From positions 10,509-74,508 of the forward strand of contig JAGAKK010000030.1 of assembly GCA_017625675.1 (NCBI GenBank): a stretch of 64,000 nucleotides of DNA, written 5' to 3'. This DNA is from Clostridia bacterium. GTDB lineage: Bacteria; Bacillota; Clostridia; UBA1212. Numbering within the stretch: the first letter of the stretch is position 1; every line of letters begins with the position of its first letter. The notes beneath the pieces are model-generated. The model worked only from the letters and a program-made list of their open reading frames with translations. It was not told where the DNA came from and searched no databases. A program made the position numbers and the translations under genes. This document shows positions 1 to 64,000 of the stretch, piece after piece.

Positions 1-1095
1 AAAAATCCCAGTCCGGAGGACGTTGAAAAACTATGGAATTACAAGAACAGCGATAACGATAACGTTCAAAATGAAGACCAAAAAAAGAAGCATTACAAAT
101 ATTGGTCAGATTACACAACGGACACAAGAGAATTTGTGAAAAGTCACTTCGAAAAATACGATGGAGAGAAGCTTTTGTGGAACGTTTCTATCTCTGATTT
201 TTATGTTACCGGTTATAAGGAAATCTCGGACGGTGTGATTGTTTACGGAAAAACTCCCGGATTTTCCACTGGGGAAGATTCCTATGCATGGATGACGAAA
301 TATGATATTGACGGCAATATAATATGGAAAGTCAGAATAGAAAATGGGTTTTCTGTTGAGTATATCTCCGGAGTTTTCGAAGAAAAAGACGGAGGTTATA
401 CGATATTCACCCGAGGTGACCATTCATATTTTTGTCTTAGCAGGTACACTTCGGATGGAAAGAGGGTGCATTTCAAAAAAACAGATATAGACGATAACAG
501 CTTTAGCAACATCACGCGTTTCGGTGACGGCTACCTTGCCTTGTTTTGTAACAAACTGGTAGAGGAGAAAATAGTAAAGGTGGATCGGGACGGAAATATT
601 ACTGACTCTTTTTGTTATGATTCTGAGGATTCATATTACTACGTTAACGATATGATTGAATTTGACGGAAAGATATATCTGTCGACATACGTTGTGCCCA
701 AAATGCCTCCCGAATTAGAAGGGATATTGGCAAAAACTGAACTTGCCAATGTAACGTATTATCTATGGAAAAACAATATTACTGAGATTTCAGAAGAAGA
801 ACTTACTCCTATGCTAAGGGACAATTATACTGCAATGCTTCTGGTATGTGACCCTGACGTGGGTACACCGCAGGAATTTTATTCTGTTAAGGGTTCTATA
901 GGCGGAGCGCTTACGACAGACGCTTCCGGAAATTTATTGTGGGAAGTGGAAAGCATAGCAACGTCGTATTACTCGCCGTATACAAGCTCGTATACTTTTG
1001 GCGGAACGTGTTATCTGTATCGGTATGTCTTTGATGGTACGGGAAGTTTGCTTCGTCAGGAAGAAACAGGGGAGATTACAGAGTTAAGAAGGTAA
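1..1095 (+). CDS. Hypothetical protein, 5'-truncated by the window edge; possibly a beta-propeller-like extracellular protein
   Basis: Frame 1 is open from base 1 to TAA at 1093-1095, so the ORF-track start at 136 is internal. Repeated 'D.dGn.lW'-type motifs. Confidence 0.7.
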   Translation, partial: KNPSPEDVEKLWNYKNSDNDNVQNEDQKKKHYKYWSDYTTDTREFVKSHFEKYDGEKLLWNVSISDFYVTGYKEISDGVIVYGKTPGFSTGEDSYAWMTKYDIDGNIIWKVRIENGFSVEYISGVFEEKDGGYTIFTRGDHSYFCLSRYTSDGKRVHFKKTDIDDNSFSNITRFGDGYLALFCNKLVEEKIVKVDRDGNITDSFCYDSEDSYYYVNDMIEFDGKIYLSTYVVPKMPPELEGILAKTELANVTYYLWKNNITEISEEELTPMLRDNYTAMLLVCDPDVGTPQEFYSVKGSIGGALTTDASGNLLWEVESIATSYYSPYTSSYTFGGTCYLYRYVFDGTGSLLRQEETGEITELRR

Positions 1096-1103
1096 CGGAG
1101 GAG

Positions 1104-1133
1104 GCAACAGCTCCCTCTCGGGTTCGATTCCCA
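1104..1133 (+). repeat. 30-bp motif containing a T-arm-like GGGTTCGATTCCC, copy 1
   Basis: gcaacagctccctctcgggttcgattccca matches 1357-1386 at 28/30 positions. Confidence 0.9.
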
Positions 1134-1140
1134 GAATAAA

Positions 1141-1176
1141 AAAACAGAGCTACGATGTACGTAACTCTGTTTTTTT
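1141..1176. terminator. Bidirectional terminator-like hairpin
   Basis: aaaacagag-ctacg...cgta-actctgtttt with A and T tracts on either side. Confidence 0.7.
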
Positions 1177-1197
1177 GGTGACTCCTAGGGGAATCGA
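1176..1197 (-). repeat. Exact duplicate of the 3' 22 nt of tRNA-Glu (att-like site)
   Basis: tggtgactcctaggggaatcga is identical to 1437-1458. Confidence 0.92.
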
Positions 1198-1386
1198 CCG
1201 TCTGCTTCGCCGTGAAATACAATATAGGTACGGCTTGCATACTGCCGGCTCGACGACCGCTTCATTTCATTTGCGGTACCCGTCTGCGCCTATCTGCTGC
1301 TGAAATGTATTGTTAATACATTTCGACCGCGAAGTCTACAGTTTTATTGCGGTCACGCAGCAGCTCCCTCGCGGGTTCGATTCCCA
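1198..1386. other. Non-coding, multi-hairpin insert between the two tRNA-Glu 3' ends
   Basis: Stems at 1209-1234, 1256-1277, 1302-1324 (perfect 10 bp) and 1325-1354; ctgctgc (1294-1300) pairs with gcagcag (1357-1363). Confidence 0.6.
1357..1386 (+). repeat. 30-bp T-arm-like motif, copy 2
   Basis: gcagcagctccctcgcgggttcgattccca. Confidence 0.9.
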
Positions 1387-1402
1387 AAATGTAAGTAAAA
1401 AC

Positions 1403-1436
1403 AAAAAAACCACCTTGATCGGTGGTTTTCTGTTTT
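1403..1436 (-). terminator. Intrinsic terminator of tRNA-Glu
   Basis: aaaaccacc-ttgatc-ggtggtttt hairpin with a U tract on the minus strand. Confidence 0.8.
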
Positions 1437-1511
1437 TGGTGACTCCTAGGGGAATCGAACCCCTGTTTCCGCCGTGAGAGGGCGGCGTCTTAGCCTCTTG
1501 ACCAAGGAGCC
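1437..1511 (-). tRNA. tRNA-Glu (CTC)
   Basis: Reverse complement GGCTCCTTGGTCAAGAGGCTAAGACGCCGCCCTCTCACGGCGGAAACAGGGGTTCGATTCCCCTAGGAGTCACCA folds as a cloverleaf with encoded CCA. Confidence 0.97.
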
Positions 1512-1551
1512 ATTATTTGATTTTTTCGCTTGTCAGCCAAGCGACTTGCTT

Positions 1552-1581
1552 AGTATACATTATTGTCGGGGCAGTTGTCAA
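1552..1581 (-). promoter_or_regulatory. sigmaA-type promoter for tRNA-Glu
   Basis: TTGACA-18 nt-TATACT on the minus strand with an AT-rich upstream region. Confidence 0.75.
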
Positions 1582-1639
1582 CACTTTTTTTAAAAATTTT
1601 TTATAAATTTGTCAGGCGTGTGTCAGGGTTGTGTCTGTG

Positions 1640-1703
1640 TGTGTCAGGGGGCAGGTCACTGTCACGAAATGAAAAACGTGACAGTGACCTGCCCCCTGAC
1701 ACA
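1640..1703. repeat. Perfect 27-bp inverted repeat (REPIN-like doublet)
   Basis: tgtgtcagggggcaggtcactgtcacg, 10-nt loop, then the exact reverse complement. Confidence 0.9.
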
Positions 1704-1709
1704 TCGTGC

Positions 1710-1738
1710 TTGAAAACAAGTAATATAAGTGGTAAAAT
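1710..1738 (+). promoter_or_regulatory. sigmaA-type promoter for nadE
   Basis: TTGAAA-17 nt-TAAAAT with extended -10 TG. Confidence 0.65.
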
Positions 1739-1781
1739 TAAAATGTTATTTGAACTTAATACTTCTAAGAGGGGATAAATT

Positions 1782-2513
1782 ATGTTTGATGTAAATAAAA
1801 TAAAAAATGATTGCGTGCAGTGGATCAGAGACTTTTTTGAAGAGAACGGCAAGGGATGTAATGCCGTTATCGGTATTTCCGGCGGAAAGGACAGTTCCAT
1901 TGCTGCGGCCCTTTGCGTGGAGGCTCTTGGCAAGGATCGCGTTATCGGCGTGTTGATGCCTTTCGGCGAGCAGCACGATATTGACATGGCATATTTGCTT
2001 GTAAATCATCTGGGTATTAAACATTACGTTGTTAATATAAAGGATGCAATGGACGGCATTCTGGGCAGTTTCCCGGAGGAGTTGCCGTTGTCTGTTCAGG
2101 CAAAGACTAATTTGCCCCCGCGAATCAGAATGTCTACTTTGTATGCTGTTTCTCAGAGCGTTAACGGCAGAGTGGTGAATACTTGTAATCTTTCCGAGGA
2201 TTGGGTAGGGTACTCCACCCGTTACGGCGACGCGGCAGGCGATTTCAGTCCTCTTTGCAATCTGACTGTTGCGGAGATAAAGCAGATAGGAAGGGTTCTG
2301 GGTCTTCCTGACGTTCTTGTTGACAAGGTGCCCATTGATGGCCTTTGCGGAAAGACTGACGAGGACAATTTAGGCTTTACTTATGCAGAGCTTGACCGCT
2401 ATATAAGGACCGGCGAGATTGATGACCTTGAGAAAAAGGCAAGGATTGACAGACTGCACAAAATGAATCTTTTTAAGCTGCAGATGATGCCGGGGTTTAA
2501 ACCCGAAATTTAA
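1782..2513 (+). CDS. nadE: NH3-dependent NAD+ synthetase
   Basis: SGGKDS PP-loop, R(I)RM..LY, GYSTRYGD and TDED.LG motifs; no glutaminase domain. Confidence 0.92.
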   Translation: MFDVNKIKNDCVQWIRDFFEENGKGCNAVIGISGGKDSSIAAALCVEALGKDRVIGVLMPFGEQHDIDMAYLLVNHLGIKHYVVNIKDAMDGILGSFPEELPLSVQAKTNLPPRIRMSTLYAVSQSVNGRVVNTCNLSEDWVGYSTRYGDAAGDFSPLCNLTVAEIKQIGRVLGLPDVLVDKVPIDGLCGKTDEDNLGFTYAELDRYIRTGEIDDLEKKARIDRLHKMNLFKLQMMPGFKPEI

Positions 2514-2558
2514 ACACTCAAATGTTCGATAATTGCAAAGAAATATTCGAAAAAATGC

Positions 2559-2587
2559 TTGATAAATTCTCGTTGGTGTGGTAGAAT
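2559..2587 (+). promoter_or_regulatory. sigmaA-type promoter for uvrB
   Basis: TTGATA-17 nt-TAGAAT with extended TG. Confidence 0.6.
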
Positions 2588-2639
2588 AACTACATTGACG
2601 AGAATTTCGCAGTTGAGAGGAAAGGACGTAGGTTTCGGG

Positions 2640-4751
2640 ATGGATCATTTTAAATTAGTATCTGAATATCAGCCCACGGGAGATCAGCCTCAGGCTATTG
2701 AAACCTTGGCGCGTGGTGTGCTGGCAGGAGAAAAATGTCAGACCCTTCTGGGTGTTACAGGCTCCGGAAAGACTTTTACCATGGCGAACGTTATTGCGAA
2801 GGTGAATAAGCCTACGTTGGTGCTTGCGCATAATAAGACTCTGGCAGCCCAGCTTTGTACGGAGCTTCGTGAGTTCTTTCCTGAGAATGCGGTGGAGTAT
2901 TTTGTTTCCTACTACGACTATTATCAGCCGGAGGCGTATATTGCGTCTTCTGATACTTACATTGAGAAAAACTCTCAGATAAATGAAGAGATTGACAGAT
3001 TGAGGCACTCCGCTACTGCGGCGTTGTTTGAAAGGCGAGATGTCATTATCGTAGCCAGTGTTTCCTGTATTTACGGTCTGGGCGATCCTGAAGATTACAC
3101 CGACCTTATGCTTTCTTTGCGTATCGGAATGGAGAAAGACCGTGACGAGATAATTGACAAGCTTGTTTCTATCAGGTACGAGAGAAATGATATGTCCTTG
3201 GAGAGAAATTGTTTCCGCGTGCGCGGTGATACCCTGGAGCTTATACCCTCGGATATGAATAACCATTTTATACGCGTGGAGTTCTGGGGAGATGAGATAG
3301 AGAAGATTACTGAGATAGATGCGGTTACCGGAGAGATATACGGAATCAGAAATCACGTTGCAGTTTTCCCTGCGTCCCACTATGCCACTACGAATGAGAA
3401 GTTGCTGGCGGCTACTGAAGAAATTCTTGCTGATATGGAGAAGCAGGTGGATATGTTTAATGCACAGGGGAAGCTTCTTGAGGCTTATCGTATTGAGCAA
3501 CGCACCCGTATGGATGTGGAGCTGATGCGTGAAACAGGCTTTTGCCAGGGCATTGAGAATTATTCCAGATATATAAGCGGCAGAGCGCCGGGGACACCTC
3601 CTTATACGCTTCTTGACTATTTCCCTGATGATTTTCTGCTGATGATTGATGAGTCCCACGTTACCGTGCCACAGGTAAGGGCTATGTATAATGGTGACCG
3701 CGCCAGAAAGACGTCCCTTGTGGAATATGGTTTCAGGTTGCCCTCTGCTTTTGATAACAGACCTCTTAATTTTGAAGAATTTGAGTCTAAGCTGAATCAG
3801 GTTATTTACGTAAGTGCTACGCCTGCAGAATACGAGCGGAAAAGGTCCTCCCAGGTGGCAGAGCAGATAATCAGGCCTACCGGATTGTTAGACCCTGAGG
3901 TGGTTGTAAGGCCCGTTGCGAATCAGGTGGACGATCTGGTTGATGAGATACGAAAATGTGTGGACAAGAATACCCGTGTATTGGTGACCACTCTCACTAA
4001 AAAAATGGCGGAGAGCCTTACGGAGTATCTTGAAAAAATGAATATTAAGGTGCGCTATCTGCACTCCGACGTGCATACCATTGAGCGAATGGAGATCATA
4101 AGAGACCTGCGTTTAGGCGTTTTTGACGTGCTGGTGGGTATTAACCTTCTGAGGGAGGGTCTTGATATTCCCGAAGTTTCTCTGGTGGCGGTGCTGGACG
4201 CTGACAAGGAAGGTTTCCTGCGTTCTGAAACGTCACTTATTCAGACTATTGGCCGTGCGGCGAGAAATGCCGAGGGCAGAGTAATTATGTATGCAGATAC
4301 CATTACAGATTCCTTGAAAAGGGCGATGGACGAAACCTTCCGGAGAAGGTCTATACAGGACGAGTATAATAAGGCTCATGGTATTGTGCCGAAGACGATT
4401 AAAAAAGATGTGCTCGAAATAATAGAGTCCCTTAAATCGGATGATGATTCCAAGAAGGGCGGCAATAAGAAAGGTGGCCGTGGCAAGGGATATGCGGCAG
4501 GTGGCCTTACCGATTTTGTGGGCAATGCAGGACACCAGGGTCTTGGAGAAAATGCTCCTCGTAGGACGCTTGGTGTTCTTTACGAGCAGGCAAAGCGTTT
4601 TGTGCCGGGCCTTGATGAAGGTGTTGAGCCTTATGTGGCGGCGGACCTTCTGAGAAATGCAATGGTGGCATATTCTGCGGAGATGGAGTTTGAAAAAGCA
4701 GCCAAGGCCCGTGACCTGATGCGTGAGTTTGAAAAATTGGCGCTTATGTAA
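2640..4751 (+). CDS. uvrB: Excinuclease ABC subunit B
   Basis: [18 protein letters not shown] beta-hairpin, DESH and C-terminal UVR 'FEKAAK.RD'; start moved to ATG 2640. Confidence 0.97.
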
Positions 4752-4847
4752 ATTTATTTTAAAAAATTGAAGGTAATTTCAATAAACGTGTGGTAAAATA
4801 GAAAGACGGTCAGAAAATGACTGCTTATAATACGGAGTTTGGTTTGT

Positions 4848-7652
4848 ATGATAGATAAGATTATTATTAAAGGCGCAAGAGAAAACAACTTGAAAAATAT
4901 TGACGTTACTATTCCCAGAGATAAGCTGGTGGTGCTCACCGGTGTGTCAGGTTCGGGAAAGTCATCCCTTGCCTTTGAAACCATATACGCAGAGGGTCAG
5001 AGACGATATATAGAGTCCTTGTCCTCCTATGCCCGTATGTTTTTGGGACAGATGGAAAAGCCTGACGTAGATACCATTGACGGCCTTTCTCCTGCAATCT
5101 CTATTGACCAGAAGACTACGTCGAAAAATCCTCGTTCTACAGTGGGTACAGTTACTGAAATATATGATTATCTGAGACTTTTGTATGCAAGGGTAGGCAT
5201 ACCTCATTGCCCGAAGTGCGGAAAACCTATCTCTGCCCAGACGGTGGATCAGATGACAGATACTATTTTAAAATACCCCGAGGGGACGAAGATGCAGTTG
5301 CTGGCGCCTGTAGTCAGGGGCAGAAAAGGGGAGTATGCGAAGCTTTTTGAATCGCTGAGAAAATCCGGCTATGCAAGGGTGAACGTTGACGGGATAACCT
5401 ACGACCTTAGTGAGAAGATACCCCTTGAGAAGAATAAAAAACATACCATTGACGTAGTTGTGGATCGTATTGTAGTAAAAGAGGGGATAGGAAGGCGTGT
5501 TACGGACTCTCTTGAAACTATCCTTTCGTTAGCAGAGGGCCTTGCGAAGATAGAAGTTAAAGGGGAGGAGCCTGTTATTTTCAGCCAGAATTATGCCTGC
5601 ATTGATTGCGGCATAAGTATTCCTGAGGCAGCGCCCAGAATGTTTTCTTTTAACAATCCCTACGGCGCTTGTCCTAAGTGTACAGGCCTTGGAACTGTTA
5701 CTCAGTTTGATATTGACCTTGTAATTCCGGACAAGACCAAATCCATTAACGAGGGCGCTATAAAGGTGATGGGCTTTGGCTCTTCGGACAGTTATTCTAA
5801 TTCAAAGATTGCAGGCATAGGAGAGCAATTCGGTTTTACTCTTGATACACCGTTTGAGGATATTCCGGAAGAGGCCAAGCAGATCATTCTCTACGGTTCC
5901 GGCGATGAAAAGGTGCTGTTTCACTTTGACGGCGGTACTTACGCACATGCATATTCCGGTGTTATGAATATTATAGAGAGGCGCTATCAGGAAACTACTT
6001 CCGAGCTTATGAAACAGCATTACGACAGTCTCAGAAGCACAAGACCTTGTGAGGAGTGCAAATGTAAACGATTGAGACCTGAGAGCCTTGCTTTTAAGTT
6101 TGGTGGAAAAGACATAATTGAACTGACGGAAATGTCTATTGACAAGGTAGCTCCGTTCATTGACAGTGTGGAGCTCAGCGATATGAACAAGAGGATTGCG
6201 GCGCCCATAATAAAGGAAATCAAGGCAAGGACAGGCTTCCTTGTGTCAGTAGGTCTTGACTATATTACGCTGGCAAGATCCAGCGGTACGTTGTCTGGCG
6301 GTGAGTCACAAAGAATTAGATTGGCGACCCAGATTGGCTCAGGACTTACAGGCGTTTTGTATATTCTTGATGAACCCAGCATTGGTCTTCATCAGAGGGA
6401 CAATGATAAACTTATAGGGACGCTTAAGCATCTTCGTGACCTTGGAAACACGCTTATAGTGGTGGAGCACGACGAGGATACTATGCGCGCTTCTGACTAT
6501 GTGGTGGATATTGGCCCGGGTGCAGGGGTGCACGGAGGAAAGATTGTTGCGGCAGGTACTCCCGAGGAAATTATGGAAAATGACGATTCTCTGACAGGTC
6601 TGTACCTTTCCGGAAAGCTCAGCATTCCCGTCCCAGAAACGAGGAGAACAGGCAACGGAAAATACCTTACCGTGAGAGGCGCCGCTGAAAACAATTTAAA
6701 GAATATTGACGTGTCATTTCCCTTAGGAACGTTTACCTGCGTAACCGGAGTGTCCGGCTCAGGAAAAAGCTCCCTTGTAAATCAGATACTAAGCCGCGAA
6801 CTGTCAAACAGACTTAACGGCGCAAAGCAAAAGGGCGGAAAGTGTGACGGTATTGAAGGTGTGGAATATCTGGACAAGATCATTGAGATTGACCAGTCGC
6901 CCATCGGAAGGACGCCCAGATCGAATCCTGCTACGTATACAGGCGTGTTTGACATGATAAGAGATCTTTTTGCAATGACGCCTGAGAGCCGTGCAAAGGG
7001 CTATAAAAGCGGAAGATTCAGCTTTAATATAAAGGGCGGAAGATGTGAAGCATGTTCCGGTGACGGTATTCTGAAAATTCCTATGCATTTTCTCCCTGAC
7101 ATCTGCGTGCCTTGTGACGTGTGTAAAGGCGCGAGATATAATAGGGAAACGTTGGCGGTGCATTATAAGGGAAAATCAATTGCCGACGTGCTGGATATGA
7201 CAATTGATGAGGCAAACATCTTTTTTGCAGATCTTCCCAGAATCAAGAGGAAAATACAGACTCTGTCGGAAGTCGGCCTTGGGTATATAAAGTTAGGGCA
7301 GCCTTCTACGATGCTTTCAGGCGGAGAGGCGCAGAGAGTGAAAATTGCCACGGAGTTGTCAAGGAAGAATACGGGCAAGACAGTTTACGTTTTAGACGAG
7401 CCCACCACGGGACTGCATACCGATGACGTAAAGAAGCTTGTGGGAATACTGCAGCGTCTTACGGAGGGCGGAAATACAGTCATTGTTATAGAGCATAATC
7501 TTGACATAATTAAGTCTTCGGATTATATTATAGATTTAGGACCTGAGGGTGGCGACAAGGGCGGCAGAATTGTTGTTCAGGGCACTCCTGAGGAGGTTGC
7601 GAAATGCGCGAAGTCCTATACGGGACAGTATTTAAAAGGACTTCTTAAATAA
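4848..7652 (+). CDS. uvrA: Excinuclease ABC subunit A
   Basis: Two GVSGSGKS Walker A motifs, two LSGGE signatures and zinc fingers; start at ATG 4848. Confidence 0.97.
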
Positions 7653-7666
7653 CGGAGGAAAAAATA

Positions 7667-10267
7667 ATGGCAGAAGCAGATCTTTGTGCAATTTGCGGAA
7701 AGCGCAGAGCAAGTGTTTTTATCACGCAGGTAGACCAGACGGGAACACCTATCAGCAAGAATATTTGTCTTGTATGCGCGAACCGTATGGGATTGCCACA
7801 GATAAACGATATAATGAAGAAAATGGGTATTACACCTGAGGCGTTGGAGCAATTGTCCGATGACCTTGATGCAATGCTTGACGATGCAGAGAACAGCGAG
7901 GACGGAATGGAAGGTCTTTTGGAGTCTGCTCAGGAAGAATTGTCTGCGTTGCAGGAAACAGGCGGCCTTGAGGCTCTTTCTGAAGTGTTCCCGGGACTTG
8001 CCCAGGAGAAGAATGAAACCGAAAACGAGCCCACCGATCCTTCAGTACAGGAGTCGTCTGACGTTCAGAAAGACAATGACGGAGAGGGAAAGGATGCCGA
8101 AAGCAGAAAGTCTGCCACGAACACACCTAATTTCTTTGATTTCCTGAGAAATGCAGGGTTTATGTTTGGTGCGCCGGGAGGGCCTCGTCCGCAAGCACCT
8201 CGCGGTCAGAACGGCGGTGGAAACAGACAGGGTATGCCTTCTGAAAAGCAAGGGGCGAAAGGAAAAAAAGAAAAAGCGCCCCAGCTTAAATTCCTTTCTC
8301 AATACGGAATCAATCTTAACGAAAAGGCTGAAAAAGGCCTTATTGACAACGTTGTAGGACGAAACAGAGAAATTGAGAGAGTTATTCAGATACTGAATAG
8401 AAGAACAAAGAATAATCCTGCCCTTATCGGAGAGCCCGGTGTGGGAAAGACTGCCATTGCCGAAGGTCTGGCGCTGAGAATTCAGAGAAAAGAAGTTCCT
8501 TACAAGCTCCAGGATAAGATTGTTATTCTTCTTGATCTTACTGCCATGGTTGCAGGTACACAATTCAGAGGCCAGTTTGAGGGCAGAATGAAGGGTGTAA
8601 TTGACGAGGTGAAGAAAGCAGGAAACATTATTCTTGTAATCGACGAGGTTCACAATATTATGGGCGCAGGAGAGGCTGAGGGGTCTCTTAATGCTGCCAA
8701 TATTTTAAAGCCTGCCCTTTCAAGAGGCGAGATACAGGTGGTGGGAGCGACTACCCTCAAGGAATACCGCAAATATATTGAGAAAGACGGCGCTCTGGAG
8801 AGACGTTTTCAGCCGGTAATGGTTGAAGAGCCTACTATTCAGGAGGCAATTGAAATTCTTAAGGGTATCAAGCGTCACTACGAGGAGTATCACTTCGTAA
8901 GATTTAACGACGAGATTATTGAAGCGGCGGTAAGGCTGTCTGAAAGATATATTACCGACAGATTTTTGCCGGATAAAGCCATTGACGTAATTGATGAGGC
9001 TGCTGCCAGAGCAAATCTCAGAAATAACGTGTTGGTTCAGATAGAAGAAAAGAAAAAGCTTCTTGATGAAGAAAAAGCGAAGCTCAGCCGCATTGAAGCG
9101 GAGGGTGGCGTAAATAACGACTCTGCCGTTGTGTCTGCAGACGAAAATGCTGCGAAGGCAGAAGAGGATGCTCGTATCGAACATTTTAAGAAAATTGCCG
9201 ACCAAAAGAGCAATATTGCCAGAATTGAACAGGAGCTTTCAGAACTGGAAGAAAACAAGTATGTGAACATTATATATGACGATATTGCAAAGGTTATAGA
9301 GGTCTGGACAGGTATTCCCATAAAGATGATTACCGAGGAAGAGGCAGAGAGACTTCTTAAACTTGACGACAGACTTAAAGAAAAAGTAATCGGTCAGGAC
9401 AGAGCTGTGGATGCTGTATCAAAAGCAATCAGAAGAAATCGTTCCGGCTTCAGAAAGCGCTTTAAGCCTTCATCCTTTATCTTTGCAGGACCTACGGGCG
9501 TTGGTAAGACTGAGCTTGTAAAACAGCTTACTATAGAGCTTTTTGGAAATATTGATTCTCTCATAAGGCTTGATATGTCGGAGTATATGGAGAAGCACAC
9601 CGTTTCAAAGCTTATCGGTTCTCCTCCAGGATACGTAGGATACGATGAGGCAGGTCAGCTTACCGAAAAGGTCAGAAGACATCCTTATTCAGTAATTCTT
9701 TTTGATGAAATTGAAAAAGCACATTCCGACGTGTTCAATATGCTGTTGCAGATACTTGACGACGGAAGACTTACCGACAGTCAGGGCAGAGTTGTAAACT
9801 TTGAGAACACGGTTATTATCCTTACCACCAATGCTTACGGAAAGACCGGCAAGGCTACGCTGGGCTTTGGCGGAGAGGATGACAGCCTGGACGCTACAGA
9901 GGCAGATGCCGTTGCAGCACTTAAAAAGGTGTTCAGACCGGAGTTTTTGAACCGAGTTGACGAGATTGTCGTGTTTGAAACACTTAAGAGAGAGTCTTTG
10001 CTTAAAATCACAAGACTTATGCTTAAAGAAGTTGAGAGTGAGTGTATGTCGAGAGGTATTAAGCTTTCTGTGACAGACGCGGCTGTTGAGCTGATGACTG
10101 ACAACGGTTATGACGCGGAGTACGGCGCAAGGCCTCTCAGAAGATATATTCAGAGAAATATTGAAGACGAACTTGCAGAGAAACAGCTTATGGGCCTTCT
10201 GGAAGGTTGCAAAGTAATAGTTGTTGATGCCAAGGACGGAAAACTTGATATTACCATTGAAAAATAA
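7667..10267 (+). CDS. Clp/Hsp100 ATPase with N-terminal C4 zinc finger (ClpE-like, ClpC family)
   Basis: [16 protein letters not shown] and GSPPGYVG; N-terminal CxxC...CxxC in place of Clp-N repeats. Confidence 0.9.
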
Positions 10268-10304
10268 GTGAAAAGAAGTACTTATCAGAAAGCAGGTTGA
10301 TTTT

Positions 10305-11519
10305 ATGAAATTTATAGAAAACGGAACAGTTACTTCACCTAAGGGATTTAAAGCGGCAGGTGTTTCTGCGGGACTTAAAGCAAACGGAAAGAAGGATCTC
10401 GCACTTGTAGTTTCCGATAACGTTGCAAATGCTGCAGGTGTGTACACCAGAAACCTTGTAAAGGGTCATTCTTTGCAGCTCACAATAAAAAATATGGCAG
10501 GCAGAGAGCTTAAAGCTGTGGCGGTAAACAGCGGTTGCGCCAATGCCTGTGCAGGAAGAGCCGGCGAAGAGGCTGCAGAAATCGTGTGCAAGAAAGTTGC
10601 CGGGATTTTGGGAACGGAGAAAGAGAAGATTGCCGTAGGTTCTACAGGTGTTATAGGCTACGTATTGCCCCATGAAAAAATCACTGCAGGTATTGAAAGA
10701 GCATGCAAAGAATTATCTTACGATGAAGATGGCGGCCACAATGCTGAAATGGCTATTATGACTACTGACACAGTGCCCAAGGAGTTTGCCGTAAGTGTGG
10801 ATATCGGCGGAAAAGAAGTAATCGTAGGCGGTATGGCAAAAGGTTCCGGAATGATTCATCCCAATATGGGAACAATGATTTCCATAGTTACAACTGATGC
10901 AAAGGTAAGCAAGGAAGTGCTTGATTATGCGTTGAAAAAGGTTACCGAGGTGACTTTCAACAGAGTATCGGTTGACGGTGATACTTCAGTTTGTGACATG
11001 TGTCTTGTAATGGCAAACGGACAGGCCGGAAATGATGAAATTACTTCTGTGGACAGCGAAGAAGCAAAGTTGTTTACAGAGGCTCTTCATAAAGTCTGTG
11101 ACAGCCTTGCAAGAGGCCTTGCCAAGGACGGTGAGGGCGCTACTAAACTTCTTGAGGTGTGTGTGGAAAATGCTCCCACTGCTGAAGACGCATACAAAAT
11201 TGCTCTTGCTGTTGCAAAATCACCTCTTTGTAAAACTGCTTTCTTTGGAGAAGACGCAAACTGGGGAAGAATTCTCACTGCGGCAGGATATTCAGGAGCG
11301 CAGTTTGATCCTCTGAGAGTTGATATTTATATCGGAGATGTGAAGGTATGCGAAAATGGTGAGGCATTGCCTTTTGATGAGGATGCTGCCCTTGCTATAC
11401 TTAAGAAAAACGAAATTAAAGTTCTTATAGATATGCTTGACGGAACCTTTAACGACAAGATGTGGACTTGTGATTTTTCTTATGACTACGTAAAAATTAA
11501 CGGAAGCTACAGAACTTGA
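10305..11519 (+). CDS. argJ: Ornithine acetyltransferase ArgJ
   Basis: IMTTDT, KGSGMIHPNMGT autocleavage region, DGEGATK, NWGRI. Confidence 0.95.
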   Translation: MKFIENGTVTSPKGFKAAGVSAGLKANGKKDLALVVSDNVANAAGVYTRNLVKGHSLQLTIKNMAGRELKAVAVNSGCANACAGRAGEEAAEIVCKKVAGILGTEKEKIAVGSTGVIGYVLPHEKITAGIERACKELSYDEDGGHNAEMAIMTTDTVPKEFAVSVDIGGKEVIVGGMAKGSGMIHPNMGTMISIVTTDAKVSKEVLDYALKKVTEVTFNRVSVDGDTSVCDMCLVMANGQAGNDEITSVDSEEAKLFTEALHKVCDSLARGLAKDGEGATKLLEVCVENAPTAEDAYKIALAVAKSPLCKTAFFGEDANWGRILTAAGYSGAQFDPLRVDIYIGDVKVCENGEALPFDEDAALAILKKNEIKVLIDMLDGTFNDKMWTCDFSYDYVKINGSYRT

Positions 11520-11555
11520 TATTTGTATATTAAAGATCGGGAGAGTATTTATTGA

Positions 11556-13613
11556 ATGGAAAATAATATTAACGGTGACACAAGAAAAGATGCAGAATTT
11601 CAAAAGGAACTGGAATATGCTGAGCTTGTAACTGATATTCTTCTCAAAAAAATTGACAGCGAAAACGGACTTCTTGAAATGCGCCGTGAGAAAGTGCTTG
11701 GCGACAGGCAGTATTTTATGGACTATTTCAATGAATTGAAGGAGGACGAGCGTAACGATTGGCTTCAAACGGAACACTCGAATCTGAAATCTTACGATAT
11801 ATCTAAAACGGAACTGGCAAAGCTTGCAAAGCAATTAGGGGAGCCCTATTTTGCCTGCGTTGATTTTCAGGAAGAGGGCAAGACTCTGCAGAAAAAGATA
11901 TATATAGGCGTTGGCAATATAATGCACGATTGTAAGCTTTACGTTTATGATTGGAGAGCGCCTGTTTCTTCTCTGTACTACGAGTGCGAAGTAGGGGAAG
12001 GCGAATATACTGCGCCCTGCGGAGTTGTAAAAGGCACCGTTACGGGAAAGAAGAAGTTTTCATTCAGAAACGGAAGGCTCGTAAGTGTTACCGATATCAA
12101 TATGCCGTCAGACGATGATTTTCTTATAGAGATATTGTCAAAACATGCTGACGGAAAGATGAAAACGATTATTGACTCCTTGCAGAAAGAACAAAACCGT
12201 ATAGTAAGAGATTTTATTAACGGCGTGAATATTATTCAAGGCTGCGCAGGCAGCGGAAAGACATCCGTGGCGCTCCACAAAATTGCATATATTATGTACA
12301 GTTTTCGCGATCGTCTTAAGGACAGCGATATTGTAATTTTGTCACCTAATAACGTTTTTTCTTCGTACATTTCTAACGTTCTTCCTGATCTGGGTGAAGA
12401 AAACGTTACGCAGATGACTCAGGAGCGCTTTATCAAGTTGATAACAGAGGATTGCGGCATATCCTACTCGGATCGCGCTATGACCATGGAGAGGATACTT
12501 GCATCCGATGATGAAACGCTTGTTAAAGCTATGAAATTTAAAAACAGTGATACTTTTAAGACAGTTCTGGATGAATATTGCAAATATTTTGAGCGGACCT
12601 GCTTTGTGCCCCAACCGCTGTTTCTGGATGCTGATGGCGACGAGTTTATTTCCGAGGAGGATCTGGACTTTTTGTTCCACACGGAATTTCAGGACGAGAG
12701 CGTTCTTATGAGACCTCAATTAATGGTTAAGTACATTTCAAGGAAAAACCGTATTAAGGATCAGGGCGTACAAGAGGAATTGGAGAACCAGTTGTACGGA
12801 ATGATGACAACCTGTGATTTCAGAAAGATATATGCGGATCTGTACAATGATGAGCTTTTTTATAATTCATTGGCAGAGGATGTTAAAGAAAAAGCAGGTG
12901 AGTTGTCACAATATCAGATTCTTCCATACACATGGGAGGACGGCTGTGCAGTTGCATACCTGAGAGTTATTCTTGCAGGTCTTGAACAGCCTGAAAACGT
13001 ATTTTACTTTTTCGCTGATGAGGCTCAGGATTTGTCGCCTGTAATGCTTGCAGTTATCAAGGCGGCTTACGGAAGCGCTGATATGCTTTTTGCAGGAGAT
13101 ATTGCCCAGAATGTTTTTTGCTGCGGTGAGGACTATGCAACGGTTCTGAAAAAGACTTTTCCCGGAAAGCACTACAAGAAATATGAGCTGCTTACCAATT
13201 ATCGTTCTACAGCGGAAATTGCAGACTTTGCCTGTGGGTATACGGATATCAGGAAGGACGTTTCCTGCATCAGAAAGGGAGACGCGCCTTGCATTATACA
13301 GGGAGAGGGGCAGCTTTCAGAAAAGGTTTCTTCATGGATAGAGGAAATGAATGAGAAAGGCTACGTTACCGGCGCTGTAATCTGTGCATCAAAGAAAGAG
13401 GCTGACAATTTGGCTATCGAAGTTCAGCTTCCTGAGGTGATGGATATTGATATTAAATTCTTACCTGCATATATCGCTAAGGGCTTGGAGTACGATTGCG
13501 TTCTCGTTGTCAATGAAAATGAGAGGATGAGAGAGAAGGATGATCTGCTTGGTACGAATATGCTTTACACGTCCTGTACCAGAGCGCTCCACAGTCTGTC
13601 CGTAATAGTTTGA
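11556..13613 (+). CDS. helD: HelD-like SF1 helicase / RNA polymerase recycling ATPase
   Basis: PYF..VDF, DWRAP, GCAGSGKT, DEAQD, YRST, KGLEYD. Confidence 0.8.
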   Translation: MENNINGDTRKDAEFQKELEYAELVTDILLKKIDSENGLLEMRREKVLGDRQYFMDYFNELKEDERNDWLQTEHSNLKSYDISKTELAKLAKQLGEPYFACVDFQEEGKTLQKKIYIGVGNIMHDCKLYVYDWRAPVSSLYYECEVGEGEYTAPCGVVKGTVTGKKKFSFRNGRLVSVTDINMPSDDDFLIEILSKHADGKMKTIIDSLQKEQNRIVRDFINGVNIIQGCAGSGKTSVALHKIAYIMYSFRDRLKDSDIVILSPNNVFSSYISNVLPDLGEENVTQMTQERFIKLITEDCGISYSDRAMTMERILASDDETLVKAMKFKNSDTFKTVLDEYCKYFERTCFVPQPLFLDADGDEFISEEDLDFLFHTEFQDESVLMRPQLMVKYISRKNRIKDQGVQEELENQLYGMMTTCDFRKIYADLYNDELFYNSLAEDVKEKAGELSQYQILPYTWEDGCAVAYLRVILAGLEQPENVFYFFADEAQDLSPVMLAVIKAAYGSADMLFAGDIAQNVFCCGEDYATVLKKTFPGKHYKKYELLTNYRSTAEIADFACGYTDIRKDVSCIRKGDAPCIIQGEGQLSEKVSSWIEEMNEKGYVTGAVICASKKEADNLAIEVQLPEVMDIDIKFLPAYIAKGLEYDCVLVVNENERMREKDDLLGTNMLYTSCTRALHSLSVIV

Positions 13614-13633
13614 CCAAACAGGAGGGCGAGAAT

Positions 13634-14533
13634 ATGTCGTATACCGTAGAGGTCAGAAAAATGCTTTGTGAGGCGGAATTGAAAAAAAACTGCTGTGCCG
13701 TAACAGAACTTAACGCTTTTCTTTACTTTGCTCAAAATACGAAAACTGACTCCGCAGGTCAGAGGAGCTTTGTAACCAAGGAAAAATACATTGCGGGAAG
13801 AGTTGCTTTTTTGCATAAAAAAGTTTTTGGTAGTCGTACTGAGATTTACGAAAGCCGGAGCAAAAAGGGCAAAGGCACTGTGTATTATGAGATTTCCTTG
13901 AATGATATGTCTGAAAATGTCAAGGCGGAGGAGCTTTTTAAACGTCCTTTGTCTTTAGAAGAAAATGAGTGCTGTAAAAAGGCTGTGCTCAGGGCGGCTT
14001 TTGTAATGGGTGGAGCGGTATCTTCGCCTGATTCCTCGGCGACTTACGTGGAATTGTATTTTGCGGAAGAAGCAGATGCCCTGGCTGTGAAGGATGTTTT
14101 ATCAGGTTTTGGTATAAAAAGCGGCTGTTCCGTCAGGCGGGACAAACACGTTGTTTACATTAAAAATTTTGAAGGTATCTGTGATTTTTTGATTCTTACA
14201 GGAGCCCAGAAAGCGATGCTGGATTTTCAGATGAGCAAGACGGACCGGGAGGTAAACAACAGCGTAAACCGGACGATGAATTGCGATATGGCAAATATTG
14301 ACCGTGTATCTGCAAACGGAATGAAAGAAAAGGCCGCTATCGAGTACTTGATGTCGTCAGGAAGGTTTGAATCGTTGTCGGAGCCATTGAAGGCTGTGGC
14401 GAAATTACGGTTGGAATATCCCTTGGCAACGCTTTCTGAGCTTGGACAAATGATGAAGCCTGTTATGTCAAAATCAGGCGTAAGTCACCGGATGAAGAAA
14501 ATATTGGAGATAGGCGGAGTGAAAAATCCGTAA
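13634..14533 (+). CDS. whiA: DNA-binding protein WhiA
   Basis: LRAAF..GG, VNR..NCD.AN, C-terminal HTH 'SKSGVSHRM'. Confidence 0.9.
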   Translation: MSYTVEVRKMLCEAELKKNCCAVTELNAFLYFAQNTKTDSAGQRSFVTKEKYIAGRVAFLHKKVFGSRTEIYESRSKKGKGTVYYEISLNDMSENVKAEELFKRPLSLEENECCKKAVLRAAFVMGGAVSSPDSSATYVELYFAEEADALAVKDVLSGFGIKSGCSVRRDKHVVYIKNFEGICDFLILTGAQKAMLDFQMSKTDREVNNSVNRTMNCDMANIDRVSANGMKEKAAIEYLMSSGRFESLSEPLKAVAKLRLEYPLATLSELGQMMKPVMSKSGVSHRMKKILEIGGVKNP

Positions 14534-14577
14534 TCAGTTGCATATTATATTTAGCGTAGTTTTTTTCGGAGGATTTA

Positions 14578-15540
14578 ATGATATATTCCGTAAATGAAAT
14601 TAACAAAAAACTGAAAAACGAAGGCATTGAGAATATGATAGCCTCAGCAGAAGCCTATCACGTTGCCCAATTTAGCGAGCTGATTGGTAACATTAATGCT
14701 TCCCATAAAGATATCGGCGATTTTGTGGGCGCTATTTTTGTGACAGGTCCTTCTGCGTCAGGGAAAACCATTTTTTCAAATCGACTTGCGACACTTCTGA
14801 AAAAAGAAGGCTATAATGCGTCTGTGATTTCCATTGACGATTATTACAGGGATCGCGACGAGATACACCGTATGCAGATTGAAAGCGGTATTGTGTCACC
14901 TGATGCGACGCAGTTTGATTATGAAACTATCGACGCTTTTGACGTGCAGTTTTTCAGAACTCAGATGAAACAATATCTTGACGGTGAAAGCATAAGATTG
15001 CCGCTGTATAATTTTAATACCGGTTACAGAGAAGAAAGCAATCGGATCCTTAAAAGGGAAAAGAATAGTGTGCTGATAGTAGAGGGCATTCAGGCCATGA
15101 ATCCTGTCCTTGGCGGAGGCCTTGGCTTTTCAAAAGAACTGAATATTTATATCAGTCCGTTTAATTCCTACGTTAATGAAAGCGGCAAGGTAATTCTTGA
15201 TACGAAACAGGTAAGATTTTTGCGGAGAGGCGTGCGCGATATAGTGCAACGCGGAACGCATATTTCAAAAAATATTGAGATGTGGAAGGCTGTAAGGGCA
15301 GGGGAAGAGAAATACATAAAGCCTATGAAGCAATATGCGGACTTTTTCTTTAATTCCTCACTGGAGTATGAGGTTATGTTCTACAGAAGCCGCCTGGATG
15401 AGATTCTTGAAAATATTGACGACAATACCCGTGAGAAGTTGATGGCTGTTGTGGATATTGACGTTTTAAGGAGCTTTCCTGCGGTGAGAAAAATTGATGC
15501 TCCTGATGACTCTATTTTTTCGGAATTCTACGTGGGTTGA
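14578..15540 (+). CDS. Uridine/nucleoside kinase family protein
   Basis: [29 protein letters not shown]...RG. Confidence 0.8.
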
Positions 15541-15565
15541 CAATATATTGCAAAAAGTGTAAAAT
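15537..15565 (+). promoter_or_regulatory. sigmaA promoter for ireB
   Basis: TTGACA-17 nt-TAAAAT. Confidence 0.75.
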
Positions 15566-15614
15566 AAAAGAGTGTTTTGATGAGAAATGCCTTTGGAAAG
15601 TGAGTGGTGATCAG

Positions 15615-15893
15615 ATGGAACAGCAGAACGGAAAGTATAAAAAGAACACTGCTTTTGTTAAATTAGAAAGTCACGAAAACCATGCAGGGGAAGTTATTGC
15701 CTCTGTGTATTCTGCGCTTAAGGAGAGAGGATATAACCCTATAAACCAGATTGTAGGGTATATTATGTCCGGCGATCCTACGTATATCACCAATTATAAA
15801 AATGCCAGATCAACGATTGCAGGTGTTGAACGCGATGAACTTCTGGAGGAGTTTGTATCATTTTACCTTAAGAACATTTCCGAAGAGAAATAA
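15615..15893 (+). CDS. ireB: IreB/ReoM family regulatory phosphoprotein (UPF0297)
   Basis: [22 protein letters not shown] signature; start at ATG 15615. Confidence 0.92.
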
Positions 15894-16001
15894 TATTTAG
15901 GGTATTACGGATTGTATATGCAAAATCAGCGTGGATCCGAGGCTACGGCTTTGTATTTGCGCTTTTTTTATTAGTTACGAAAAAGAGGCTTTTGATAAAT
16001 T

Positions 16002-16418
16002 ATGGGTAGACTTATGGGGCTTGATTACGGCGACAGCAGGATTGGCGTGGCAATGAGCGATCCTATGCACATTACCGCCTCCGGAAAATGCGTTGTAGAC
16101 GGCACTAAAGGAATAAAACACGTTATTTCAGAAATCGGAGCTCTCGTTGCTCAGAATGACGTGGAGAAAATCATTATCGGGTATCCGCTTAATATGAACG
16201 GTACTCAAGGTATACGCGTTGAGAGAACGGAGAAATTCATTGCAAGGTTTCAGGAGGAATATCCTGACGTTGAGATAATACGGTGGGACGAGCGGCTTAC
16301 TACCGTTGCGGCCGACAGGGCAATGCGCGAAATGGGTGTCAGCCAGAGAAAAAAAGGGGTCAGCGATATGCTGGCGGCGGCATTTATTTTGCAAGGATAT
16401 ATAGAGAGTGTTTATTGA
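16002..16418 (+). CDS. ruvX: RuvX/YqgF family nuclease
   Basis: GLDYG..RIGVA, DERLTT, D..AA..ILQ. Confidence 0.93.
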   Translation: MGRLMGLDYGDSRIGVAMSDPMHITASGKCVVDGTKGIKHVISEIGALVAQNDVEKIIIGYPLNMNGTQGIRVERTEKFIARFQEEYPDVEIIRWDERLTTVAADRAMREMGVSQRKKGVSDMLAAAFILQGYIESVY

Positions 16419-16432
16419 CGAAGTAAAGGAGA

Positions 16433-16741
16433 ATGGTTATGGAAGAGAACAAGGACATCATTAACGAGGATGAGGGCGACGTAATCCTTACCGATGAGGA
16501 GGGCAATGAATATAAATTTACGTTTCTTGATTACGTTGATTACAACGAGAAGCTTTATGCTGTTTTCGCTCCTGCAGATGCAGACCTTGACAACGAAGAC
16601 GAGGAGTTAAGCGTTTTTGTTATGGAGGTTTCAGTGGTAGATGACAACGTATCATTTAACTTAATTGAGGACGACAAAATCGCTGAGGGCGTAATTGAAG
16701 CTTTTTATAATCAGGCAATTGAGGACGTAAACGAGGAATAA
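16433..16741 (+). CDS. DUF1292 family acidic protein
   Basis: ILTDEEG.E..F motif; usual position after ruvX. Confidence 0.85.
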   Translation: MVMEENKDIINEDEGDVILTDEEGNEYKFTFLDYVDYNEKLYAVFAPADADLDNEDEELSVFVMEVSVVDDNVSFNLIEDDKIAEGVIEAFYNQAIEDVNEE

Positions 16742-16746
16742 TCTTA

Positions 16747-17727
16747 ATGAAGCATTTTTTTATTATCAATCCTTCTGCAGGAAAAGTTCATGAAGGGAAT
16801 TGCCGGGCAGGCATTGAAAAGGTGTGCAAGGAAAGAGGCCTTGTATACGAAATAGGGAAGACCTCAGGCCGCGGAAGCATTCTGAAACTTGTCAAGGATG
16901 CTGTTAGCAGAGGCTTTGACGTTATTTACCCAATTGGCGGCGACGGCACCATTAACGAGGCTGCCAATGCTCTTTTGCGCCATATTGAAAGCACCGGAAA
17001 TCCTGAAAATGTAATGCTTGCGCCTGTTGCGGCAGGTACGGGCAATGATTTTGTGAGAAGCCTTGATAATTCTTCCGTATATGCGGATTTTACGAAGCGC
17101 GTAAAAAAGAGCGACGCAGTTGCTTTTAAAAAGAATAAGTTCACCGGCAACGAGTGGGCTGAGTACATAGGGGCGGTTATTGACGGAAAAGAATGCAAAG
17201 TTGACTGCGCCAAGGCCAATGACAAATTTTTTATTAATATCGCATCTCTGGGAATTGATGCCTGCGTTGTAAAAAATGCAGTTGCGTTCAAGAAAAGTAA
17301 GCTTTGCCCCGACAAGTTTGCATACACGGCAAGCGTAGTAAAAACTTTTGTTAAATACAAGCCCTTTGTTTTTGAAATATCAATTGACGGAGGCGAGCCG
17401 GTAACAGGGGAGTATACCCTTGCGGCAGTTGCCAATGGAAAATACTATGGTGGTGGCATTATGCCTGTGCCTTCTGCAAGTCTTAAAAACGGCAGACTTG
17501 ACGTGTGCATTGCAAAAAAAGTCAAGAAGATACAGGTGATAGACTTCTTCCCGAAATATGCCAAGGGAAAACATACAAATCTTCCTATTGCGCAATTTGC
17601 GGAATGTAAAGAGATTACTATTAAGTCACCGGAAACCATAGCGCTGAACGTTGACGGCGAGCTTTATGACGTTGACAGCGTGGTTTTCAAGGTGCAGGAT
17701 TTTAAGTTGCCCATTAAGGAATTATGA
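16747..17727 (+). CDS. Diacylglycerol/lipid kinase family protein (YegS/DagK)
   Basis: NPSAG, GGDGT.NE, GTGNDF, YYGGG, VDGE. Confidence 0.9.
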   Translation: MKHFFIINPSAGKVHEGNCRAGIEKVCKERGLVYEIGKTSGRGSILKLVKDAVSRGFDVIYPIGGDGTINEAANALLRHIESTGNPENVMLAPVAAGTGNDFVRSLDNSSVYADFTKRVKKSDAVAFKKNKFTGNEWAEYIGAVIDGKECKVDCAKANDKFFINIASLGIDACVVKNAVAFKKSKLCPDKFAYTASVVKTFVKYKPFVFEISIDGGEPVTGEYTLAAVANGKYYGGGIMPVPSASLKNGRLDVCIAKKVKKIQVIDFFPKYAKGKHTNLPIAQFAECKEITIKSPETIALNVDGELYDVDSVVFKVQDFKLPIKEL

Positions 17728-17764
17728 TTGCAAGTACATTTTTTTATATTATTTAAAAAAGTGC

Positions 17765-17793
17765 TTGCAATTATATGTGGCGTATGTTAAAAT
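17765..17793 (+). promoter_or_regulatory. sigmaA promoter for the tRNA pair
   Basis: TTGCAA-17 nt-TAAAAT with TGn extension. Confidence 0.7.
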
Positions 17794-17831
17794 CATTATC
17801 GCTGTTGCGGAATTGACTCAGCTTATTCGAT

Positions 17832-17905
17832 GCGGGTATAGTTCAGTGGCAGAACACCAGCTTCCCAAGCTGGCTATGGGGGTTCGATTCCCCTTACCCG
17901 CTCCA
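17832..17905 (+). tRNA. tRNA-Gly (CCC)
   Basis: GCGGGTA...CCAGC-TTCCCAA-GCTGG...GGTTCGATTCC...TACCCGCTCCA. Confidence 0.97.
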
Positions 17906-17916
17906 ATATAATATTT

Positions 17917-17992
17917 GCCTCCATAGCTCAGTAGGTAGAGCGCATCCATGGTAAGGATGAGGTCATCAGTTCGATCCTGATTGGAGGCTCCA
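17917..17992 (+). tRNA. tRNA-Thr (GGT)
   Basis: GCCTCCA...CATCC-ATGGTAA-GGATG...GTTCGATCC...TGGAGGCTCCA. Confidence 0.97.
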
Positions 17993-17994
17993 AG

Positions 17995-18029
17995 AAAAAA
18001 GTCCTGTTCGAAAGAACTGGACTTTTTTC
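17995..18029 (+). terminator. Intrinsic terminator after the tRNAs
   Basis: aaaaaagtcc-tgttc-gaaa-gaact-ggacttttttc. Confidence 0.8.
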
Positions 18030-18203
18030 AACTAAATCCGTCCATTCAGACGGGATAAATCCATCTTCGATGGTGCGTAGCACGAGTTCACTTTGCTTGT
18101 ATTGTTTAAGCAGTTATGTTATAATATTCGTAGAAATGAGGTGGCTCTATTCGGAGAATGCTCGTTTCGTCTATCAATACAATAAAAAGTAAGGAGTAAT
18201 TCT

Positions 18204-18608
18204 GTGAAAAAGTTAAATGTTGCTTTAATTAATGATTTTCTGTATTGTAAATTCCCTGAAAACATAAAAAATATAAAAGAATTTATTGAATTTCTAAATA
18301 AAAACTATCATTCCTTTGTTGAAATTGAATCCTTTGTTGAAGAAGGCTGTGTCGCACCATTCTACATTGAGGAAGATTTAAAAATTGATAAACAATATTG
18401 GACTCCCTCTAATATTCGCAATATAAAAGAATCGGAAGTGTTTATTTTATGTAGATCGGAATATGAAGAAAAACTGAAAAAAGTCATTTCGGAGAAATGT
18501 GCTCATTGTGTAAACTATTCGGAAGATGCATGTGAACAAGATCTCAAATCTCATATTGAACATATTGACTTAAATGGCGAATGCTACGGATACGAAAAGA
18601 AAAAATAA
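18204..18608 (+). CDS. Hypothetical protein with a C-terminal Cys cluster
   Basis: AAGGAG RBS and own promoter (TTGTAT-17-TATAAT, 18097-18125); visibly AT-rich; CAHC...C...C. Confidence 0.75.
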   Translation: MKKLNVALINDFLYCKFPENIKNIKEFIEFLNKNYHSFVEIESFVEEGCVAPFYIEEDLKIDKQYWTPSNIRNIKESEVFILCRSEYEEKLKKVISEKCAHCVNYSEDACEQDLKSHIEHIDLNGECYGYEKKK

Positions 18609-18656
18609 AGAAAATCAGGTTCTTAGACCGGTTTCGTTGTGAGTGTCGGTTTTAGA

Positions 18657-18690
18657 AAATCCCGTTTACGAGAGTGAACGGGATTTTTTA
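18657..18690 (+). terminator. Intrinsic terminator
   Basis: aaaatcccgtttac-gaga-gtgaacgggatttttt. Confidence 0.8.
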
Positions 18691-18781
18691 TTGCTATGAT
18701 TATAATAATATTATTATTACCTTATTGTCTATTTGATTTAACGCTATGGTCATGTTATACTGTGCATAGGGCGGTGATGAT

Positions 18782-19255
18782 ATGTTGCTTGATAGATATG
18801 ATTTTTATGATTTACACGCTGTTTTAGTTGCAATTCGTGCTAATCCCAGTGCCGAATATAACGCAGAAATACTAAAAGCGATAATTTCGGTTTTAGACAA
18901 ACCGCAAGGAACAAACATAGTTGAAGCGAACATAATCAGAGACTTATTAAAGCCTGTTAACATTATCGACAAGGAACTTTATTCATGGGTATATATTAAT
19001 AATGCTTATACCTATGGACAAAGGCTTGAGAAGAATGAATTTTATTATAGTGTTTTATCAAAGGCTTTTGTGAAATTGTTGTTTTTTCTAGAACGGCAGG
19101 AGTATGATATTGTACACGATCTGGCGGATGCATTACATAACATTCCGGTTTTTATAGCGGATGAAAAAAAGGACTTCAAAAAGTTAGTTAAATTGGAGTT
19201 TGATTTCTATAACAAGAAATATAAAAAAGATTTATGGAAAGAGTTGACAAGTTGA
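18782..19255 (+). CDS. Hypothetical protein
   Basis: 157-aa AT-rich ORF with upstream TTGATT-17-TATACT; 'DLADALHNIP' motif; no family recognised. Confidence 0.7.
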   Translation: MLLDRYDFYDLHAVLVAIRANPSAEYNAEILKAIISVLDKPQGTNIVEANIIRDLLKPVNIIDKELYSWVYINNAYTYGQRLEKNEFYYSVLSKAFVKLLFFLERQEYDIVHDLADALHNIPVFIADEKKDFKKLVKLEFDFYNKKYKKDLWKELTS

Positions 19256-19321
19256 ATTAATGGAAATACTGTTTGAGATTTTATTTGAAAGGAATGGACA
19301 ATAATTTTTAAACGAAGGTGA

Positions 19322-19357
19322 AGGGCTTCCGGCTTTATGGGTCGGAGCCTTTTTTTA
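19322..19357 (+). terminator. Intrinsic terminator
   Basis: agggcttccggc...gtcggagcct followed by a T run. Confidence 0.7.
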
Positions 19358-19379
19358 TTTAAAACATTGACAATATTCT

Positions 19380-19419
19380 TTGGGAAATACTTGATAAATC
19401 TTGGGAAATAATATAAAAT
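19380..19419 (+). promoter_or_regulatory. ttdAB promoter with a direct-repeat operator
   Basis: TTGATA(19391)-17-TAAAAT(19414); TTGGGAAATA at 19380 and 19401. Confidence 0.6.
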
Positions 19420-19467
19420 TTAGATAGTTGCTTTTTGTGGCTGAATTTATGTGAGGGAGTGGGTGTC

Positions 19468-20370
19468 GTGGAGAATATTAACGTGAGAGAGCGCATTGCG
19501 GGATGCGTTGCGGATTTTCTTAATATTATGTCGAAAAGGCTTCCTGATGACGTGTATGACCGCCTTTGTGAGATGAAGGAGGCCGAAACGTTGCCCTCTG
19601 CATGTTCCGTGTATGATTGTATGTTTGAAAATATTCGTGAGGCCGTAAGGCTTGACAGACCTATTTGTCAGGATACGGGGCTTATTCAGTTTTTTGTAAA
19701 GGCAGGAGCAAAGTTTCCGTACCTTTCTGAAATCAGCGGCGCTTTGGAGCAGGCTGTGAGAATTGCTACAAAGAAAACTCCTTTGAGACCTAATGCGGTT
19801 CTTCCTTTTGATGAGAAGAATACGGGGGATAATATTGCGCCGGGGTCTCCGTGGATTGAGTGGGAGATAGTTCCGGACAGTGATTCCTTGACTCTTGAAA
19901 TATATATGGCAGGCGGCGGTTGCAGTCTGCCCGGAAAGGCTGTCGTGTTGATGCCCTCGGCAGGGTACGAAGGGGTTTGCGACGTGGTTTTAGAGGCTGT
20001 TTGTGACAGAGGGATAAATGCTTGTCCGCCCTTGGTTATCGGTGTGGGAATAGGAACCTGCGCTGATTCTGCAGGCGTTTTGTCTAAGAAGGCATTGCTC
20101 CGCAAAATCGGAAGTAGAAATCCTCATCCGAAGGCTGCGGAACTGGAGAAAATCATTAAAGATGCTGTTAATAGTATTGGCATCGGGCCTAATGCACTGA
20201 AAGGAAAAGAGTCGGTGCTTGACGTGAACGTGGAGTTTGGCGCACATCATCCTGCGACTCTTGCGGTGGGTGTTTCCTTTGGATGCTGGGCTACCAGACG
20301 GGGTGTGCTTGAGATAAATAGGGAACTTAATTGTGAAATATTGTCACATAAAAAGACTTTAGAGTTATAA
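19468..20370 (+). CDS. ttdA: L(+)-tartrate dehydratase alpha subunit (Fe-S hydro-lyase)
   Basis: CQDTG, YMAGGGCSLPG..VLMPS.GYEG, NACPP and GCWA.RRG match the TtdA pattern as I recall it; start at GTG after the GAGGGAG RBS. Confidence 0.85.
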   Translation: MENINVRERIAGCVADFLNIMSKRLPDDVYDRLCEMKEAETLPSACSVYDCMFENIREAVRLDRPICQDTGLIQFFVKAGAKFPYLSEISGALEQAVRIATKKTPLRPNAVLPFDEKNTGDNIAPGSPWIEWEIVPDSDSLTLEIYMAGGGCSLPGKAVVLMPSAGYEGVCDVVLEAVCDRGINACPPLVIGVGIGTCADSAGVLSKKALLRKIGSRNPHPKAAELEKIIKDAVNSIGIGPNALKGKESVLDVNVEFGAHHPATLAVGVSFGCWATRRGVLEINRELNCEILSHKKTLEL

Positions 20371-20385
20371 GGAAGGGTAACGTAT

Positions 20386-21015
20386 ATGAGCTGCGAGAAT
20401 ACAGAGAATAAAAAAGTACTTACCACTCCTTTTCGTGAAGAGGATATACGAAGTCTCAGAGCAGGGGATGTTATTTACATAAGCGGTACTATGGTGACGG
20501 CCCGTGATGACGGTCATAAAAGACTTGTGAAAAACGGTGTTTTTCCGGAGATAGACCTTGAAGGTCTTGCTCTTTATCATGCAGGGCCTATTGTCTGTAA
20601 AAATGACGCAGGCGGGTATGATATGGTATCCTGTGGACCCACCACCAGTATGCGAATGGAGAAATTTCAGGCCGAATTTATTGAAAGGTCGGGTGTCAGG
20701 CTGATTGTGGGAAAAGGCGGTATGGGTGAGAAAACTGCTGAAGCCTGTAGGAAATACGGCGCAGCACACGGTGTTTTTCCGGGAGGTTGCGCTGTGGTGG
20801 CCGCTAAGTGCGTGGAAGAGATAACAGGCGTTGAGTGGGAGGACCTTGGTATGCCTGAGGCGCTCTGGAAGTTCAGAGTGAAAGAATTCGGTCCTATTAT
20901 CGTGAATATTGATACCCACGGCGGAAATATGATAGCGGACAATAAAAAGATTTTTGAAGAAAGAAAAGCAGAACAGAAGAAGGTTCTTTCGGAAAAGCTC
21001 AAAGATTTTCATTAA
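20386..21015 (+). CDS. ttdB: L(+)-tartrate dehydratase beta subunit
   Basis: [34 protein letters not shown]. Confidence 0.85.
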
Positions 21016-21038
21016 AGTTTTACATTAGGGAGAAAAGA

Positions 21039-21326
21039 ATGAAGGAAATAGTTACAACAATCGTCTTGATTTATCTTGTAATTATGAATATTGCAGGCTT
21101 TGCATCAATGGGTATTGATAAGGGAAAGGCAAAAAAACATGAGAGACGTATTTCTGAAAAGGCGCTTCTGACTGTAGCGGCCCTTGGCGGGTCCCTTGGT
21201 TCATTTGCAGGGATGAGTACGTTCAGGCATAAAACGAAGCATATAAAATTTACGATTTGCGTGCCTTTGTTTTTAATAATACATATTTTTGTTATCGGCT
21301 TTTTAATCTGGAGGTTTATTATCTGA
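21039..21326 (+). CDS. DUF1294 family membrane protein
   Basis: DK.KA....RISE..L...A..GGS.G...M..FRHKTK. Confidence 0.88.
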   Translation: MKEIVTTIVLIYLVIMNIAGFASMGIDKGKAKKHERRISEKALLTVAALGGSLGSFAGMSTFRHKTKHIKFTICVPLFLIIHIFVIGFLIWRFII

Positions 21327-22321
21327 TGGTAGTACAGTGGTTTCCGGGACACATGGCGAGAGCCAGAAGGGTCCTGGAGGAAAATTTAAAATTGGTGGAT
21401 ATCGTTGTGGAGCTTGCTGATGCAAGGCTTCCTTTCAGCAGCAGAAATCCCGAAATAGACAGGATACTTGGGAATAAGCCTCGTGTGATAGTTTTTAACA
21501 AGGCGGACCTTGCTGATCCGTCCGTCAGTTCATACTGGATGAATTATTACCGCGGAAAGGGGATTCATACAGTCTTTACTGATTGCAGGTCGGGAGACGG
21601 CGTGAAAAAAGTAATTGATGAAATTACTGATACCATGGCGGAGAAGGTGGCAAGGCTTATTGAAAAAGGCAGGCGAGAGCCTGTTATCCATGCTATGATT
21701 GTGGGAATTCCAAACGTAGGAAAGTCCTCGTTTATTAACAGGGTTGCAGGAAAGGCTGTGGCGGTTACCGGGGACAAGCCCGGTGTCACCAGAAATAAGC
21801 AATGGCTTAAAATGAACAAGGATATATTCCTTCTTGACACTCCGGGACTTTTGTGGCCGAAGATTGAAAATCAAAGGTCTGCCATTAAGCTTGCTTGCAG
21901 CGGCGCAATAAAGGATGATATTCTTGATACAGGGGAATTGGCGGCTTTTCTTCTTTGTTATCTGGAGGATAATTACCCTGAGGCGCTTACAGAGAGGTTT
22001 AAAATTGACCTTGCAAAAGATGAAGAGGATGAATACTTTGATGAATATATGTCGGAGAGCGTTGTGGGAAATGACGTTATCCGCAGAGGAGTGAAGCTTC
22101 TGGAGGCTTGCGGAAGAAGACGAGGGTGCTTACTTAAAGGCGGAGAGGTGGATTACAACAGAGCGGCGGCGCTGGTGCTGGATGATTTCAGAGCGGGAAA
22201 ATTAGGCCGTATTTCATTGGATCTGCCGGAAGTCCTGAAGGAAGAAGAGGAACTGCAGGCAAGGCTTGCAGAAGAGGCCCGGAATAATCCTAAAAAGAAG
22301 AAAAAGAAAGGCAAGAGATAA
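21326..22321 (+). CDS. rbgA: Ribosome biogenesis GTPase RbgA (YlqF)
   Basis: WFPGHM, DAR.P, NKAD, GIPNVGKS, DTPG; ATG overlaps the upstream TGA. Confidence 0.95.
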   Translation: MVVQWFPGHMARARRVLEENLKLVDIVVELADARLPFSSRNPEIDRILGNKPRVIVFNKADLADPSVSSYWMNYYRGKGIHTVFTDCRSGDGVKKVIDEITDTMAEKVARLIEKGRREPVIHAMIVGIPNVGKSSFINRVAGKAVAVTGDKPGVTRNKQWLKMNKDIFLLDTPGLLWPKIENQRSAIKLACSGAIKDDILDTGELAAFLLCYLEDNYPEALTERFKIDLAKDEEDEYFDEYMSESVVGNDVIRRGVKLLEACGRRRGCLLKGGEVDYNRAAALVLDDFRAGKLGRISLDLPEVLKEEEELQARLAEEARNNPKKKKKKGKR

Positions 22322-22323
22322 CA

Positions 22324-22980
22324 TTGGGCAAAAAAGTTACTCAGAAGCTTACGCATGAAGAGCTTCTTGATTTTGAAAGAAAATGTAAAGAGAACGGTTA
22401 TCGCTTGGTGTGCGGCGTTGATGAAGCTGGAAGAGGACCTTTGGCAGGTCCTGTTGTGGCGGCTTGCGTTGTTTTTGATACGGACTGTGAGTATCCTATG
22501 GCGGATGATTCTAAAAAGCTTTCGGAAAAGCAACGTGAAAAGCTCTACGATGACGTTATTTCCTCTTGTAAGGCTTGGGGTGTAGGAATAAGTGACTGTG
22601 ACGTAATTGACGAAATAAACATATTACAGGCCACTTTCCGTGCTATGCGTCAGGCGGTAGCAGAGGCTGAGAAAATGTTGGGCTCGCCCATTGACGCGGC
22701 ACTGGTGGATCACGTTCATATACCTGATTTGCCTTCTCATATAAATCAGATCTCAATTACTCACGGAGACGCATTATCGGTGTCCATTGGAGCGGCTTCC
22801 ATTATTGCGAAGGTGACAAGGGATCGGATGATGGTGAAGTACGCAGAGGAATATCCGGGTTACGGATTTGAAAAGCACAAGGGCTATGGTACGAAGGCCC
22901 ATTATGCGGCAATAGAGGCACAAGGAATATCACCTATACATCGCAGAACTTTCTTGAAAAATATACTTGAAAAACAGTGA
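22324..22980 (+). CDS. rnhB: Ribonuclease HII
   Basis: GVDEAGRGPLAGPV, DSKKL, AASIIAKVTRD, HKGYGT, HRRTF. Confidence 0.95.
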   Translation: MGKKVTQKLTHEELLDFERKCKENGYRLVCGVDEAGRGPLAGPVVAACVVFDTDCEYPMADDSKKLSEKQREKLYDDVISSCKAWGVGISDCDVIDEINILQATFRAMRQAVAEAEKMLGSPIDAALVDHVHIPDLPSHINQISITHGDALSVSIGAASIIAKVTRDRMMVKYAEEYPGYGFEKHKGYGTKAHYAAIEAQGISPIHRRTFLKNILEKQ

Positions 22981-22993
22981 TTAACAGAAGGTT

Positions 22994-23407
22994 GTGGAAT
23001 GCTTGGATAATAACAAAAGGCATATCGGCTCGCTTGGTGAAAATGCGGCGGCAGAGTTTTACGCATCTGAAGGTTTTGATATTTTGAAAAGAAACTGGCG
23101 CTATAAGAGGCTTGGAGAGGTTGATATAATTGCCGGAAAAGGCGATGTGATAGTTTTTTCGGAGGTTAAGTTCCGTTCCGAGAAAAAGTTTTCACAGGCC
23201 TCAGAAGCAGTTAATTCTGATAAGCAGAGAAGAATCAGGAAACTTGCTGAGATATTTACTTTGCAGAATTGTTCTTTATACGGCGAAAAATACGTAAGGT
23301 TTGACGTTGCGGAGGTTTATCCCTGCAGTGCATATACAAAAAGTGAAATTTCCGGGCTGTTTGTGTCTGATGATATGGTGGTTTCGGTTATTGAAAATGC
23401 ATTTTAA
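22994..23407 (+). CDS. yraN: YraN family putative endonuclease
   Basis: G..GE..A, GEVDII, EVK.R, RFDV, IENAF; follows rnhB. Confidence 0.88.
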   Translation: MECLDNNKRHIGSLGENAAAEFYASEGFDILKRNWRYKRLGEVDIIAGKGDVIVFSEVKFRSEKKFSQASEAVNSDKQRRIRKLAEIFTLQNCSLYGEKYVRFDVAEVYPCSAYTKSEISGLFVSDDMVVSVIENAF

Positions 23408-23425
23408 TTCATAAGGAGTTTTATT

Positions 23426-23926
23426 ATGTCTCAAAAGAATAAAAAAGGTTTCAGTTTGAAGTCCTTTATAAAAAATCATATTATCGGTGTCGTTATCGCT
23501 GGGGCCCTTGCCGTTGCGGTGTGGTATCTGTGCGGATATAATTTGGTTTTGCTGTTGGCAGGCTTTATAATCGGATACTTTTTTGTAGGCATTATCGTTG
23601 AACTTCTTTTGGGCGCTGTTTCTTTTGAGAAGTTTATCTCAAAACAGGAGCAGATGGACGCGGCTGAACCATGGAAGGTGGAGCGTAGAAAAAGGCTGGG
23701 AGACGTTGAACCTGTTGAGAGCGACAAGGCTACGGTTATGAAATGTGTGACTATGTGTAACGTAAAAGTCGGAAAAATGTCAGACGTTACCGGTGAAGCG
23801 TCCTCTGAGATGCCTGAAAAGAAGCGACGAAAAAGAAGATTGGCAGACGAGATAGAAATTGAGGTCGAATCTGAGACTGCTGATATAGAAAGGCTGTTTG
23901 AGGAGGTTGAAGAGAGTGAAGGATAA
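23426..23926 (+). CDS. Hypothetical membrane protein (two N-terminal TM helices, charged tail)
   Basis: AAGGAG RBS; hydrophobic residues ~19-64; overlaps the ftsK start. Confidence 0.75.
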
Positions 23927-26372
23927 ATTTTCTATTGAGGAATTCGTTGAAGATTCCGTGCCTTCCCTTGATGAAAATGACAAAGCATTTCAAAGTATCA
24001 GTGATGAGTTTGAAAAACGTATAAACAGTATACCCGGCGGAAAAACCTCATTGATGAGGGCGCGCATAAAGGGTAAAATAGAAAGAATACGCAGCAGTAT
24101 TGTACCTGACACGTCTGAGCTCAGGGGCGGTGTAGATGCGCCTGAAAACGAAGACTTCCGGGCCACAGAAGGGGAAGAAGATTTCTCTTCCTTTGCTGAC
24201 GAAAACGATAATGATAATAACGATAATGATAATAACGACAATGGCTATGGCAATGTTTCGGATACTTGTGAAGCGGCAGAAGAAGAGAAATCTGATATCT
24301 GGACAGGCAGTGTATTGGACAGACTGCGTTCTTTTGGGTATATAAAAGTGGCTGATGAGCCTGCTGAGTCGTCAATCTTTTTTGATGATCTTGATGATGA
24401 AAATGCTTCTGAACAGTCTGATGAATACGATATAGTAGAAGACGAAGCGGAAGAGAATGTTGATTGTCCGGAAGACACTTCTTGTGTAGCCTATGAGCCG
24501 GCTTCATGGGGGTCGGATGATTTTGCAGATGAATTTTTCCGTGAGAAACTGCGTGATGATTCTGAACCGGTTGGAGCGCCTGTTGGAGCGCCTGTTGAAG
24601 AATTTGTTGAAGAACAAAGCCGGGAAGAAGATCTGGAGACAAAGTTCAGAAGAAGTGAAAGAGAAGGTCAGTCAATATCCGTAAGAAGGAAAACCTCCGG
24701 CATCAGCGGAAAGAACAGAGAGAATTCTGTTAATAAAGCTGACACAGAGAAGAAGACTGCTCCTGCGACCTATGACGTGCAAAAAGTGGTTGGATACGAG
24801 AAGTTGACGGTCATCCCAAAAAGAGAGTATGTATATCCTCCCGTTGAACTTATAAGGCCGGATGACGTGTTTAATATAAGTGACCGTGAGAAAATTGCAA
24901 AGTCTGAAGAAGAAACCCGATACAAGGCGAATAAGCTTGTTGAAACGCTGAAGAGCTTCGGCATTGGAATAACCATTACCGGAATTACGAGAGGGCCTTC
25001 TGTTACACGATTTGAATTCCAACCGGAGATTGGTGTGAGAATAAGTAAAATAGTTTCGCTTACCGACGATATTGCTCTTAGTCTGGCGGCTTCGGCTGTT
25101 CGTATGGAGGCGCCGATCCCCGGAAAATCTGCTATAGGTATCGAGATTCCCAACGAGACCGTTGATACGGTGTACCTGTACGACGTTATCAACTCTACTG
25201 AATACAGGAATGCAAAGTCTAAAATTTCTTTTGCATTGGGAAAAGATATTGAAGGAAAAATCGTTGTGGCAGACCTTGCCAAAATGCCCCACGTACTTAT
25301 TGCAGGATCTACCGGCTCAGGTAAAAGTGTATGTATCAATACTATTATTTCGGGTATTTTGTACGGAGCATCCCCTGAGGACGTAAAGTTTATTATGATA
25401 GACCCGAAGGTTGTAGAGCTTGGTATGTATAACGACATTCCACACTTGCTGATACCTGTTGTAACAGAGCCTAAAAAGGCAGCTTCTGCCCTTGCGTGGG
25501 CTGTGGGTGAGGTGGAGCGAAGATACCACCTTTTTGCAGAGCACAGTGTCCGGGATATATTCTCTTTTAATAAGGCAAGACTTGAAAGGGACGAAATGAG
25601 TTCTCTTGAGAAAATGCCTCAGATCGTTATCATTATTGACGAGTTGGCAGACCTTATGATGGTTGCCTCGCAGGACGTTGAAAAATCAATTATACGACTT
25701 GCGCAGAAAGCCCGTGCGGCAGGTGTGCATCTGGTAATTGCAACACAAAGACCTTCTGTAGACGTTATTACAGGTCTTATTAAGGCAAATATTCCTTCGC
25801 GAATTGCATTTGCGGTGGCTTCGTCTTTTGACTCAAGGACGATACTTGACTCCATTGGTGCAGAGAAGCTTCTGGGAAGAGGAGATATGCTGTATCATCC
25901 TATCGGCGTTGCTAAGTCAAAGCGTGTTCAGGGTGCCTTTATTTCCGAAACAGAGGTTGAAAGAATTACTGAGTTTGTAAAAAATTCGTATGGTGCTCCT
26001 GAGTTCAATGAAGAAATAAAGCAAAGCATTGATCGCGGCGCAGAGGAGATGACAAAGGGCGCGTCTTCTGTAAAGAATCAGAAGGGCGATAATGAAGGAG
26101 GTTGTGATGCAGACGAGGAGCTTATGATGGTTGCTGCTGAATTGGGTCTTAAACAAAAGCAATTATCGGCGTCTAATCTCCAGAGAAAGTTAAAGCTGGG
26201 ATATTCGCGTGCTGCCAGAATTATTGATAAATTAGAGGAAATCGGATTTCTTACAGAAGCTGACGGAAGTAAGCCAAGGCAGGTGCTTATGACGGAGGCT
26301 GAATGGATTGCCTATAATTCTCCTGCTGAGGATTTTGAGGAGGATAATGAGGATGAGGATTACGATGAATAA
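23916..26372 (+). CDS. ftsK: FtsK/SpoIIIE DNA translocase lacking an N-terminal membrane domain
   Basis: [34 protein letters not shown] and gamma domain [15 protein letters not shown]; GTG 23916 with AGGAGG RBS; acidic N-terminus. Confidence 0.9.
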
Positions 26373-26395
26373 GACGCTTAATCAATAATTAATAA

Positions 26396-26444
26396 AAAAC
26401 ACATTCTGAAAAGATTTGCTTTTCAAAATGTGTTTTGCTTTTTT
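26396..26444. terminator. Bidirectional terminator between convergent genes
   Basis: aaaacacattctgaaaag-atttg-cttttcaaaatgtgtttt. Confidence 0.7.
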
Positions 26445-26451
26445 TGTAGGA

Positions 26452-26667
26452 TTAAAGAGTGGTTTCTTTGAATTGTTTTTTTAGTTGGGCTCTTGTTATA
26501 GTAATTATGTGGGCGCAACCGTTACATTTTAATTTTATATCAGCGCCTGCTCTCAGGACTTCCCAGACGTCACTTCCGCAGGGGTGCTTTTTTTTACTTT
26601 TGAAATATGAACCGGGGACGATTGTCTGGCTTTGGCAGTCGACCGGTGTCTGGGGTAAGTCATTCAT
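26452..26667 (-). CDS. DUF951 (YyzM) family protein
   Basis: KKKHPCGS..W...R.GADIKLKC..C. Confidence 0.88.
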   Translation of the reverse strand: MNDLPQTPVDCQSQTIVPGSYFKSKKKHPCGSDVWEVLRAGADIKLKCNGCAHIITITRAQLKKQFKETTL

Positions 26668-26674
26668 TTTTTAC

Positions 26675-28009
26675 TTAGCCTTCTTTCTTGTCTGTGAAAA
26701 ACGCATTGAAAAAGTTTATTGCAATTTCAATATCTATTGATGCGCAAAATTCTCTTGCGGAGTGCATTGCAAGCATAGGTATTCCAATGTCAACGGTTGT
26801 AGTTCCAAGGTCAGCGCAGAGCATAGGTCCTATCGTAGTTCCTGTGCGTGTATCACTGTGTCCTGCGTATAGCTGATAGGGTACAGCTGCTCTCTTGCAA
26901 AGAGCAATAAACTTTGAAGATCCTGTCAGGGACGTTGAATATGATTGGTTGTGAGACGTTTTAAGAACCAGTCCTTTTCCGTGAAGAATTTTATGCTCGC
27001 TGTCACTTTTTCCTTCGTAAGAGGGGTGAGTAGCGTGGGCCATGTCACAGGAATATATAATTGACTTTTCCATAGTTTCAGCGATTAATGCGTCGCTGAC
27101 CTCTTCACAGGCTGCCTTGCAAAGTGATGAAACGAAAGCCTTTGTGAAGGCGCTTTTTGCTCCTGTGATTGACTGTGAGCCACATTCCTCGTGGTTGAAG
27201 GCAATGGCGGCAACAGGCTTTTGAGAGGATGAAACCGTTTTTTTCTCAGCAGTTTCGCATAGTCCACGGAAAAGCGTGAAGGTCATTGCCAGGTCGTCAA
27301 GGCCTGTGGCTGAAATGAATTCGTCGTTAATTCCTGAAAAAGCGGCAGGCATAGCATCGACAAGTGATATGTCAAAACTAAGAATATCCTCTCTTGACAC
27401 GTTATTGCCGGTTTGCTCAGATAACTTTACGGACAACCAGGAAATAAAGTCATTGTCATTATCCTTTCCGGACAGTGAGAAAAAGGGCAATAATTCATTC
27501 TGAATGCTGAATTTTGCATTATCGTTTACGTCGCGTACCACGTGCAGAGCTGCGCTGGGTATCACAACGGTATGATTTCCGCTGTCAATGTCTGCAAATG
27601 TTGTTTGTCCGTCTTTGGTGAGAAAGGAAACACGTCCTGTAAGCTTCAGGGGTCTGTCCATCCAGGTGTGATTTATTGTGCTTCCGTAAACCTCCACGGA
27701 AAGGCGTTCTATGCCGTTGCTTGCCTTTGTGGGGTGGGGCTTTAGCTTCAGAACAGGATGATCTATGTGGGCTGCGCCAATGCCGATACCATCTGAAATA
27801 TCATTGCCCTTTATGAACGCGGCAAGACAAAGGTCTCCGTAGGTAGTGTAATAGAGACCGCCTGTTGTGAGATCTTTATTTATTTCAGATAATTTTACTT
27901 CCTTTGCCCCCGCATTTTTCAACATGCTTTTTAAACTGTCAATGGTTTTATACGGTGTTGGGGAGGCGTTAATAAACTCAATGAGCGCCTGTGCGCTTTT
28001 GTTAGCCAT
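26675..28009 (-). CDS. M18 family aminopeptidase
   Basis: SPTPY, AHIDHP, VEVYG, W.DR.L, LDDL, HEECGS, DMAHA.HP, GTTIGP, LAMHSARE. Confidence 0.9.
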   Translation of the reverse strand: MANKSAQALIEFINASPTPYKTIDSLKSMLKNAGAKEVKLSEINKDLTTGGLYYTTYGDLCLAAFIKGNDISDGIGIGAAHIDHPVLKLKPHPTKASNGIERLSVEVYGSTINHTWMDRPLKLTGRVSFLTKDGQTTFADIDSGNHTVVIPSAALHVVRDVNDNAKFSIQNELLPFFSLSGKDNDNDFISWLSVKLSEQTGNNVSREDILSFDISLVDAMPAAFSGINDEFISATGLDDLAMTFTLFRGLCETAEKKTVSSSQKPVAAIAFNHEECGSQSITGAKSAFTKAFVSSLCKAACEEVSDALIAETMEKSIIYSCDMAHATHPSYEGKSDSEHKILHGKGLVLKTSHNQSYSTSLTGSSKFIALCKRAAVPYQLYAGHSDTRTGTTIGPMLCADLGTTTVDIGIPMLAMHSAREFCASIDIEIAINFFNAFFTDKKEG

Positions 28010-28039
28010 AATATTCTCCTGTTTTTATATTTTTAATGA

Positions 28040-28534
28040 TTACAGCAGATAGTCCGGCAAGGTTCTGCGGCTGAGATCTGCAACTGTTTTTTCTTTGGGC
28101 AGGTATGCAGAGTCTGCTGTGAATTTTGAAAGCTCACTGATAAGCATTGCCGCCTTTTCATCATCTGTTTCAATGATTTTTGCGTCAATTTCTTTTATGC
28201 CCAGCTTCTTGGCTGCAAAAAGTCTTTTGTGGCCTGCAATGACTCTGTATTCTTTTCCTGTTTTTCTGAGAATAAGGGGCTCAATTATGCCGTGCTTTTC
28301 TACAGAGGCAACAAGGTCCTTCCACAAAGCTCCGCAGGCAATGCTGCTCTCTGAATATGTTGAAACGATTTCAGAAACAGGGACTTTGCAAAAACTGTCG
28401 GAAACTTCGGTTACAACAGGTGCTGTTTTTTCTGCAGGCGCGGTGCTTACTGAGAAAACTGCTGCGGCTTCTGTCTTTTTTTCTTTAGATACCGCTTTCT
28501 CTGCGCGGCTGATACTGCTTTTACCTATTGACAA
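28040..28534 (-). CDS. Short ParB N-terminal (ParBc/Srx) domain protein without HTH
   Basis: SV..HGIIEPLILR...Y.VIAGHKRL.AAKKLG; only 164 aa; overlaps the parA stop. Confidence 0.8.
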   Translation of the reverse strand: MSIGKSSISRAEKAVSKEKKTEAAAVFSVSTAPAEKTAPVVTEVSDSFCKVPVSEIVSTYSESSIACGALWKDLVASVEKHGIIEPLILRKTGKEYRVIAGHKRLFAAKKLGIKEIDAKIIETDDEKAAMLISELSKFTADSAYLPKEKTVADLSRRTLPDYLL

Positions 28535-29312
28535 TTGAATCTACCTCCTTTGCAAGGGCCATATAATCTTCTGAACTTCTGCATTTAGAACTGAATGCGA
28601 GAACCGGTTTGCTTTCGTCCTGCGCTTTTTCAATATTAACGTCAACGCGTATGTAGGACTTGAAAACGTAGGTGTCCGCTTCGCGAAGTGTTTCCATGGT
28701 CTGCTTGAAATAGTTCTTTCTCTCGGAAGCCTTTGTGACTGCGATACCCATTATGGAAAGCTCCGGTGCAATCTCTCTTATCTGGGAGATGAACTCGAAC
28801 ATGTTTGCAAGTCCGAAAAGGCCCCAGGGACTTGCTTCTACGGGGATGATAATGTGATCTGATGCCGCAAGGATATTGATTACCCACGTGCCGAGCATCG
28901 GTGGCGCATCAATCAATATATAGTCGTAAACGCCGCTTTCTTTTACCTTAGAAAGACATTTTTTCAGAACGAACTCTCTCTGCATTTTCGTGAAAAGCTC
29001 AAACTCGATACCGCTCATAAGTGTGGAAGAGGGTATTACGTCAAGGTTTTCGTACTTTGTGTGGGCAATGCAATCTGTGAGATCTTTCTGCTGTTTGATC
29101 GCCTGAAATAAATTCTTTTCACCCTGGGCAAGGTCAAAAACCGTGTCTTCGTCAAAATATGAAAGTGAAAGATTAAGCTGCATATCGGCGTCGATAAGGA
29201 GAACCTTAGAACCGAGCTTTGTGAGAGCATAGCCGAGGTTCGCGCAAGTGGTAGATTTTCCGCTGCCGCCTTTGTTGTTTGCAAAACATATTACCTGAGT
29301 TTTTCGTGGCAT
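28521..29312 (-). CDS. ParA/Soj family ATPase (orphan)
   Basis: NNKGGSGKST deviant Walker A, IDAD.Q.NLS, YILIDAPP. Confidence 0.92.
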   Translation of the reverse strand: MPRKTQVICFANNKGGSGKSTTCANLGYALTKLGSKVLLIDADMQLNLSLSYFDEDTVFDLAQGEKNLFQAIKQQKDLTDCIAHTKYENLDVIPSSTLMSGIEFELFTKMQREFVLKKCLSKVKESGVYDYILIDAPPMLGTWVINILAASDHIIIPVEASPWGLFGLANMFEFISQIREIAPELSIMGIAVTKASERKNYFKQTMETLREADTYVFKSYIRVDVNIEKAQDESKPVLAFSSKCRSSEDYMALAKEVDSIVNR

Positions 29313-29358
29313 AACGTACCGTTCCTTTCCAAGGTGATGTCAATTATTATATACAGAC

Positions 29359-29387
29359 ATTTTAACACATAATAACTGAATATTCAA
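29359..29387 (-). promoter_or_regulatory. sigmaA-type promoter for the parA operon
   Basis: TTGAAT-17 nt-TAAAAT with TGn on the minus strand. Confidence 0.6.
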
Positions 29388-29525
29388 TAATAAAAACATG
29401 TGAAACGAAGCGTTCCTGATGCTGCTGTAAACACTGATGGCATCGTTTTCGGTGCAATTTTTCTGCGCCGCCGAAGTGCTACTGTTTTTTTGAGAAATCC
29501 TTTTGTTTAAAGGGTTTGCGGCCCG

Positions 29526-29552
29526 TGAGTCAGGGGGCAGGTCCCTGACTCA
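29526..29552. repeat. REP-like hairpin related to the 1640-1703 arms
   Basis: tgagtcaggg-ggcaggt-ccctgactca; shares gtcagggggcaggtc with 1643-1657. Confidence 0.8.
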
Positions 29553-29582
29553 TTTGAAGGCGGGGGCTTGACTCATTTTGCC

Positions 29583-29611
29583 TTTACAAATATGCAGAGT
29601 TGTGGTAAAAT
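29583..29611 (+). promoter_or_regulatory. sigmaA-type promoter for the pepF-led operon
   Basis: TTTACA-17 nt-TAAAAT with TG extension. Confidence 0.6.
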
Positions 29612-29642
29612 TTTAAAGTGAATGTATAAGGAGGATTGTGTC

Positions 29643-31424
29643 GTGAAACGAAACGATATTGATTCAAAATATAAATGGAAGCTTGAGGACCTTTATTCTG
29701 ATGATGACTTGTGGGAGAGAGATTTTCGGGAGCTGTCAGAGGGTGTGTCCGAAATTGAAGAGCTTAAAGGTACTGCGTCTGCGTCTGCAGATTCTTTGAT
29801 GAACCTGTTGGTGAAGTTTGAAAACTTTTCAAAGAAATTTGAAAAGTTGTTTGTATATGCGAGAATGAGGCTTGACGAGGATAACGGCAATGCGAAATAT
29901 CAGGATATGGCGGCCAGAGCTGAATTCCTTCTTGCAGACTTTTCGGCCAGAACCTCTTTTATTGAGCCGGAGCTTTCTTCGATTTCCGAAGAGGAAATTA
30001 ATAAGTTTATGAGCGATAATGAAGCGCTCAGATTGTATGAGTTTGATTTCAAGGAGAGACTCCGTAGAAAAAAATACGTGCTTTCCGAGAAGGAAGAGCG
30101 CATATTGGCCCTTGCGGCAGAGACCTGTAATGCCTCTGCGGATGCGTTCAGAAAATTCAATAATGCTGATATAAAGTTTCCTTGCATAAAAAATGAGCAG
30201 GGTGAAAAAGTGCAATTGACCCACGGCAGCTACGCTCTTTTCCTTGACAGCAAGGACAGGAACGTCAGAAAAAATGCGTTTAAGGGTATATACAGCGCAT
30301 ACAGGGCGTATCAGAACACCCTGGCATCTATGTACTCCGGACAGGTGAAGAGCGATTGCTTTGTTGCTTCGTCAAGGGGCTATGAGAGCTGTCTCGTTGC
30401 ATCTCTGGATGATGACAATATTGCCGCAGACGTTTATAATAACCTTATCGACGTGGTTAATGCGAATATACCTGCGTTGACGAAATATCTGAAGTTAAGG
30501 AAAAAAGCATTGGGGGTAAGGTCGCTCCATTTGTATGATCTTTATACTCCCATGATTGAAGTGCCTGAGAAAAAGTATTCCTTCGAAGAGGGCTGGGCTC
30601 TTGTGAAAGAGGCGATTAAGCCTATGGGAGAGGAGTATTGTAATATTGCATCCAGGGCCTTTGAGGAGGGCTGGATTGATGTGTACGAGACGGAAGGGAA
30701 GACCACCGGCGCGTATGCCTGGGGCTGTTACGGAAATCATCCGTACATCCTGCTTAACTGGCAAGGTACCTTTGACGATGTGTTTACCCTTGCTCATGAG
30801 CTTGGACACGCTATGCATACTTATTACAGCAATTCCGCTCAGCCGTATAATTACGCAGGCTACAAGATTTTTGTGGCAGAGGTTGCTTCTACTGTCAATG
30901 AAAATCTCCTTGTGGAATATCTGATGAACAATACGGATGACGAGAAAGAGAAGGCGTATATATTAAATCACTATCTGGAGGCTTTCCGCCTTACGATAAT
31001 CAGACAGACTATGTTTGCCGAGTTTGAGCGTGACGTGCATGCAATGGCGGAAAAGGGACAGCCTCTTACCTGCAAGGTTTTGTGTGACACATATTATGCG
31101 TTGAACGTTAAGTATTTTGGCGCGGCGGCTAACGTGGACAGGGACATTGAGCTTGAATGGTCCAGAATTCCGCACTTCTATACGCCCTTTTACGTGTACA
31201 AGTATGCCACAGGTTTTTCTGCGGCTGTTGTGCTTGCGGGAAATATCTTGTCGGGCGACAGTGAAAAGCGCGAGAGATATATTGATTTTCTCAGAAGTGG
31301 CGGCAGTGATTATCCTTTGGAAATATTGAAAAAAGCCGGTGTTGATCTTACGTCTTCTGAGCCTGTTGAAAGAGCGATGAAGTTGTTCTCGGAGAAAATA
31401 GATCAGTTGGGAAAATATATGTGA
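29643..31424 (+). CDS. pepF: Oligoendopeptidase F (M3B)
   Basis: W.LEDLY, GK.TGAY, TLAHELGHAMH, AEVAS, WSRIPHFY.PFYVYKYATG; GTG after AAGGAGG. Confidence 0.93.
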   Translation: MKRNDIDSKYKWKLEDLYSDDDLWERDFRELSEGVSEIEELKGTASASADSLMNLLVKFENFSKKFEKLFVYARMRLDEDNGNAKYQDMAARAEFLLADFSARTSFIEPELSSISEEEINKFMSDNEALRLYEFDFKERLRRKKYVLSEKEERILALAAETCNASADAFRKFNNADIKFPCIKNEQGEKVQLTHGSYALFLDSKDRNVRKNAFKGIYSAYRAYQNTLASMYSGQVKSDCFVASSRGYESCLVASLDDDNIAADVYNNLIDVVNANIPALTKYLKLRKKALGVRSLHLYDLYTPMIEVPEKKYSFEEGWALVKEAIKPMGEEYCNIASRAFEEGWIDVYETEGKTTGAYAWGCYGNHPYILLNWQGTFDDVFTLAHELGHAMHTYYSNSAQPYNYAGYKIFVAEVASTVNENLLVEYLMNNTDDEKEKAYILNHYLEAFRLTIIRQTMFAEFERDVHAMAEKGQPLTCKVLCDTYYALNVKYFGAAANVDRDIELEWSRIPHFYTPFYVYKYATGFSAAVVLAGNILSGDSEKRERYIDFLRSGGSDYPLEILKKAGVDLTSSEPVERAMKLFSEKIDQLGKYM

Positions 31425-31443
31425 ATATGTGAAATGAATTGAG

Positions 31444-32223
31444 GTGCGCAGGGTATTGTTTGGCGACAGAAAGATAGGCTTCGGCTTCGGTGGCATAGAA
31501 GAGGGTGCTTTTAAGCGTTCCTTTGACGGTACCGTAATCGACGGCGTTGACAAAATCGAAGAAAACGTTTTGCTGGATGATTTGTGTGTCTCCGGTCGCG
31601 CAGTATTCCTGGGCGAGGTGGATGCAGACAGAGTGGTTATTCCGGGCTCTGCGGAGTTCAGGGAATTTACTACCTGCGATGATTTTCACGTGTCGGGAAG
31701 CGCGCTGGTAAAGGGTGAGTTTGTGTGTGAAAGCCTTGTGGTGCAAGGCGAAGCAAGAACTCTTGATACTCTTCATTCTGACCTTATTATCGTGGAGGGG
31801 TATCTTAAATCCAGCCGAAAGGTGAAAACGATAAACCTGAACGTTGACGGTACTTTCGAGTGCTCCGGAAGAGTCTTTGCGGATGAAATAAAGACCGGCG
31901 GAAGACTTCTGGCGCTGGGTGAAATGAAGTGCTTTGAACTGGATATTGAATCCGGAAAAGAAAGTATTGTGGGACGACTGCAGGCGGATACTCTCAGAGT
32001 GAAAAACAGTTTGCCCTCTGAGACGGAGTACGTTCTCAATTGCGATTACGCAGATTGCGGAACGGTGGATATTGAATATGCAAAAATTGATTGCCTCAGA
32101 TGTGATCAGTGTAGGATTGGCAAGGGTTGTGTCATAGGAAAACTTGATTGCCGGGAAGAGGCAGAGATATCGCCCGATGCTGTGGTTGAACAGTATGAGG
32201 GTAAAAAAACGGAGGTGCTTTAA
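31444..32223 (+). CDS. Bactofilin-like polymer-forming cytoskeletal protein (YhbE/YhbF type)
   Basis: ~17-aa periodic 'v.G' beta-helix repeats; C-terminal IG.GC.I...ISPDAVV. Confidence 0.72.
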   Translation: MRRVLFGDRKIGFGFGGIEEGAFKRSFDGTVIDGVDKIEENVLLDDLCVSGRAVFLGEVDADRVVIPGSAEFREFTTCDDFHVSGSALVKGEFVCESLVVQGEARTLDTLHSDLIIVEGYLKSSRKVKTINLNVDGTFECSGRVFADEIKTGGRLLALGEMKCFELDIESGKESIVGRLQADTLRVKNSLPSETEYVLNCDYADCGTVDIEYAKIDCLRCDQCRIGKGCVIGKLDCREEAEISPDAVVEQYEGKKTEVL

Positions 32224-32226
32224 TTC

Positions 32227-34575
32227 GTGGAAACAGGAAATAAAAAGAGTTTCTTCAAGCCCGAAAATAAGTGGGACTATATAAAGCTTATCGCAGCGAC
32301 ACTGGCTGTGATATTGGTTTTTGTTATAGTTACTGCTGCCGCATTAAGCACAAGGGACGTGTTTTCGGAGGATTTTAACAGCGGAAAGCATGATTTTGAT
32401 ACAAGTTATAAAGCCGCCGGGAACACCGTTTTCAGCGTCAGTCAGAATCTTGGAATGGACGGGTCAAAGTGTCTTGTTATTGAAAACAGTGCCCAGAGCG
32501 ATGCAAGTTATACGAGAGATATATATTTGCAGGCAAGACGTCATTACAGAGTGACAGGTTACGTAAGAACGGAAAACATCAACGGCTCAGGCGCTGTGGG
32601 TGCATCTATTCAGGTAAAGAAAATGTCAAAAGGCTCCGGCGAAACGGCTGATACTATACTTGCCTCTCAGAATGCCAACGTGACGAGCGGTGCGTGGACC
32701 AAGGTGGTAATAAACCTTCCCGAAACCGATATGAGCCACACGTACCAACTGGTGCTTCGGCTTGGCGGTGTTGAAGACGGCGCTACGGCAGGCAAGGCGT
32801 ATTTTGACAACATTACCGTTGAAAAGATCTCTGCCCTTGACGGAGGTACTTTTGATGACGTGAGAATTCTTTCCTGCATTATCGTGGTGCTGATGCTTTT
32901 TGTATTCTTCGTTGCGTACAGTTATTCAAAAAAATATGAAATCAATGACGGAAAGAGCATTCTGGCTCAGCCGGCAGGCGGTGCCGTTAACGTTACTACT
33001 GCGGTGGTGATTTTGTTTGCGGCGGCGTTTATGCTCCGTATCTTCTTGTCAGTTACCTATTATCAATGTGATATTGACGTCAATCTGTTCAAGTCATGGG
33101 GTGACGTTGCATACAATAAGGGCCTCACAAACGTCTATAAAGAGCTTGGGGCCAATATCGATTATCCGCCTATCGTCGTGTACTTCTTGTGGTTTGCTTC
33201 TGCGGTGGAGAATACTTTCGGAAAATTGTTCGGACTGGGTCACGAGTACGTTCATACAATTTTCGTGAAATTGCCTTCAATGCTTTGCGATATGGCTATC
33301 GGATACGTTATTTATAAGTATGCAAAGAAATACGGTGCGTCAACGGAATGGAGTCTTTTCTTTACGGCACTGTGGCTCTTTAATCCCTTGTCACTTATTG
33401 ACGCCTCCTGTTGGGGTCAGGTTGACTCTATGCTTACGTTGGCGGTTATTCTGAGCATTATTTATCTTAATAAAAAGAAATACCTTATTGCCGGAATCTG
33501 GTTCGGAGTGGGCGTGGTGCTTAAACCGCAGATGTTCTTCTTCCTGCCTGTTTTCGGGTATATGTGGCTTAAAGACGTAATTGAAGACAAGAACGCAATG
33601 AAGGCAGTGAAGAGTTTTTTCGCATCTGTGGGAGGCGCTCTGGCAGGTGTGATTATACCCTGTATACCTTACCTTCACATGGGCTTTGAAAAAGTTGAAT
33701 TGTTTGGAAAAAGCGTAAAGCTTCCTTGGATATTCTCACTGTTTATCGGAACGGCCAACCATTATGAGTATGCGTCCGTAAACAGCTACAACTTCTGGTT
33801 TTTATCAGGAAAGAACTGGGTGGAGGACAAGACGACTCTTCTTGAAGCTGCGCTGAGCGCTGAAAAGCCAAGTCAGCTCTGGATAAACATTCTCTCCAAA
33901 ACACCCCTTGGTGACATCAGCCTTTTTGCTATAGGAATTACGTTTATTGTAATAATAAGCCTTGTGACCTTGTATTTTGCGATAAGGCTTAAAAAAGGAG
34001 AGCACTTGCCTTATCTTCTTTCTGCGTTTATGTTTGCGGCGGTACCTTTCTTTGCGCCAAGAATGCACGAGAGATACTTTTTCCCTGCGCTGGCATTGCT
34101 TATTATTGCCCTTGTGATATATAACAAGCCCCTTTTGCTTTTGCCTGCAGGACTTCTCAGTGCGTCAGGATTCCTTATCGTTACGGACGTTCTGATGGGC
34201 CTTTCTGTGGGAGGAAATCTTAAAAATCTCGGAAAAGATTATGCGGAGTACAGCGATTATTATTGGCCTGCTCACGCGTCAATTCCGGACAGATACAGAA
34301 TGCTTCTTTCATTGTTGATGCTTTTTGCAGTGCTTACGATATGGGCGATAATGATATTTGCAGAAATTGATGAAAAATCCAAAGCAAATATTTTAGGCGG
34401 AAAGATTTACAATGAGGTAAAAAAAGAACCTCAGGTTTCCGGAAAAGGCGGAACTAAGGAAACAACTTCTTTGCCGGGAATTGTGCCTGAAAATTATGAT
34501 AATATTGAGATCGTTGTTGAAAACGTCGAAACGGCAGACGTTTCTGAGAGAAGAGAAAGGGGAGAAGTACAATGA
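32227..34575 (+). CDS. GT-C fold polytopic membrane glycosyltransferase with a CBM4_9-like extracellular domain
   Basis: D...F..W, DYPP, KLP....D, FNP.....WGQ.D, KPQ, SVN.YNFW, MHERY; beta-sandwich domain ending YFDNITV. Confidence 0.78.
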   Translation: METGNKKSFFKPENKWDYIKLIAATLAVILVFVIVTAAALSTRDVFSEDFNSGKHDFDTSYKAAGNTVFSVSQNLGMDGSKCLVIENSAQSDASYTRDIYLQARRHYRVTGYVRTENINGSGAVGASIQVKKMSKGSGETADTILASQNANVTSGAWTKVVINLPETDMSHTYQLVLRLGGVEDGATAGKAYFDNITVEKISALDGGTFDDVRILSCIIVVLMLFVFFVAYSYSKKYEINDGKSILAQPAGGAVNVTTAVVILFAAAFMLRIFLSVTYYQCDIDVNLFKSWGDVAYNKGLTNVYKELGANIDYPPIVVYFLWFASAVENTFGKLFGLGHEYVHTIFVKLPSMLCDMAIGYVIYKYAKKYGASTEWSLFFTALWLFNPLSLIDASCWGQVDSMLTLAVILSIIYLNKKKYLIAGIWFGVGVVLKPQMFFFLPVFGYMWLKDVIEDKNAMKAVKSFFASVGGALAGVIIPCIPYLHMGFEKVELFGKSVKLPWIFSLFIGTANHYEYASVNSYNFWFLSGKNWVEDKTTLLEAALSAEKPSQLWINILSKTPLGDISLFAIGITFIVIISLVTLYFAIRLKKGEHLPYLLSAFMFAAVPFFAPRMHERYFFPALALLIIALVIYNKPLLLLPAGLLSASGFLIVTDVLMGLSVGGNLKNLGKDYAEYSDYYWPAHASIPDRYRMLLSLLMLFAVLTIWAIMIFAEIDEKSKANILGGKIYNEVKKEPQVSGKGGTKETTSLPGIVPENYDNIEIVVENVETADVSERRERGEVQ

Positions 34576-37100
34576 AAAATATCAATATCCCCTTTAAAAC
34601 TAAGATTAAAAAATATTTAAAAACTCTGGTATGTCTTGCAATTATAGTTTTTACCTTGATCGGATGTGCAGGCTGTTCCGGCACAGGAACGTATTCCTTT
34701 GAAAGAGGAAACTCAAAAAAAGTTACCGGCTGGAAAACCTACAATTATCAGGCTGAAAACAATAACAAACTGAGTATCACGAAGATTTCAATTGTGTCAG
34801 GCGGATACAAGGGAAAGGCTCTTAAAATCTCAAGCTCCGAAAATAATGATGCCCGTGTGTATAAGCAGATTTCGGTAAAAGAAAAGTCTGTGTATGAGAT
34901 CAGCGTTATGGTGAAAACTGAAAACGTTGAGGGCGGACACGGCGCAAATATTTCCGGATACAACTGCTATACAGGCCACTCTGAGCCGGTAACGGGTACA
35001 ACAGAAGGCTGGGTAAAGCAGACGATTTACGTAAAAACCGATGAAGGACAGAAGAAAATAAATCTCAGCCTCGGATTGGGTGGCTACAGCAACGAGTCAA
35101 AGGGTACGGCATATTTTGATGAGCTGTCTGTTAAAAAGGTATCTGCCGTTCCTGAAGGCGCAACAGCAATCAGACTGGTGGAGAGGACAGACACCGAAAA
35201 GAAGGACACTGAGGTAAGCATCTGGCTGAAGCTTCTCTTCGTTATCGCTATCGTAGGCGTATTCGTGTATTGCCTTGGGCTTACTGTTGCCAATGATAAA
35301 TACAATGCAAAGATGAAAAAGTCCCTTACCGATGTTCCCGGAAAGCCTGACAAGAGAGATGCCATAATAATGGCGGCAATGACGGTGCTTTGCGCTGTAT
35401 TCTCCTTCGTTCATCTGGGAAGCGTAAGAGGCTGTCCTGAGAATTATTGGAAGGCAGGAGCTGCCGAAGAGTATGTTACCGTTCATTTTAAAGAAAAGAC
35501 CACCGTTTCAAGGGTTGCTTATTATTCAGGTATCCCGTCATCAACGGGAAAATATTCAATTCAGTATCTCACTCCCGACGGAAAGTATCTTGAGGCAACT
35601 GCCCTTAATGCGAGTGAGGACAATGAATATACTGATTTCTTTAAATGGGACTATAAAAACGTTGAATTTACTACGGACGCTGTGAGAGTATACGTTGATG
35701 CTCCCGGATTCTGGCTTAACGAGCTTGGCTTCTACTCCAAAAATTCAAAGGGAGAATACGTCAAGGTGGAGCTTGATATAGGTTCTATTGAAACAAGCTA
35801 TAAGGAAACGAAAACCTCCGGCAAGGCTGAAAATCTTTTTGATGAGCAGAAAGATGTATGCGCCCAGAGGACGTTTATGAATTCTACGTATTTTGATGAG
35901 ATTTACCACCCCAGAACGGCCTACGAGCATCTGCACGGTCTTAGTATTTACGAGTGGACTCATCCGCCTTTGGGAAAGACAATTATTTCCATTGGTATTG
36001 CCATTTTCGGTATGAATACGCTGGGCTGGCGCTTTATGGGTACACTGTTTGGTGTGTTGCTGGTGCCTCTTATGTACGCCTTTGCAAAGAAGGTGTTTAA
36101 AAAGAGTGAGTGGGCATTCTTCGTGTCATTCCTTATGATGTTTGACTTTATGAGGTTGTCCCAGACGAGACTTGCAACTATTGATACCTATGCATGCTTC
36201 TTTACCCTTGCAATGATGTTCTTTATGTACGACTATTTTGTACAAAAGTCCTACGATATACCTGAGAAAAAGGCAATGCTTTCTCTTGCGCTCTCCGGTC
36301 TGATGTTTGGCTTGGGCGCTGCAAGTAAATGGACTTGTCTTTACACAGGAGCAGGACTTGCAATAATTTTCTTCATTGCAAAAATAGCTGAATTTATTGA
36401 TTGTTACAAAAAAAGAGGGCCTTCTAAGCTTACCGCAGAAAAATATTTCACAAATAACTTTATTTTTACTTGCGGAATGTGTATACTATTCTTTGTAATG
36501 ATACCTGTTGGTATTTACGTGCTGTCATATATTCCGTATATGGCATCCAAGCCGGGACAGGATCTGCTTGATATTGTTATAGCTAATCAGAAGGATATGT
36601 ATAACTATCACAGCGATCTTACTTCGTCTCATACTTACGGCGCGGAGTGGTACACATGGCCTTTCTCTACGTACAATATTTTCTACTTTAACGGTGATGC
36701 AGGAGAGTCCGTAGCCAGAGTAATGACTATGGGAAATCCTCTCGTATGGTGGCTTGGCATTCCTTGCTTTATCGCTTCACTGTATTTTGCGTGGAGAAAT
36801 CGTGACAAGCGTATGGGCTTCTTTGCCGTTGCATATATTATGCAGTTTGCGCCCTGGTTTATGGTAAATCGTGTGTGCTACATCTATCATTACTTTACGT
36901 GCGTTCCGTTTACTATGTTTATGATTGCGTACGTGTTTAAGGAACTGGTTGATAAAAAGATCATACCGAAATGGAGCGTATGGCTGTACATGATATTGGT
37001 TCTGATAGTGTTTATAATGTTCTATCCTGCATTGATGGGATTATCTACTACTGCCGGAAAGATTGATTCTCTCAAGTGGCTTTCCACCTGGAGCTTCTGA
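34572..37100 (+). CDS. PMT/GT39-like protein O-glycosyltransferase with a CBM4_9-like and a second extracellular domain
   Basis: YFDEIYH, EWTHPPLGK, GWRF, TR.A.ID, KW, YH..L...H.Y...W.TWP, GNP..WW, YIYHY; possible lipobox near C32/C35. Confidence 0.85.
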   Translation: MKNINIPFKTKIKKYLKTLVCLAIIVFTLIGCAGCSGTGTYSFERGNSKKVTGWKTYNYQAENNNKLSITKISIVSGGYKGKALKISSSENNDARVYKQISVKEKSVYEISVMVKTENVEGGHGANISGYNCYTGHSEPVTGTTEGWVKQTIYVKTDEGQKKINLSLGLGGYSNESKGTAYFDELSVKKVSAVPEGATAIRLVERTDTEKKDTEVSIWLKLLFVIAIVGVFVYCLGLTVANDKYNAKMKKSLTDVPGKPDKRDAIIMAAMTVLCAVFSFVHLGSVRGCPENYWKAGAAEEYVTVHFKEKTTVSRVAYYSGIPSSTGKYSIQYLTPDGKYLEATALNASEDNEYTDFFKWDYKNVEFTTDAVRVYVDAPGFWLNELGFYSKNSKGEYVKVELDIGSIETSYKETKTSGKAENLFDEQKDVCAQRTFMNSTYFDEIYHPRTAYEHLHGLSIYEWTHPPLGKTIISIGIAIFGMNTLGWRFMGTLFGVLLVPLMYAFAKKVFKKSEWAFFVSFLMMFDFMRLSQTRLATIDTYACFFTLAMMFFMYDYFVQKSYDIPEKKAMLSLALSGLMFGLGAASKWTCLYTGAGLAIIFFIAKIAEFIDCYKKRGPSKLTAEKYFTNNFIFTCGMCILFFVMIPVGIYVLSYIPYMASKPGQDLLDIVIANQKDMYNYHSDLTSSHTYGAEWYTWPFSTYNIFYFNGDAGESVARVMTMGNPLVWWLGIPCFIASLYFAWRNRDKRMGFFAVAYIMQFAPWFMVNRVCYIYHYFTCVPFTMFMIAYVFKELVDKKIIPKWSVWLYMILVLIVFIMFYPALMGLSTTAGKIDSLKWLSTWSF

Positions 37101-37132
37101 CGGCCGGACGAATTTGAAAGGGGTTTATACTA

Positions 37133-38257
37133 ATGCAAGCATCAGATTTTGTAAAAGCAACCGGTTGTACTTTCTTTACCGGTGTGCCGGATTCACAGCT
37201 TAAAGGTCTTTGTGACTATCTCTACGACAATAAGGGTATTTCGAAAGACCATATTATTGCCGCTAATGAAGGAAATGCCACTGCTCTTGCAGCAGGCTAT
37301 TATATGGCCACAGGCAAGCTTCCTCTTGTATATATGCAAAACAGCGGTATCGGAAATATTATCAATCCCGTTGCATCACTTCTTAATGATAAGGTGTATG
37401 CGATTCCTTGCCTTTTCGTTGTGGGCTGGAGAGGAGAGCCCGGTGTCAAGGACGAGCCTCAGCATATTTATCAGGGCGAGGTTACAGTAAAGCTTCTTGA
37501 GGATATGGATATTGTTACTTGCATTATCGACAAGGAAACTACCGCAGAGGATATTGAGGCTAAAATTAAGGAATGGGCTCCTGTTTTTGAGCAGGGAAAG
37601 AGCGCTGCATTCGTAGTGAGAAAGGGTGCTCTCAGTTATGACGGAAAGCCTGTTTATAAAAATGATTACGCTATGACCCGTGAGCATGTGATTGAGCTTA
37701 TCACAAAGGCTGCAGGGGACGATATTATCGTGTCTACTACAGGAAAGGCATCAAGAGAGCTTTTTGAGATAAGAGAGCGGGCAGGAGAGACACACAGTCA
37801 CGATTTCCTTACCGTAGGTTCAATGGGACACAGCTCTTCCATTGCGCTTAGCATTGCGCTTAATAAGCCCGGTAGCCGTGTGTGGTGTATTGACGGTGAC
37901 GGAAGTCTTCTTATGCACCTTGGAGCAGCTGCAGTGATGGGTGCCAACGCGCCTGAAAATATGGTACATATCGTTATTAATAACGGTGCTCACGAGACTG
38001 TAGGCGGAATGCCAACTGTTTCTGAAAAAATTGACGTTGTTAAAATCGCAGAGGGCTGCGGATACAAGAAAGCGGTGTCCGTTGACAACGAAAGCGATCT
38101 TATAAAAATCCTTGATGAGGTAAAGAAGGGAACTGATTGCCTTACTCTTATTGAGATAAAAGCGGCTCTCGGTTCAAGAGCAGATCTTGGCCGTCCCACT
38201 CTTACCGCAAGACAAAACGTAGAAAATTTCATGAATTATCTGAAGGAGAAAAACTGA
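37133..38257 (+). CDS. aepY: Phosphonopyruvate decarboxylase
   Basis: FTGVPDS.LK, AANEG, YMQNSG.GN, WRGEPG..DEPQH, TVGSMGH, DGDG TPP motif, LGRP. Confidence 0.93.
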   Translation: MQASDFVKATGCTFFTGVPDSQLKGLCDYLYDNKGISKDHIIAANEGNATALAAGYYMATGKLPLVYMQNSGIGNIINPVASLLNDKVYAIPCLFVVGWRGEPGVKDEPQHIYQGEVTVKLLEDMDIVTCIIDKETTAEDIEAKIKEWAPVFEQGKSAAFVVRKGALSYDGKPVYKNDYAMTREHVIELITKAAGDDIIVSTTGKASRELFEIRERAGETHSHDFLTVGSMGHSSSIALSIALNKPGSRVWCIDGDGSLLMHLGAAAVMGANAPENMVHIVINNGAHETVGGMPTVSEKIDVVKIAEGCGYKKAVSVDNESDLIKILDEVKKGTDCLTLIEIKAALGSRADLGRPTLTARQNVENFMNYLKEKN

Positions 38258-38259
38258 AC

Positions 38260-40272
38260 ATGAAGGCATTGATTTTAAATTCCGGTGTTGGAAAAAGAAT
38301 GGGTGTTCTCACAAGTGAGCATCCCAAGTGTATGACAGAGGTAAACAGCAAGGACACTATTTTAAGCCGTCAGCTTAAGATGCTTGTTGATTTCGGTGTA
38401 GAAGAGGTAGTAATGACTACAGGTCTTTTCGATCAGGTTCTCATTAATTATTGCCACTCATTGGAGCTTCCTTTGAAGTATACTTTTATTAATAACCCTG
38501 TTTACGACAAGACTAATTATATTTATTCAATCTACTGTGCAAAGGATCATCTTAAAGACGAAGATATCATTATGATGCACGGCGATCTTGTTTTTGAAAA
38601 TCGCGTAATGGAGATGCTTCTTGATTCTGAGAAGAGCTGCATGACTGTCAGCTCCACCGCAGAGCTTCCCGAAAAGGATTTCAAGGCAGTTGTAATTGAC
38701 GGAAAGATTCAGAAAGTAGGTATTGAATTCTTCAACGATGCTATGGCGGCACAGCCCCTCTATAAGCTTAACAAAGAGGATTGGAACGCATGGCTTGAAG
38801 AGATCTGTGCATTCTGTGAGAAGGACGACGTAAAGTGCTATGCAGAGAATGCTTTCAATGAAGTTTCTGACAAGTGCAACGTTTATCCTCTTGACGTAGA
38901 GAATATGCTCTGCAACGAGATTGATACACCTGAGGACCTTGCAGCTGTTTCTGCAAAGCTTCGTGAAACACTTAACAGAACAGTTTATATGTGCTTCTCT
39001 ACGGATATTCTCCACAGCGGTCACATTGCCCTTATCAGAAAGGCAGAACGCCTTGGCAAACTCATTATCGGTGTAATGACGGATGAGGCCGTTGCAAGCT
39101 TCAAGCGTTTCCCTCTCGTTCCTTTTGAGGAGAGAAAGGTTCTTTTTGAAAATCTCAGCGGAGTTTATAAGGTTGTTGCGCAGGATTCACTCAGCTATGC
39201 AGAGAACCTTCGTAAATATCGTCCTACATACGTAGTTCACGGAGACGATTGGTGCACCGGCTTCCAGAAGCCTGTTCGTGACGAGGTGGCATCCGTTCTT
39301 GCAGAGTACGGCGGACGCATTATCGAGTATCCTTATTCAAAGGACGCAAAGTTTGATCAGCTTGAGAGAGAATCAAGCACCAGACTTTCTATGCCTGACG
39401 TAAGAAGAGGCAGACTTAGAAGACTCCTTTCTCTTAAGCCTACCGTTTCTGTTCTTGAGGCGCACAGCGGTATTACAGGACTTATTGCAGAGAAAACCAC
39501 AGTTTATCAGGACGGAAAAGCATACCAGTTTGATGCAATGTGGGTTTCTTCTCTCTGTGACTCTACAGCAAAGGGTAAGCCTGACATTGAGCTTGTGGAT
39601 ATGTCCAGCAGACTTCGTACTATTGATGATATTATGGAAGTTACAACAAAGCCTATTATCCTTGACGGCGATACAGGCGGACTTACAGAGCATTTTGTTT
39701 ACAACGTAAAGACTTTGGAGAGAATGGGTGTGTCCGCAGTAATTATTGAGGACAAGACAGGCCTTAAGAAAAATTCACTTTTCGGAACAGAGGTTGCCCA
39801 GACTCAGGACACAATAGAGAATTTCTGCTATAAGATTTCTTCAGGTAAGGCAGCTCAGAATACAAAGGAATTCATGATTATTGCCAGAATCGAGAGCCTT
39901 ATTCTTGAGCAGGGTATGGAGGATGCGCTTACAAGAGCTTTCGCATACGTTGAGGCAGGCGCTGACGGAATTATGATCCACAGCCGCAAGAAGTCTCCTG
40001 ATGAGATTTTTGAGTTTGTGGAGAAGTTCCGAGCAAAAGATTCACAGACACCTATCGTTGTTGTCCCTACTTCATTCAACACTGTTACTGAGGAGGAATT
40101 TGCAAAGAGAGGCGTAAATATCGTTATTTATGCAAACCAGCTCACAAGAAGCGGTTTCCCTGCAATGCAAAACGTTGCTACGACCATTCTCACAAACCAC
40201 AGAGCAAAGGAAGCAGACGATATGTGTATGTCAATTAAAGAAATTCTTACACTTATCCCTGCAGATTATTGA
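38260..40272 (+). CDS. aepX: PEP mutase fused to two nucleotidyltransferase domains
   Basis: N-terminal LNSG.GKRM...HPK (LicC/PntC-like NTP transferase); middle DILHSGH cytidylyltransferase; C-terminal PepM with EDKTGLKKNS (EDKx5NS). Confidence 0.93.
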   Translation: MKALILNSGVGKRMGVLTSEHPKCMTEVNSKDTILSRQLKMLVDFGVEEVVMTTGLFDQVLINYCHSLELPLKYTFINNPVYDKTNYIYSIYCAKDHLKDEDIIMMHGDLVFENRVMEMLLDSEKSCMTVSSTAELPEKDFKAVVIDGKIQKVGIEFFNDAMAAQPLYKLNKEDWNAWLEEICAFCEKDDVKCYAENAFNEVSDKCNVYPLDVENMLCNEIDTPEDLAAVSAKLRETLNRTVYMCFSTDILHSGHIALIRKAERLGKLIIGVMTDEAVASFKRFPLVPFEERKVLFENLSGVYKVVAQDSLSYAENLRKYRPTYVVHGDDWCTGFQKPVRDEVASVLAEYGGRIIEYPYSKDAKFDQLERESSTRLSMPDVRRGRLRRLLSLKPTVSVLEAHSGITGLIAEKTTVYQDGKAYQFDAMWVSSLCDSTAKGKPDIELVDMSSRLRTIDDIMEVTTKPIILDGDTGGLTEHFVYNVKTLERMGVSAVIIEDKTGLKKNSLFGTEVAQTQDTIENFCYKISSGKAAQNTKEFMIIARIESLILEQGMEDALTRAFAYVEAGADGIMIHSRKKSPDEIFEFVEKFRAKDSQTPIVVVPTSFNTVTEEEFAKRGVNIVIYANQLTRSGFPAMQNVATTILTNHRAKEADDMCMSIKEILTLIPADY

Positions 40273-40286
40273 TAAAGGAAAAAATT

Positions 40287-41387
40287 ATGTCTCAGATAAT
40301 TATTAACGGAAAAGGCGCTTTGCATAAAATTGAAGAAGTTCTTAGGGAGCTTGGAAGCAAGAAGGTGCTTCTCGTTTGTGACGGCGCTTTCCCCTACCTT
40401 CCTGTAAAGGACTTTTTTGACAATATGTCGGTGCCCGTTGTAAAGTTCAACGAGTTTACTGTTAACCCTCTTTATGAGGACGTCTGCAAGGGCGTTGACC
40501 TCTTTAATAGAGAAGGTTGTGACGTAATAATTGCCGTAGGCGGCGGAAGCTCCATTGACGTGGCGAAATGCATAAAGCTTTTTGCCAAAATGGACCCTTC
40601 GGAGAACTATCTCAAGCAGGAGTTTAAGGAAAACGGCATCAAGCTGATTGCACTTCCTACCACAGCCGGTACGGGCAGCGAATCCGCTCGCTATGCGGTG
40701 ATTTATTACAAGGGCGAGAAGCAGTCCGTGGCTGACCTTTCCATTATTCCGGACTATGCAGTTTTAGAGAGCAGTGTGTTGTTGACACTTCCGGAATATC
40801 AGAAGAAATGCACGTTCCTTGACGCTCTTTGTCAGGCAATAGAGTCCTGGTGGTCCGTAAACTCTACTGTGGAGAGTCATGAATACTCTAAATTTGCGAT
40901 CAAGGGATTGCTTGATAATTTAGACGATTATCTTAATAAACCCTCAGAAAGCGTTCTGGAGGCCGTTATGACTGCAGCAAATTTTGCAGGCCGTGCGATT
41001 AACGTTACTCAGACCACGGCGGCTCACGCAATGAGTTACAAGTTGACCTCACTTTATCATTTGCCTCACGGACATTCTGTGGCAATTTGCCTTCCCGGAG
41101 TGTGGCGTTATATGATAAACAATATTGAGAAATGTATTGACCCCAGAGGTTCAGCTTATCTGGCTGGCGTTTTTGAGGATATTGCCAAGGCGTTGGGTGC
41201 GGAATCTCCTGTAGCTGCTGTTGAAAAATTTGCCGGAATTATTAAGGGTCTTGGCATTGATGCTCCCGTTATTCCGGAGAAGGATATTGAAGTGCTTGGT
41301 GCTTCCGTAAATCCGGTAAGACTTAAAAACAATCCTGTTGCTCTTACGGAAGAAGTGCTTAAGCAGATGTACAGAGAGCTTGTCTGA
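40287..41387 (+). CDS. Phosphonoacetaldehyde reductase (group III Fe-containing alcohol dehydrogenase)
   Basis: GGGSSID.AK, PTTAGTGSE, DALCQAIES.WSVNS, TTAAHA.SY, PHG; context next to aepXY. Confidence 0.85.
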   Translation: MSQIIINGKGALHKIEEVLRELGSKKVLLVCDGAFPYLPVKDFFDNMSVPVVKFNEFTVNPLYEDVCKGVDLFNREGCDVIIAVGGGSSIDVAKCIKLFAKMDPSENYLKQEFKENGIKLIALPTTAGTGSESARYAVIYYKGEKQSVADLSIIPDYAVLESSVLLTLPEYQKKCTFLDALCQAIESWWSVNSTVESHEYSKFAIKGLLDNLDDYLNKPSESVLEAVMTAANFAGRAINVTQTTAAHAMSYKLTSLYHLPHGHSVAICLPGVWRYMINNIEKCIDPRGSAYLAGVFEDIAKALGAESPVAAVEKFAGIIKGLGIDAPVIPEKDIEVLGASVNPVRLKNNPVALTEEVLKQMYRELV

Positions 41388-41433
41388 AATTAAGTAAATT
41401 GATTAAGTTTATTAATTGTGAAAGGAGAAGAAT

Positions 41434-42384
41434 ATGGGTGTAGTATGTTCCGTTGTAGTCCCCGTGTTTAATGAAGAAGAGGTAATCAATGAGACCTATA
41501 AAAGGCTTACCGAGGTTATGCAGAGTACGGGTGAGTCCTATGAAATTATTTTTGTAAACGATGGAAGTCGTGATAAAACCGCCCTTCTTGCAAGGGAAAT
41601 ATGCAAAAATGATTCTAACGTAAAGCTCATTGACTTTTCCAGAAACTTCGGACACCAGACCGCCATTACAGCCGGTATGGATCACGCTTGCGGAGATGCA
41701 GTGGTGGTAATTGACGCAGATCTTCAGGATCCTCCGGAGGTTATTCTTGATATGCTTAAAAAGTGGCGTGAAGGCTACGATATTGTTTACGGACAACGCA
41801 TTAAAAGAGAAGGCGAGACAATATTTAAAAAGCTTACCGCTAAGGTGTTTTACAGATTTTTGCGCAGTATGACAGAGGTTGACATTCCTGTTGATACAGG
41901 GGATTTCAGGCTTATTGACAGAAAAGTTTGCGATGCCATGAAAACGATTTCCGAAAGAAATCGTTACGTGAGAGGTATTGTGAGCTGGCTGGGCTTTAAG
42001 AGCGCGCCGGTGGAGTTTGAGCGAAAGAAACGCTTTGCAGGTACTACCAAGTATCCTTTGAAGAAGATGATAAAATTTGCTACAGATGCTATAATGTCAT
42101 TTTCCTACAAGCCCCTTAAAATTGCCACGTTTTTCGGTAGTTTTGTTTCTGTTTTCAGCTTTATCGGACTTATCGTTATGATAATACTTAAGCTTTGCGG
42201 AATAGGTGAGTATGTGGACGGCTGGACGTCCCTTGCAGTAATCTCTCTTTTCCTTAACGGTATCGTTCTGATGATCTTAGGAATTATCGGTGAATATATC
42301 GGCAGAATTTATGACGAGGCAAAGGACAGACCTTTATACGTAATTCGTGAGGTTGTAAATTTCACTGAGGAAAACGTAAAATAA
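41434..42384 (+). CDS. GtrB/DPM1-like GT2 polyprenyl-phosphate glycosyltransferase
   Basis: VVP.FNEE, NDGS.D, SRNFGH, DADLQDPP, GDFRL, two C-terminal TM helices, GEYIGRIY. Confidence 0.92.
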   Translation: MGVVCSVVVPVFNEEEVINETYKRLTEVMQSTGESYEIIFVNDGSRDKTALLAREICKNDSNVKLIDFSRNFGHQTAITAGMDHACGDAVVVIDADLQDPPEVILDMLKKWREGYDIVYGQRIKREGETIFKKLTAKVFYRFLRSMTEVDIPVDTGDFRLIDRKVCDAMKTISERNRYVRGIVSWLGFKSAPVEFERKKRFAGTTKYPLKKMIKFATDAIMSFSYKPLKIATFFGSFVSVFSFIGLIVMIILKLCGIGEYVDGWTSLAVISLFLNGIVLMILGIIGEYIGRIYDEAKDRPLYVIREVVNFTEENVK

Positions 42385-42404
42385 AAAATTGATACAAAAA
42401 AATA

Positions 42405-42446
42405 CACCGTCGATTTTGGAAATTCCATTATCGACGGTGCTTTTTT
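42405..42446. terminator. Bidirectional terminator
   Basis: caccgtcgat...atcgacggtg followed by a T run, with an A run upstream. Confidence 0.8.
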
Positions 42447-42464
42447 ATGCTTTTGAAATTTTAA

Positions 42465-44852
42465 TTAATGCTTTTTCTTCTTCAAGAAAATAACTGCTGT
42501 TGACAATACTGCAATTACTGATAAGGAATTAAGAACGTTTGAACATCCTGAAACCTCAACTGTAACCTTGTCATCATCGCCTTTTGTAGCAGACTGGGTT
42601 GCAGGGGTGGTGGCAACAGGTGTCTGGGCATTCGCTTCGTCTGTAGAAGCAGGTGTTTCAGGGACGTCTGCAGTATTAGTCGCATCACCTGTAGGCGCTG
42701 TTGTTTCTGTAACGCCGGCTGTGGAAGATGCGTCGGGAAGGGCCGTTTCTGATGCGTCCGGAAGCGTTGTTTCATTCGGGATGTCAGTGCTTGTTCCGGG
42801 TGTTCCCGCTGTAGAAGTAGCAGTGCTTGTGGCAGTAGGCTTTGCCGTTACCTTATTCGTAGCAGAAGAAGTAGGCTTGTTTGTAGGCGCTGTTGTAGGC
42901 GTAGCTGTGGGTCTTTGTGTAGGAGCAGGCGTTGCTGTAGCAGTCGTCTGGCTTTCTCCGCTGAAAGTTTTTGCAAGAGCATCTGCTTCAGAGGAGGTCT
43001 TTGCAAAGCCCCAGTTGCTTATCTGAACGTTATCGCCTGTGCTTACGCTTCCTTCAAAGAAGTCAAGACGGATGCTGGATAGGTTGCCGGTCCAGGAAGA
43101 AAGCTTTGAGAGATCCACAACCTTTGTGTGCCATTGATCATCCCTCGTCATCGCAAAGCTTGTGGTACTTGATTCCACGGGAGATACGGTATTGCCTGCG
43201 CATAAATACATTTTGAACGTGCCTGTTTTTGCACCGCTGTTTGTTTTGTAGCGGAGAACTATGTATTTATACTGAGATGCATTCACTTTAGATGCTGCGG
43301 AACTGAAGTTGAAATATACGTAAGGATCTGAACTTGCAGAAATAGCCTTAAGTTTCAAAATTCCGTTAGAGATAGTAGCAGATGCATTATTTGCTCCTGA
43401 AAAGCTTGATTTTATATTTGACGTAAATTTCACGTTGAAGGGATCAAATCTTTCGGGAACTGAAATGTGAGAAAGAGAGCCTTGGGAGGAAACCGAAGGT
43501 GTGGGGTCGTATACAAGAGCAATTGAGTTCCACACCTTTCTCGGAGCGCCGTCTGAATAGCATGCTCTTTCTGTATAGCTGCCTGCGTTTATGGTAACCA
43601 TTGTGGTAGAGCCGCCACCGTCAAGAAGGAAGCAGGTATTGTAGCCAACTTCCTGAGCGAAGGAGATCATCTGTGAGAATTTAAGTCCTTGATACTTTCC
43701 GTTTACATCTGCTGTAATCATGCTGAGCATTACCGTGCCATCGTCTTTAAATCCGATAATACTTGTTGGGTAGTTGCTTGTGTTTGTGTTAAGGTTTGTT
43801 TCATAAGGCACGCCATCCTTTAATAACATCATGTGCCCGCCGATAGCCTCTTCGCACTTCGCCCAGAGGTCGTTGTTCTTGCTCCATGTGTCGTAAAGGG
43901 ATGCTGTAACTGAAACCTTGTCGCCTATTGCAAAATTATTCTGAAGCTCGCTGATTCTGGAGTCTCTGGCTGTAATTACAAGATAGCCGGACTGAAGGGC
44001 GTGCCTTGAAGTGGCGCCGCTTTCGTAGATAGCCTCTACCGTTCCCGTGACAGCGGTATTGTGAGTGAATTTATTCGTACCGCTTGTTTTTATGAGAATC
44101 TCGTATGCATCTTTGGGAACTGCATTCGTATTGCTGAGACGCTCGTTGTAAACCACCAGAGAATTATTGGCAGGGGCTCTGTTAAGGCCGTCTGTGGTAA
44201 TTTCTTTTCCGCTGTTGGTGTTCTTTAAAGTAACTTTAGCCTTAAGCATACCGATAACGGGCTGATTAGATGAAGTGATACCGAAAGAGTAGGGTCCGTC
44301 GTAAGGTGTTTCCTTTACGGTAAGCTCACTGCACCAGATTTCCTTGTCGATAATGGTAACGCCGGTAGTTACACGGTAATTTGAGGTAACTTCGATGCTT
44401 CCCATCTCCGTGGAATTAACCCAGTGCATCCAGTCTCCGTTTACTGCTGCAAGAATCGTTTTGTCTCCTTCGGAGTAGGATTTCACCACGTCGGTAAGAT
44501 AACTGGAACCTCTTATATAGTCGCCGCCGTCTACGGAGCTTTTGTGATTAATAACCTCAAAAGAAAGCTTCGTATTTGAAAGGTCAGCCTCAACGATATT
44601 AATGTATCTTCCGTATGAGGAACCTGCCGCATAGCCGGAGCCTGCTTTAAGGTGTACTCTTGTAAAGTCTGCGCCGGTGTCAGTGCTTCCTACTTTAAGC
44701 GCAGAGGCGGTGTTTGAGTCCTGTCCTGCAAACTCGTATCCCTGAGCCTGCACCTTCGTATTTCCCAAGGGGATGAAAAGAGAGATGCCCAAAGATACGG
44801 CGCACAAAAAAGAAACTCCTTTTTTTAATTGATTTTTCATCATCTGTGTCAA
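42465..44852 (-). CDS. Secreted phosphodiester glycosidase (NAGPA-like) family protein with a Thr/Pro-rich stalk and C-terminal anchor
   Basis: Signal peptide; AAVNGD, P...IG...DG, LDGGGSTTM, R.V.N; T/A/P-rich linker; GC-TM-KKKK tail. Confidence 0.78.
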   Translation of the reverse strand: MTQMMKNQLKKGVSFLCAVSLGISLFIPLGNTKVQAQGYEFAGQDSNTASALKVGSTDTGADFTRVHLKAGSGYAAGSSYGRYINIVEADLSNTKLSFEVINHKSSVDGGDYIRGSSYLTDVVKSYSEGDKTILAAVNGDWMHWVNSTEMGSIEVTSNYRVTTGVTIIDKEIWCSELTVKETPYDGPYSFGITSSNQPVIGMLKAKVTLKNTNSGKEITTDGLNRAPANNSLVVYNERLSNTNAVPKDAYEILIKTSGTNKFTHNTAVTGTVEAIYESGATSRHALQSGYLVITARDSRISELQNNFAIGDKVSVTASLYDTWSKNNDLWAKCEEAIGGHMMLLKDGVPYETNLNTNTSNYPTSIIGFKDDGTVMLSMITADVNGKYQGLKFSQMISFAQEVGYNTCFLLDGGGSTTMVTINAGSYTERACYSDGAPRKVWNSIALVYDPTPSVSSQGSLSHISVPERFDPFNVKFTSNIKSSFSGANNASATISNGILKLKAISASSDPYVYFNFSSAASKVNASQYKYIVLRYKTNSGAKTGTFKMYLCAGNTVSPVESSTTSFAMTRDDQWHTKVVDLSKLSSWTGNLSSIRLDFFEGSVSTGDNVQISNWGFAKTSSEADALAKTFSGESQTTATATPAPTQRPTATPTTAPTNKPTSSATNKVTAKPTATSTATSTAGTPGTSTDIPNETTLPDASETALPDASSTAGVTETTAPTGDATNTADVPETPASTDEANAQTPVATTPATQSATKGDDDKVTVEVSGCSNVLNSLSVIAVLSTAVIFLKKKKH

Positions 44853-44921
44853 CTCCTAAAGTGTTTTTGATGTTTCGTAATATTTTTATTCTACCATAAA
44901 TTAATACGTTTGTAAATGATA

Positions 44922-45701
44922 TCAGAGCATTCTTAATGAAAGTTCTCCCGAGGTAATTGTTTCCTTTTCGCCGGGGGAGGTTTCAATGATAATGCCGCCG
45001 TTTTTGTCTATTCCCAATGCTTTTCCTTTTGCTTTGCCCACTGTTACGTGTTTATTCATTGCAATAAAGCGGTGGTTGTAATATTTCGTGAAATCGTCGC
45101 TGAAAAGGGGAAGGTTGTTTTTGCTGTTTTTTTCCATTTCAAGAATTATCTCGTTGACGTTAGTTCGTATAAGCTCTGACAACTCGCCGATGATTTTTTG
45201 AAGTTCGTCCTCCGTATTGATTTTTTGTTCAAGAGTTCCTGCAATATCCTTAAGTTCTTCAGGGAAAATGATTTTATCAGAGATATTGATGCCAATGCCT
45301 AAAACAATAAACCCAAATCGTGAGGTTGTTCCTTCCGGATCGGGGGTAATGTCAAAGCCCTCTGCCAGAATGCCGCAAATCTTTTTGTTACGATAATAAA
45401 GATCGTTTACCCATTTTATATCCGTGTCAATTCCGAAACACCCCAAAATGGCTTTCTGTACGGCAACTGCGGCGCCGATGGTAATGCTTACCCCTGCGTT
45501 AACCGGAAGGCTCGTTCTGAGAACCATGCTCATATAGAGACCGCCCTTTTTTGAGGAAAAACTTCTTCCGTTACGTCCTCTTCCTCCTGTTTGCTGATAA
45601 GCAATTACTGTAGTTCCGTGGGGGGCTCCTTTTCCTGCAAGTTCTTTTGCTTTGTCGTTTGTGGAGGGCAATGTGTCGAAAAAATAGGTCTTGGCTCTCA
45701 T
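44922..45701 (-). CDS. birA: Biotin-protein ligase without DNA-binding HTH
   Basis: STN, QTGGRGR.GR.F.S, IKWVND, KICGIL.E, GIGIN; start at ATG 45701. Confidence 0.9.
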   Translation of the reverse strand: MRAKTYFFDTLPSTNDKAKELAGKGAPHGTTVIAYQQTGGRGRNGRSFSSKKGGLYMSMVLRTSLPVNAGVSITIGAAVAVQKAILGCFGIDTDIKWVNDLYYRNKKICGILAEGFDITPDPEGTTSRFGFIVLGIGINISDKIIFPEELKDIAGTLEQKINTEDELQKIIGELSELIRTNVNEIILEMEKNSKNNLPLFSDDFTKYYNHRFIAMNKHVTVGKAKGKALGIDKNGGIIIETSPGEKETITSGELSLRML

Positions 45702-45827
45702 AACGTTTCCTTCCTTATATTTCTGTTTCAAATTATAATACCGATAATGCAATTTTTCAATCATTTATGTTGAAATGCAATTTAAAATGTTCTAAAATAG
45801 GGTTACTCTTGTGAAGAGGTGATTGGT

Positions 45828-46928
45828 ATGGAAGAAAAGAAGTGTAATAAAAAATTCAGAATGGGTATAATCGGTGTAGGACACATTGCCAAGGCTTACG
45901 TTGAGAATATCCTGAAGCTTGATAACGTAGAAATTGTGGCTGCATCGGACCTTTTGGTGGAGAAGGCTGCAGTTTTTTTTGAACAGTACGGACTGTGTGA
46001 CGTGCGGATATATTCCGACTACAGAGAGCTTATTGACAATGAAAAACTTGATGCAGTGGCAGTATGCACCTTTAATGTAACCCACGCTGAGTGCGCGGTA
46101 TATGCCCTTGACAGAGGTGTTAACGTAATCCTGGAAAAGCCTATGTGCGTAACGATGGAGGAGGCCGCGGATATACTGAGGGCAGAGAAGAAAAGCGGAA
46201 AGATCATGTTCGTAGGCTTTCAACCAAGATTTGACAATAATATAAAAGAAATAAAAAATATCGTTGAATCAGGGAAGCTGGGAAAGGTTTATTATATAAG
46301 AATCGGTGGCGGAAGGCGCAGAAGAATACCGAACCGTTCTCTTATAGAGAAAAAAACGTCAGGTTTCGGAGCTCTTGGAGATATAGGCTGTTACGCCCTT
46401 GATATGGTAATGAATGCAATCGGTTATCCGAAGCCTTTGACAGTGTCCGGATATAAGTCATCATATTTCGGCGCAAATCCTAAGTACAATGACCCTGAAA
46501 ATGCAAAGCGCTTTGACGTGGACGATTTTGCCGCAGGTTTTGTAAGACTTGAGGGCGGCATAATAATAGATTTTATTACGTCTTGGGCAATGCACATTGA
46601 CACCCCCGGAGATACGGTTATTCTTGGCACTGAGGGCGCGCTCAGAATTCCCTCGGTGGAGTGCTGGAACGGCGCCATGAGCGGAAATATGATTCTTTAC
46701 AATGATGTGGACGGAGAGCAGACGGAGACGTCTCTTCCCATTCTTCCGGAAGTTCCCGAAGGGCTTTTTTACTGTAAATTAAAGGCTTTTGTGGATGCTT
46801 GCCGTGAGGGCAAGGGAAAATCTCCTATACCGTCTTCTGAAATCATATATAATCAGGCGATTATTGACGGCCTCGTTAGGTCTTCTGAGCTTGGTAAAGA
46901 AGTTGAAATAGTTATTCCTGAAATCTGA
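45828..46928 (+). CDS. Gfo/Idh/MocA family oxidoreductase
   Basis: GIIGVG.I Rossmann motif, EKPM, GFQ.RF, GALGDIGCY. Confidence 0.9.
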   Translation: MEEKKCNKKFRMGIIGVGHIAKAYVENILKLDNVEIVAASDLLVEKAAVFFEQYGLCDVRIYSDYRELIDNEKLDAVAVCTFNVTHAECAVYALDRGVNVILEKPMCVTMEEAADILRAEKKSGKIMFVGFQPRFDNNIKEIKNIVESGKLGKVYYIRIGGGRRRRIPNRSLIEKKTSGFGALGDIGCYALDMVMNAIGYPKPLTVSGYKSSYFGANPKYNDPENAKRFDVDDFAAGFVRLEGGIIIDFITSWAMHIDTPGDTVILGTEGALRIPSVECWNGAMSGNMILYNDVDGEQTETSLPILPEVPEGLFYCKLKAFVDACREGKGKSPIPSSEIIYNQAIIDGLVRSSELGKEVEIVIPEI

Positions 46929-46939
46929 TGAAGTTCAAG

Positions 46940-46977
46940 ATGCGGCACCATTTTTATAATTGCGGTGCCGCATTTTA
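46940..46977 (+). terminator. Intrinsic terminator
   Basis: atgcggcacc...ggtgccgcat followed by ttt. Confidence 0.7.
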
Positions 46978-47140
46978 TATAGAAGTCATTATTTTTGTAA
47001 ATTTTCTGTAAATATTGCGTTTTTCGTGCTTTTGTAAGACTTTTGACAGGGTTGTAGTATTTGACATCATTACAGAAAAGTGATAATTTTTATAGTGCAT
47101 ATTAAATTTTGAATATTGTGAGAAGCTATGAGAAAGGAAA

Positions 47141-50100
47141 GTGTATAACACTATGCTTCAATTAAAAAGTATTGTAAAAAATTACAGTGTTGCATCAGGG
47201 GACGTTCTGGCTCTGAATGACGTGACGTTATCCTTCAGAAATAATGAGTTTGTTTCTGTGTTGGGTCCTTCGGGCTGCGGAAAGACGACGCTTCTTAATA
47301 TCGTGGGCGGCCTTGATAAATACACTGACGGAGATCTGATTATTAACGGCGTATCTACGAAGCTTTACAAGGATAAGGACTGGGATACCTACAGAAATCA
47401 TTCCGTGGGTTTTGTTTTCCAGAGCTACAATCTTATTCCTCACCAGTCGGTATTGTCAAACGTTGAGCTTGCCCTTACGTTGTCAGGTGTTTCTAAAAAA
47501 GAGAGAAGAACCCGTAGTATTGAGGCTCTGGAGAAGGTAGGTCTTGGAGATCAGATTCACAAGAAACCTAACCAGATGTCCGGCGGTCAGATGCAGCGCG
47601 TTGCTATAGCAAGAGCTCTCGTAAACGATCCCGATATTCTGCTGGCGGATGAGCCTACAGGTGCCCTTGACTCTGCCACAAGTGTCCAGGTAATGGAGCT
47701 CCTGAAGGAGATCTCAAAAGACAAACTCGTAATTATGGTAACACATAATCCGGAGCTTGCGGAGGAGTATTCTTCCCGAATAGTTAAGCTTCGGGACGGT
47801 CGTGTGGTAGACGATTCTGACCCCTATTCAGAGGAGGAGGCTGACAAGGCCGCGGCAGAGCTGCTGAAGAATAAAAGCGAAGAAGAGGAAAAACTTACCG
47901 CTCAGGGGATAAAGGTCAAACACAAAAAGAAAAAGTCTATGTCCTTTTTTACGGCGCTTTCATTGTCCCTTAATAACCTTATGACGAAAAAAGGCCGTAC
48001 TTTTATGACTTCTTTTGCAGGAAGCATAGGTATTATCGGTATTGCCCTTATCCTTGCCCTTTCTACGGGTATTCAGATGTATATTGATGACGTTCAGAGG
48101 GAAACCTTGTCCTCTTATCCTATTGTGATTCAGAACGAAGAGATGGATATGGCGTCCCTGATGCTTTCTATGCAGGGAGCAGGCAGCGGAAAGGAACACG
48201 ATAAGGACGCTGTTTATGCAGATTCCTCTGCCTATGAATTGTTCAACACACTTTTCGGCACTGATAAAAAGCAAAACAATCTTAACGCATTTAAAAAGTG
48301 GATAGACAAGGAGCTTGATGAGAAAACAGCGGAAACTGATTTTTCAAAGTTTGCTACAACGGTGCATTACAGATATGACGTTGACCTTAATACCTACGTA
48401 ATGAACAGCGAGGGAAAATACGTTTCAACTTCTCTTAGTAGTGCTATGCCTGAGCTTTCTTCTTCGAGCGTACAGTCGGGAGATATGGAGGGGGCTTTCC
48501 AGGTTCAGATGCAGGCAAGCCTTGGCTCTGTAAATATGTGGTCTGAAATTTTACCCGGAAAAGACGGCTCTTTGGTATCCGATATGATTATCGACCAGTT
48601 TGACGTGATAAAAGGAGATTGGCCGAAAAAGGCAAATCAAGTGGTTCTGGTGCTTTCTGAGAACAATGAAATAAATGACTTTGCTTTCTATACGTTGGGT
48701 ATGATGTCTGCAGAAGAAATTCAGGATATTCTGGCTGCGGTTATGAGTCAGACACCTATGGACGTAGAGCAGCGCGTAGCATCTTATGATGATATTTTAA
48801 AAACGAAATTCAAGCTTGTTCTCAATGCGGAAATGTATCAGGACAATGATGAGGACGGTGTCTGGTCCTATATAGGCGATGACGAAAATATTATGAAGCT
48901 CGTCATTGACAAGGGATATGACCTTGAGATTTCAGGTATCGTAAGACCTAAAGAAGATGTTACGGCGACAGCCCTTACCGGCCCCTTCGGATACACCTAT
49001 GCCCTCACTGAATATATTATCGACAAGACCAATGAAACAGAGATAGCAAAGCTTCAGTCTTCTGACAAAAACTCTAATTACGATATCCTTGCAGGATTAC
49101 CCTTCGTTGTAGAGAAAAAGGAGTTGACGGAAGCGGAAAAGGCAGTGGCTGTTATAGAGTATTTTAAGAGTCTTGACGATAAGGGGAAAGCAGGACTTTA
49201 TAAGACGATACTTTCTACACCTTCAGAGGAAGAAATACAGGCCACCATTGACCTTCTCAGACAGGAATACGATACAAGGGAGAAGGTAGAGGCTGTTATT
49301 GCAAAGCAGTATAATATGTCTTTGGAAATGGTACACAGTTATCTTGAAGCCTACGATGATGAAGAGTTTGAGGCCTTCGTAAGAGAGGCGTTGGTGGAAT
49401 ACGTGAAGATTATGAAAGAAGAGCAGGCGGAAACTGCCATTAAGACTATTGTTGCAACGCCTTCTTCTGAGGAGCTTTCCGTGTACGTTTCGAAAATAAT
49501 GGAGCAGCTTCCTTCTAAGGAAATACAGCTCGGATACATTTGCGGAAAATGGACTGCTAAGACTTCTTTGCCGCAGGAAACTGTTATGGGATATCTTATG
49601 AGCCTTGATGAACAGTCTTTCCAAAGCACCCTTTTCGAGGTTGCATCTGAGGATGCGGTGGCAATGTATGCTGCCACAGTTGGCAATTCCGGCGAAGGCG
49701 CAGAGGCTAAGATTGCTGCAAAATTTGATGAAGAATATCTGTCTGAGGAGTTCTTGTCAGCTGAAAATGAGGCGGCAAGGGCGTCAATGTACAGGTTCCT
49801 TCCTTCCGGTGCGTCAGGCTCAACCCTTGAGGACAATTTTAAGAAGCTGGGAATTGCAGACAAGGAGACACCATCTGTAATCAGCATCTATCCTGATACT
49901 TTTGAGGACAAGGAAGAAATTGCAAAAATTATCAAAGAATATAACAAGAACGTTGCTGAGGAGGATCAGATCAGTTATACTGATTATATGGCGCTTCTTA
50001 TGTCAGGAGTTTCGACAATCATCAATGCTGTTTCGTACGGTCTGATTGCCTTCGTAAGTATTTCTCTTGTGGTATCATCAATAATGATCGGAATAATTAC

Positions 50101-50434
50101 GTATATCTCAGTTCTTGAAAGAACCAAGGAGATTGGTATCCTGAGAGCTATAGGAGCATCGAAGAAGGATATTTCCAGAGTGTTCAATGCAGAGACCCTG
50201 ATAGTGGGATTTACTGCAGGTATGATAGGTATTCTCGTGTCGCTTGCGCTTTGTGTACCGATTAATATAATTATCGAAGCTCTTAGCGGAACCTCCGTAG
50301 TTACTGCTCATCTTCCTGCTGCTGCCTGTGTGGTTCTGGTGCTTATCAGTATGCTTCTCACGTTTATTGCAGGTCTTTTCCCGTCAAGGATTGCCGCAAA
50401 GAAGGATCCTGTGGTGGCGCTCAGAACGGAATAA
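47141..50434 (+). CDS. Fused ABC transporter ATPase/permease (MacB/FtsX type)
   Basis: GPSGCGKT, MSGGQ, LADEPTG, VTH; one TM, a large extracellular domain, then FtsX permease ERTKEIG.LRA.GA...P..ALR.E. Confidence 0.93.
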   Translation: MYNTMLQLKSIVKNYSVASGDVLALNDVTLSFRNNEFVSVLGPSGCGKTTLLNIVGGLDKYTDGDLIINGVSTKLYKDKDWDTYRNHSVGFVFQSYNLIPHQSVLSNVELALTLSGVSKKERRTRSIEALEKVGLGDQIHKKPNQMSGGQMQRVAIARALVNDPDILLADEPTGALDSATSVQVMELLKEISKDKLVIMVTHNPELAEEYSSRIVKLRDGRVVDDSDPYSEEEADKAAAELLKNKSEEEEKLTAQGIKVKHKKKKSMSFFTALSLSLNNLMTKKGRTFMTSFAGSIGIIGIALILALSTGIQMYIDDVQRETLSSYPIVIQNEEMDMASLMLSMQGAGSGKEHDKDAVYADSSAYELFNTLFGTDKKQNNLNAFKKWIDKELDEKTAETDFSKFATTVHYRYDVDLNTYVMNSEGKYVSTSLSSAMPELSSSSVQSGDMEGAFQVQMQASLGSVNMWSEILPGKDGSLVSDMIIDQFDVIKGDWPKKANQVVLVLSENNEINDFAFYTLGMMSAEEIQDILAAVMSQTPMDVEQRVASYDDILKTKFKLVLNAEMYQDNDEDGVWSYIGDDENIMKLVIDKGYDLEISGIVRPKEDVTATALTGPFGYTYALTEYIIDKTNETEIAKLQSSDKNSNYDILAGLPFVVEKKELTEAEKAVAVIEYFKSLDDKGKAGLYKTILSTPSEEEIQATIDLLRQEYDTREKVEAVIAKQYNMSLEMVHSYLEAYDDEEFEAFVREALVEYVKIMKEEQAETAIKTIVATPSSEELSVYVSKIMEQLPSKEIQLGYICGKWTAKTSLPQETVMGYLMSLDEQSFQSTLFEVASEDAVAMYAATVGNSGEGAEAKIAAKFDEEYLSEEFLSAENEAARASMYRFLPSGASGSTLEDNFKKLGIADKETPSVISIYPDTFEDKEEIAKIIKEYNKNVAEEDQISYTDYMALLMSGVSTIINAVSYGLIAFVSISLVVSSIMIGIITYISVLERTKEIGILRAIGASKKDISRVFNAETLIVGFTAGMIGILVSLALCVPINIIIEALSGTSVVTAHLPAAACVVLVLISMLLTFIAGLFPSRIAAKKDPVVALRTE

Positions 50435-50465
50435 CGTCGCATAAATACTGCTACGAATAATGAAT

Positions 50466-50520
50466 TGCCGTCTGATTTCAGCTTTTTACAAAAAAAGGTA
50501 AATCAGGCGGCTTCTTTTTA
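50466..50520 (+). terminator. Terminator-like hairpin
   Basis: gccgtctgattt...aaatcaggcggc followed by a T-rich tract. Confidence 0.55.
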
Positions 50521-50601
50521 TAAATTTATTTTGACTTTTGGCAATGGATATGTTATCATATTAACAAGTTTAGAAAATCCTAATGAACGGAGGAAATCGA
50601 T

Positions 50602-51006
50602 ATGATTAAAGTTTTTTACGGAAAAAAGGGTACAGGTAAGACCAAGAATATGCTGGAGAATGCAAACGGTATCGTTGCAAGCAGCGCAGGAAACGTAGTT
50701 TACATTGACGATAGCAATGAACTTTTAATCAAATTGGACAAAAAGATCAGATTTATTAATGTTAAGGATTATCCTGTTGTAGGCTCAGGCGCATTCCTCG
50801 GATTTATCTGCGGCGTGGCTTCACAGAATTACGACATTGAGACTATTTTCATTGACGGACTTACATATATCGTAGGCGAAGATGCTACTTCTCTGGAGTC
50901 TTTCTTTAAGGGTCTTGAGACTATCACTGATGATAATAAGCTGAACTTCTTCATCAGTATTAACGGCGACGGTGAAGTTCCCGCATATCTGAAGAACTAT
51001 ATCTGA
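50602..51006 (+). CDS. Small P-loop protein of unknown function
   Basis: GKKGTGKT, YID, FLGFICG...NYDI..IFIDG; GGAGG RBS. Confidence 0.75.
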   Translation: MIKVFYGKKGTGKTKNMLENANGIVASSAGNVVYIDDSNELLIKLDKKIRFINVKDYPVVGSGAFLGFICGVASQNYDIETIFIDGLTYIVGEDATSLESFFKGLETITDDNKLNFFISINGDGEVPAYLKNYI

Positions 51007-51031
51007 TTATGATTTAAACGGAGTAATTAAG

Positions 51032-53296
51032 GTGACTGTAAAGATTTGCCTTCTTAAATCCAATAATGATTTTGACATGGAATACACCTACATTGTTCCC
51101 GAACATCTTGTGTCGGAAATTGATGTGGGTGTATTTGTCACTGTGCCTTTCGGCAAGGGAAACTCCCTGAGAGAGGCGTTGGTGGTATCTGTTGGTGATT
51201 TTTGTGGAGAAGTTGGATTTAAACTAAAAAAAATAAATGACATTATAAGAAAAAGGGAAAAGCTTTCTCCGGATCTTGTAGAGCTCTGCAGGGAGATGCA
51301 GAAGAGGTATCTTTGCGCCTTTGGAAGTATTGTGTCATTGATGATGCCCCCGGAGCTTCCTGAAAAAAGAAAAATTAAATTTGTAAAACTGACGGCGGAT
51401 GCAGAGAGAGTTTCCTCTTTGCTGTTGGGAAATGAACTGAGAGGAATTAAACAGATACGTTGTGTTGAGGTTCTTCGTGATTCTGAAAATAACGTGATCT
51501 CACTTGAAGCTCTGCAGCGTGATTTTGATATTCAGAAGTCATCTGTTGACACTCTGGTGAAGAAAGGTATTGCGGAGATTTTTGAAGAAGAGGCGGAGTT
51601 CTGTGTTAATACTTACAATGAGTTTGAAAAACAAGGCGGGACTTATCCTGTTCACGAGCTGAATGAGGAGCAGGTCAAGGCCTTTAATAATATAAAAGAA
51701 TGTATAGAAAGCCCTTTGTCTTCGGGAATTCTCTTGCACGGTATTACCGGCAGCGGGAAGACAGAGGTATATCTTAACGCCATAAAATACGTTGTAGAAC
51801 AGGGCGGCTCAGCCATTATGCTTGTGCCGGAAATAGCATTGACACCTCAGATCGTTTCAAGATTTAAGAGCAGGTTCGGAGAAAATATAGCGGTTCTTCA
51901 CAGCAGACTTACTGCGGCTCAGAAAAGAAATGAGTATGAAAAGATAAAAGAGGGTATTGTAAAGATTGTTATCGGCGCCAGATCGGCAGTTTTTGCCCCG
52001 TGTAAAAATCTGAAATTAATAATTCTTGATGAAGAACAGGAGCCCTCGTATAAGTCTTATGACAGTACGCCTTACTATTGCGCTGACGAAATAGCGTTTA
52101 TGAGAAGCAGAATGTGTGGGGGCGCTGTCGTTCTGGGTTCTGCTACACCCAGAGTTACCACCTATTATGAAAGTTTAAGCGGAAAACTGAAATATTCATA
52201 CCTTGGCAATCGTGCGTCTAAAGGAACGCTTCCCGGCGTGTGTATCGTAAATATGCGTGAGGAGTCTGAGAAAATTCCTGGATCTGTATTTAGCAAAACT
52301 CTTTTTGCTGCGATGAAAAAAAACTATGAAGCAGGCAAGCAGACTATTTTGTTCGTGCCGCGAAGAGGCTATGCGGGAAAGCTTGTATGCGGAGACTGCG
52401 GAAAGACTATGGTTTGCAGACGTTGTCGCATTCCTATGACTTATCATAAAAAGGGTGGCCGTCTTATTTGCCATTACTGCGGAAATACCATTACCGTGCC
52501 TGAAAAATGTCCTTCTTGCAACTCTTCCGTCTTTAATTCCAGAAGTATCGGAACTGAATCCGTTGAGGCAGAAATAAAAAAATATTTTGAAAATGCGGAC
52601 GTTATCCGTATGGATGCAGATACTACCACCGGAAAGGAAGGTCACAAGGTTCTTCTTGAGAAATTTGAAAAAGAGAACATTCCTTTTCTTGTGGGCACGC
52701 AGATGATTGCAAAGGGACTTGATTTTCCAAACGTTACCCTTGTGGGTGTGCTTAATGCTGACGGTCTGATAAATATACAGGAGTATACGGCAGGGGAAAG
52801 GGCTTTTCAGCTTCTTACTCAGGTGTTCGGAAGAGCAGGCCGCGGAGACGATAAGGGATACGGAATCCTGCAGACGATGATTACCGATGAGCCTTTGTAC
52901 AGCGCAGCCATCAATCAGGAATATGATTCTTTTTACAAGAATGAGATAGGTTTCAGAGAGGCGGCAGGTTATCCTCCCTTTGTGCATATTTGCACTGTAA
53001 ACGTGAGCGGTATTGACGACAAAGGGGCTTTTTCATTGGCAACGAAATTAAGGTCTGAGACTGAAAAGATATACGACCGGATTAGATTGTCACGAAAGGA
53101 AGATTTTGCGGAGCTTTTTAAGGTCACAAGGTCTCCCGTGCCTAAACTAAACAACAGATATCGCTGGATATTCAATATCAAATCGAAGTCGAAGGATGCC
53201 CTTCTGGAGATAATGGAGGAGTTTGCATATAAAACGTTGACGGGGCTGTCTGCTTTTGAAAAAGAGGCCTTCAGAATCACTTTTGATATAGAATGA
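51032..53296 (+). CDS. priA: Primosomal protein N'
   Basis: V.VPFG, GITGSGKT, PEIALT, GARSA, DEEQ, SATP, four CxxC, KGLDFP, GRAGR. Confidence 0.95.
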   Translation: MTVKICLLKSNNDFDMEYTYIVPEHLVSEIDVGVFVTVPFGKGNSLREALVVSVGDFCGEVGFKLKKINDIIRKREKLSPDLVELCREMQKRYLCAFGSIVSLMMPPELPEKRKIKFVKLTADAERVSSLLLGNELRGIKQIRCVEVLRDSENNVISLEALQRDFDIQKSSVDTLVKKGIAEIFEEEAEFCVNTYNEFEKQGGTYPVHELNEEQVKAFNNIKECIESPLSSGILLHGITGSGKTEVYLNAIKYVVEQGGSAIMLVPEIALTPQIVSRFKSRFGENIAVLHSRLTAAQKRNEYEKIKEGIVKIVIGARSAVFAPCKNLKLIILDEEQEPSYKSYDSTPYYCADEIAFMRSRMCGGAVVLGSATPRVTTYYESLSGKLKYSYLGNRASKGTLPGVCIVNMREESEKIPGSVFSKTLFAAMKKNYEAGKQTILFVPRRGYAGKLVCGDCGKTMVCRRCRIPMTYHKKGGRLICHYCGNTITVPEKCPSCNSSVFNSRSIGTESVEAEIKKYFENADVIRMDADTTTGKEGHKVLLEKFEKENIPFLVGTQMIAKGLDFPNVTLVGVLNADGLINIQEYTAGERAFQLLTQVFGRAGRGDDKGYGILQTMITDEPLYSAAINQEYDSFYKNEIGFREAAGYPPFVHICTVNVSGIDDKGAFSLATKLRSETEKIYDRIRLSRKEDFAELFKVTRSPVPKLNNRYRWIFNIKSKSKDALLEIMEEFAYKTLTGLSAFEKEAFRITFDIE

Positions 53297-53410
53297 TGCA
53301 GTTTAATAAAATAACATTGGAATTTATACGATTTTATGATATAATATAGTGTGGTGTAAAAATATGCCGCGTAGCTTTTGCTTTATTGGTTAGGGAAAGG
53401 ATTTTATTTT

Positions 53411-53875
53411 ATGGCAGTAAGAAACGTGAGAACTGAGGAAAATCCTGTGTTGAGAGAGAAATGCGTAGAGGTTCCCTCCATTACAGACGGAATAAAAAGG
53501 CTGATAAATGATATGTTTGAGACAATGTATGAGTTTGACGGTGTGGGTCTGGCTGCGCCTCAGATAGGCATTGCGAAGAAGATTGTGGTTATTGATGACA
53601 GAGACGGAAATAAGCTTGCGCTTATTAATCCCGTGATAACGGAAAGCCGCGGAGAGCAGATTTCAGAGGAAGGTTGCCTCAGCTTGCCGGGCTTTGCAGG
53701 AAGGGTGAAAAGACCTGAGTTTGTGAAGGTGGAGGCTTTAAACGTTGACGGTGATGAAATTCTCCTTGAAGCGGAAGGATTTCTTGCAATAGTTCTCAGT
53801 CACGAGATTGACCATCTTGACGGTATCCTTTACAAGGATAAAGCATTTGAATTTGGAAAGGCAGCGAAACGCTAA
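53411..53875 (+). CDS. def: Peptide deformylase
   Basis: GVGLAAPQIG, EGCLS, HEIDHLDG. Confidence 0.95.
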   Translation: MAVRNVRTEENPVLREKCVEVPSITDGIKRLINDMFETMYEFDGVGLAAPQIGIAKKIVVIDDRDGNKLALINPVITESRGEQISEEGCLSLPGFAGRVKRPEFVKVEALNVDGDEILLEAEGFLAIVLSHEIDHLDGILYKDKAFEFGKAAKR

Positions 53876-53876
53876 T

Positions 53877-54836
53877 ATGAGTTTAAAGATAGTTTTTATG
53901 GGGACACCGGACTTTGCTGTTCCGGTGCTTCATGCACTCAATAATAATTATAACGTTGTGGGAGTCGTCACAAAGGCTGACAAGCCCAAGGGCAGAGGAA
54001 ACAAGATGACTATGTGCCCCGTAAAGGAAGAGGCCATAAAGCTTGGCATTCCGGTGCTTTCTCCTGAGTCCGTAAGAACTGAGGAGTTTGAAAGGGAGCT
54101 GGCGGCTTTTGGCGCAGATATTTTCGTGACCACAGCCTACGGAAAAATTCTTCCTGAAAATATTTTAAAAATACCGCCCATGGGATGTGTCAACGTTCAC
54201 GCAAGCATATTGCCTTATTACAGAGGGGCAGCACCTCTCTGGAGGGTTGTTTTAAACGGTGAAAACGAGACCGGTGTTACAACGATGCTTACCGACGTTG
54301 GCATGGATACGGGTGATATTCTTCTTTGTGAAAAGATGCCAATCGGTGAGAATATGACTACCGGCGAAGTCCACGATGCTATGAGTGAGTTGGGAGCAAA
54401 GCTTATCATTGAGACTTTGCAAGGTCTTGAGAAGGGTGAAATCACTCCCGTTGCTCAGGAGCACGAAAAGGCTACTTATGCGCCGATGGTTGACCGTGAG
54501 GACGGAAGAATTCGTTGGGCAGAAGGAAAAAATAAAGTCCATAATACCGTAAGAGGTTGCGATCCTTTTCCCGGAGCCTTTTCTTTTCTTGACGGAGAGA
54601 AAATCAAGATATGGAAGACCGTTATCTGCAGAGAAGGCGAGTTTTCGGAGAAAGACGCATCAGGGTGTGCCGGAACAGTCCTTTCTTCAGGCCAGGAAGG
54701 TATCGTTGTGAGCACAGGTGACGGCGCGGTTAAAATTTTGGAGCTCCAGAGAGAATCCTCTAAGAGAATGTCTGCTGCTGCGTTTCTGAACGGCAGAAAA
54801 ATTGAGCCGGGAAGTGTTTTTAAAGATGAAGATTAA
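53877..54836 (+). CDS. fmt: Methionyl-tRNA formyltransferase
   Basis: FMGTPDFA, NVHAS.LP.YRGAAP, GMDTGD. Confidence 0.95.
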   Translation: MSLKIVFMGTPDFAVPVLHALNNNYNVVGVVTKADKPKGRGNKMTMCPVKEEAIKLGIPVLSPESVRTEEFERELAAFGADIFVTTAYGKILPENILKIPPMGCVNVHASILPYYRGAAPLWRVVLNGENETGVTTMLTDVGMDTGDILLCEKMPIGENMTTGEVHDAMSELGAKLIIETLQGLEKGEITPVAQEHEKATYAPMVDREDGRIRWAEGKNKVHNTVRGCDPFPGAFSFLDGEKIKIWKTVICREGEFSEKDASGCAGTVLSSGQEGIVVSTGDGAVKILELQRESSKRMSAAAFLNGRKIEPGSVFKDED

Positions 54837-55863
54837 CCTTTTGGATCTGAATTTTCAGGAATTACAGGAATTTGTGGCTGAGGCAGGACTTCCGAAGTTT
54901 CGCGCAAAACAGATCAATGAGTGGCTTGTGAAGGGAGTAGCAGATTTTGATGAGATGACAAATCTCCCCGGAGCGCTCAGGGAAAAGCTTAAAGAAGTTG
55001 CGGTTACGGGACTTCCTGCTGTGATAAATTGTCTACGCTCGAAAATTGATGACACCGCAAAGTTTCTTTTCAGGCTTCATGACGGTTGCATTATAGAGAG
55101 CGTTCTTATGAAGTACAAATACGGATATTCAGTTTGTATTTCTTCTCAGGCAGGCTGCAGAATGGGGTGCAAGTTCTGCGCATCCTCCGATATACCTTTT
55201 TCAAGAAGTCTGACGTCAGGCGAGATACTGGGCCAGATCATTGCCATTAACAGGCACGAGAACATAAGAATCGGCCACGTTGTTATAATGGGGATCGGAG
55301 AGCCTCTTGACAATTACGACAATATCGTAAAGTTCCTTAAAACGGTTATTTCCGAGGAGTCGCTGGGAATAGGAGCCAGAAAAATTTCCCTTTCTACGTG
55401 CGGGCTTGTTCCCGGAATGCTTAAGCTGGCGGAGGAGGACCTTGCCATAACGTTGTCGGTGTCCCTTCATAATCCTTTTGATGAGGAGAGGTCGGAGATA
55501 ATGCCTGTCAACAGGAAATACTCCCTTGACAATTTATTTGAGGCATGTAAAATTTATATTGAAAAGACCGGCAGGCGTATTACATTTGAATATGCTATGA
55601 TAGTAGGTGTAAGTGATACTGAAAAGCATGCGCTGGAGCTTTGCAGAAGGCTTAAAGGGCTATTGTGCCACGTGAACCTGATACCGGTCAATGCAGTTGA
55701 GGGAAAAAGCTATTCCCGCAGCAGTAAAAAGAGTATAGAGAATTTCAGCGCTATTCTTGAAAAGAAGGGCATTTCAGTCACTGTAAGAAGAGAGTTGGGA
55801 CGAGATATTAATGCCGCTTGCGGTCAGCTTCGTAAGCAGCTCATTGAAGAAGGAAACAGTTAA
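54826..55863 (+). CDS. rlmN: Dual-specificity RNA methyltransferase RlmN
   Basis: FRAKQI, SSQ.GCRMGCKFC, MGIGEP, SLH, AACGQL. Confidence 0.93.
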   Translation: MKINLLDLNFQELQEFVAEAGLPKFRAKQINEWLVKGVADFDEMTNLPGALREKLKEVAVTGLPAVINCLRSKIDDTAKFLFRLHDGCIIESVLMKYKYGYSVCISSQAGCRMGCKFCASSDIPFSRSLTSGEILGQIIAINRHENIRIGHVVIMGIGEPLDNYDNIVKFLKTVISEESLGIGARKISLSTCGLVPGMLKLAEEDLAITLSVSLHNPFDEERSEIMPVNRKYSLDNLFEACKIYIEKTGRRITFEYAMIVGVSDTEKHALELCRRLKGLLCHVNLIPVNAVEGKSYSRSSKKSIENFSAILEKKGISVTVRRELGRDINAACGQLRKQLIEEGNS

Positions 55864-55897
55864 TTAAAAAAGTTCTGCAATAAAGGAGTGTATTGTC

Positions 55898-56674
55898 ATG
55901 GACAGCTTTGTTTTGGATAGTTTTCAAATAAGCGATACCGGAAAAGTACGCGAATTGAATGAGGATAACGTTGGCTGCTTTGTTTCAAAGGACAAGGCGG
56001 TGCGCTTTTACATTGTTGCAGACGGTATGGGAGGCCACCTTGCAGGTGAGGTTGCAAGTCAGATGGCTGTGGAGATATTCGGAGAAGCGGCCGGCGAATT
56101 CGAATACTCCGATGAGGAAGCACTGAGAAGCTTTCTTTCTGAGATTGTTGATGTTATCAATAGAAAGATAAGAAAGAAATCTTCTGAATCTGAGAAGTGC
56201 AGAAATATGGGTACCACTGCTGTAATATACGCGGCCACGGAGTCTTTTGGGCTTTTCTGCAACGTGGGAGACAGCAGAGGATATATTATTTCTGACGAAG
56301 GAATAAAACAAATAACAAAGGACCATTCTTTGGTACAATCAATGATAGACGATGGGTACATTTTCGGTGACGAGGCCCAGAAGCACCATTTCAGCCACGT
56401 TATTACCCGTGCCCTGGGCTTTTTAAAAACCGACAAGGAAGACGAAAAGACCTGCGATCTGTTTAAGGTTCAGCCAATGACAGGGGAGATGGTAATTCTT
56501 TGCTCTGACGGTCTTACCAATATGATTGAGGATGAAGATATTTGCAAGACGGTGCTTGCTGCTTCTTCTCTTGAGGACGCGGGAAAAGAACTTGTGAGAA
56601 TTGCCAATGAAAACGGCGGACATGACAATATTACAGTGTCATTGATAAGATACAGGGGCGGTGAGAAGATATGA
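55898..56674 (+). CDS. PP2C-type Ser/Thr phosphatase (Stp1/PrpC)
   Basis: G.VR..NED, VADGMGGH..GE.AS, MGTT, VGDSR, CSDGL, GG.DNIT. Confidence 0.93.
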   Translation: MDSFVLDSFQISDTGKVRELNEDNVGCFVSKDKAVRFYIVADGMGGHLAGEVASQMAVEIFGEAAGEFEYSDEEALRSFLSEIVDVINRKIRKKSSESEKCRNMGTTAVIYAATESFGLFCNVGDSRGYIISDEGIKQITKDHSLVQSMIDDGYIFGDEAQKHHFSHVITRALGFLKTDKEDEKTCDLFKVQPMTGEMVILCSDGLTNMIEDEDICKTVLAASSLEDAGKELVRIANENGGHDNITVSLIRYRGGEKI

Positions 56675-59202
56675 ATTATATTGGCCCCGGAAGTGTACTG
56701 AATAATCGCTACGTTGTAGGTGATTGCATTGGCGTAGGCGGAATGGCTGTGGTGTTTAAAGGCGTAGACCGTACTACCGATACCGAAGTTGCGCTTAAAG
56801 TGCTTAAGCCTGAGTTTACTGCTGTAGAGCAAAATGTCACCAGGTTTAAAAAAGAGGCGGAGTCTGCCTACAGACTCAATCATCCAAATATCGTAAAGAT
56901 ATACGGAATCGGCTGTTGTTCCGGAGTTCACTATATTGCAATGCAGTATATTGACGGAATTACTTTAACCGAATATATGGAAAAGTGCGGCGTTTTCAAC
57001 TGGAAAAATGCTTTTGAAATAATAAGACAGGTGCTTTCTGCCTTGGCCTTTGCCCACGAAGAAGGTGTAGTTCACAGAGATATCAAGCCCCAGAATATTC
57101 TGGTTGACGAGAATATGCACGTAACTCTCACCGATTTTGGTATTGCACAGGATTCAATTAACTCAAATACAATTGATGCAAATACAAATGCTTGTTCCGT
57201 GCACTATCTTTCTCCGGAACAGGCCCGCGGCACTTTTGCTGACGGACGCACGGACATTTATTCCACAGGTATTACACTCTACGAAATGATTGTAGGATCA
57301 GTTCCTTTTGATGGGGACTCTGCGGTGTCCGTGGCTCTAAAACACCTGCAGGGTCGTATAATGCCTCCTGTTGAGGTGGATCCCTCTATTCCAAAAGGTG
57401 TCAGTGACGTTGTAATGATGGCTACCATGCGTGATACGGGAAAAAGATTTCAGTCTGCAGACGAGATGCTTGCTCAGATGCGTATTGTTTCTGAAAATCC
57501 CGATATATCTTTCTGGAAAGAAAATACGGTAGCTTCAGAGCCTGTGAAAAAGGTTCCTGCAGTCACTACAGATGATACTTCATCAGAGGATAATTTTGAT
57601 GATGAAGACGATGTTAAAACCTTTGTTATAGGCGGCCGTTCCCGGACGGAAGTTTCTGATGAGCCGGGGGCTGATGAGTCGGAGGATATTCCTGCTTCTG
57701 AAGAAACAGAAGAAGATGTCGGCGCCGGTGAAACGACTGATACAGAAGAGACAGAGGAGGAAGTGTCCTCTGATGAAGAGAATAGCGATGACGGATACGT
57801 TTCTCCCGGTAAAAGAGGCGTACGTATTGCAGGGAAAGTTATTACCTACGTGGTAGCAGGTATTCTCGCAATTGCTACGATAATTTTTGCTGTCAGCATG
57901 TATAAGAGTATATCTCCTGAGCCCGGTGTCGTATACAATATAAAAAATTACGAAGGCTATAAGGCCGTTGATGTAATAGAGACGTTGGACAAATTAGGCA
58001 TTATCGTCGTTCAGAAGGAGACAACGGAGACTGACGGCTATCCATCGGGATATATAATTTCTCAGGACATTTCGGCGGATACGTTGCTTTCTGCAGGAGA
58101 CACTATCACTTTTACAGTTGCGGTGGAAGAAGGTTATACAATCGTTGACAATTGTTCCGGCATGGATCCGAGGCAGGCAGATGACGTATTGTCTAAAAAA
58201 GGCCTTGTGACCGAGATAAAATATATTCCCGGAAAAAATATGGTAAACGGTACAGTTATCAGAACAACTCCTGAGGCAGGCGCTCCCGTAAAAACCGGTG
58301 AGACTGTGGTGCTTTACGTTTGCAAGGGTGACGTGTGCCCTGTTGTGACTGTTCCGAACCTTAGCGGAATGACTTATGAACAAGCGAGAAATACGTTGAA
58401 GGCTGCCGGCCTTAACCTGGGAGGGTGTTTCCCGAATCCCGGAGAGGATATTTCTGAGCTTTTAGCGACTCCTACACCGGAGCCTACTGAAACGCCTGTG
58501 GTTACCGAGACCCCTGAGCCTACTGAAACTCCCGATGTTGAAACGATGGCACCTCCTTTTGAAACAGAAAATCCTTTTGAAACGGAAGGCCCTTCTGATA
58601 TACCGGTAGTGGAGCAAACAGAGATTGTTGGTCAGCAAACTGAATTGCCGTCAGAAACTATATTGCCCTCTGAGACAGAGCTTCCTGAAAACATTCCTGA
58701 GGCTCTGCTTGAGAATCGTGATATTGACACCTCGGATATTCCATGGTGGGGGACCTTTGTGCCTGAACAAACGGCTACGGCGGAGCCGTCCTTGGTTCCC
58801 GAGCTTTCATTTACTCCCGAGCCGACCGCTACCCCTGAACTAATTTTTGCATCAGACAAAGTAGTGGCGCAATATCCCAAAGCCGGAGAGACCGTCTATA
58901 AAGGCAGCAGTGTGACGTTGTATTTTTACGACAAGGATGCTTTGAACAACGCCGAAGAAAAAGTATCCCAGACCTTGGAGCTTCCTGAAAAATACAAGGA
59001 CAGCAACAAAATCACGGTTATGATAGAGTACATTCTGGCAGACGGAAGCAAACCGGATATGGAAATTTTTACTGCGGCAAGCGGGGAGTTTCCATTGACG
59101 TTTGACGTTCCGTTCAGCGCAGGCAGTGATACTACCGAGGTAGTGATTAAGATAAATGACACCAGCGTAGTGTATGAAAAACGAATTGTGAAAAAGCCTT
59201 GA
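56671..59202 (+). CDS. pknB: PASTA-domain Ser/Thr kinase (PknB/PrkC family)
   Basis: G.GGMA.V, ALKVL, HRDIKPQN, DFGIA, YLSPEQ; TM helix; PASTA repeats. Confidence 0.92.
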   Translation: MNYIGPGSVLNNRYVVGDCIGVGGMAVVFKGVDRTTDTEVALKVLKPEFTAVEQNVTRFKKEAESAYRLNHPNIVKIYGIGCCSGVHYIAMQYIDGITLTEYMEKCGVFNWKNAFEIIRQVLSALAFAHEEGVVHRDIKPQNILVDENMHVTLTDFGIAQDSINSNTIDANTNACSVHYLSPEQARGTFADGRTDIYSTGITLYEMIVGSVPFDGDSAVSVALKHLQGRIMPPVEVDPSIPKGVSDVVMMATMRDTGKRFQSADEMLAQMRIVSENPDISFWKENTVASEPVKKVPAVTTDDTSSEDNFDDEDDVKTFVIGGRSRTEVSDEPGADESEDIPASEETEEDVGAGETTDTEETEEEVSSDEENSDDGYVSPGKRGVRIAGKVITYVVAGILAIATIIFAVSMYKSISPEPGVVYNIKNYEGYKAVDVIETLDKLGIIVVQKETTETDGYPSGYIISQDISADTLLSAGDTITFTVAVEEGYTIVDNCSGMDPRQADDVLSKKGLVTEIKYIPGKNMVNGTVIRTTPEAGAPVKTGETVVLYVCKGDVCPVVTVPNLSGMTYEQARNTLKAAGLNLGGCFPNPGEDISELLATPTPEPTETPVVTETPEPTETPDVETMAPPFETENPFETEGPSDIPVVEQTEIVGQQTELPSETILPSETELPENIPEALLENRDIDTSDIPWWGTFVPEQTATAEPSLVPELSFTPEPTATPELIFASDKVVAQYPKAGETVYKGSSVTLYFYDKDALNNAEEKVSQTLELPEKYKDSNKITVMIEYILADGSKPDMEIFTAASGEFPLTFDVPFSAGSDTTEVVIKINDTSVVYEKRIVKKP

Positions 59203-59215
59203 GACGGAGTGTTAT

Positions 59216-60103
59216 ATGGAGTACGGAACGATAATAAAGGGCGTAGGCGGACTTTACAGCGTATATTATCAAGGTGACGTTTACACCTGTAAGCCGAGAG
59301 GAAAATTCAGAAAAGACCAGATAAAGCCAATGATTGGCGATAACGTGGTTTTAGGCGATTTTGCCGAAACAGCTGACGGGTATACCGCGGTTATTGACGA
59401 GATACTGGAAAGAAAGAATTCATTGATAAGGCCGGCTGTTGCAAATGTTGACAGAATTATTTTTGTTATAGCGGCGGTTGCGCCTATGCCGGATCTTCTT
59501 TTGCTTGACAAGATGCTGGCGGCGGCCAACAAGAAGAATATTTCGGCTTTGGTTGTTGTCAATAAAGCTGATCAGGATGACAAGGTTGCAGAGAGCCTTG
59601 CGGACGTATATAAAAACTCTGTGACAAAGGTCATATTGACCTGTGCAGTAGAAGGAAGCGGTGTTGAGACTCTTGAAAACGTTGTTTCACAGGGGATTTC
59701 GGTAATGGCAGGTCAGTCGGGTGTAGGCAAATCTTCTCTTGTCAACTGCCTTTTGAAAAATGATAAAATGGCAACGGGAGGGCTTACCAAGAAGCTTGAC
59801 AGAGGACGTCATACTACGAGGCACTCGGAGATGTTTTCTGTGGGAGACGGCCTTGTGATAGATTCTCCGGGATTCAGTCTTTTTGAACTTACAGACGTGT
59901 TGCCCACGGAGCTTCAGCTCTACTATCCGGAGCTTTCCGGAAGGGTGTCGGAGTGCCGTTTTATGGACTGTTCCCACACCGGGGAGCCCGGTTGCTGTGT
60001 GACGGAGCTTCTTGAAAAAGGTTCTTTTGACAGCGGCAGATATGAGAGATATAAAACGATATACAAGGATCTTAAAGAAAAAGAAAAAAACAAGTATAAA
60101 TAA
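59216..60103 (+). CDS. rsgA: Small ribosomal subunit biogenesis GTPase RsgA
   Basis: NKAD, GQSGVGKS, GRHTT, DSPG, CRF.DC.H..EPGC. Confidence 0.95.
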   Translation: MEYGTIIKGVGGLYSVYYQGDVYTCKPRGKFRKDQIKPMIGDNVVLGDFAETADGYTAVIDEILERKNSLIRPAVANVDRIIFVIAAVAPMPDLLLLDKMLAAANKKNISALVVVNKADQDDKVAESLADVYKNSVTKVILTCAVEGSGVETLENVVSQGISVMAGQSGVGKSSLVNCLLKNDKMATGGLTKKLDRGRHTTRHSEMFSVGDGLVIDSPGFSLFELTDVLPTELQLYYPELSGRVSECRFMDCSHTGEPGCCVTELLEKGSFDSGRYERYKTIYKDLKEKEKNKYK

Positions 60104-60126
60104 TTGAGAAGTGGAAGTGTTTGGTA

Positions 60127-60792
60127 ATGGTTAAAATAGCGCCGTCTATATTATCGGCTGATTTTTCAAAATTAGGAGAGGACGTAAAGAGAATTGCAGA
60201 ATATGGAGCGGAATATATCCACATTGACGTAATGGACGGTGCCTTCGTGCCCAATATTTCCTTCGGACCGCCTGTGATCAAGGCTGTAAGACCTGTTACC
60301 GATGCGGTTTTTGACGTGCATCTTATGATTGAACACCCTGAAAAATATCTTAAAGCATTCAGTGATGCAGGGGCGGATATTATTACGGTTCATCAGGAAG
60401 CCTGCGTGCACCTTCACAGAACTATTCAGGAGATAAGAGCACAGGGGAAGAAGCCCTGCGTTGCGATAAATCCTGCTACGCCGATTTGTATGATAAGTCA
60501 GGTTCTTCAGGACGTGGATATGGTGCTGATAATGACTGTGAATCCCGGCTTTGGCGGCCAGAAATATATTGAGAGTGTTACCGAAAAAATTGCGGAGCTT
60601 GATAAGGTACGAAAAGAAAAGGGTCTGCGCTTTGAAATTCAGGTTGACGGCGGCATTGACGCAGAAACGGTAAAGATGGCTTCTGCAGCAGGTGCTGACG
60701 TGTTTGTGGCTGGCTCTGCTGTGTTTGGCGCAAAAGACGTTAAAGAGGCTATATATAATATCAGAAAAGCGGCAGAAGGGGCAAAGGAGTAA
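60127..60792 (+). CDS. rpe: Ribulose-phosphate 3-epimerase
   Basis: IAPSILSADF, HIDVMDG.FVPN, DVHLM, M.VNPGFGGQ, VDGGI. Confidence 0.96.
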   Translation: MVKIAPSILSADFSKLGEDVKRIAEYGAEYIHIDVMDGAFVPNISFGPPVIKAVRPVTDAVFDVHLMIEHPEKYLKAFSDAGADIITVHQEACVHLHRTIQEIRAQGKKPCVAINPATPICMISQVLQDVDMVLIMTVNPGFGGQKYIESVTEKIAELDKVRKEKGLRFEIQVDGGIDAETVKMASAAGADVFVAGSAVFGAKDVKEAIYNIRKAAEGAKE

Positions 60793-60794
60793 TT

Positions 60795-61514
60795 ATGGGT
60801 ATCAAGTGCAAAATTGCAGACCTTAACGTTAATGTGGACGTGCAATGTAAAAAATTGGCGGCCCAGGCAGAAAAGTATGCCTTTGACTTTCGCTGTGAGC
60901 CTGATATAAAAGTTATCATTACACAGGATCAGGTAAAAAGATACCAACAGAGATATCCTGAAGCAAGCCTTGATACATGTGCATATCTTCTCAGCGGCAG
61001 TTTTTTCTACAGAAGATTGCTTAATTTTGATGGTTTTATGATACATTCTTCTGCAATAGAATACGAGGGCAAGGCATATATGTTTTCAGCGCCCTGCGGA
61101 ACGGGAAAGTCTACCCATACTGATTATTGGGTACAAAAACTGGGAAAAGAGAAGGTCAGGATAATTAACGACGACAAGCCTGCCGTAAGGTTTATGGACG
61201 GCAAGTTTTATTGCTGCGGAACGCCTTGGAGCGGAAAAAATGATGCCAGCAACAACGTTATCGTGCCGGTAGGCGCTTTGGTCTTTATTGAGAGATCCGA
61301 GGAAAATTATATACGCCCCGTAAAACCCGGAGAGATATTGAAAAGATTTTTCCCACAGACTGTAAGGCCCTCAGAGCCTGAGGCAATGAGTAAGCTTCTG
61401 GATCTGTTTGAAAAGATGGTTAAAGAAGTGCCGGTTTACGTTCTCGGTGCGGAAAATGATATCAGCGCTGCTGATTTTGCCATAAAGAATATTGTGAATA
61501 AGGAGGGGGATTGA
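60795..61514 (+). CDS. HPr-kinase-related P-loop protein (ScmC-like)
   Basis: HSSA......A..F.APCGTGKSTH, INDD.P, GTPWSGK. Confidence 0.75.
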   Translation: MGIKCKIADLNVNVDVQCKKLAAQAEKYAFDFRCEPDIKVIITQDQVKRYQQRYPEASLDTCAYLLSGSFFYRRLLNFDGFMIHSSAIEYEGKAYMFSAPCGTGKSTHTDYWVQKLGKEKVRIINDDKPAVRFMDGKFYCCGTPWSGKNDASNNVIVPVGALVFIERSEENYIRPVKPGEILKRFFPQTVRPSEPEAMSKLLDLFEKMVKEVPVYVLGAENDISAADFAIKNIVNKEGD

Positions 61515-61515
61515 C

Positions 61516-61782
61516 ATGAAAATAAAAGACGGGTGTCTGCTTCGCGAGATTGGCGGAAGCTACGTTGTCGTGGTGTCCGGTGTTGAAAGCGTGGACTTTC
61601 GCGGAATGATTTCCCTTCAGAATGAAACCGCGGTTTTTATGTACAAGGCCCTTTCAGAAGAGACAACTATGGAAGAATTGTGCGGAAAATTAGTAGAGAA
61701 GTACGACGTGACAGAGGAACATGCAATGAAAACCTCGCAGGAGTTCGTGGAAAAGCTCAGGGGAGTGGGTATTATTGAATAA
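61516..61782 (+). CDS. PqqD family protein (RiPP recognition element fold)
   Basis: LREIGG..VVV, M..L.NET..F.Y..L, L...YDV..E.A....F...L...GII. Confidence 0.85.
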   Translation: MKIKDGCLLREIGGSYVVVVSGVESVDFRGMISLQNETAVFMYKALSEETTMEELCGKLVEKYDVTEEHAMKTSQEFVEKLRGVGIIE

Positions 61783-62239
61783 TAGTGTCAAGGCTGTTCC
61801 TATGGAGCAGATGGCTCCCTTGATTTCTGAATTGGTGTCAGAGGGGAGAACTGCAAAGTTTACAATGACAGGGGACAGTATGCGCCCTTTTTTAAAGCAT
61901 AAAAAAAATACCGTGGTTCTGGAGAAGGTTGCGCCTTCTGACGTTAAGAGGCTTGACGTTGTTTTTTACAGAAGAGAAAGCGGCGCCTACGTGCTTCACA
62001 GAGTTATAAAGGCAGACCCGGAGAAACTGACGCTTTGCGGTGACGGTCAGTACAAGATTGAGGAGGGTGTTCCCAGAGATGCTGTTATTGCCCTGCTTTC
62101 AGGTTATTATTCTGACAAAGCTCCTGAGAAATTTATTTCATGTAAAAATAAAGGCTACAAATTGATTGCAGCCTTTTGGGTAAGTACCAGGGGTATAAGA
62201 TATTTCTTTTTCAGAGTTAAGCGAAGGCTTACCCGATGA
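61775..62239 (+). CDS. S24/S26 family peptidase
   Basis: G.SM.PFL catalytic Ser, D.V.Y.R, VLHRV, CGD. Confidence 0.82.
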   Translation: MNNSVKAVPMEQMAPLISELVSEGRTAKFTMTGDSMRPFLKHKKNTVVLEKVAPSDVKRLDVVFYRRESGAYVLHRVIKADPEKLTLCGDGQYKIEEGVPRDAVIALLSGYYSDKAPEKFISCKNKGYKLIAAFWVSTRGIRYFFFRVKRRLTR

Positions 62240-63992
62240 TTATTGTTTTTTGATTTGTGTAGATTACCTTGCCGGGGCGTGAGCCAGCCGGCTTTTTTAC
62301 GTATTTCACCCGTGTGAAGTCAACTTCTGCCTTGGAAGGGTTTTTATAACTGCTGTGGACTGCGGCAAGCCTTGCAGCATCTTCTATAGCGGCTTTTGTA
62401 AATTCGCCGCCCATTAATGACGTCCTCAATATAACGTGAGAGCCGGGGGCGTTTTTTACGTGGAGCCATATATCGTTTGCGGCGGCCAGTTTTCCTGTGA
62501 TAAGGTCGTTTTGTATATTATTTTTGCCAACCCAGACTTCATAGCCGTCGCTTACTGTGACTACAAGGTGCTTGCCTTCGTTACGGTTTTTTTGTCCCTT
62601 TTTATTCGCCTTGTTGTTAGAAGTATGGTTCAGGTATCCTGAAGACACCAGCTCCTCCCGGATCTGAGCAATATCTCCGGTGTCAGTACAATTTGAAAGA
62701 AGCGTTTCAACACTTTTTAAATATTCCAGCTCCGCCAATGCCTCCGTAAGATTACGGGTAGCATTTTCGTGGGTGCTTTTCTTTTTTCTGTATTTTTTAA
62801 AATATTGCTGTGCATTTGCTGCAGGTGAAAGGTTCTCGTCAAGGGAGATCTTTATCAGAGAGCACTCTTCCTCGTAATAGTTTTCAAGAGTCGCTTCCTT
62901 GTCTCCTGTTTTTATTCTGTAAACATTTGCGGTGATGAGTTCGCCTTTTATTCGGTAAACGTCGTAATTTTCTGCGCTTTTTATATCACCCTCGTAAATG
63001 TCAATCTTTCTTTCTGTGCGGGAGATTGCGGTGTTTACGCTTTTTACGAGATTTGCTTTTTTCTGTCGGAGTCTTTCCTCTGTGTCTTTCTTTGTGTAAA
63101 ATTCATCAAGCATCAGATTGATTGATGAGTAATTTATTATCCTTCCTTCTGAGCAGGTGTCAAGGCAATGAAAGTCGCAATACTTTATTATCCCTGTTTC
63201 TCTGTCTTCTTCTGAAAGAATAAAAGGCGAATAATGTCTGTTGACAATTTTTTTTGCCACGCCAAGTAAAGCCTCTGACAGCGCATCAAGCTCGCTTTCT
63301 ATGAGGGCCGACAATTTTACGTCAGGGTCAATTCCAGCCCTTATACAAATACCTTTGCAGAGCAGGGGACTTGTTCCGCTGATTGAATTTAAAATAACCT
63401 TAGAAACCGGCAGATTGCTTTTTTCTGAATCCTTTGAAGCTTCGGTAAAAATATTTCTCAAAAGCTCTGTGTCATCCGGGGAGGTTTTTTCTTGAGCCGG
63501 AGGGGGCAGATAGTGTCTTGCCGGAAGAATTTCACGCAAGGAGTTCGTTCTTTCATCTACGTGCTTTATAGCGTCGTAAATAATGTTTTCCTGTCCCGTA
63601 AGGATAATGTTGCTGTGACGACCCATTATCTCAACGATTAGTTTTTTCGTCACAGGGTCGCCCATCTCGTTGTAGGTGTCAATGTTGATTTCAACGATTC
63701 TGTCAAAGCCCCATTGGCAGATTTTATTTATCTTTCCGCCCTGAATGTGTTTTCTGAGAACCATACAGAACTGGGGCGCCACCAAAGGGTTTTCCTTCTG
63801 TGTACGCGTCAGATGCAATCGTGGGTTTGACGGATTGCAGCTTATGAGAAGTTTATAGTTTTCTCCGTTTTTATTGCAGGTGAGAAGAATCTCGTCTTTT
63901 TCTGCCTGATAAATTTTAGTTATCCGGCTTCCCTCAAGAATTCCCGAAAGTTCCCAGATAACACCTGATATCACAATGCCGTCGTAAGCCAT
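62229..63992 (-). CDS. rqcH: Ribosome quality control factor RqcH (NFACT/FbpA)
   Basis: MAYDG, F.M.LRKH, FDR, EIMGRHSNIIL, NAQ.Y, VGKNN.QND, WLH....PGSHV, VKKP.G..PG.V.Y. Confidence 0.92.
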   Translation of the reverse strand: MAYDGIVISGVIWELSGILEGSRITKIYQAEKDEILLTCNKNGENYKLLISCNPSNPRLHLTRTQKENPLVAPQFCMVLRKHIQGGKINKICQWGFDRIVEINIDTYNEMGDPVTKKLIVEIMGRHSNIILTGQENIIYDAIKHVDERTNSLREILPARHYLPPPAQEKTSPDDTELLRNIFTEASKDSEKSNLPVSKVILNSISGTSPLLCKGICIRAGIDPDVKLSALIESELDALSEALLGVAKKIVNRHYSPFILSEEDRETGIIKYCDFHCLDTCSEGRIINYSSINLMLDEFYTKKDTEERLRQKKANLVKSVNTAISRTERKIDIYEGDIKSAENYDVYRIKGELITANVYRIKTGDKEATLENYYEEECSLIKISLDENLSPAANAQQYFKKYRKKKSTHENATRNLTEALAELEYLKSVETLLSNCTDTGDIAQIREELVSSGYLNHTSNNKANKKGQKNRNEGKHLVVTVSDGYEVWVGKNNIQNDLITGKLAAANDIWLHVKNAPGSHVILRTSLMGGEFTKAAIEDAARLAAVHSSYKNPSKAEVDFTRVKYVKKPAGSRPGKVIYTNQKTIIIG

Positions 63993-64000
63993 ATTTCCTC

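Follow-up and report, generated by a model that had tools for sequence, protein, structure and literature searches.

Short non-coding repeats lying directly downstream of tRNA or rRNA genes have been on record in Escherichia coli since 1978 (older work by Egan and Landy 1978, Bosl and Kersten 1991 and Rudd 1999, as quoted in PMC8144298). These TLRs include the 178-bp repeats of tyrT (RttR; RtT, RF00391) and the rrn-linked sRNAs rrA, rrB and rrF; 19 of the TLRs are linked to tRNAs. According to the same text, each unit ends in 18–19 bp of the tRNA 3′ end, one to five units are found per locus, and read-through transcription is described for rrA, rrB and rrF (PMC8144298). In the rrn members, GGA motifs mediate the binding of Hfq and CsrA, and for the tRNA-linked members these parts of the source give no function or origin (PMC8144298). 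The question at stake is whether such repeats are selfish, give rise to processed RNAs that play a part at tRNA genes, or do both, and by which route the tRNA tail is copied. Only the enterobacterial RtT model is present in Rfam 15.

Two other kinds of system come close in some respects. CIMEs are non-autonomous elements of tRNA genes, which are mobilised in trans by the integrase of an ICE or a phage, and the T loop is a known crossover place of integrases. Integron attC sites and the attP of the CTX phage are folded single-stranded attachment sites, the latter being used by the host Xer recombinases.

The locus described here lies within the window, i.e. the whole stretch of 64,000 nucleotides of clostridial DNA that was analysed, next to a tRNA-Glu gene of the minus strand. 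It is rather likely a short array, with one full and one 5′-truncated unit, of a tRNA-linked repeat of the E. coli type (TLR/RtT). Its parts and immediate surroundings are as follows, in window coordinates.

1–1095, plus strand: 3′ part of an ORF of 485 aa in total, no Pfam match; flanking chromosomal DNA, outside the element
1104–1137, minus strand: outer 5′-truncated unit, i.e. the last 16 nt of the body plus an inverted T-arm copy at 1120–1132
1138–1176, no strand assigned: terminator B, unrelated in sequence to terminator A (repeat search)
1176–1197, minus strand: arm X, a 22-nt copy of the tRNA-Glu 3′ end, from T loop to CCA, identical to 1437–1458
1198–1365, minus strand: conserved multi-hairpin body of the full unit (alignments A1–A3, covariation)
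1366–1375, minus strand: P5 hairpin CCC-TCGC-GGG, with the loop GCGA on the tRNA strand (fold, alignment)
1373–1385, minus strand: arm Y, which repeats the T arm of tRNA-Glu in inverted form, plus-strand reading GGGTTCGATTCCC (repeat search)
1398–1437, no strand assigned: terminator A, made of an A run, a hairpin and a T run, bidirectional (repeat search)
1437–1511, minus strand: intact tRNA-Glu(CTC) gene with encoded CCA (ARAGORN; Infernal, Rfam tRNA model, 62.6 bits)
1552–1581, minus strand: promoter-like site of the tRNA-Glu gene, TTGACA-18-TATACT, 11/12 (consensus scan; predicted function)

The full unit extends over 1176–1436 and starts 1 nt past the tRNA-Glu end; the 5′-truncated one extends over 1104–1175. 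A preliminary description of the locus had noted that a tRNA end and a 30-mer each occur twice, and both repeats were recovered. A 26-nt run, TTTTTGGTGACTCCTAGGGGAATCGA, is identical at 1172–1197 and 1433–1458 (spacing 261), of which 22 nt (1176–1197 and 1437–1458) belong to the tRNA and the remainder to a T run; a 34-mer at 1104–1137 matches 1357–1390 at 31 of its 34 positions (spacing 253; repeat search for both). That description was also right in stating that the two terminators differ (1138–1176 and 1398–1437), that the insert between the repeats is structured (fold z of −3.5 and −3.3 for the two strands) and that the stop of an accessory gene is very close, the ORF at 1–1095 ending 8 bp short of the outer 34-mer. 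Its module boundaries had to be redrawn, the 30-mer being the end of the structured body followed by an inverted T-arm copy rather than a separate motif. The inverted copy had been overlooked; its two 13-nt versions, at 1373–1385 and 1120–1132, match 1450–1462 in tRNA-Glu (repeat search). Terminator A has to be counted as part of the unit, since it aligns with the terminator of a tmRNA-linked copy in the same genome: the terminator travels with the unit. The proposal that the neighbouring ORF is a cargo gene found no support: this ORF is the second gene of an ECF-sigma pair, downstream of the ECF sigma factor gene, among housekeeping genes, and nothing about it suggests cargo. The neighbours on this distal side are the ECF-sigma pair, a lipase, CotH, CoaE and PolA, and those on the other side NadE, UvrB and UvrA; with such surroundings and units that carry no gene, the likening of the locus to an integron-style array is not supported.

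Every unit of the family comprises the last 17–22 nt of the neighbouring tRNA, a conserved multi-hairpin body, an inverted T-arm copy and its own terminator. On the tRNA strand the order is terminator, antisense T arm, P5, body, sense tRNA end and next terminator, P5 being a small capped hairpin that holds the 5′ strand of the T stem in sense orientation. The body measures 100–180 nt and the whole unit 150–300 bp, without any ORF; the earlier characterisation of the units as small, non-coding and non-autonomous is borne out. Pairing between the two arms derived from the tRNA closes the fold, as seen at the source locus where arm Y pairs with 1189–1197 in the closing helix P1 (folds). Because of this pairing, the unit resembles the 3′ portion of a tRNA with a large structured insert in its T loop. 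The fold is conserved. Among the five copies of the source genome, compensatory changes affect 13 of the 58 pairs, and double changes are seen at 47 of the 58 among 47 model matches, where the paired cells amount to 91.6%, as compared to 35–44% when the partners are slid. The compensatory changes were found in four helices of the body. In addition, P5 covaries with the T stem of the target (ACCC/GGGT versus ACTC/GAGT); read on the tRNA strand, its loop has the sequence GNGA in half of the distinct units (26 of 52), and it has 5 nt in 15 of them. The arm matches the neighbouring tRNA in every copy, the stretch shared by tRNA end and unit being 16–32 nt long at most loci and shorter in decayed copies. 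Descent of the body from a tRNA was also considered and rejected: when five bodies were aligned locally, on both strands, to each of the 27 tRNAs that the genome encodes, the scores did not exceed the median of 100 shuffles.

The same plan can be recognised in the tyrT units of E. coli K-12, with an antisense copy of the T arm/acceptor of tRNA-Tyr, a small hairpin that includes the 5′ strand of the T stem in sense orientation, a body and a tRNA end, and with two arms that form the same closing helix. As with TLRs, the units adjoin a tRNA, end in an identical copy of its 3′ end (22 nt at the source locus) and occur as one to three head-to-tail units. The rrnB arrangement T1-rrB-T2 is also similar: following a highly transcribed gene for a stable RNA, two terminators enclose a structured non-coding unit, which ends in a copy of that RNA's 3′ end (PMC8144298). 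In contrast to tyrT, the units described here occur in Clostridia and Actinomycetota, their body is multi-branched and of greater size, the tRNA-end copy has 17–22 nt, and each unit carries its own bidirectional terminator, which the tyrT units lack. The RtT model gave no match in positions 900–1900 of the window at E ≤ 10, nor in 13 related loci at E ≤ 0.01, and its positive control gave four matches of 133–138 bits in E. coli K-12. The covariance model built for the present family, R1, had no match on the E. coli locus. Membership of another known RNA family was discarded as well, Rfam 15 returning tRNAs and chance matches only in the same regions at the same thresholds. The likeness to RtT is one of anatomy, with no detectable sequence homology, and could be a convergence. 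In the literature searched, no description of such units outside E. coli was found.

The source genome has five homologous units, at tRNA-Glu, tmRNA, tRNA-Met, tRNA-Lys and tRNA-Arg, the arms of each matching its own neighbour; the last four loci, with their different tRNA-specific ends, had escaped the preliminary description. Motif scans of this genome for split or autonomous copies found the 5′, middle and 3′ motifs of the unit together only. ARAGORN makes a false call of a permuted tmRNA across one of the units. In the whole 1.65-Mb assembly the literal 34-mer (≤7 mismatches) is confined to the tRNA-Glu(CTC) locus, and the 22-mer (≤4 mismatches) to this locus and the tRNA-Glu(TTC) gene, so that the literal repeat is local. 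Whether the 30-mer is unique, a point raised earlier, has thus a double answer: it is so as a literal sequence, and it is not as a type of unit, given the look-alikes at the four other loci.

All searches with a covariance model relied on R1, which is biased to the subfamily of the source locus, and the prevalence figures are therefore floors. Matches were found in 16 of 46 genomes of the order and in 29 of 150 genomes of the class, i.e. about one fifth of the sampled Clostridia, with up to 11 copies per genome. In the order, 25 of the 31 matches examined (34 listed) lie 10–76 nt away from a convergent tRNA or tmRNA, as measured from its 3′ end; two others are outer members of tandem pairs, and four have no called tRNA, owing to a contig end, to N-masking or because none is there. 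In the class, 17 of 22 units (18 loci) are located 35–52 nt from a convergent tRNA. A pattern scan of genome contigs, which tells about presence in the named taxa and not about frequency, and many matches of which are true tRNA-Ser genes, retrieved the same plan in Collinsella, Coriobacteriales, Adlercreutzia, Mobiluncus and Ruminiclostridium hungatei, among the matches listed. The Collinsella-type family was BLAST-positive in 55 of 81 genomes. The units recur at many tRNA genes, and their stacking, suspected from the source locus, was borne out: head-to-tail full copies are present in twos in genome G013, Mobiluncus and Collinsella, and in threes in genome G079 and R. hungatei. The strain R. 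hungatei DSM 14427 has seven units, with a single run of three. Outer copies truncated at their 5′ end were seen at about 10 of 22 loci.

The units are polymorphic both in presence and in copy number. The tRNA-Glu site is empty in three relatives (G001–G003). One contig of sequencing run X5 skips 1104–1356, and is thus 253 bp shorter, while a form with a third terminator was found in run X8; the junction between outer unit and flank is the same in the contigs of both runs. The arms follow the target rather than the body. Near-identical bodies lie next to tRNA-Ala and to tRNA-Ser, and between them each of the three segments that match the target has been exchanged; one body lineage is found at tRNA-Glu, tmRNA, tRNA-Met and tRNA-Lys, each time with the correct end. 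At three loci (L022, L023 and L053), a tRNA gene devoid of CCA has a copy devoid of CCA, which indicates that the template copied is DNA or a precursor and not the mature tRNA. The empty sites and the 253-bp shorter form are also explained by homologous recombination.

On these grounds, we infer the transcription strand, the processing, the function and the insertion chemistry of the TLR-type units along the following lines. The tRNA promoter score (11/12) and the GNGA loops of P5, although the latter are limited to half of the units, are hints of transcription from the tRNA strand, and read-through from the site at 1552–1581 into the unit is also conceivable, judging from the sequence; such expression may be low, since bidirectional terminators separate the tRNA from the unit. 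The unit RNA would then be cut out by enzymes recognising its tRNA-like end. Units could be multiplied or lost through recombination between the repeated arms, and could spread by insertion into the T loop of a new tRNA gene, performed by a trans-acting machinery, which would duplicate that gene's own 3′ end and bring a new terminator. Simple unequal crossing-over does not predict the 5′-truncated outer copies, and the scheme does not account for the fit of arm Y and the P5 strand to every new tRNA.

The opposite strand has also to be considered, the unit being in that case an independent sRNA gene facing the tRNA and converging with it on a shared bidirectional terminator. Such an sRNA would act on the tRNA or its precursor, because its 5′ end is antisense to the last 17–22 nt of the tRNA. 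We regard it as quite improbable, even though that strand has the bidirectional terminator at the 3′ end of the unit, an equally good fold and a weak promoter-like site at 1194–1223 (9/12, consensus scan). Transcription from this site, which is located in a variable loop, would begin within the body; more generally no conserved promoter is possible, since only an old terminator and arbitrary flank lie upstream of the unit. The E. coli counterparts are tRNA-strand RNAs according to their annotation and to PMC8144298. The raw G.U excess over A.C (76 versus 27, in an alignment fitted to a plus-strand model; 26 versus 13 in a sequence-only alignment) is in favour of the opposite strand, but the raw count falls to about 21 versus 20 without helix 1 and one dominant pair, and the excess is gone once three suspect pairs are dropped. 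The asymmetry of the A and T runs, compared in 47 terminators, is uninformative on the strand because the runs pair with each other. Among unstranded Logan contigs of RNA run X19, one covers 1079–1235 and none extends over 1301–1400, gaps in such cover proving nothing.

A different type of account sees the units as miniature integrative elements of the CIME type, with an attP made of tRNA 3′ end and terminator, inserted into the T loop by a remote tyrosine integrase, which may regenerate the tRNA end, and stacking there; we consider it unlikely. The direct repeat of the tRNA 3′ end, from T loop to CCA, does bracket the element, the terminator moves along with it, tandem arrays exist, and the strain forms differ by one unit and by the terminator. 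The resemblance to CIMEs would lie in flanking tRNA 3′ end repeats, in the lack of an own recombinase and in tandem accretion at a regenerated site. The folded arms also rebuild a double-stranded, T-arm-like site from one strand, reminiscent of integron attC and the CTX phage, with structure kept more than sequence, arrays at a regenerated site and, as in the Xer case, no need for an element-borne integrase. However, CIMEs are kilobases long, whereas the units are gene-less, of 150–300 bp only, with a covarying fold and an inverted T-arm copy, and a single lineage spans several different tRNAs; unlike in attC or CTX systems, intI, attI and cassette ORFs are absent, and the T arm of a tRNA takes the place of dif or attI as target. 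Integrase involvement, on which the preliminary description had built its mobilisation in trans, found no support in the vicinity of the units. No integrase, transposase or reverse transcriptase was detected by Pfam in the 11 ORFs of the distal 11.7 kb, nor any recombinase, transposase or reverse transcriptase in 27 ORFs flanking other units, and no helper was identified. The one integrase near units (in genome G166) is part of an island, which splits the tRNA at the anticodon loop. Tyrosine recombinases do occur in all five multi-copy genomes tested, but their presence is uninformative because they are universal; a trans-acting helper may still exist. An element bringing its own tRNA end would be expected to leave chimeric tRNAs, in contrast to the lineage with correct ends at four targets, and compensatory changes in four body helices are unexpected for arm sites bound by a protein. 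Carriage by phages was rejected too: in viral contigs the pattern scan picked out 29 loci, with most matches inside phage tRNA genes (chiefly tRNA-Ser) and about 10 loci without a tRNA at the match, R1 gave only five weak matches there (E 0.002–0.07), judged to be chance, and a unit BLAST against 50,697 phage records gave no match.

A more speculative reading, which we take to be rather doubtful, is that the units are pan-bacterial gene-less mobile elements, which use base pairing to home to the T loops of tRNA and tmRNA genes. As built-in guides, or as a target mimic, the inverted T-arm copy and the P5 strand would choose a matching T arm; a long staggered cut from T loop to gene end would cause the duplication of the gene's own 17–22-nt tail, the tRNA staying intact and gaining a new terminator. 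A host protein, or an otherwise unlinked one, would serve as the enzyme, and the TLRs of E. coli would represent old members of this class. Copying through RNA has far less in its favour. In that hypothesis the unit is a retroelement-like RNA with its 5′ arm as primer-binding site, and tRNA-primed, reverse-transcribed copies recombine into the tRNA gene. The arm is indeed complementary to the last 17–22 nt of the tRNA; like retroviral primer-binding sites, it has its end near A58, and some outer copies are 5′-truncated. RVT_1 is nevertheless absent from 7 of the 16 unit-bearing genomes of the order, including G019, G011 and G009 (92–96% complete), and from 4 of the 5 multi-copy genomes, including G055 (11 copies, 100% complete). 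Together with the CCA-less copies of CCA-less genes, this largely refutes tRNA-primed reverse transcription and makes the hypothesis very improbable. The least credible possibility, hardly worth retaining, is a functionless one-off local duplication or the decayed att scars of a lost island. It would fit with the local confinement of the literal 34-mer and 22-mer (apart from the latter's occurrence in tRNA-Glu(TTC)), and the preliminary description had associated it with a locus invariant across strains and devoid of any third module or upstream integrase. No such module or integrase was found upstream at the source locus, which alone does not point to a one-off duplication; invariance is contradicted by the empty sites and by the variant forms of runs X5 and X8. 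This explanation is refuted by the covarying homologous units, which this genome has at five loci and which recur in dozens of genomes of two phyla.

The family is the second one with TLR anatomy and a much larger one, extending from about one fifth of the sampled Clostridia genomes to gut Actinomycetota such as Collinsella. Its diversity, sufficient for strong covariation, its target-specific arms, strain-level gain and loss and cultured carriers make the old TLR question directly testable. The units can mislead annotation, and in metagenome assemblies they point to tRNA loci as sites of variability. Cultured carriers include R. hungatei DSM 14427, Collinsella aerofaciens and Mobiluncus curtisii ATCC 35241.

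The repeats at tRNA-Glu(CTC) are real, and they open the way to a family of structured, tRNA-linked repeats with a wide distribution, of which a literature search found no description. The list gives the tRNA gene with its promoter-like site and then, moving off the 3' end of tRNA-Glu, the elements of the plus strand in their order.

1437-1511, minus strand: tRNA-Glu(CTC), tRNA gene call, with 62.6 bits for the Rfam tRNA model
Upstream of tRNA-Glu(CTC): strong promoter-like site, TTGACA-18-TATACT
1398-1437: terminator A
1357-1390: inner 34-mer
Between the inner 34-mer and the 22-nt copy: 158-nt stretch
1176-1197: 22-nt copy of the tRNA-Glu 3' end, identical to 1437-1458
1138-1176: terminator B
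1104-1137: outer 34-mer, matching the inner one at 31/34 positions

Since the repeats, the terminators and an ORF stop 8 bases past the outer 34-mer were all located, the preliminary description was correct in what it had observed, with the tRNA end, terminators and 30-bp motifs lying where it had placed them. It had overlooked, inside both 34-mers, the sequence GGGTTCGATTCCC, which a repeat search of the window revealed as an exact inverted copy of the tRNA-Glu T arm.

Searching the assembly with this 13-mer gave a second site, at the tmRNA gene: a homologous 190-nt stretch there is bordered on one side by the gene and on the other by an incomplete copy of its 3' end. A covariance model of the unit (R1) was built from five copies and used with BLAST on the source genome (1.65 Mb, 76% complete). 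Five units were found in this way, at tRNA-Glu(CTC), tmRNA, tRNA-Met, tRNA-Lys(CTT) and tRNA-Arg(ACG). In all five, the left arm corresponds, up to the T loop, to the 3' end of its own neighbour in reverse complement, and the right arm repeats the T arm of this neighbour in sense orientation. Homology between these loci covers the unit body and even the terminator. Such units can lead tRNA and tmRNA prediction astray; at G000:C27:45347-45784, outside the window, ARAGORN predicts a false permuted tmRNA (tmRNA*), which covers the tmRNA-linked unit plus the 3' end of the true tmRNA.

Read on its body strand, the unit begins with the reverse complement of tRNA positions ~55/59 to 76, followed by the body, by 3-4 nt complementary to the 5' strand of the T stem, and by a short loop. 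Next come a sense T-arm copy of 13-26 nt, extending in some copies through the acceptor strand, a spacer, a bidirectional terminator and then the tRNA gene. Pairing of the two arms gives helix P1, and a small hairpin, P5, forms between the short strand and the beginning of the T-arm copy. Compensatory changes were observed at 13 of the 58 predicted pairs among the five copies, and at 18 of 27 pairs in a sequence-only alignment of 24 units. With 47 matches, in an alignment fitted to the model, double changes affect 47/58 pairs and 91.6% of the cells are paired, versus 35-44% with the partners slid. P5 reads ACTC/GAGT in place of ACCC/GGGT precisely at those targets whose T stem has the same change, namely tRNA-Ser(GGA) and one tmRNA. 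Near-identical bodies lie at tRNA-Ala(CGC) in genome G008 and at tRNA-Ser(GGA) in genome G011, with all three target-matching segments switched.

R1 matches were found in 16 of the 46 genomes of the order. Of the 34 matches listed, 31 were examined, the remaining three having no locus. Twenty-five of these 31 have a convergent tRNA or tmRNA whose 3' end is 10-76 nt away, and two are outer members of tandem pairs. No tRNA was called at four: one of these is at the end of a contig, masked bases affect two, and one truly has none. One full unit (L036, G019:C10:13048-13185) has a left arm copying a tRNA 3' end, and the 475 nt of sequence present on the side where the tRNA gene should be hold none; either the unit is an orphan, or an insertion has displaced its tRNA. 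In an even sample of the class, R1 matches occur in 29 of 150 genomes, or in 28 of the 147 high-quality ones; a genome holds as many as 11 copies, and units also stand in rows of two or three. Of 22 units at 18 fetched loci, 17 have a convergent tRNA at a distance of 35-52 nt. A scan of reference genomes for exact patterns, whose matches are contaminated by true tRNA-Ser genes, recovered the same plan, among the matches listed, in Collinsella, Coriobacteriales, Adlercreutzia, Mobiluncus curtisii, Ruminiclostridium hungatei and several Clostridia MAGs. Seven matches, including a run of three, were found in R. hungatei DSM 14427. For the Collinsella-type family, 55 of 81 genomes are BLAST-positive, some matches covering only the tRNA-derived ends. 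As R1 favours the subfamily to which the window belongs, all these prevalence figures are minimum values.

The unit is an insertion, with turnover. In the sister genome G001, and also in G002 and G003, only a terminator lies 3' of tRNA-Glu(CTC). Three strain forms were read from contigs of public sequencing runs aligned to the window. The window's form is present in run X1 and, up to position 1197, in X8. A second form, in X5, has 1103 joined to 1357; it skips 253 bp and retains the flank, a single 34-mer, the tRNA and terminator A. A third, also in X8, carries 40 other letters between 1130 and 1433, which form a third terminator. An outer 5'-truncated copy was observed at about 10 of the 22 loci with enough flank, with differing cut points, the remaining ones having the tRNA-end repeat only.

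Mobilisation by an integrase, as initially proposed, is not borne out: none of the 27 ORFs beside other units encodes a recombinase, transposase or reverse transcriptase. At one locus (L212, G166:C6:5500-12500, ~1781-3720), the gene of a 435-aa tyrosine integrase is followed by a tRNA 3' fragment and two tandem units. This fragment starts at the anticodon loop; an island has therefore split the tRNA, and the units moved with the displaced 3' half. The integrase belongs to this island. At the window locus, the 11.7 kb past the outer module hold genes for a peptidase, PolA, CoaE, YdcZ, CotH, a lipase, an ECF sigma factor and a 485-aa ORF, with NadE, UvrB and UvrA on the other side. Nor does reverse transcriptase drive the units: within the order, 7 of the 16 genomes with units lack it, as do 4 of the 5 multi-copy genomes. 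No units were found in viral contigs or phage records. Mature tRNA as the template is ruled out by three loci (L022, L023, L053) where a tRNA gene without encoded CCA has a copy without CCA; the tail was therefore copied from DNA. A tRNA origin of the body was also rejected, its likeness to tRNAs being no greater than that of shuffles. For tail copying and the tuning of the inverted arm to each tRNA, a mechanism of guided insertion directed to the T loop is conceivable. Accessory or defence-like genes border units distally at L018 (G013), L040 (G004) and L027 (G008), encoding an AbiEii toxin domain, a SEFIR/TIR protein and a DUF4143 ATPase, which is consistent with tRNA 3' flanks as variable island sites.

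Stenum et al. (2021, PMC8144298) describe 22 tRNA-linked repeats (TLRs) in E. coli K-12, at ten loci with one to five per locus, and report no known function for them. At K-12 tyrT-tyrV-rttR, the units are 178 bp long. On the tRNA strand, each contains GGGGAAGGAT, antisense to tRNA-Tyr 59-68, then a small hairpin that includes AAGGTTCGA, sense 50-58, and, after this hairpin, the body and AATCCTTCCCCCACCACCA, sense 58-76; its two arms are predicted to form a 10-bp closing helix. The window unit has this same plan. The Rfam model covering the tyrT units (RtT, RF00391), which scores 133-138 bits on its own four E. coli units as a positive control, has no match at E<=10 in the window (900-1900), and R1 has none in the E. 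coli tyrT locus, so that sequence membership fails in both directions. The window family is classed here as a variant within the TLR kind; it is not counted among the members of Rfam RtT, nor as integron-like, nor as an integrase-proven element.

Because of the analogy with E. coli, the unit RNA would be that of the tRNA strand, with transcription starting at the tRNA promoter and reading through terminator A. On this strand, the P5 loop is GNGA in 26 of 52 distinct units (5-nt loops in 15, 11 unparsed). The counts of G.U versus A.C and the terminator asymmetry are compatible with either strand, and the RNA data consist only of contigs without strand; a reading on the opposite strand leaves no conserved room for a promoter.

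The ECF sigma factor gene extends over the beginning of the 485-aa ORF (L043 9580-11603, window up to 1095), which ends 8 bp before the outer module and has no Pfam match; its product is possibly the anti-sigma partner. Immediately upstream of the tRNA-Glu promoter lies a perfect 27-nt inverted repeat (1640-1703, arms 1640-1666 and 1677-1703; also 1618-1628 and 1639-1649). Its arm has 82 matches with up to four mismatches across 43 contigs of the source genome, and it is therefore a REP-like dispersed palindrome; Rfam microRNA matches there are due to chance, caused by the long hairpin. Two long unit variants, L029 (G009:C139:1643-1939, 297 nt) and L038 (G009:C81:11766-12024, 259 nt), carry an extra insert holding the hairpin CCCCAAAAGTGCAAGCACTTTCGGGG. 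This hairpin is also free-standing beside other units of that genus (flanks of L027, L035, L031 and L034), in places directly joined to an inverted T-arm copy, and could represent either another small repeat family or a subdomain of the unit.

Follow-up and report, generated by a model that had tools for sequence, protein, structure and literature searches.

The window analysed here, a stretch of 64,000 nucleotides, comes from an uncultured rumen-type Clostridia bacterium. Six open reading frames between positions 32227 and 42384 all lie on the forward strand, with gaps of -4, +32, +2, -4 and +46 bp, in agreement with an earlier note that had described them as co-oriented and overlapping or closely spaced; the gene families named there were likewise upheld by profile scores and by matches to solved structures (Table 1). 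The operon starts upstream of these six genes, at pepF and a bactofilin-like gene; pepF is followed after 19 bp by the bactofilin-like gene, and this after 3 bp by the GT-C gene. Between the GT39 gene and the GtrB-type gene (GT2) sits a three-gene cassette, encoding a phosphonopyruvate decarboxylase (Ppd), a fusion of a nucleotidyltransferase (NT), a cytidylyltransferase (CyTase) and a PEP mutase, and an iron-dependent alcohol dehydrogenase (Fe-ADH). The remainder of the window holds housekeeping genes.

The operon ends, as the earlier note had it, at one terminator: a perfect 10-bp stem (42405-42414 / 42430-42439) with a 15-nt loop, followed by six T; with an A-run before it and a T-run after it, the hairpin is usable from both strands. 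Our consensus scan did not flag this site because its loop limit was 8, and the same scan flagged no terminator-like site in either of the spacers flanking the cassette. The gene adjacency is no assembly artefact, since its junctions recur in independent runs; the GT39-Ppd junction was bridged by DNA contigs of other runs (X2 record 2; X8 record 29, from another study), as was the ADH-GT2 junction (X6 record 23; X2 record 6).

Table 1. Features of the operon, with window coordinates and the basis of each assignment.
Feature	Position	Strand	Basis
pepF (oligoendopeptidase F), first gene of the conserved operon	29622..31424	+	TIGR00181, 656 bits vs. cut-off 490
Bactofilin-like cytoplasmic protein, 259 aa	31444..32223	+	PF04519, 32.7 bits vs. 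cut-off 27.9
GT-C glycosyltransferase (GTC1), 782 aa	32227..34575	+	Alg6_Alg8 38.4 bits, GT87 26.9 bits
GT39 / PMT-like glycosyltransferase, 842 aa	34572..37100	+	PMT, PMT_4TMC and PMT_2 profile matches
Phosphonopyruvate decarboxylase (Ppd), first cassette gene	37133..38257	+	TIGR03297
Tri-domain PEP mutase fusion ('aepX'), 670 aa	38260..40272	+	Three domain matches
LicC/PntC-like nucleotidyltransferase domain, aa 1-230 of the tri-domain enzyme	38260..38949	+	NTP_transf_3, 33.6 bits
Fom1-type cytidylyltransferase domain, aa 233-364 of the tri-domain enzyme	38956..39351	+	CTP_transf_like, 46.5 bits
PEP mutase domain, aa 386-668 of the tri-domain enzyme, including stop codon	39415..40272	+	TIGR02320
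Group III Fe-alcohol dehydrogenase, last cassette gene; inferred phosphonoacetaldehyde reductase	40269..41387	+	Fe-ADH, 133.6 bits
GtrB-type polyprenyl-phosphate hexosyltransferase (GT2), last gene of the conserved operon	41434..42384	+	Solved GtrB match
Hairpin terminator in the 80-bp convergent spacer	42405..42447	.	Read by eye from the sequence

Enzymes encoded by the operon

GTC1 consists of an N-terminal TM helix, a CBM-like domain (CBM_4_9, 23.4 bits, under the cut-off of 25.9) and a polytopic GT-C module, and it weakly matches the solved GPI mannosyltransferase 1. The GT39 enzyme scored on PMT (60.4 bits vs. a cut-off of 22.7), PMT_4TMC (83.1 vs. 32.4) and PMT_2 (40.8) and matches the solved Pmt4 (9e61, E 4.9e-6); its N-terminal extension of ~430 aa holds a TM helix, a CBM-like domain and a discoidin-like domain (F5_F8_type_C, 22.4 bits, under cut-off). 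Residues D442-E443, which we take to be the functional acidic pair of the first outside loop, and H464-K469 are invariant in eight orthologues. The GT2 enzyme, a GT-A domain with two C-terminal TM helices seen as hydrophobic segments, matches the solved GtrB sll0501 over its full length (5ekp, E 6.7e-94, aa 4-307); its best curated match was PgfS (294.5 bits vs. a cut-off of 500; ArnC, 187.7 vs. 529), and both of these models were missed.

Ppd exceeded the cut-off of its equivalog (TIGR03297, 446.8 vs. 312.5 bits) and matched both TPP-binding domains, TPP_enzyme_N and TPP_enzyme_C. The gene that the earlier note had called aepX does encode a PEP mutase (TIGR02320, 417.5 bits, above the equivalog cut-off of 319.55), but not a mutase alone, as LicC/PntC-like and Fom1-like cytidylyltransferase domains are fused to it; both the fusion and the gene identities are established by sequence comparison. 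The Fom1-type domain (PF01467, 46.5 bits vs. a cut-off of 21) matches the solved CyTase domain of Fom1 (5x3d, E 7.8e-38), and its H252, G254 and H255 are invariant among orthologues; HxGH is the signature of Fom1-type (PF01467) cytidylyltransferases. The LicC/PntC-like domain (PF12804, 33.6 bits vs. a cut-off of 27) gave full-length matches to the solved LicC (1jyk, E 6.8e-8) and PntC (6pd1, E 4.1e-5), and the GxGxR signature residues G9, G11 and R13 are invariant in eight orthologues. Equally invariant in eight orthologues is the EDKXXXXXNS motif of the mutase domain (E497-S506), which, according to the accessible text of PMC6697681, sets Ppm apart from other isocitrate-lyase-family members.

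The Fe-ADH missed the phosphonate-specific equivalog (TIGR03405, 130.5 vs. 423.7 bits), and other ADH models scored equal to or above TIGR03405; we infer from its gene context that it is a phosphonoacetaldehyde reductase. A homologue adjoins PepM and Ppd in two further genomes (G001 and G038); in a third (G005) it forms a fusion with an NT domain, and 72 of 80 metagenome loci (the best 80 of 524) contain one. The earlier note had expected 2-hydroxyethylphosphonate (HEP) rather than AEP as the product, and this held: the Fe-ADH follows the PEP mutase, and no PhnW/AepZ-type transaminase over cut-off was found in any of five genomes scanned (best match to TIGR03301, 48.2 vs. 360.8 bits), three of which are 97-98% complete, the window's own genome (G000) being 76% complete. 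Because cytidylyltransferases are fused to the PEP mutase, we predict from sequence that the locus encodes CMP-HEP. The mutase domain would convert PEP to phosphonopyruvate, Ppd would turn this into phosphonoacetaldehyde, the Fe-ADH would reduce it to HEP, and the Fom1-like domain, possibly with the LicC/PntC-like domain as well, would convert HEP to CMP-HEP.

Core operon and cassette in relatives

A GT39 orthologue was present in 46/46 genomes of the order and PEP mutase in only 12/46, so that GT39 occurred without PEP mutase in 34. Of 12 loci from other lineages, nine show pepF in synteny with the glycosyltransferase genes, as does G001; a bactofilin-like homologue immediately precedes the GT-C gene in 10 of these 12, in six loci of genus g2 and in G001. 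Five loci (L042, L045, L046, L052 and L053) carry pepF, bactofilin, GTC1, GT39 and GtrB contiguously, and L043 does likewise minus the bactofilin gene; a GtrB orthologue, 67-79% identical, directly follows GT39 in 6/12 loci of other lineages, and in L033 the GT-C enzyme and GT39 are fused as one 1286-aa protein, followed by GtrA. Neither Ppd, PepM nor any phosphonate gene was found in these 12 loci. Judged by gene order, pepF-bactofilin-GT-C-GT39-GtrB is a core operon of the whole order; the earlier note had held that glycosyltransferase genes contiguous without aep genes in relatives, together with a linkage that does not recur, would count against its reading, and six of the 12 loci show the first half of this. 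In the core operon, GtrB would load a hexose onto undecaprenyl phosphate, and the two GT-C-fold enzymes would hand the hexose over outside the membrane, with a wall glycopolymer or proteins as acceptor.

The cassette is linked to GT39 in nine genomes (G000, G001, G002, G004, G006, G007, G008, G010 and G011), all belonging to two sister genera (g1 and g2). The linked PEP mutase copies fall on one side of a branch in the PEP mutase tree and share the Ppd-before-mutase order, which occurred in none of the 72 Ppd-bearing metagenome loci among the best 80 of 524. This linkage pattern is consistent with one insertion event that was then retained: the cassette would have entered the ~50-bp GT39-GtrB spacer in the ancestor of the two sister genera and, having landed inside it, is proposed to be co-transcribed now with GT39 and GtrB. 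In genus g2 the Fe-ADH and GtrB have since moved elsewhere, and G009 has lost the linked copy, has a foreign PEP mutase copy on another contig and has kept a phosphonate pathway; selection for physical coupling therefore looks weak.

Among the metagenome loci (the best-scoring 80 of 524, not a random sample), the tri-domain enzyme is 72-75% identical to that of the window; it occurs together with Ppd and Fe-ADH in 69/80, LicD adjoins the cassette in 26/80, and GT39, GTC1, GT87, bactofilin or pepF lies beside the cassette in none. In one further genome, G038, the cassette is part of a Wzx/Wzy/GT4 locus that also contains two LicD genes. Synteny of aepX with GT39 and GT-C genes, which the earlier note had proposed to survey, recurs within the one clade of nine linked genomes but is absent from all 80 of these metagenome loci and from all 26 other PEP-mutase-bearing Clostridia sampled. 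As this placement is common only to close relatives, a functional link of the phosphonate genes with the glycosylation operon is plausible but unproven. Phosphonate genes inside a GT-C/GT39/GtrB operon were not found in the searchable literature, in line with the earlier statement that no characterised locus has this arrangement.

Transfer step, acceptor and known systems

Family scans confirmed that the window encodes no LicD, Stealth or TagF transferase, and matches to LicD, wzx and wzy families were likewise absent among the 42 window ORFs scanned, as the earlier note had said of capsule genes. The missing transferase that it pointed out is indeed not in the window, but the puzzle shrinks, as CMP activation lies in the fusion itself and a conserved LicD lies elsewhere in the genome. 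The genome search suggested there for LicD-family transferases returned a single one, on another contig (C78) and unlinked to the cassette, in an operon metG-LicD-GT87a-GT87b-HAD-HAD; an orthologue is present in 10/10 genomes of g1 and g2. Among curated families this LicD scored best against Mf1, a glycolipid cholinephosphotransferase of Mycoplasma, at 87 bits far below the cut-off of 225. TagF was found in none of five genomes; Stealth occurred in one of them, G000, within a separate EPS locus (contig C41) that combines Wzx, Stealth and CMP-sugar genes. G003 has no PEP mutase, and its nearest LicD orthologue, 45% identical, adjoins an NT-aminotransferase fusion, a different head-group gene; this context suggests one transferase with swapped head groups; since every genome has other nucleotidyltransferases, LicD could use another donor.

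We favour, at a probability of about 0.5, a mosaic of an order-wide core operon and a mobile cassette, in which CMP-HEP decorates a surface glycoconjugate via the unlinked LicD. The genome's single LicD would pass the phosphonyl group in the cytoplasm to a lipid-linked sugar, which the GT-C enzymes would then deliver to the cell-surface glycoconjugate; protein O-glycans are a possible target of the HEP.

It is conceivable, if somewhat doubtful, that the cassette only borrows the promoter of a constitutive core operon, with GT-C, GT39 and GtrB acting as in phosphonate-free relatives and HEP going to an acceptor unrelated to them, for instance one made by the LicD-GT87 locus or by the Wzx-type EPS locus on C41, whose very presence in G000 speaks for this. 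Other families have a complete, uninterrupted core operon that lacks the cassette, the cassette's usual home is a LicD or polysaccharide locus, the Fe-ADH and GtrB have split off in g2, and G009 unlinked everything and kept a phosphonate pathway. Against this, the GT39-Ppd-mutase adjacency was kept in nine genomes despite divergence of GT39 to about 50% identity, and with the cassette inside the operon the expression of the window's GtrB now depends on read-through across it.

The earlier note had itself proposed that surface proteins are O-glycosylated on Ser/Thr by GT39, with the GtrB product as donor, and that these O-glycans are decorated with HEP, a reading that we consider unlikely. All characterised GT39 enzymes are, to our knowledge, protein O-mannosyltransferases; the cassette would be co-transcribed with GT39 and GtrB, and at least four long frames in the genome (608-819 aa) with Thr/Pro-rich linkers are possible acceptors. 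In streptococci, according to the accessible text of PMC12041528, a GtrB works with a GT-C enzyme to O-glycosylate membrane proteins in their Ser/Thr-rich regions. However, the curated actinobacterial Pmt equivalog (NF058602) was missed by far (86.9 vs. 800 bits), and the sub-threshold carbohydrate-binding-like domains that begin both GT-C enzymes do not appear to favour protein over glycan as the target. LicD, the sole conserved candidate transferase, sits with two other GT-C enzymes; the linkage does not recur outside one clade; and the GT39 architecture is unchanged in the 34 genomes without PEP mutase, so that nothing in GT39 looks adapted to phosphonate.

A membrane lipid head group, formed by transfer of CMP-HEP to diacylglycerol or glycosyl-diacylglycerol, is improbable. 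The LicD match to Mf1 points that way, yet falls far under cut-off; in G005, from the same family, a CDP-alcohol phosphatidyltransferase and an acyltransferase adjoin PEP mutase, Ppd and an NT-ADH fusion, yet neither of these two transferases lies near the cassette or LicD in G000, the CDP-OH_P_transf genes found resemble the usual one or two housekeeping copies, and a transferase of the G005 type occurred in 0/80 metagenome loci (the best 80 of 524). Phosphonolipid clusters with Ppm-fused PntC are common, in the part of PMC8942020 available. A secreted small molecule, with CMP-HEP as a transient intermediate as in fosfomycin biosynthesis, is very improbable: the Fom1-like CyTase-mutase fusion, Ppd and Fe-ADH do correspond to the first fosfomycin steps (accessible text of PMC6697681), but the operon has no radical-SAM methyltransferase, epoxidase, ATP-grasp, NRPS or exporter, its neighbours are membrane glycosyltransferases, and relatives of the cassette lie in LicD, GT4 or Wzx loci.

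Among known systems, one close to the mosaic that we favour is the phosphonyl tailoring (Pnt) pathway (Rice et al., 2019; PMC6697681, accessible text), whose Ppm is joined to cytidylyltransferases of the PntC/LicC type and/or the Fom1 type; PF12804 and PF01467 occur together in 2.9% of Ppm enzymes there. The window's mutase shares the EDKXXXXXNS motif, the fusion to PF12804- and PF01467-type domains and CMP activation for cell-surface decoration, with LicD-like transferases proposed as the next step. Unlike the characterised Pnt product, AEP, the window's head group would be HEP (Fe-ADH, no transaminase); unlike classical phosphonoglycan or Pnt clusters, no LicD or polysaccharide assembly genes lie beside its ppm, and its neighbours are the GT-C, GT39 and GtrB genes of the core operon, a context that the accessible text of PMC6697681 does not mention. 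With fosfomycin biosynthesis (Fom1, CyTase-Ppm; Fom2, Ppd; FomC, Fe-ADH) the window shares four activities ending at CMP-HEP, but it adds the LicC/PntC-like domain, lacks a Fom3-type methyltransferase and an epoxidase, and belongs to a Firmicute envelope operon, not to an antibiotic cluster of Streptomyces. Stackebrandtia nassauensis makes a HEP-bearing exopolysaccharide with HEP from a PhpC-like Fe-ADH (as cited in the available part of PMC8942020), and, as is predicted here, conjugates Fe-ADH-derived HEP to a surface or exopolysaccharide; it is, however, an actinomycete with a polysaccharide-cluster context, as in G038 and the metagenome loci, whereas the window has a GT-C operon.

For the core operon, close parallels are the Firmicute GtrB/PgtC2 and PgfS/PgfM1 systems, which glycosylate Ser/Thr-rich protein regions, and SccN, which serves rhamnopolysaccharide side chains (accessible text of PMC12041528). 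There, too, Und-P-hexose comes from a GtrB-type GT2, a GT-C-fold enzyme acting outside the membrane passes the hexose on, and the genes belong to the core genome; the window's GT-C partners instead resemble GT39 and Alg6/GT87 rather than YfhO and have CBM-like domains at their N-termini, and no phosphonate figures in those systems as that text describes them. Compared with the S. mutans Pgf set, which comprises pgfS, pgfM1 and pgfE as well as pgfM2, the window's operon has a GT2 and two GT-C genes but no PgfE epimerase. Actinobacterial protein O-mannosylation combines a polyprenyl-P-mannose synthase with a Pmt (GT39), and the window likewise pairs a GT2 synthase with a GT39 enzyme that lacks MIR domains and has an Asp-Glu pair in the first outside loop; it differs in the N-terminal extension of its GT39 (NF058602 missed), in the second GT-C partner, sometimes fused to GT39, and in the bactofilin-like gene. 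The O-mannosyl glycan of mammalian dystroglycan is built with POMT1/2 (GT39), ISPD (a cytidylyltransferase) and fukutin/FKRP (LicD superfamily). That luminal, eukaryotic pathway employs ribitol phosphate, not phosphonate; without implying homologous pathway organisation, it offers, as an analogy only, a GT39-initiated glycan to which LicD-type transferases add a phosphodiester-linked alcohol taken from a CDP-activated donor.

Layout of the operon and insertion of a phosphonate cassette

The window is chromosomal and derives from a metagenome-assembled genome (1.65 Mb, 76% complete), whose relatives in our genome scan are labelled 'Mageeibacillus sp. UBA1212/UBA1243', 'uncultured Ruminococcus sp.', 'Christensenella sp. 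UBA6094' and uncultured Clostridia (rumen-type samples). Eight of its genes form an operon with successive spacings of 19, 3, -4, 32, 2, -4 and 46 bp, which ends, as read directly, at a hairpin with a 10-bp stem and a T-run behind it, in the 80-bp spacer ahead of a convergent gene; a consensus terminator scan did not flag this hairpin. The earlier note had the gene layout and terminator right, and we add that the operon starts further upstream. The remaining genes are housekeeping (uvrBA, clpB, argJ, whiA, ftsK, priA, def-fmt, rlmN, stp/pknB).

Features of the operon and of loci compared with it (G000 is the window's genome; C, contig; L, fetched locus)
Feature	Location	Strand	Length	Content
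Operon	Window, 29622-42384	+		pepF, bactofilin-like, GT-C, GT39/PMT-like, Ppd, PEP mutase fusion, Fe-ADH, GtrB-type GT2
GT-C enzyme		+	782 aa	Alg6/Alg8 and GT87 matches
GT39/PMT-like enzyme		+	842 aa	
Cassette	Window, 37133-41387	+		Ppd, fusion enzyme, ADH
PEP mutase fusion		+	670 aa	
NAGPA-domain protein	Window, 42465-44852	-	795 aa	Phosphodiester glycosidase domain; convergent to operon
LicD operon	G000, C78:9039-14886 (L034)			metG-LicD-GT87a-GT87b-HAD-HAD
Polysaccharide locus	G000, C41:38117-47990 (L136)			Wzx-like flippase, Stealth-family protein, CMP-sugar synthetase (CTP_transf_3), Polysacc_synt_2 dehydratase, GT10 fucosyltransferase, two acyltransferases
GT-C/GT39 fusion, distant genome	L033:9851-14143		1286 aa	Followed by GtrA-type gene
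Nucleotidyltransferase-aminotransferase fusion	G003, C6 (L023:5056-7728)		601 aa	NTP_transf_3, class I/II aminotransferase-fold domain
Stand-alone mutase locus	G005, C6 (L022:7861-15097)			PEP mutase, Ppd, NT-Fe-ADH fusion (594 aa), CDP-alcohol phosphatidyltransferase, acyltransferase, B12-binding radical-SAM enzyme
Displaced cassette genes	G009, L018:6034-8040, L051			
Displaced ADH	G004, L039:7462-12213; G006, L040			Between 687-aa protein (no clear family) and 460-aa glycoside-hydrolase-like protein

An orthologue of the GT39 enzyme with the same architecture is found in all 46 genomes of the order (most E <1e-200), with a GT-C gene immediately 5' of it in nearly all, and a PEP mutase is present in only 12 of the 46. 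None of 12 GT39 loci from other genera and families carries Ppd or the mutase, and in six of these (L042, L043, L045, L046, L052 and L053) GT39 is followed directly by a GtrB gene 67-79% identical to that of the window, with pepF (6/6) and the bactofilin-like gene (5/6) upstream. Since GT39 and GtrB are contiguous elsewhere, the window contains a three-gene cassette inserted within a ~50-bp spacer. The comparison also brings to light an apparently uncharacterised operon for envelope glycosylation (bactofilin-like, GT-C, GT39, GtrB), present throughout this order of rumen and gut Clostridia; glycosylation by GtrB and GT-C enzymes is known in Firmicutes, according to PMC12041528. The fusion of the two enzymes in a distant genome argues that GT-C and GT39 work together. 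The pairing of a bactofilin-like protein with a GT39 enzyme that carries CBM-like and discoidin-like domains at its N terminus appears uncharacterised.

Both cassette junctions were bridged by contigs of other runs and of another study, and the assembly is therefore correct. Only one RNA library contained the stretch (X20, share 0.05); its eight contigs, all short (36-263 bases matching), fall in pepF, the pepF/bactofilin junction, the bactofilin-like gene, GT39, Ppd, the mutase and ADH, none of which bridged a cassette junction by 31 letters; such contigs cannot show transcription and the library may contain DNA, so X20 provides no evidence of co-transcription.

The convergent NAGPA-domain protein has paralogues on six other contigs of the genome (C52, C44, C41, C47, C55 and C87; best 50% identity, on C52), and its adjacency to the operon is not kept in other families. 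It is conceivable that this protein is connected with surface sugars in phosphodiester or phosphonate linkage.

The tri-domain enzyme and its predicted product

The gene called aepX in the earlier note does encode a PEP mutase (residues 386-668, over the curated cut-off, with the Ppm-specific EDKXXXXXNS motif), and the same polypeptide carries two nucleotidyltransferase domains that the name did not convey. Residues 1-230 give full-length matches to LicC (1jyk, E 6.8e-8) and to PntC, the AEP cytidylyltransferase (6pd1, E 4.1e-5), and residues 241-364 match the Fom1 cytidylyltransferase domain of known structure (5x3d, E 7.8e-38). In each of the two transferase domains the nucleotide-binding signature does not vary across eight orthologues. 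According to Rice et al. (PMC6697681), nucleotidyltransferases are fused to ~60% of Ppm enzymes, both kinds occur together in 2.9%, the Fom1 domain produces CMP-HEP in fosfomycin biosynthesis, and the fate of CMP-activated phosphonates after their synthesis is "enigmatic".

No AEP transaminase scored over cut-off in any of five genomes, and an Fe-ADH is present, which bears out the expectation of HEP rather than AEP. The Fe-ADH did not reach the phosphonate-specific equivalog, and its role in the pathway is assigned from a strong context: homologues adjoin the mutase in G001 and G038, another is fused to a nucleotidyltransferase domain in G005, and 72 of 80 metagenome loci (the best 80 of at least 524) contain one. 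Given the Fom1-like domain, Ppd, Fe-ADH and the lack of an AEP transaminase, the product encoded by the cassette is predicted to be CMP-HEP, and the established enzymology of these families would give the route PEP to PnPy to PnAA to HEP to CMP-HEP. The chemistry as far as CMP-HEP is already known from Fom1/Fom2/FomC and from the Pnt pathway.

Origin of the linkage and usual surroundings of the cassette

GT39 lies next to the mutase in both genomes of the window's genus (g1; G000 and G001) and in seven of the sister genus (g2; G002, G004, G006, G007, G008, G010 and G011), and the two are unlinked in G005, G009 and G038. A tree of 87 tri-domain proteins places all the linked copies to one side of a branch, the nearest rows outside being six metagenome loci of the LicD/polysaccharide type. 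The linked copies share a Ppd-before-mutase order found in 0/72 Ppd-bearing metagenome loci (among the best 80 of at least 524). In g2 an ADH orthologue (46-50% identity) is found a few kb 5' of the GFO-MacB genes, the ones that also follow the window's operon, and GtrB is on another contig. This synteny is evidence that the g1 arrangement is probably the older one, and the data fit a single insertion in the common ancestor of g1 and g2 with later break-up in g2. Separate acquisition by the two genera, which would argue for functional coupling, is unsupported, as the tree permits one origin.

In G009 both Ppd and the mutase are gone from the GT39 locus; a foreign tri-domain copy adjoins UDP-glucose dehydrogenase and ABC exporter genes, and Ppd is on a third contig. 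Of the two proteins flanking the displaced ADH in G004 and G006, G007 (L041) has the 460-aa protein and lacks the 687-aa one.

Among 26 further mutase-bearing genomes of a class-wide sample (G149 and G399 were left out of the scoring), none had a PMT_2-family/GT39 gene near the PEP mutase, the nearest lying 74 kb away (G391). The earlier note had held that its reading would be refuted if relatives carried contiguous glycosyltransferase genes without aep genes and if the association did not recur; relatives do carry such aep-free genes, and among the genomes and loci surveyed the association recurs in one clade and nowhere else, so that the first half goes against the note's reading and the second does so everywhere outside that clade.

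The tri-domain enzyme, accompanied by Ppd and Fe-ADH, is highly abundant on rumen, gut and fermentation metagenome contigs (L054-L133; at least 524 stretches), which suggests that HEP decorations may be widespread in these habitats. We examined the best 80 of at least 524 confirmed relatives (72-75% identity; top scorers, a non-random sample) and found that 69 also had both Ppd and ADH, 26 had LicD, 16 had Wzx/Wzy/GT4-type genes, and none had GT39, the GT-C gene, GT87, bactofilin or pepF. In G038, which belongs to a different family of the order, the cassette lies among two LicD, Wzx, Wzy and GT4 genes, a textbook polysaccharide locus. Together these contexts indicate a mobile module that is usually partnered by LicD. 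The G005 locus looks like a phosphonolipid cluster, perhaps with Fom3-like methylation of CMP-HEP.

LicD and a possible route to the surface

The earlier note called for a genome-wide search for a LicD-family transferase, and one was found: the genome's only LicD, at positions 9039-9890 of contig C78, unlinked to the cassette and followed by a paralogous pair of GT87 genes. A LicD orthologue is present in 10/10 g1 and g2 genomes, and the GT87 pair in 12/12 genomes of the window's family vs. 0/34 elsewhere in the order. LicD is the best candidate for transfer of HEP from CMP-HEP, and its operon is a second example in this family of a head-group gene accompanied by two GT-C enzymes but by no Wzx/Wzy machinery. 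Among curated models LicD comes closest to a glycolipid cholinephosphotransferase, at a score far under cut-off; there are no phosphonate-specific families near it, HAD1 scoring highest on phosphoglycolate phosphatase models and the PhnX-like model reaching only 42.7 bits vs. 218.9. In G003, which has neither mutase nor Ppd, the closest LicD orthologue (45% identity) adjoins the nucleotidyltransferase-aminotransferase fusion, possibly a different, amino-alcohol-phosphate head-group module; one LicD lineage thus seems to be served by differing head-group modules. We rejected the tri-domain enzyme as the sole possible feeder of LicD, since each genome has 3-7 other PF12804/PF01467 hits.

As for other transferases, TagF-type enzymes were found in 0/5 genomes, CDP-alcohol phosphatidyltransferases occur in the usual one or two copies, and among the five a Stealth protein is present only in G000, within the separate Wzx/CMP-sugar/fucosyltransferase locus on contig C41. 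The claim that capsule genes are absent consequently holds for the window and fails for the genome.

The sequences themselves show which genes are present, the fusion, the insertion and how it is distributed. By the established enzymology of their families, GtrB would produce Und-P-hexose and the GT-C enzymes would act outside the membrane; genomic context further suggests that LicD may move HEP, in the cytoplasm, onto a lipid-linked sugar and that GT-C enzymes may deliver the HEP-decorated unit. As CMP-HEP is a cytoplasmic compound and the donors of GT-C enzymes are polyprenyl-monophosphate sugars, the sole cytoplasmic intermediate of such a route would be the GtrB product, and to our knowledge HEP transfer onto such a product has no precedent. 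Because of this step we consider it doubtful that LicD loads Und-P-hexose and that the GT39/GT-C and/or GT87 pairs deliver HEP-hexose outside, to Thr/Ser-rich linkers or a wall polymer; to the overall explanation, an inserted CMP-HEP cassette and a surface glycoconjugate decorated through LicD, we assign a probability of about 0.5.

A protein acceptor would be favoured by the GT39 homology and, by analogy, by streptococcal GtrB/GT-C precedents reported in PMC12041528. The N-terminal CBM-like and discoidin-like domains (sub-threshold) would favour a glycan or be neutral. Of 2820 frames scanned, 18 had a 30-aa window rich in Ser/Thr, and four of the 18 encode long proteins with Thr/Pro linkers, which suggests that candidate protein acceptors could exist in the genome.

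The observation itself is solid, but its functional link depends on a single evolutionary event among uncultured organisms; were the coupling hitch-hiking only, the finding would amount to an ordinary gene insertion. Actinomycetes are known to carry HEP on exopolysaccharide (cited in PMC8942020). The novelty lies in where the cassette sits, within a core GT39/GT-C/GtrB operon, and in the housing of LicD with GT-C enzymes. We found no literature that combines these features or that joins phosphonate and PEP mutase with an O-mannosyltransferase (neighbourhood tables supplementary to PMC6697681 and PMC8942020, outside our scope, might list such a family), and the main text of PMC8942020 contains none of mannosyltransferase, PF02366, PF13231, LicD or Clostridia. 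Given how abundant the cassette is in metagenomes of rumen and fermentation origin (at least 524 confirmed stretches), HEP-bearing surface polymers may be a sizeable phosphatase-resistant phosphorus pool. Out of its usual LicD/polysaccharide home and wired into a core GtrB/GT-C operon, the cassette, together with a conserved LicD that sits beside two further GT-C enzymes, is a testable candidate for a different surface delivery route, which, if true, would be the first phosphonate decoration via GT-C enzymes and not via Wzx/Wzy- or ABC-type polysaccharide assembly. Were the acceptor also a protein, the products would be the first bacterial phosphono-O-glycoproteins, and the system a bacterial counterpart of the dystroglycan logic of GT39, cytidylyltransferase and LicD-type enzymes.
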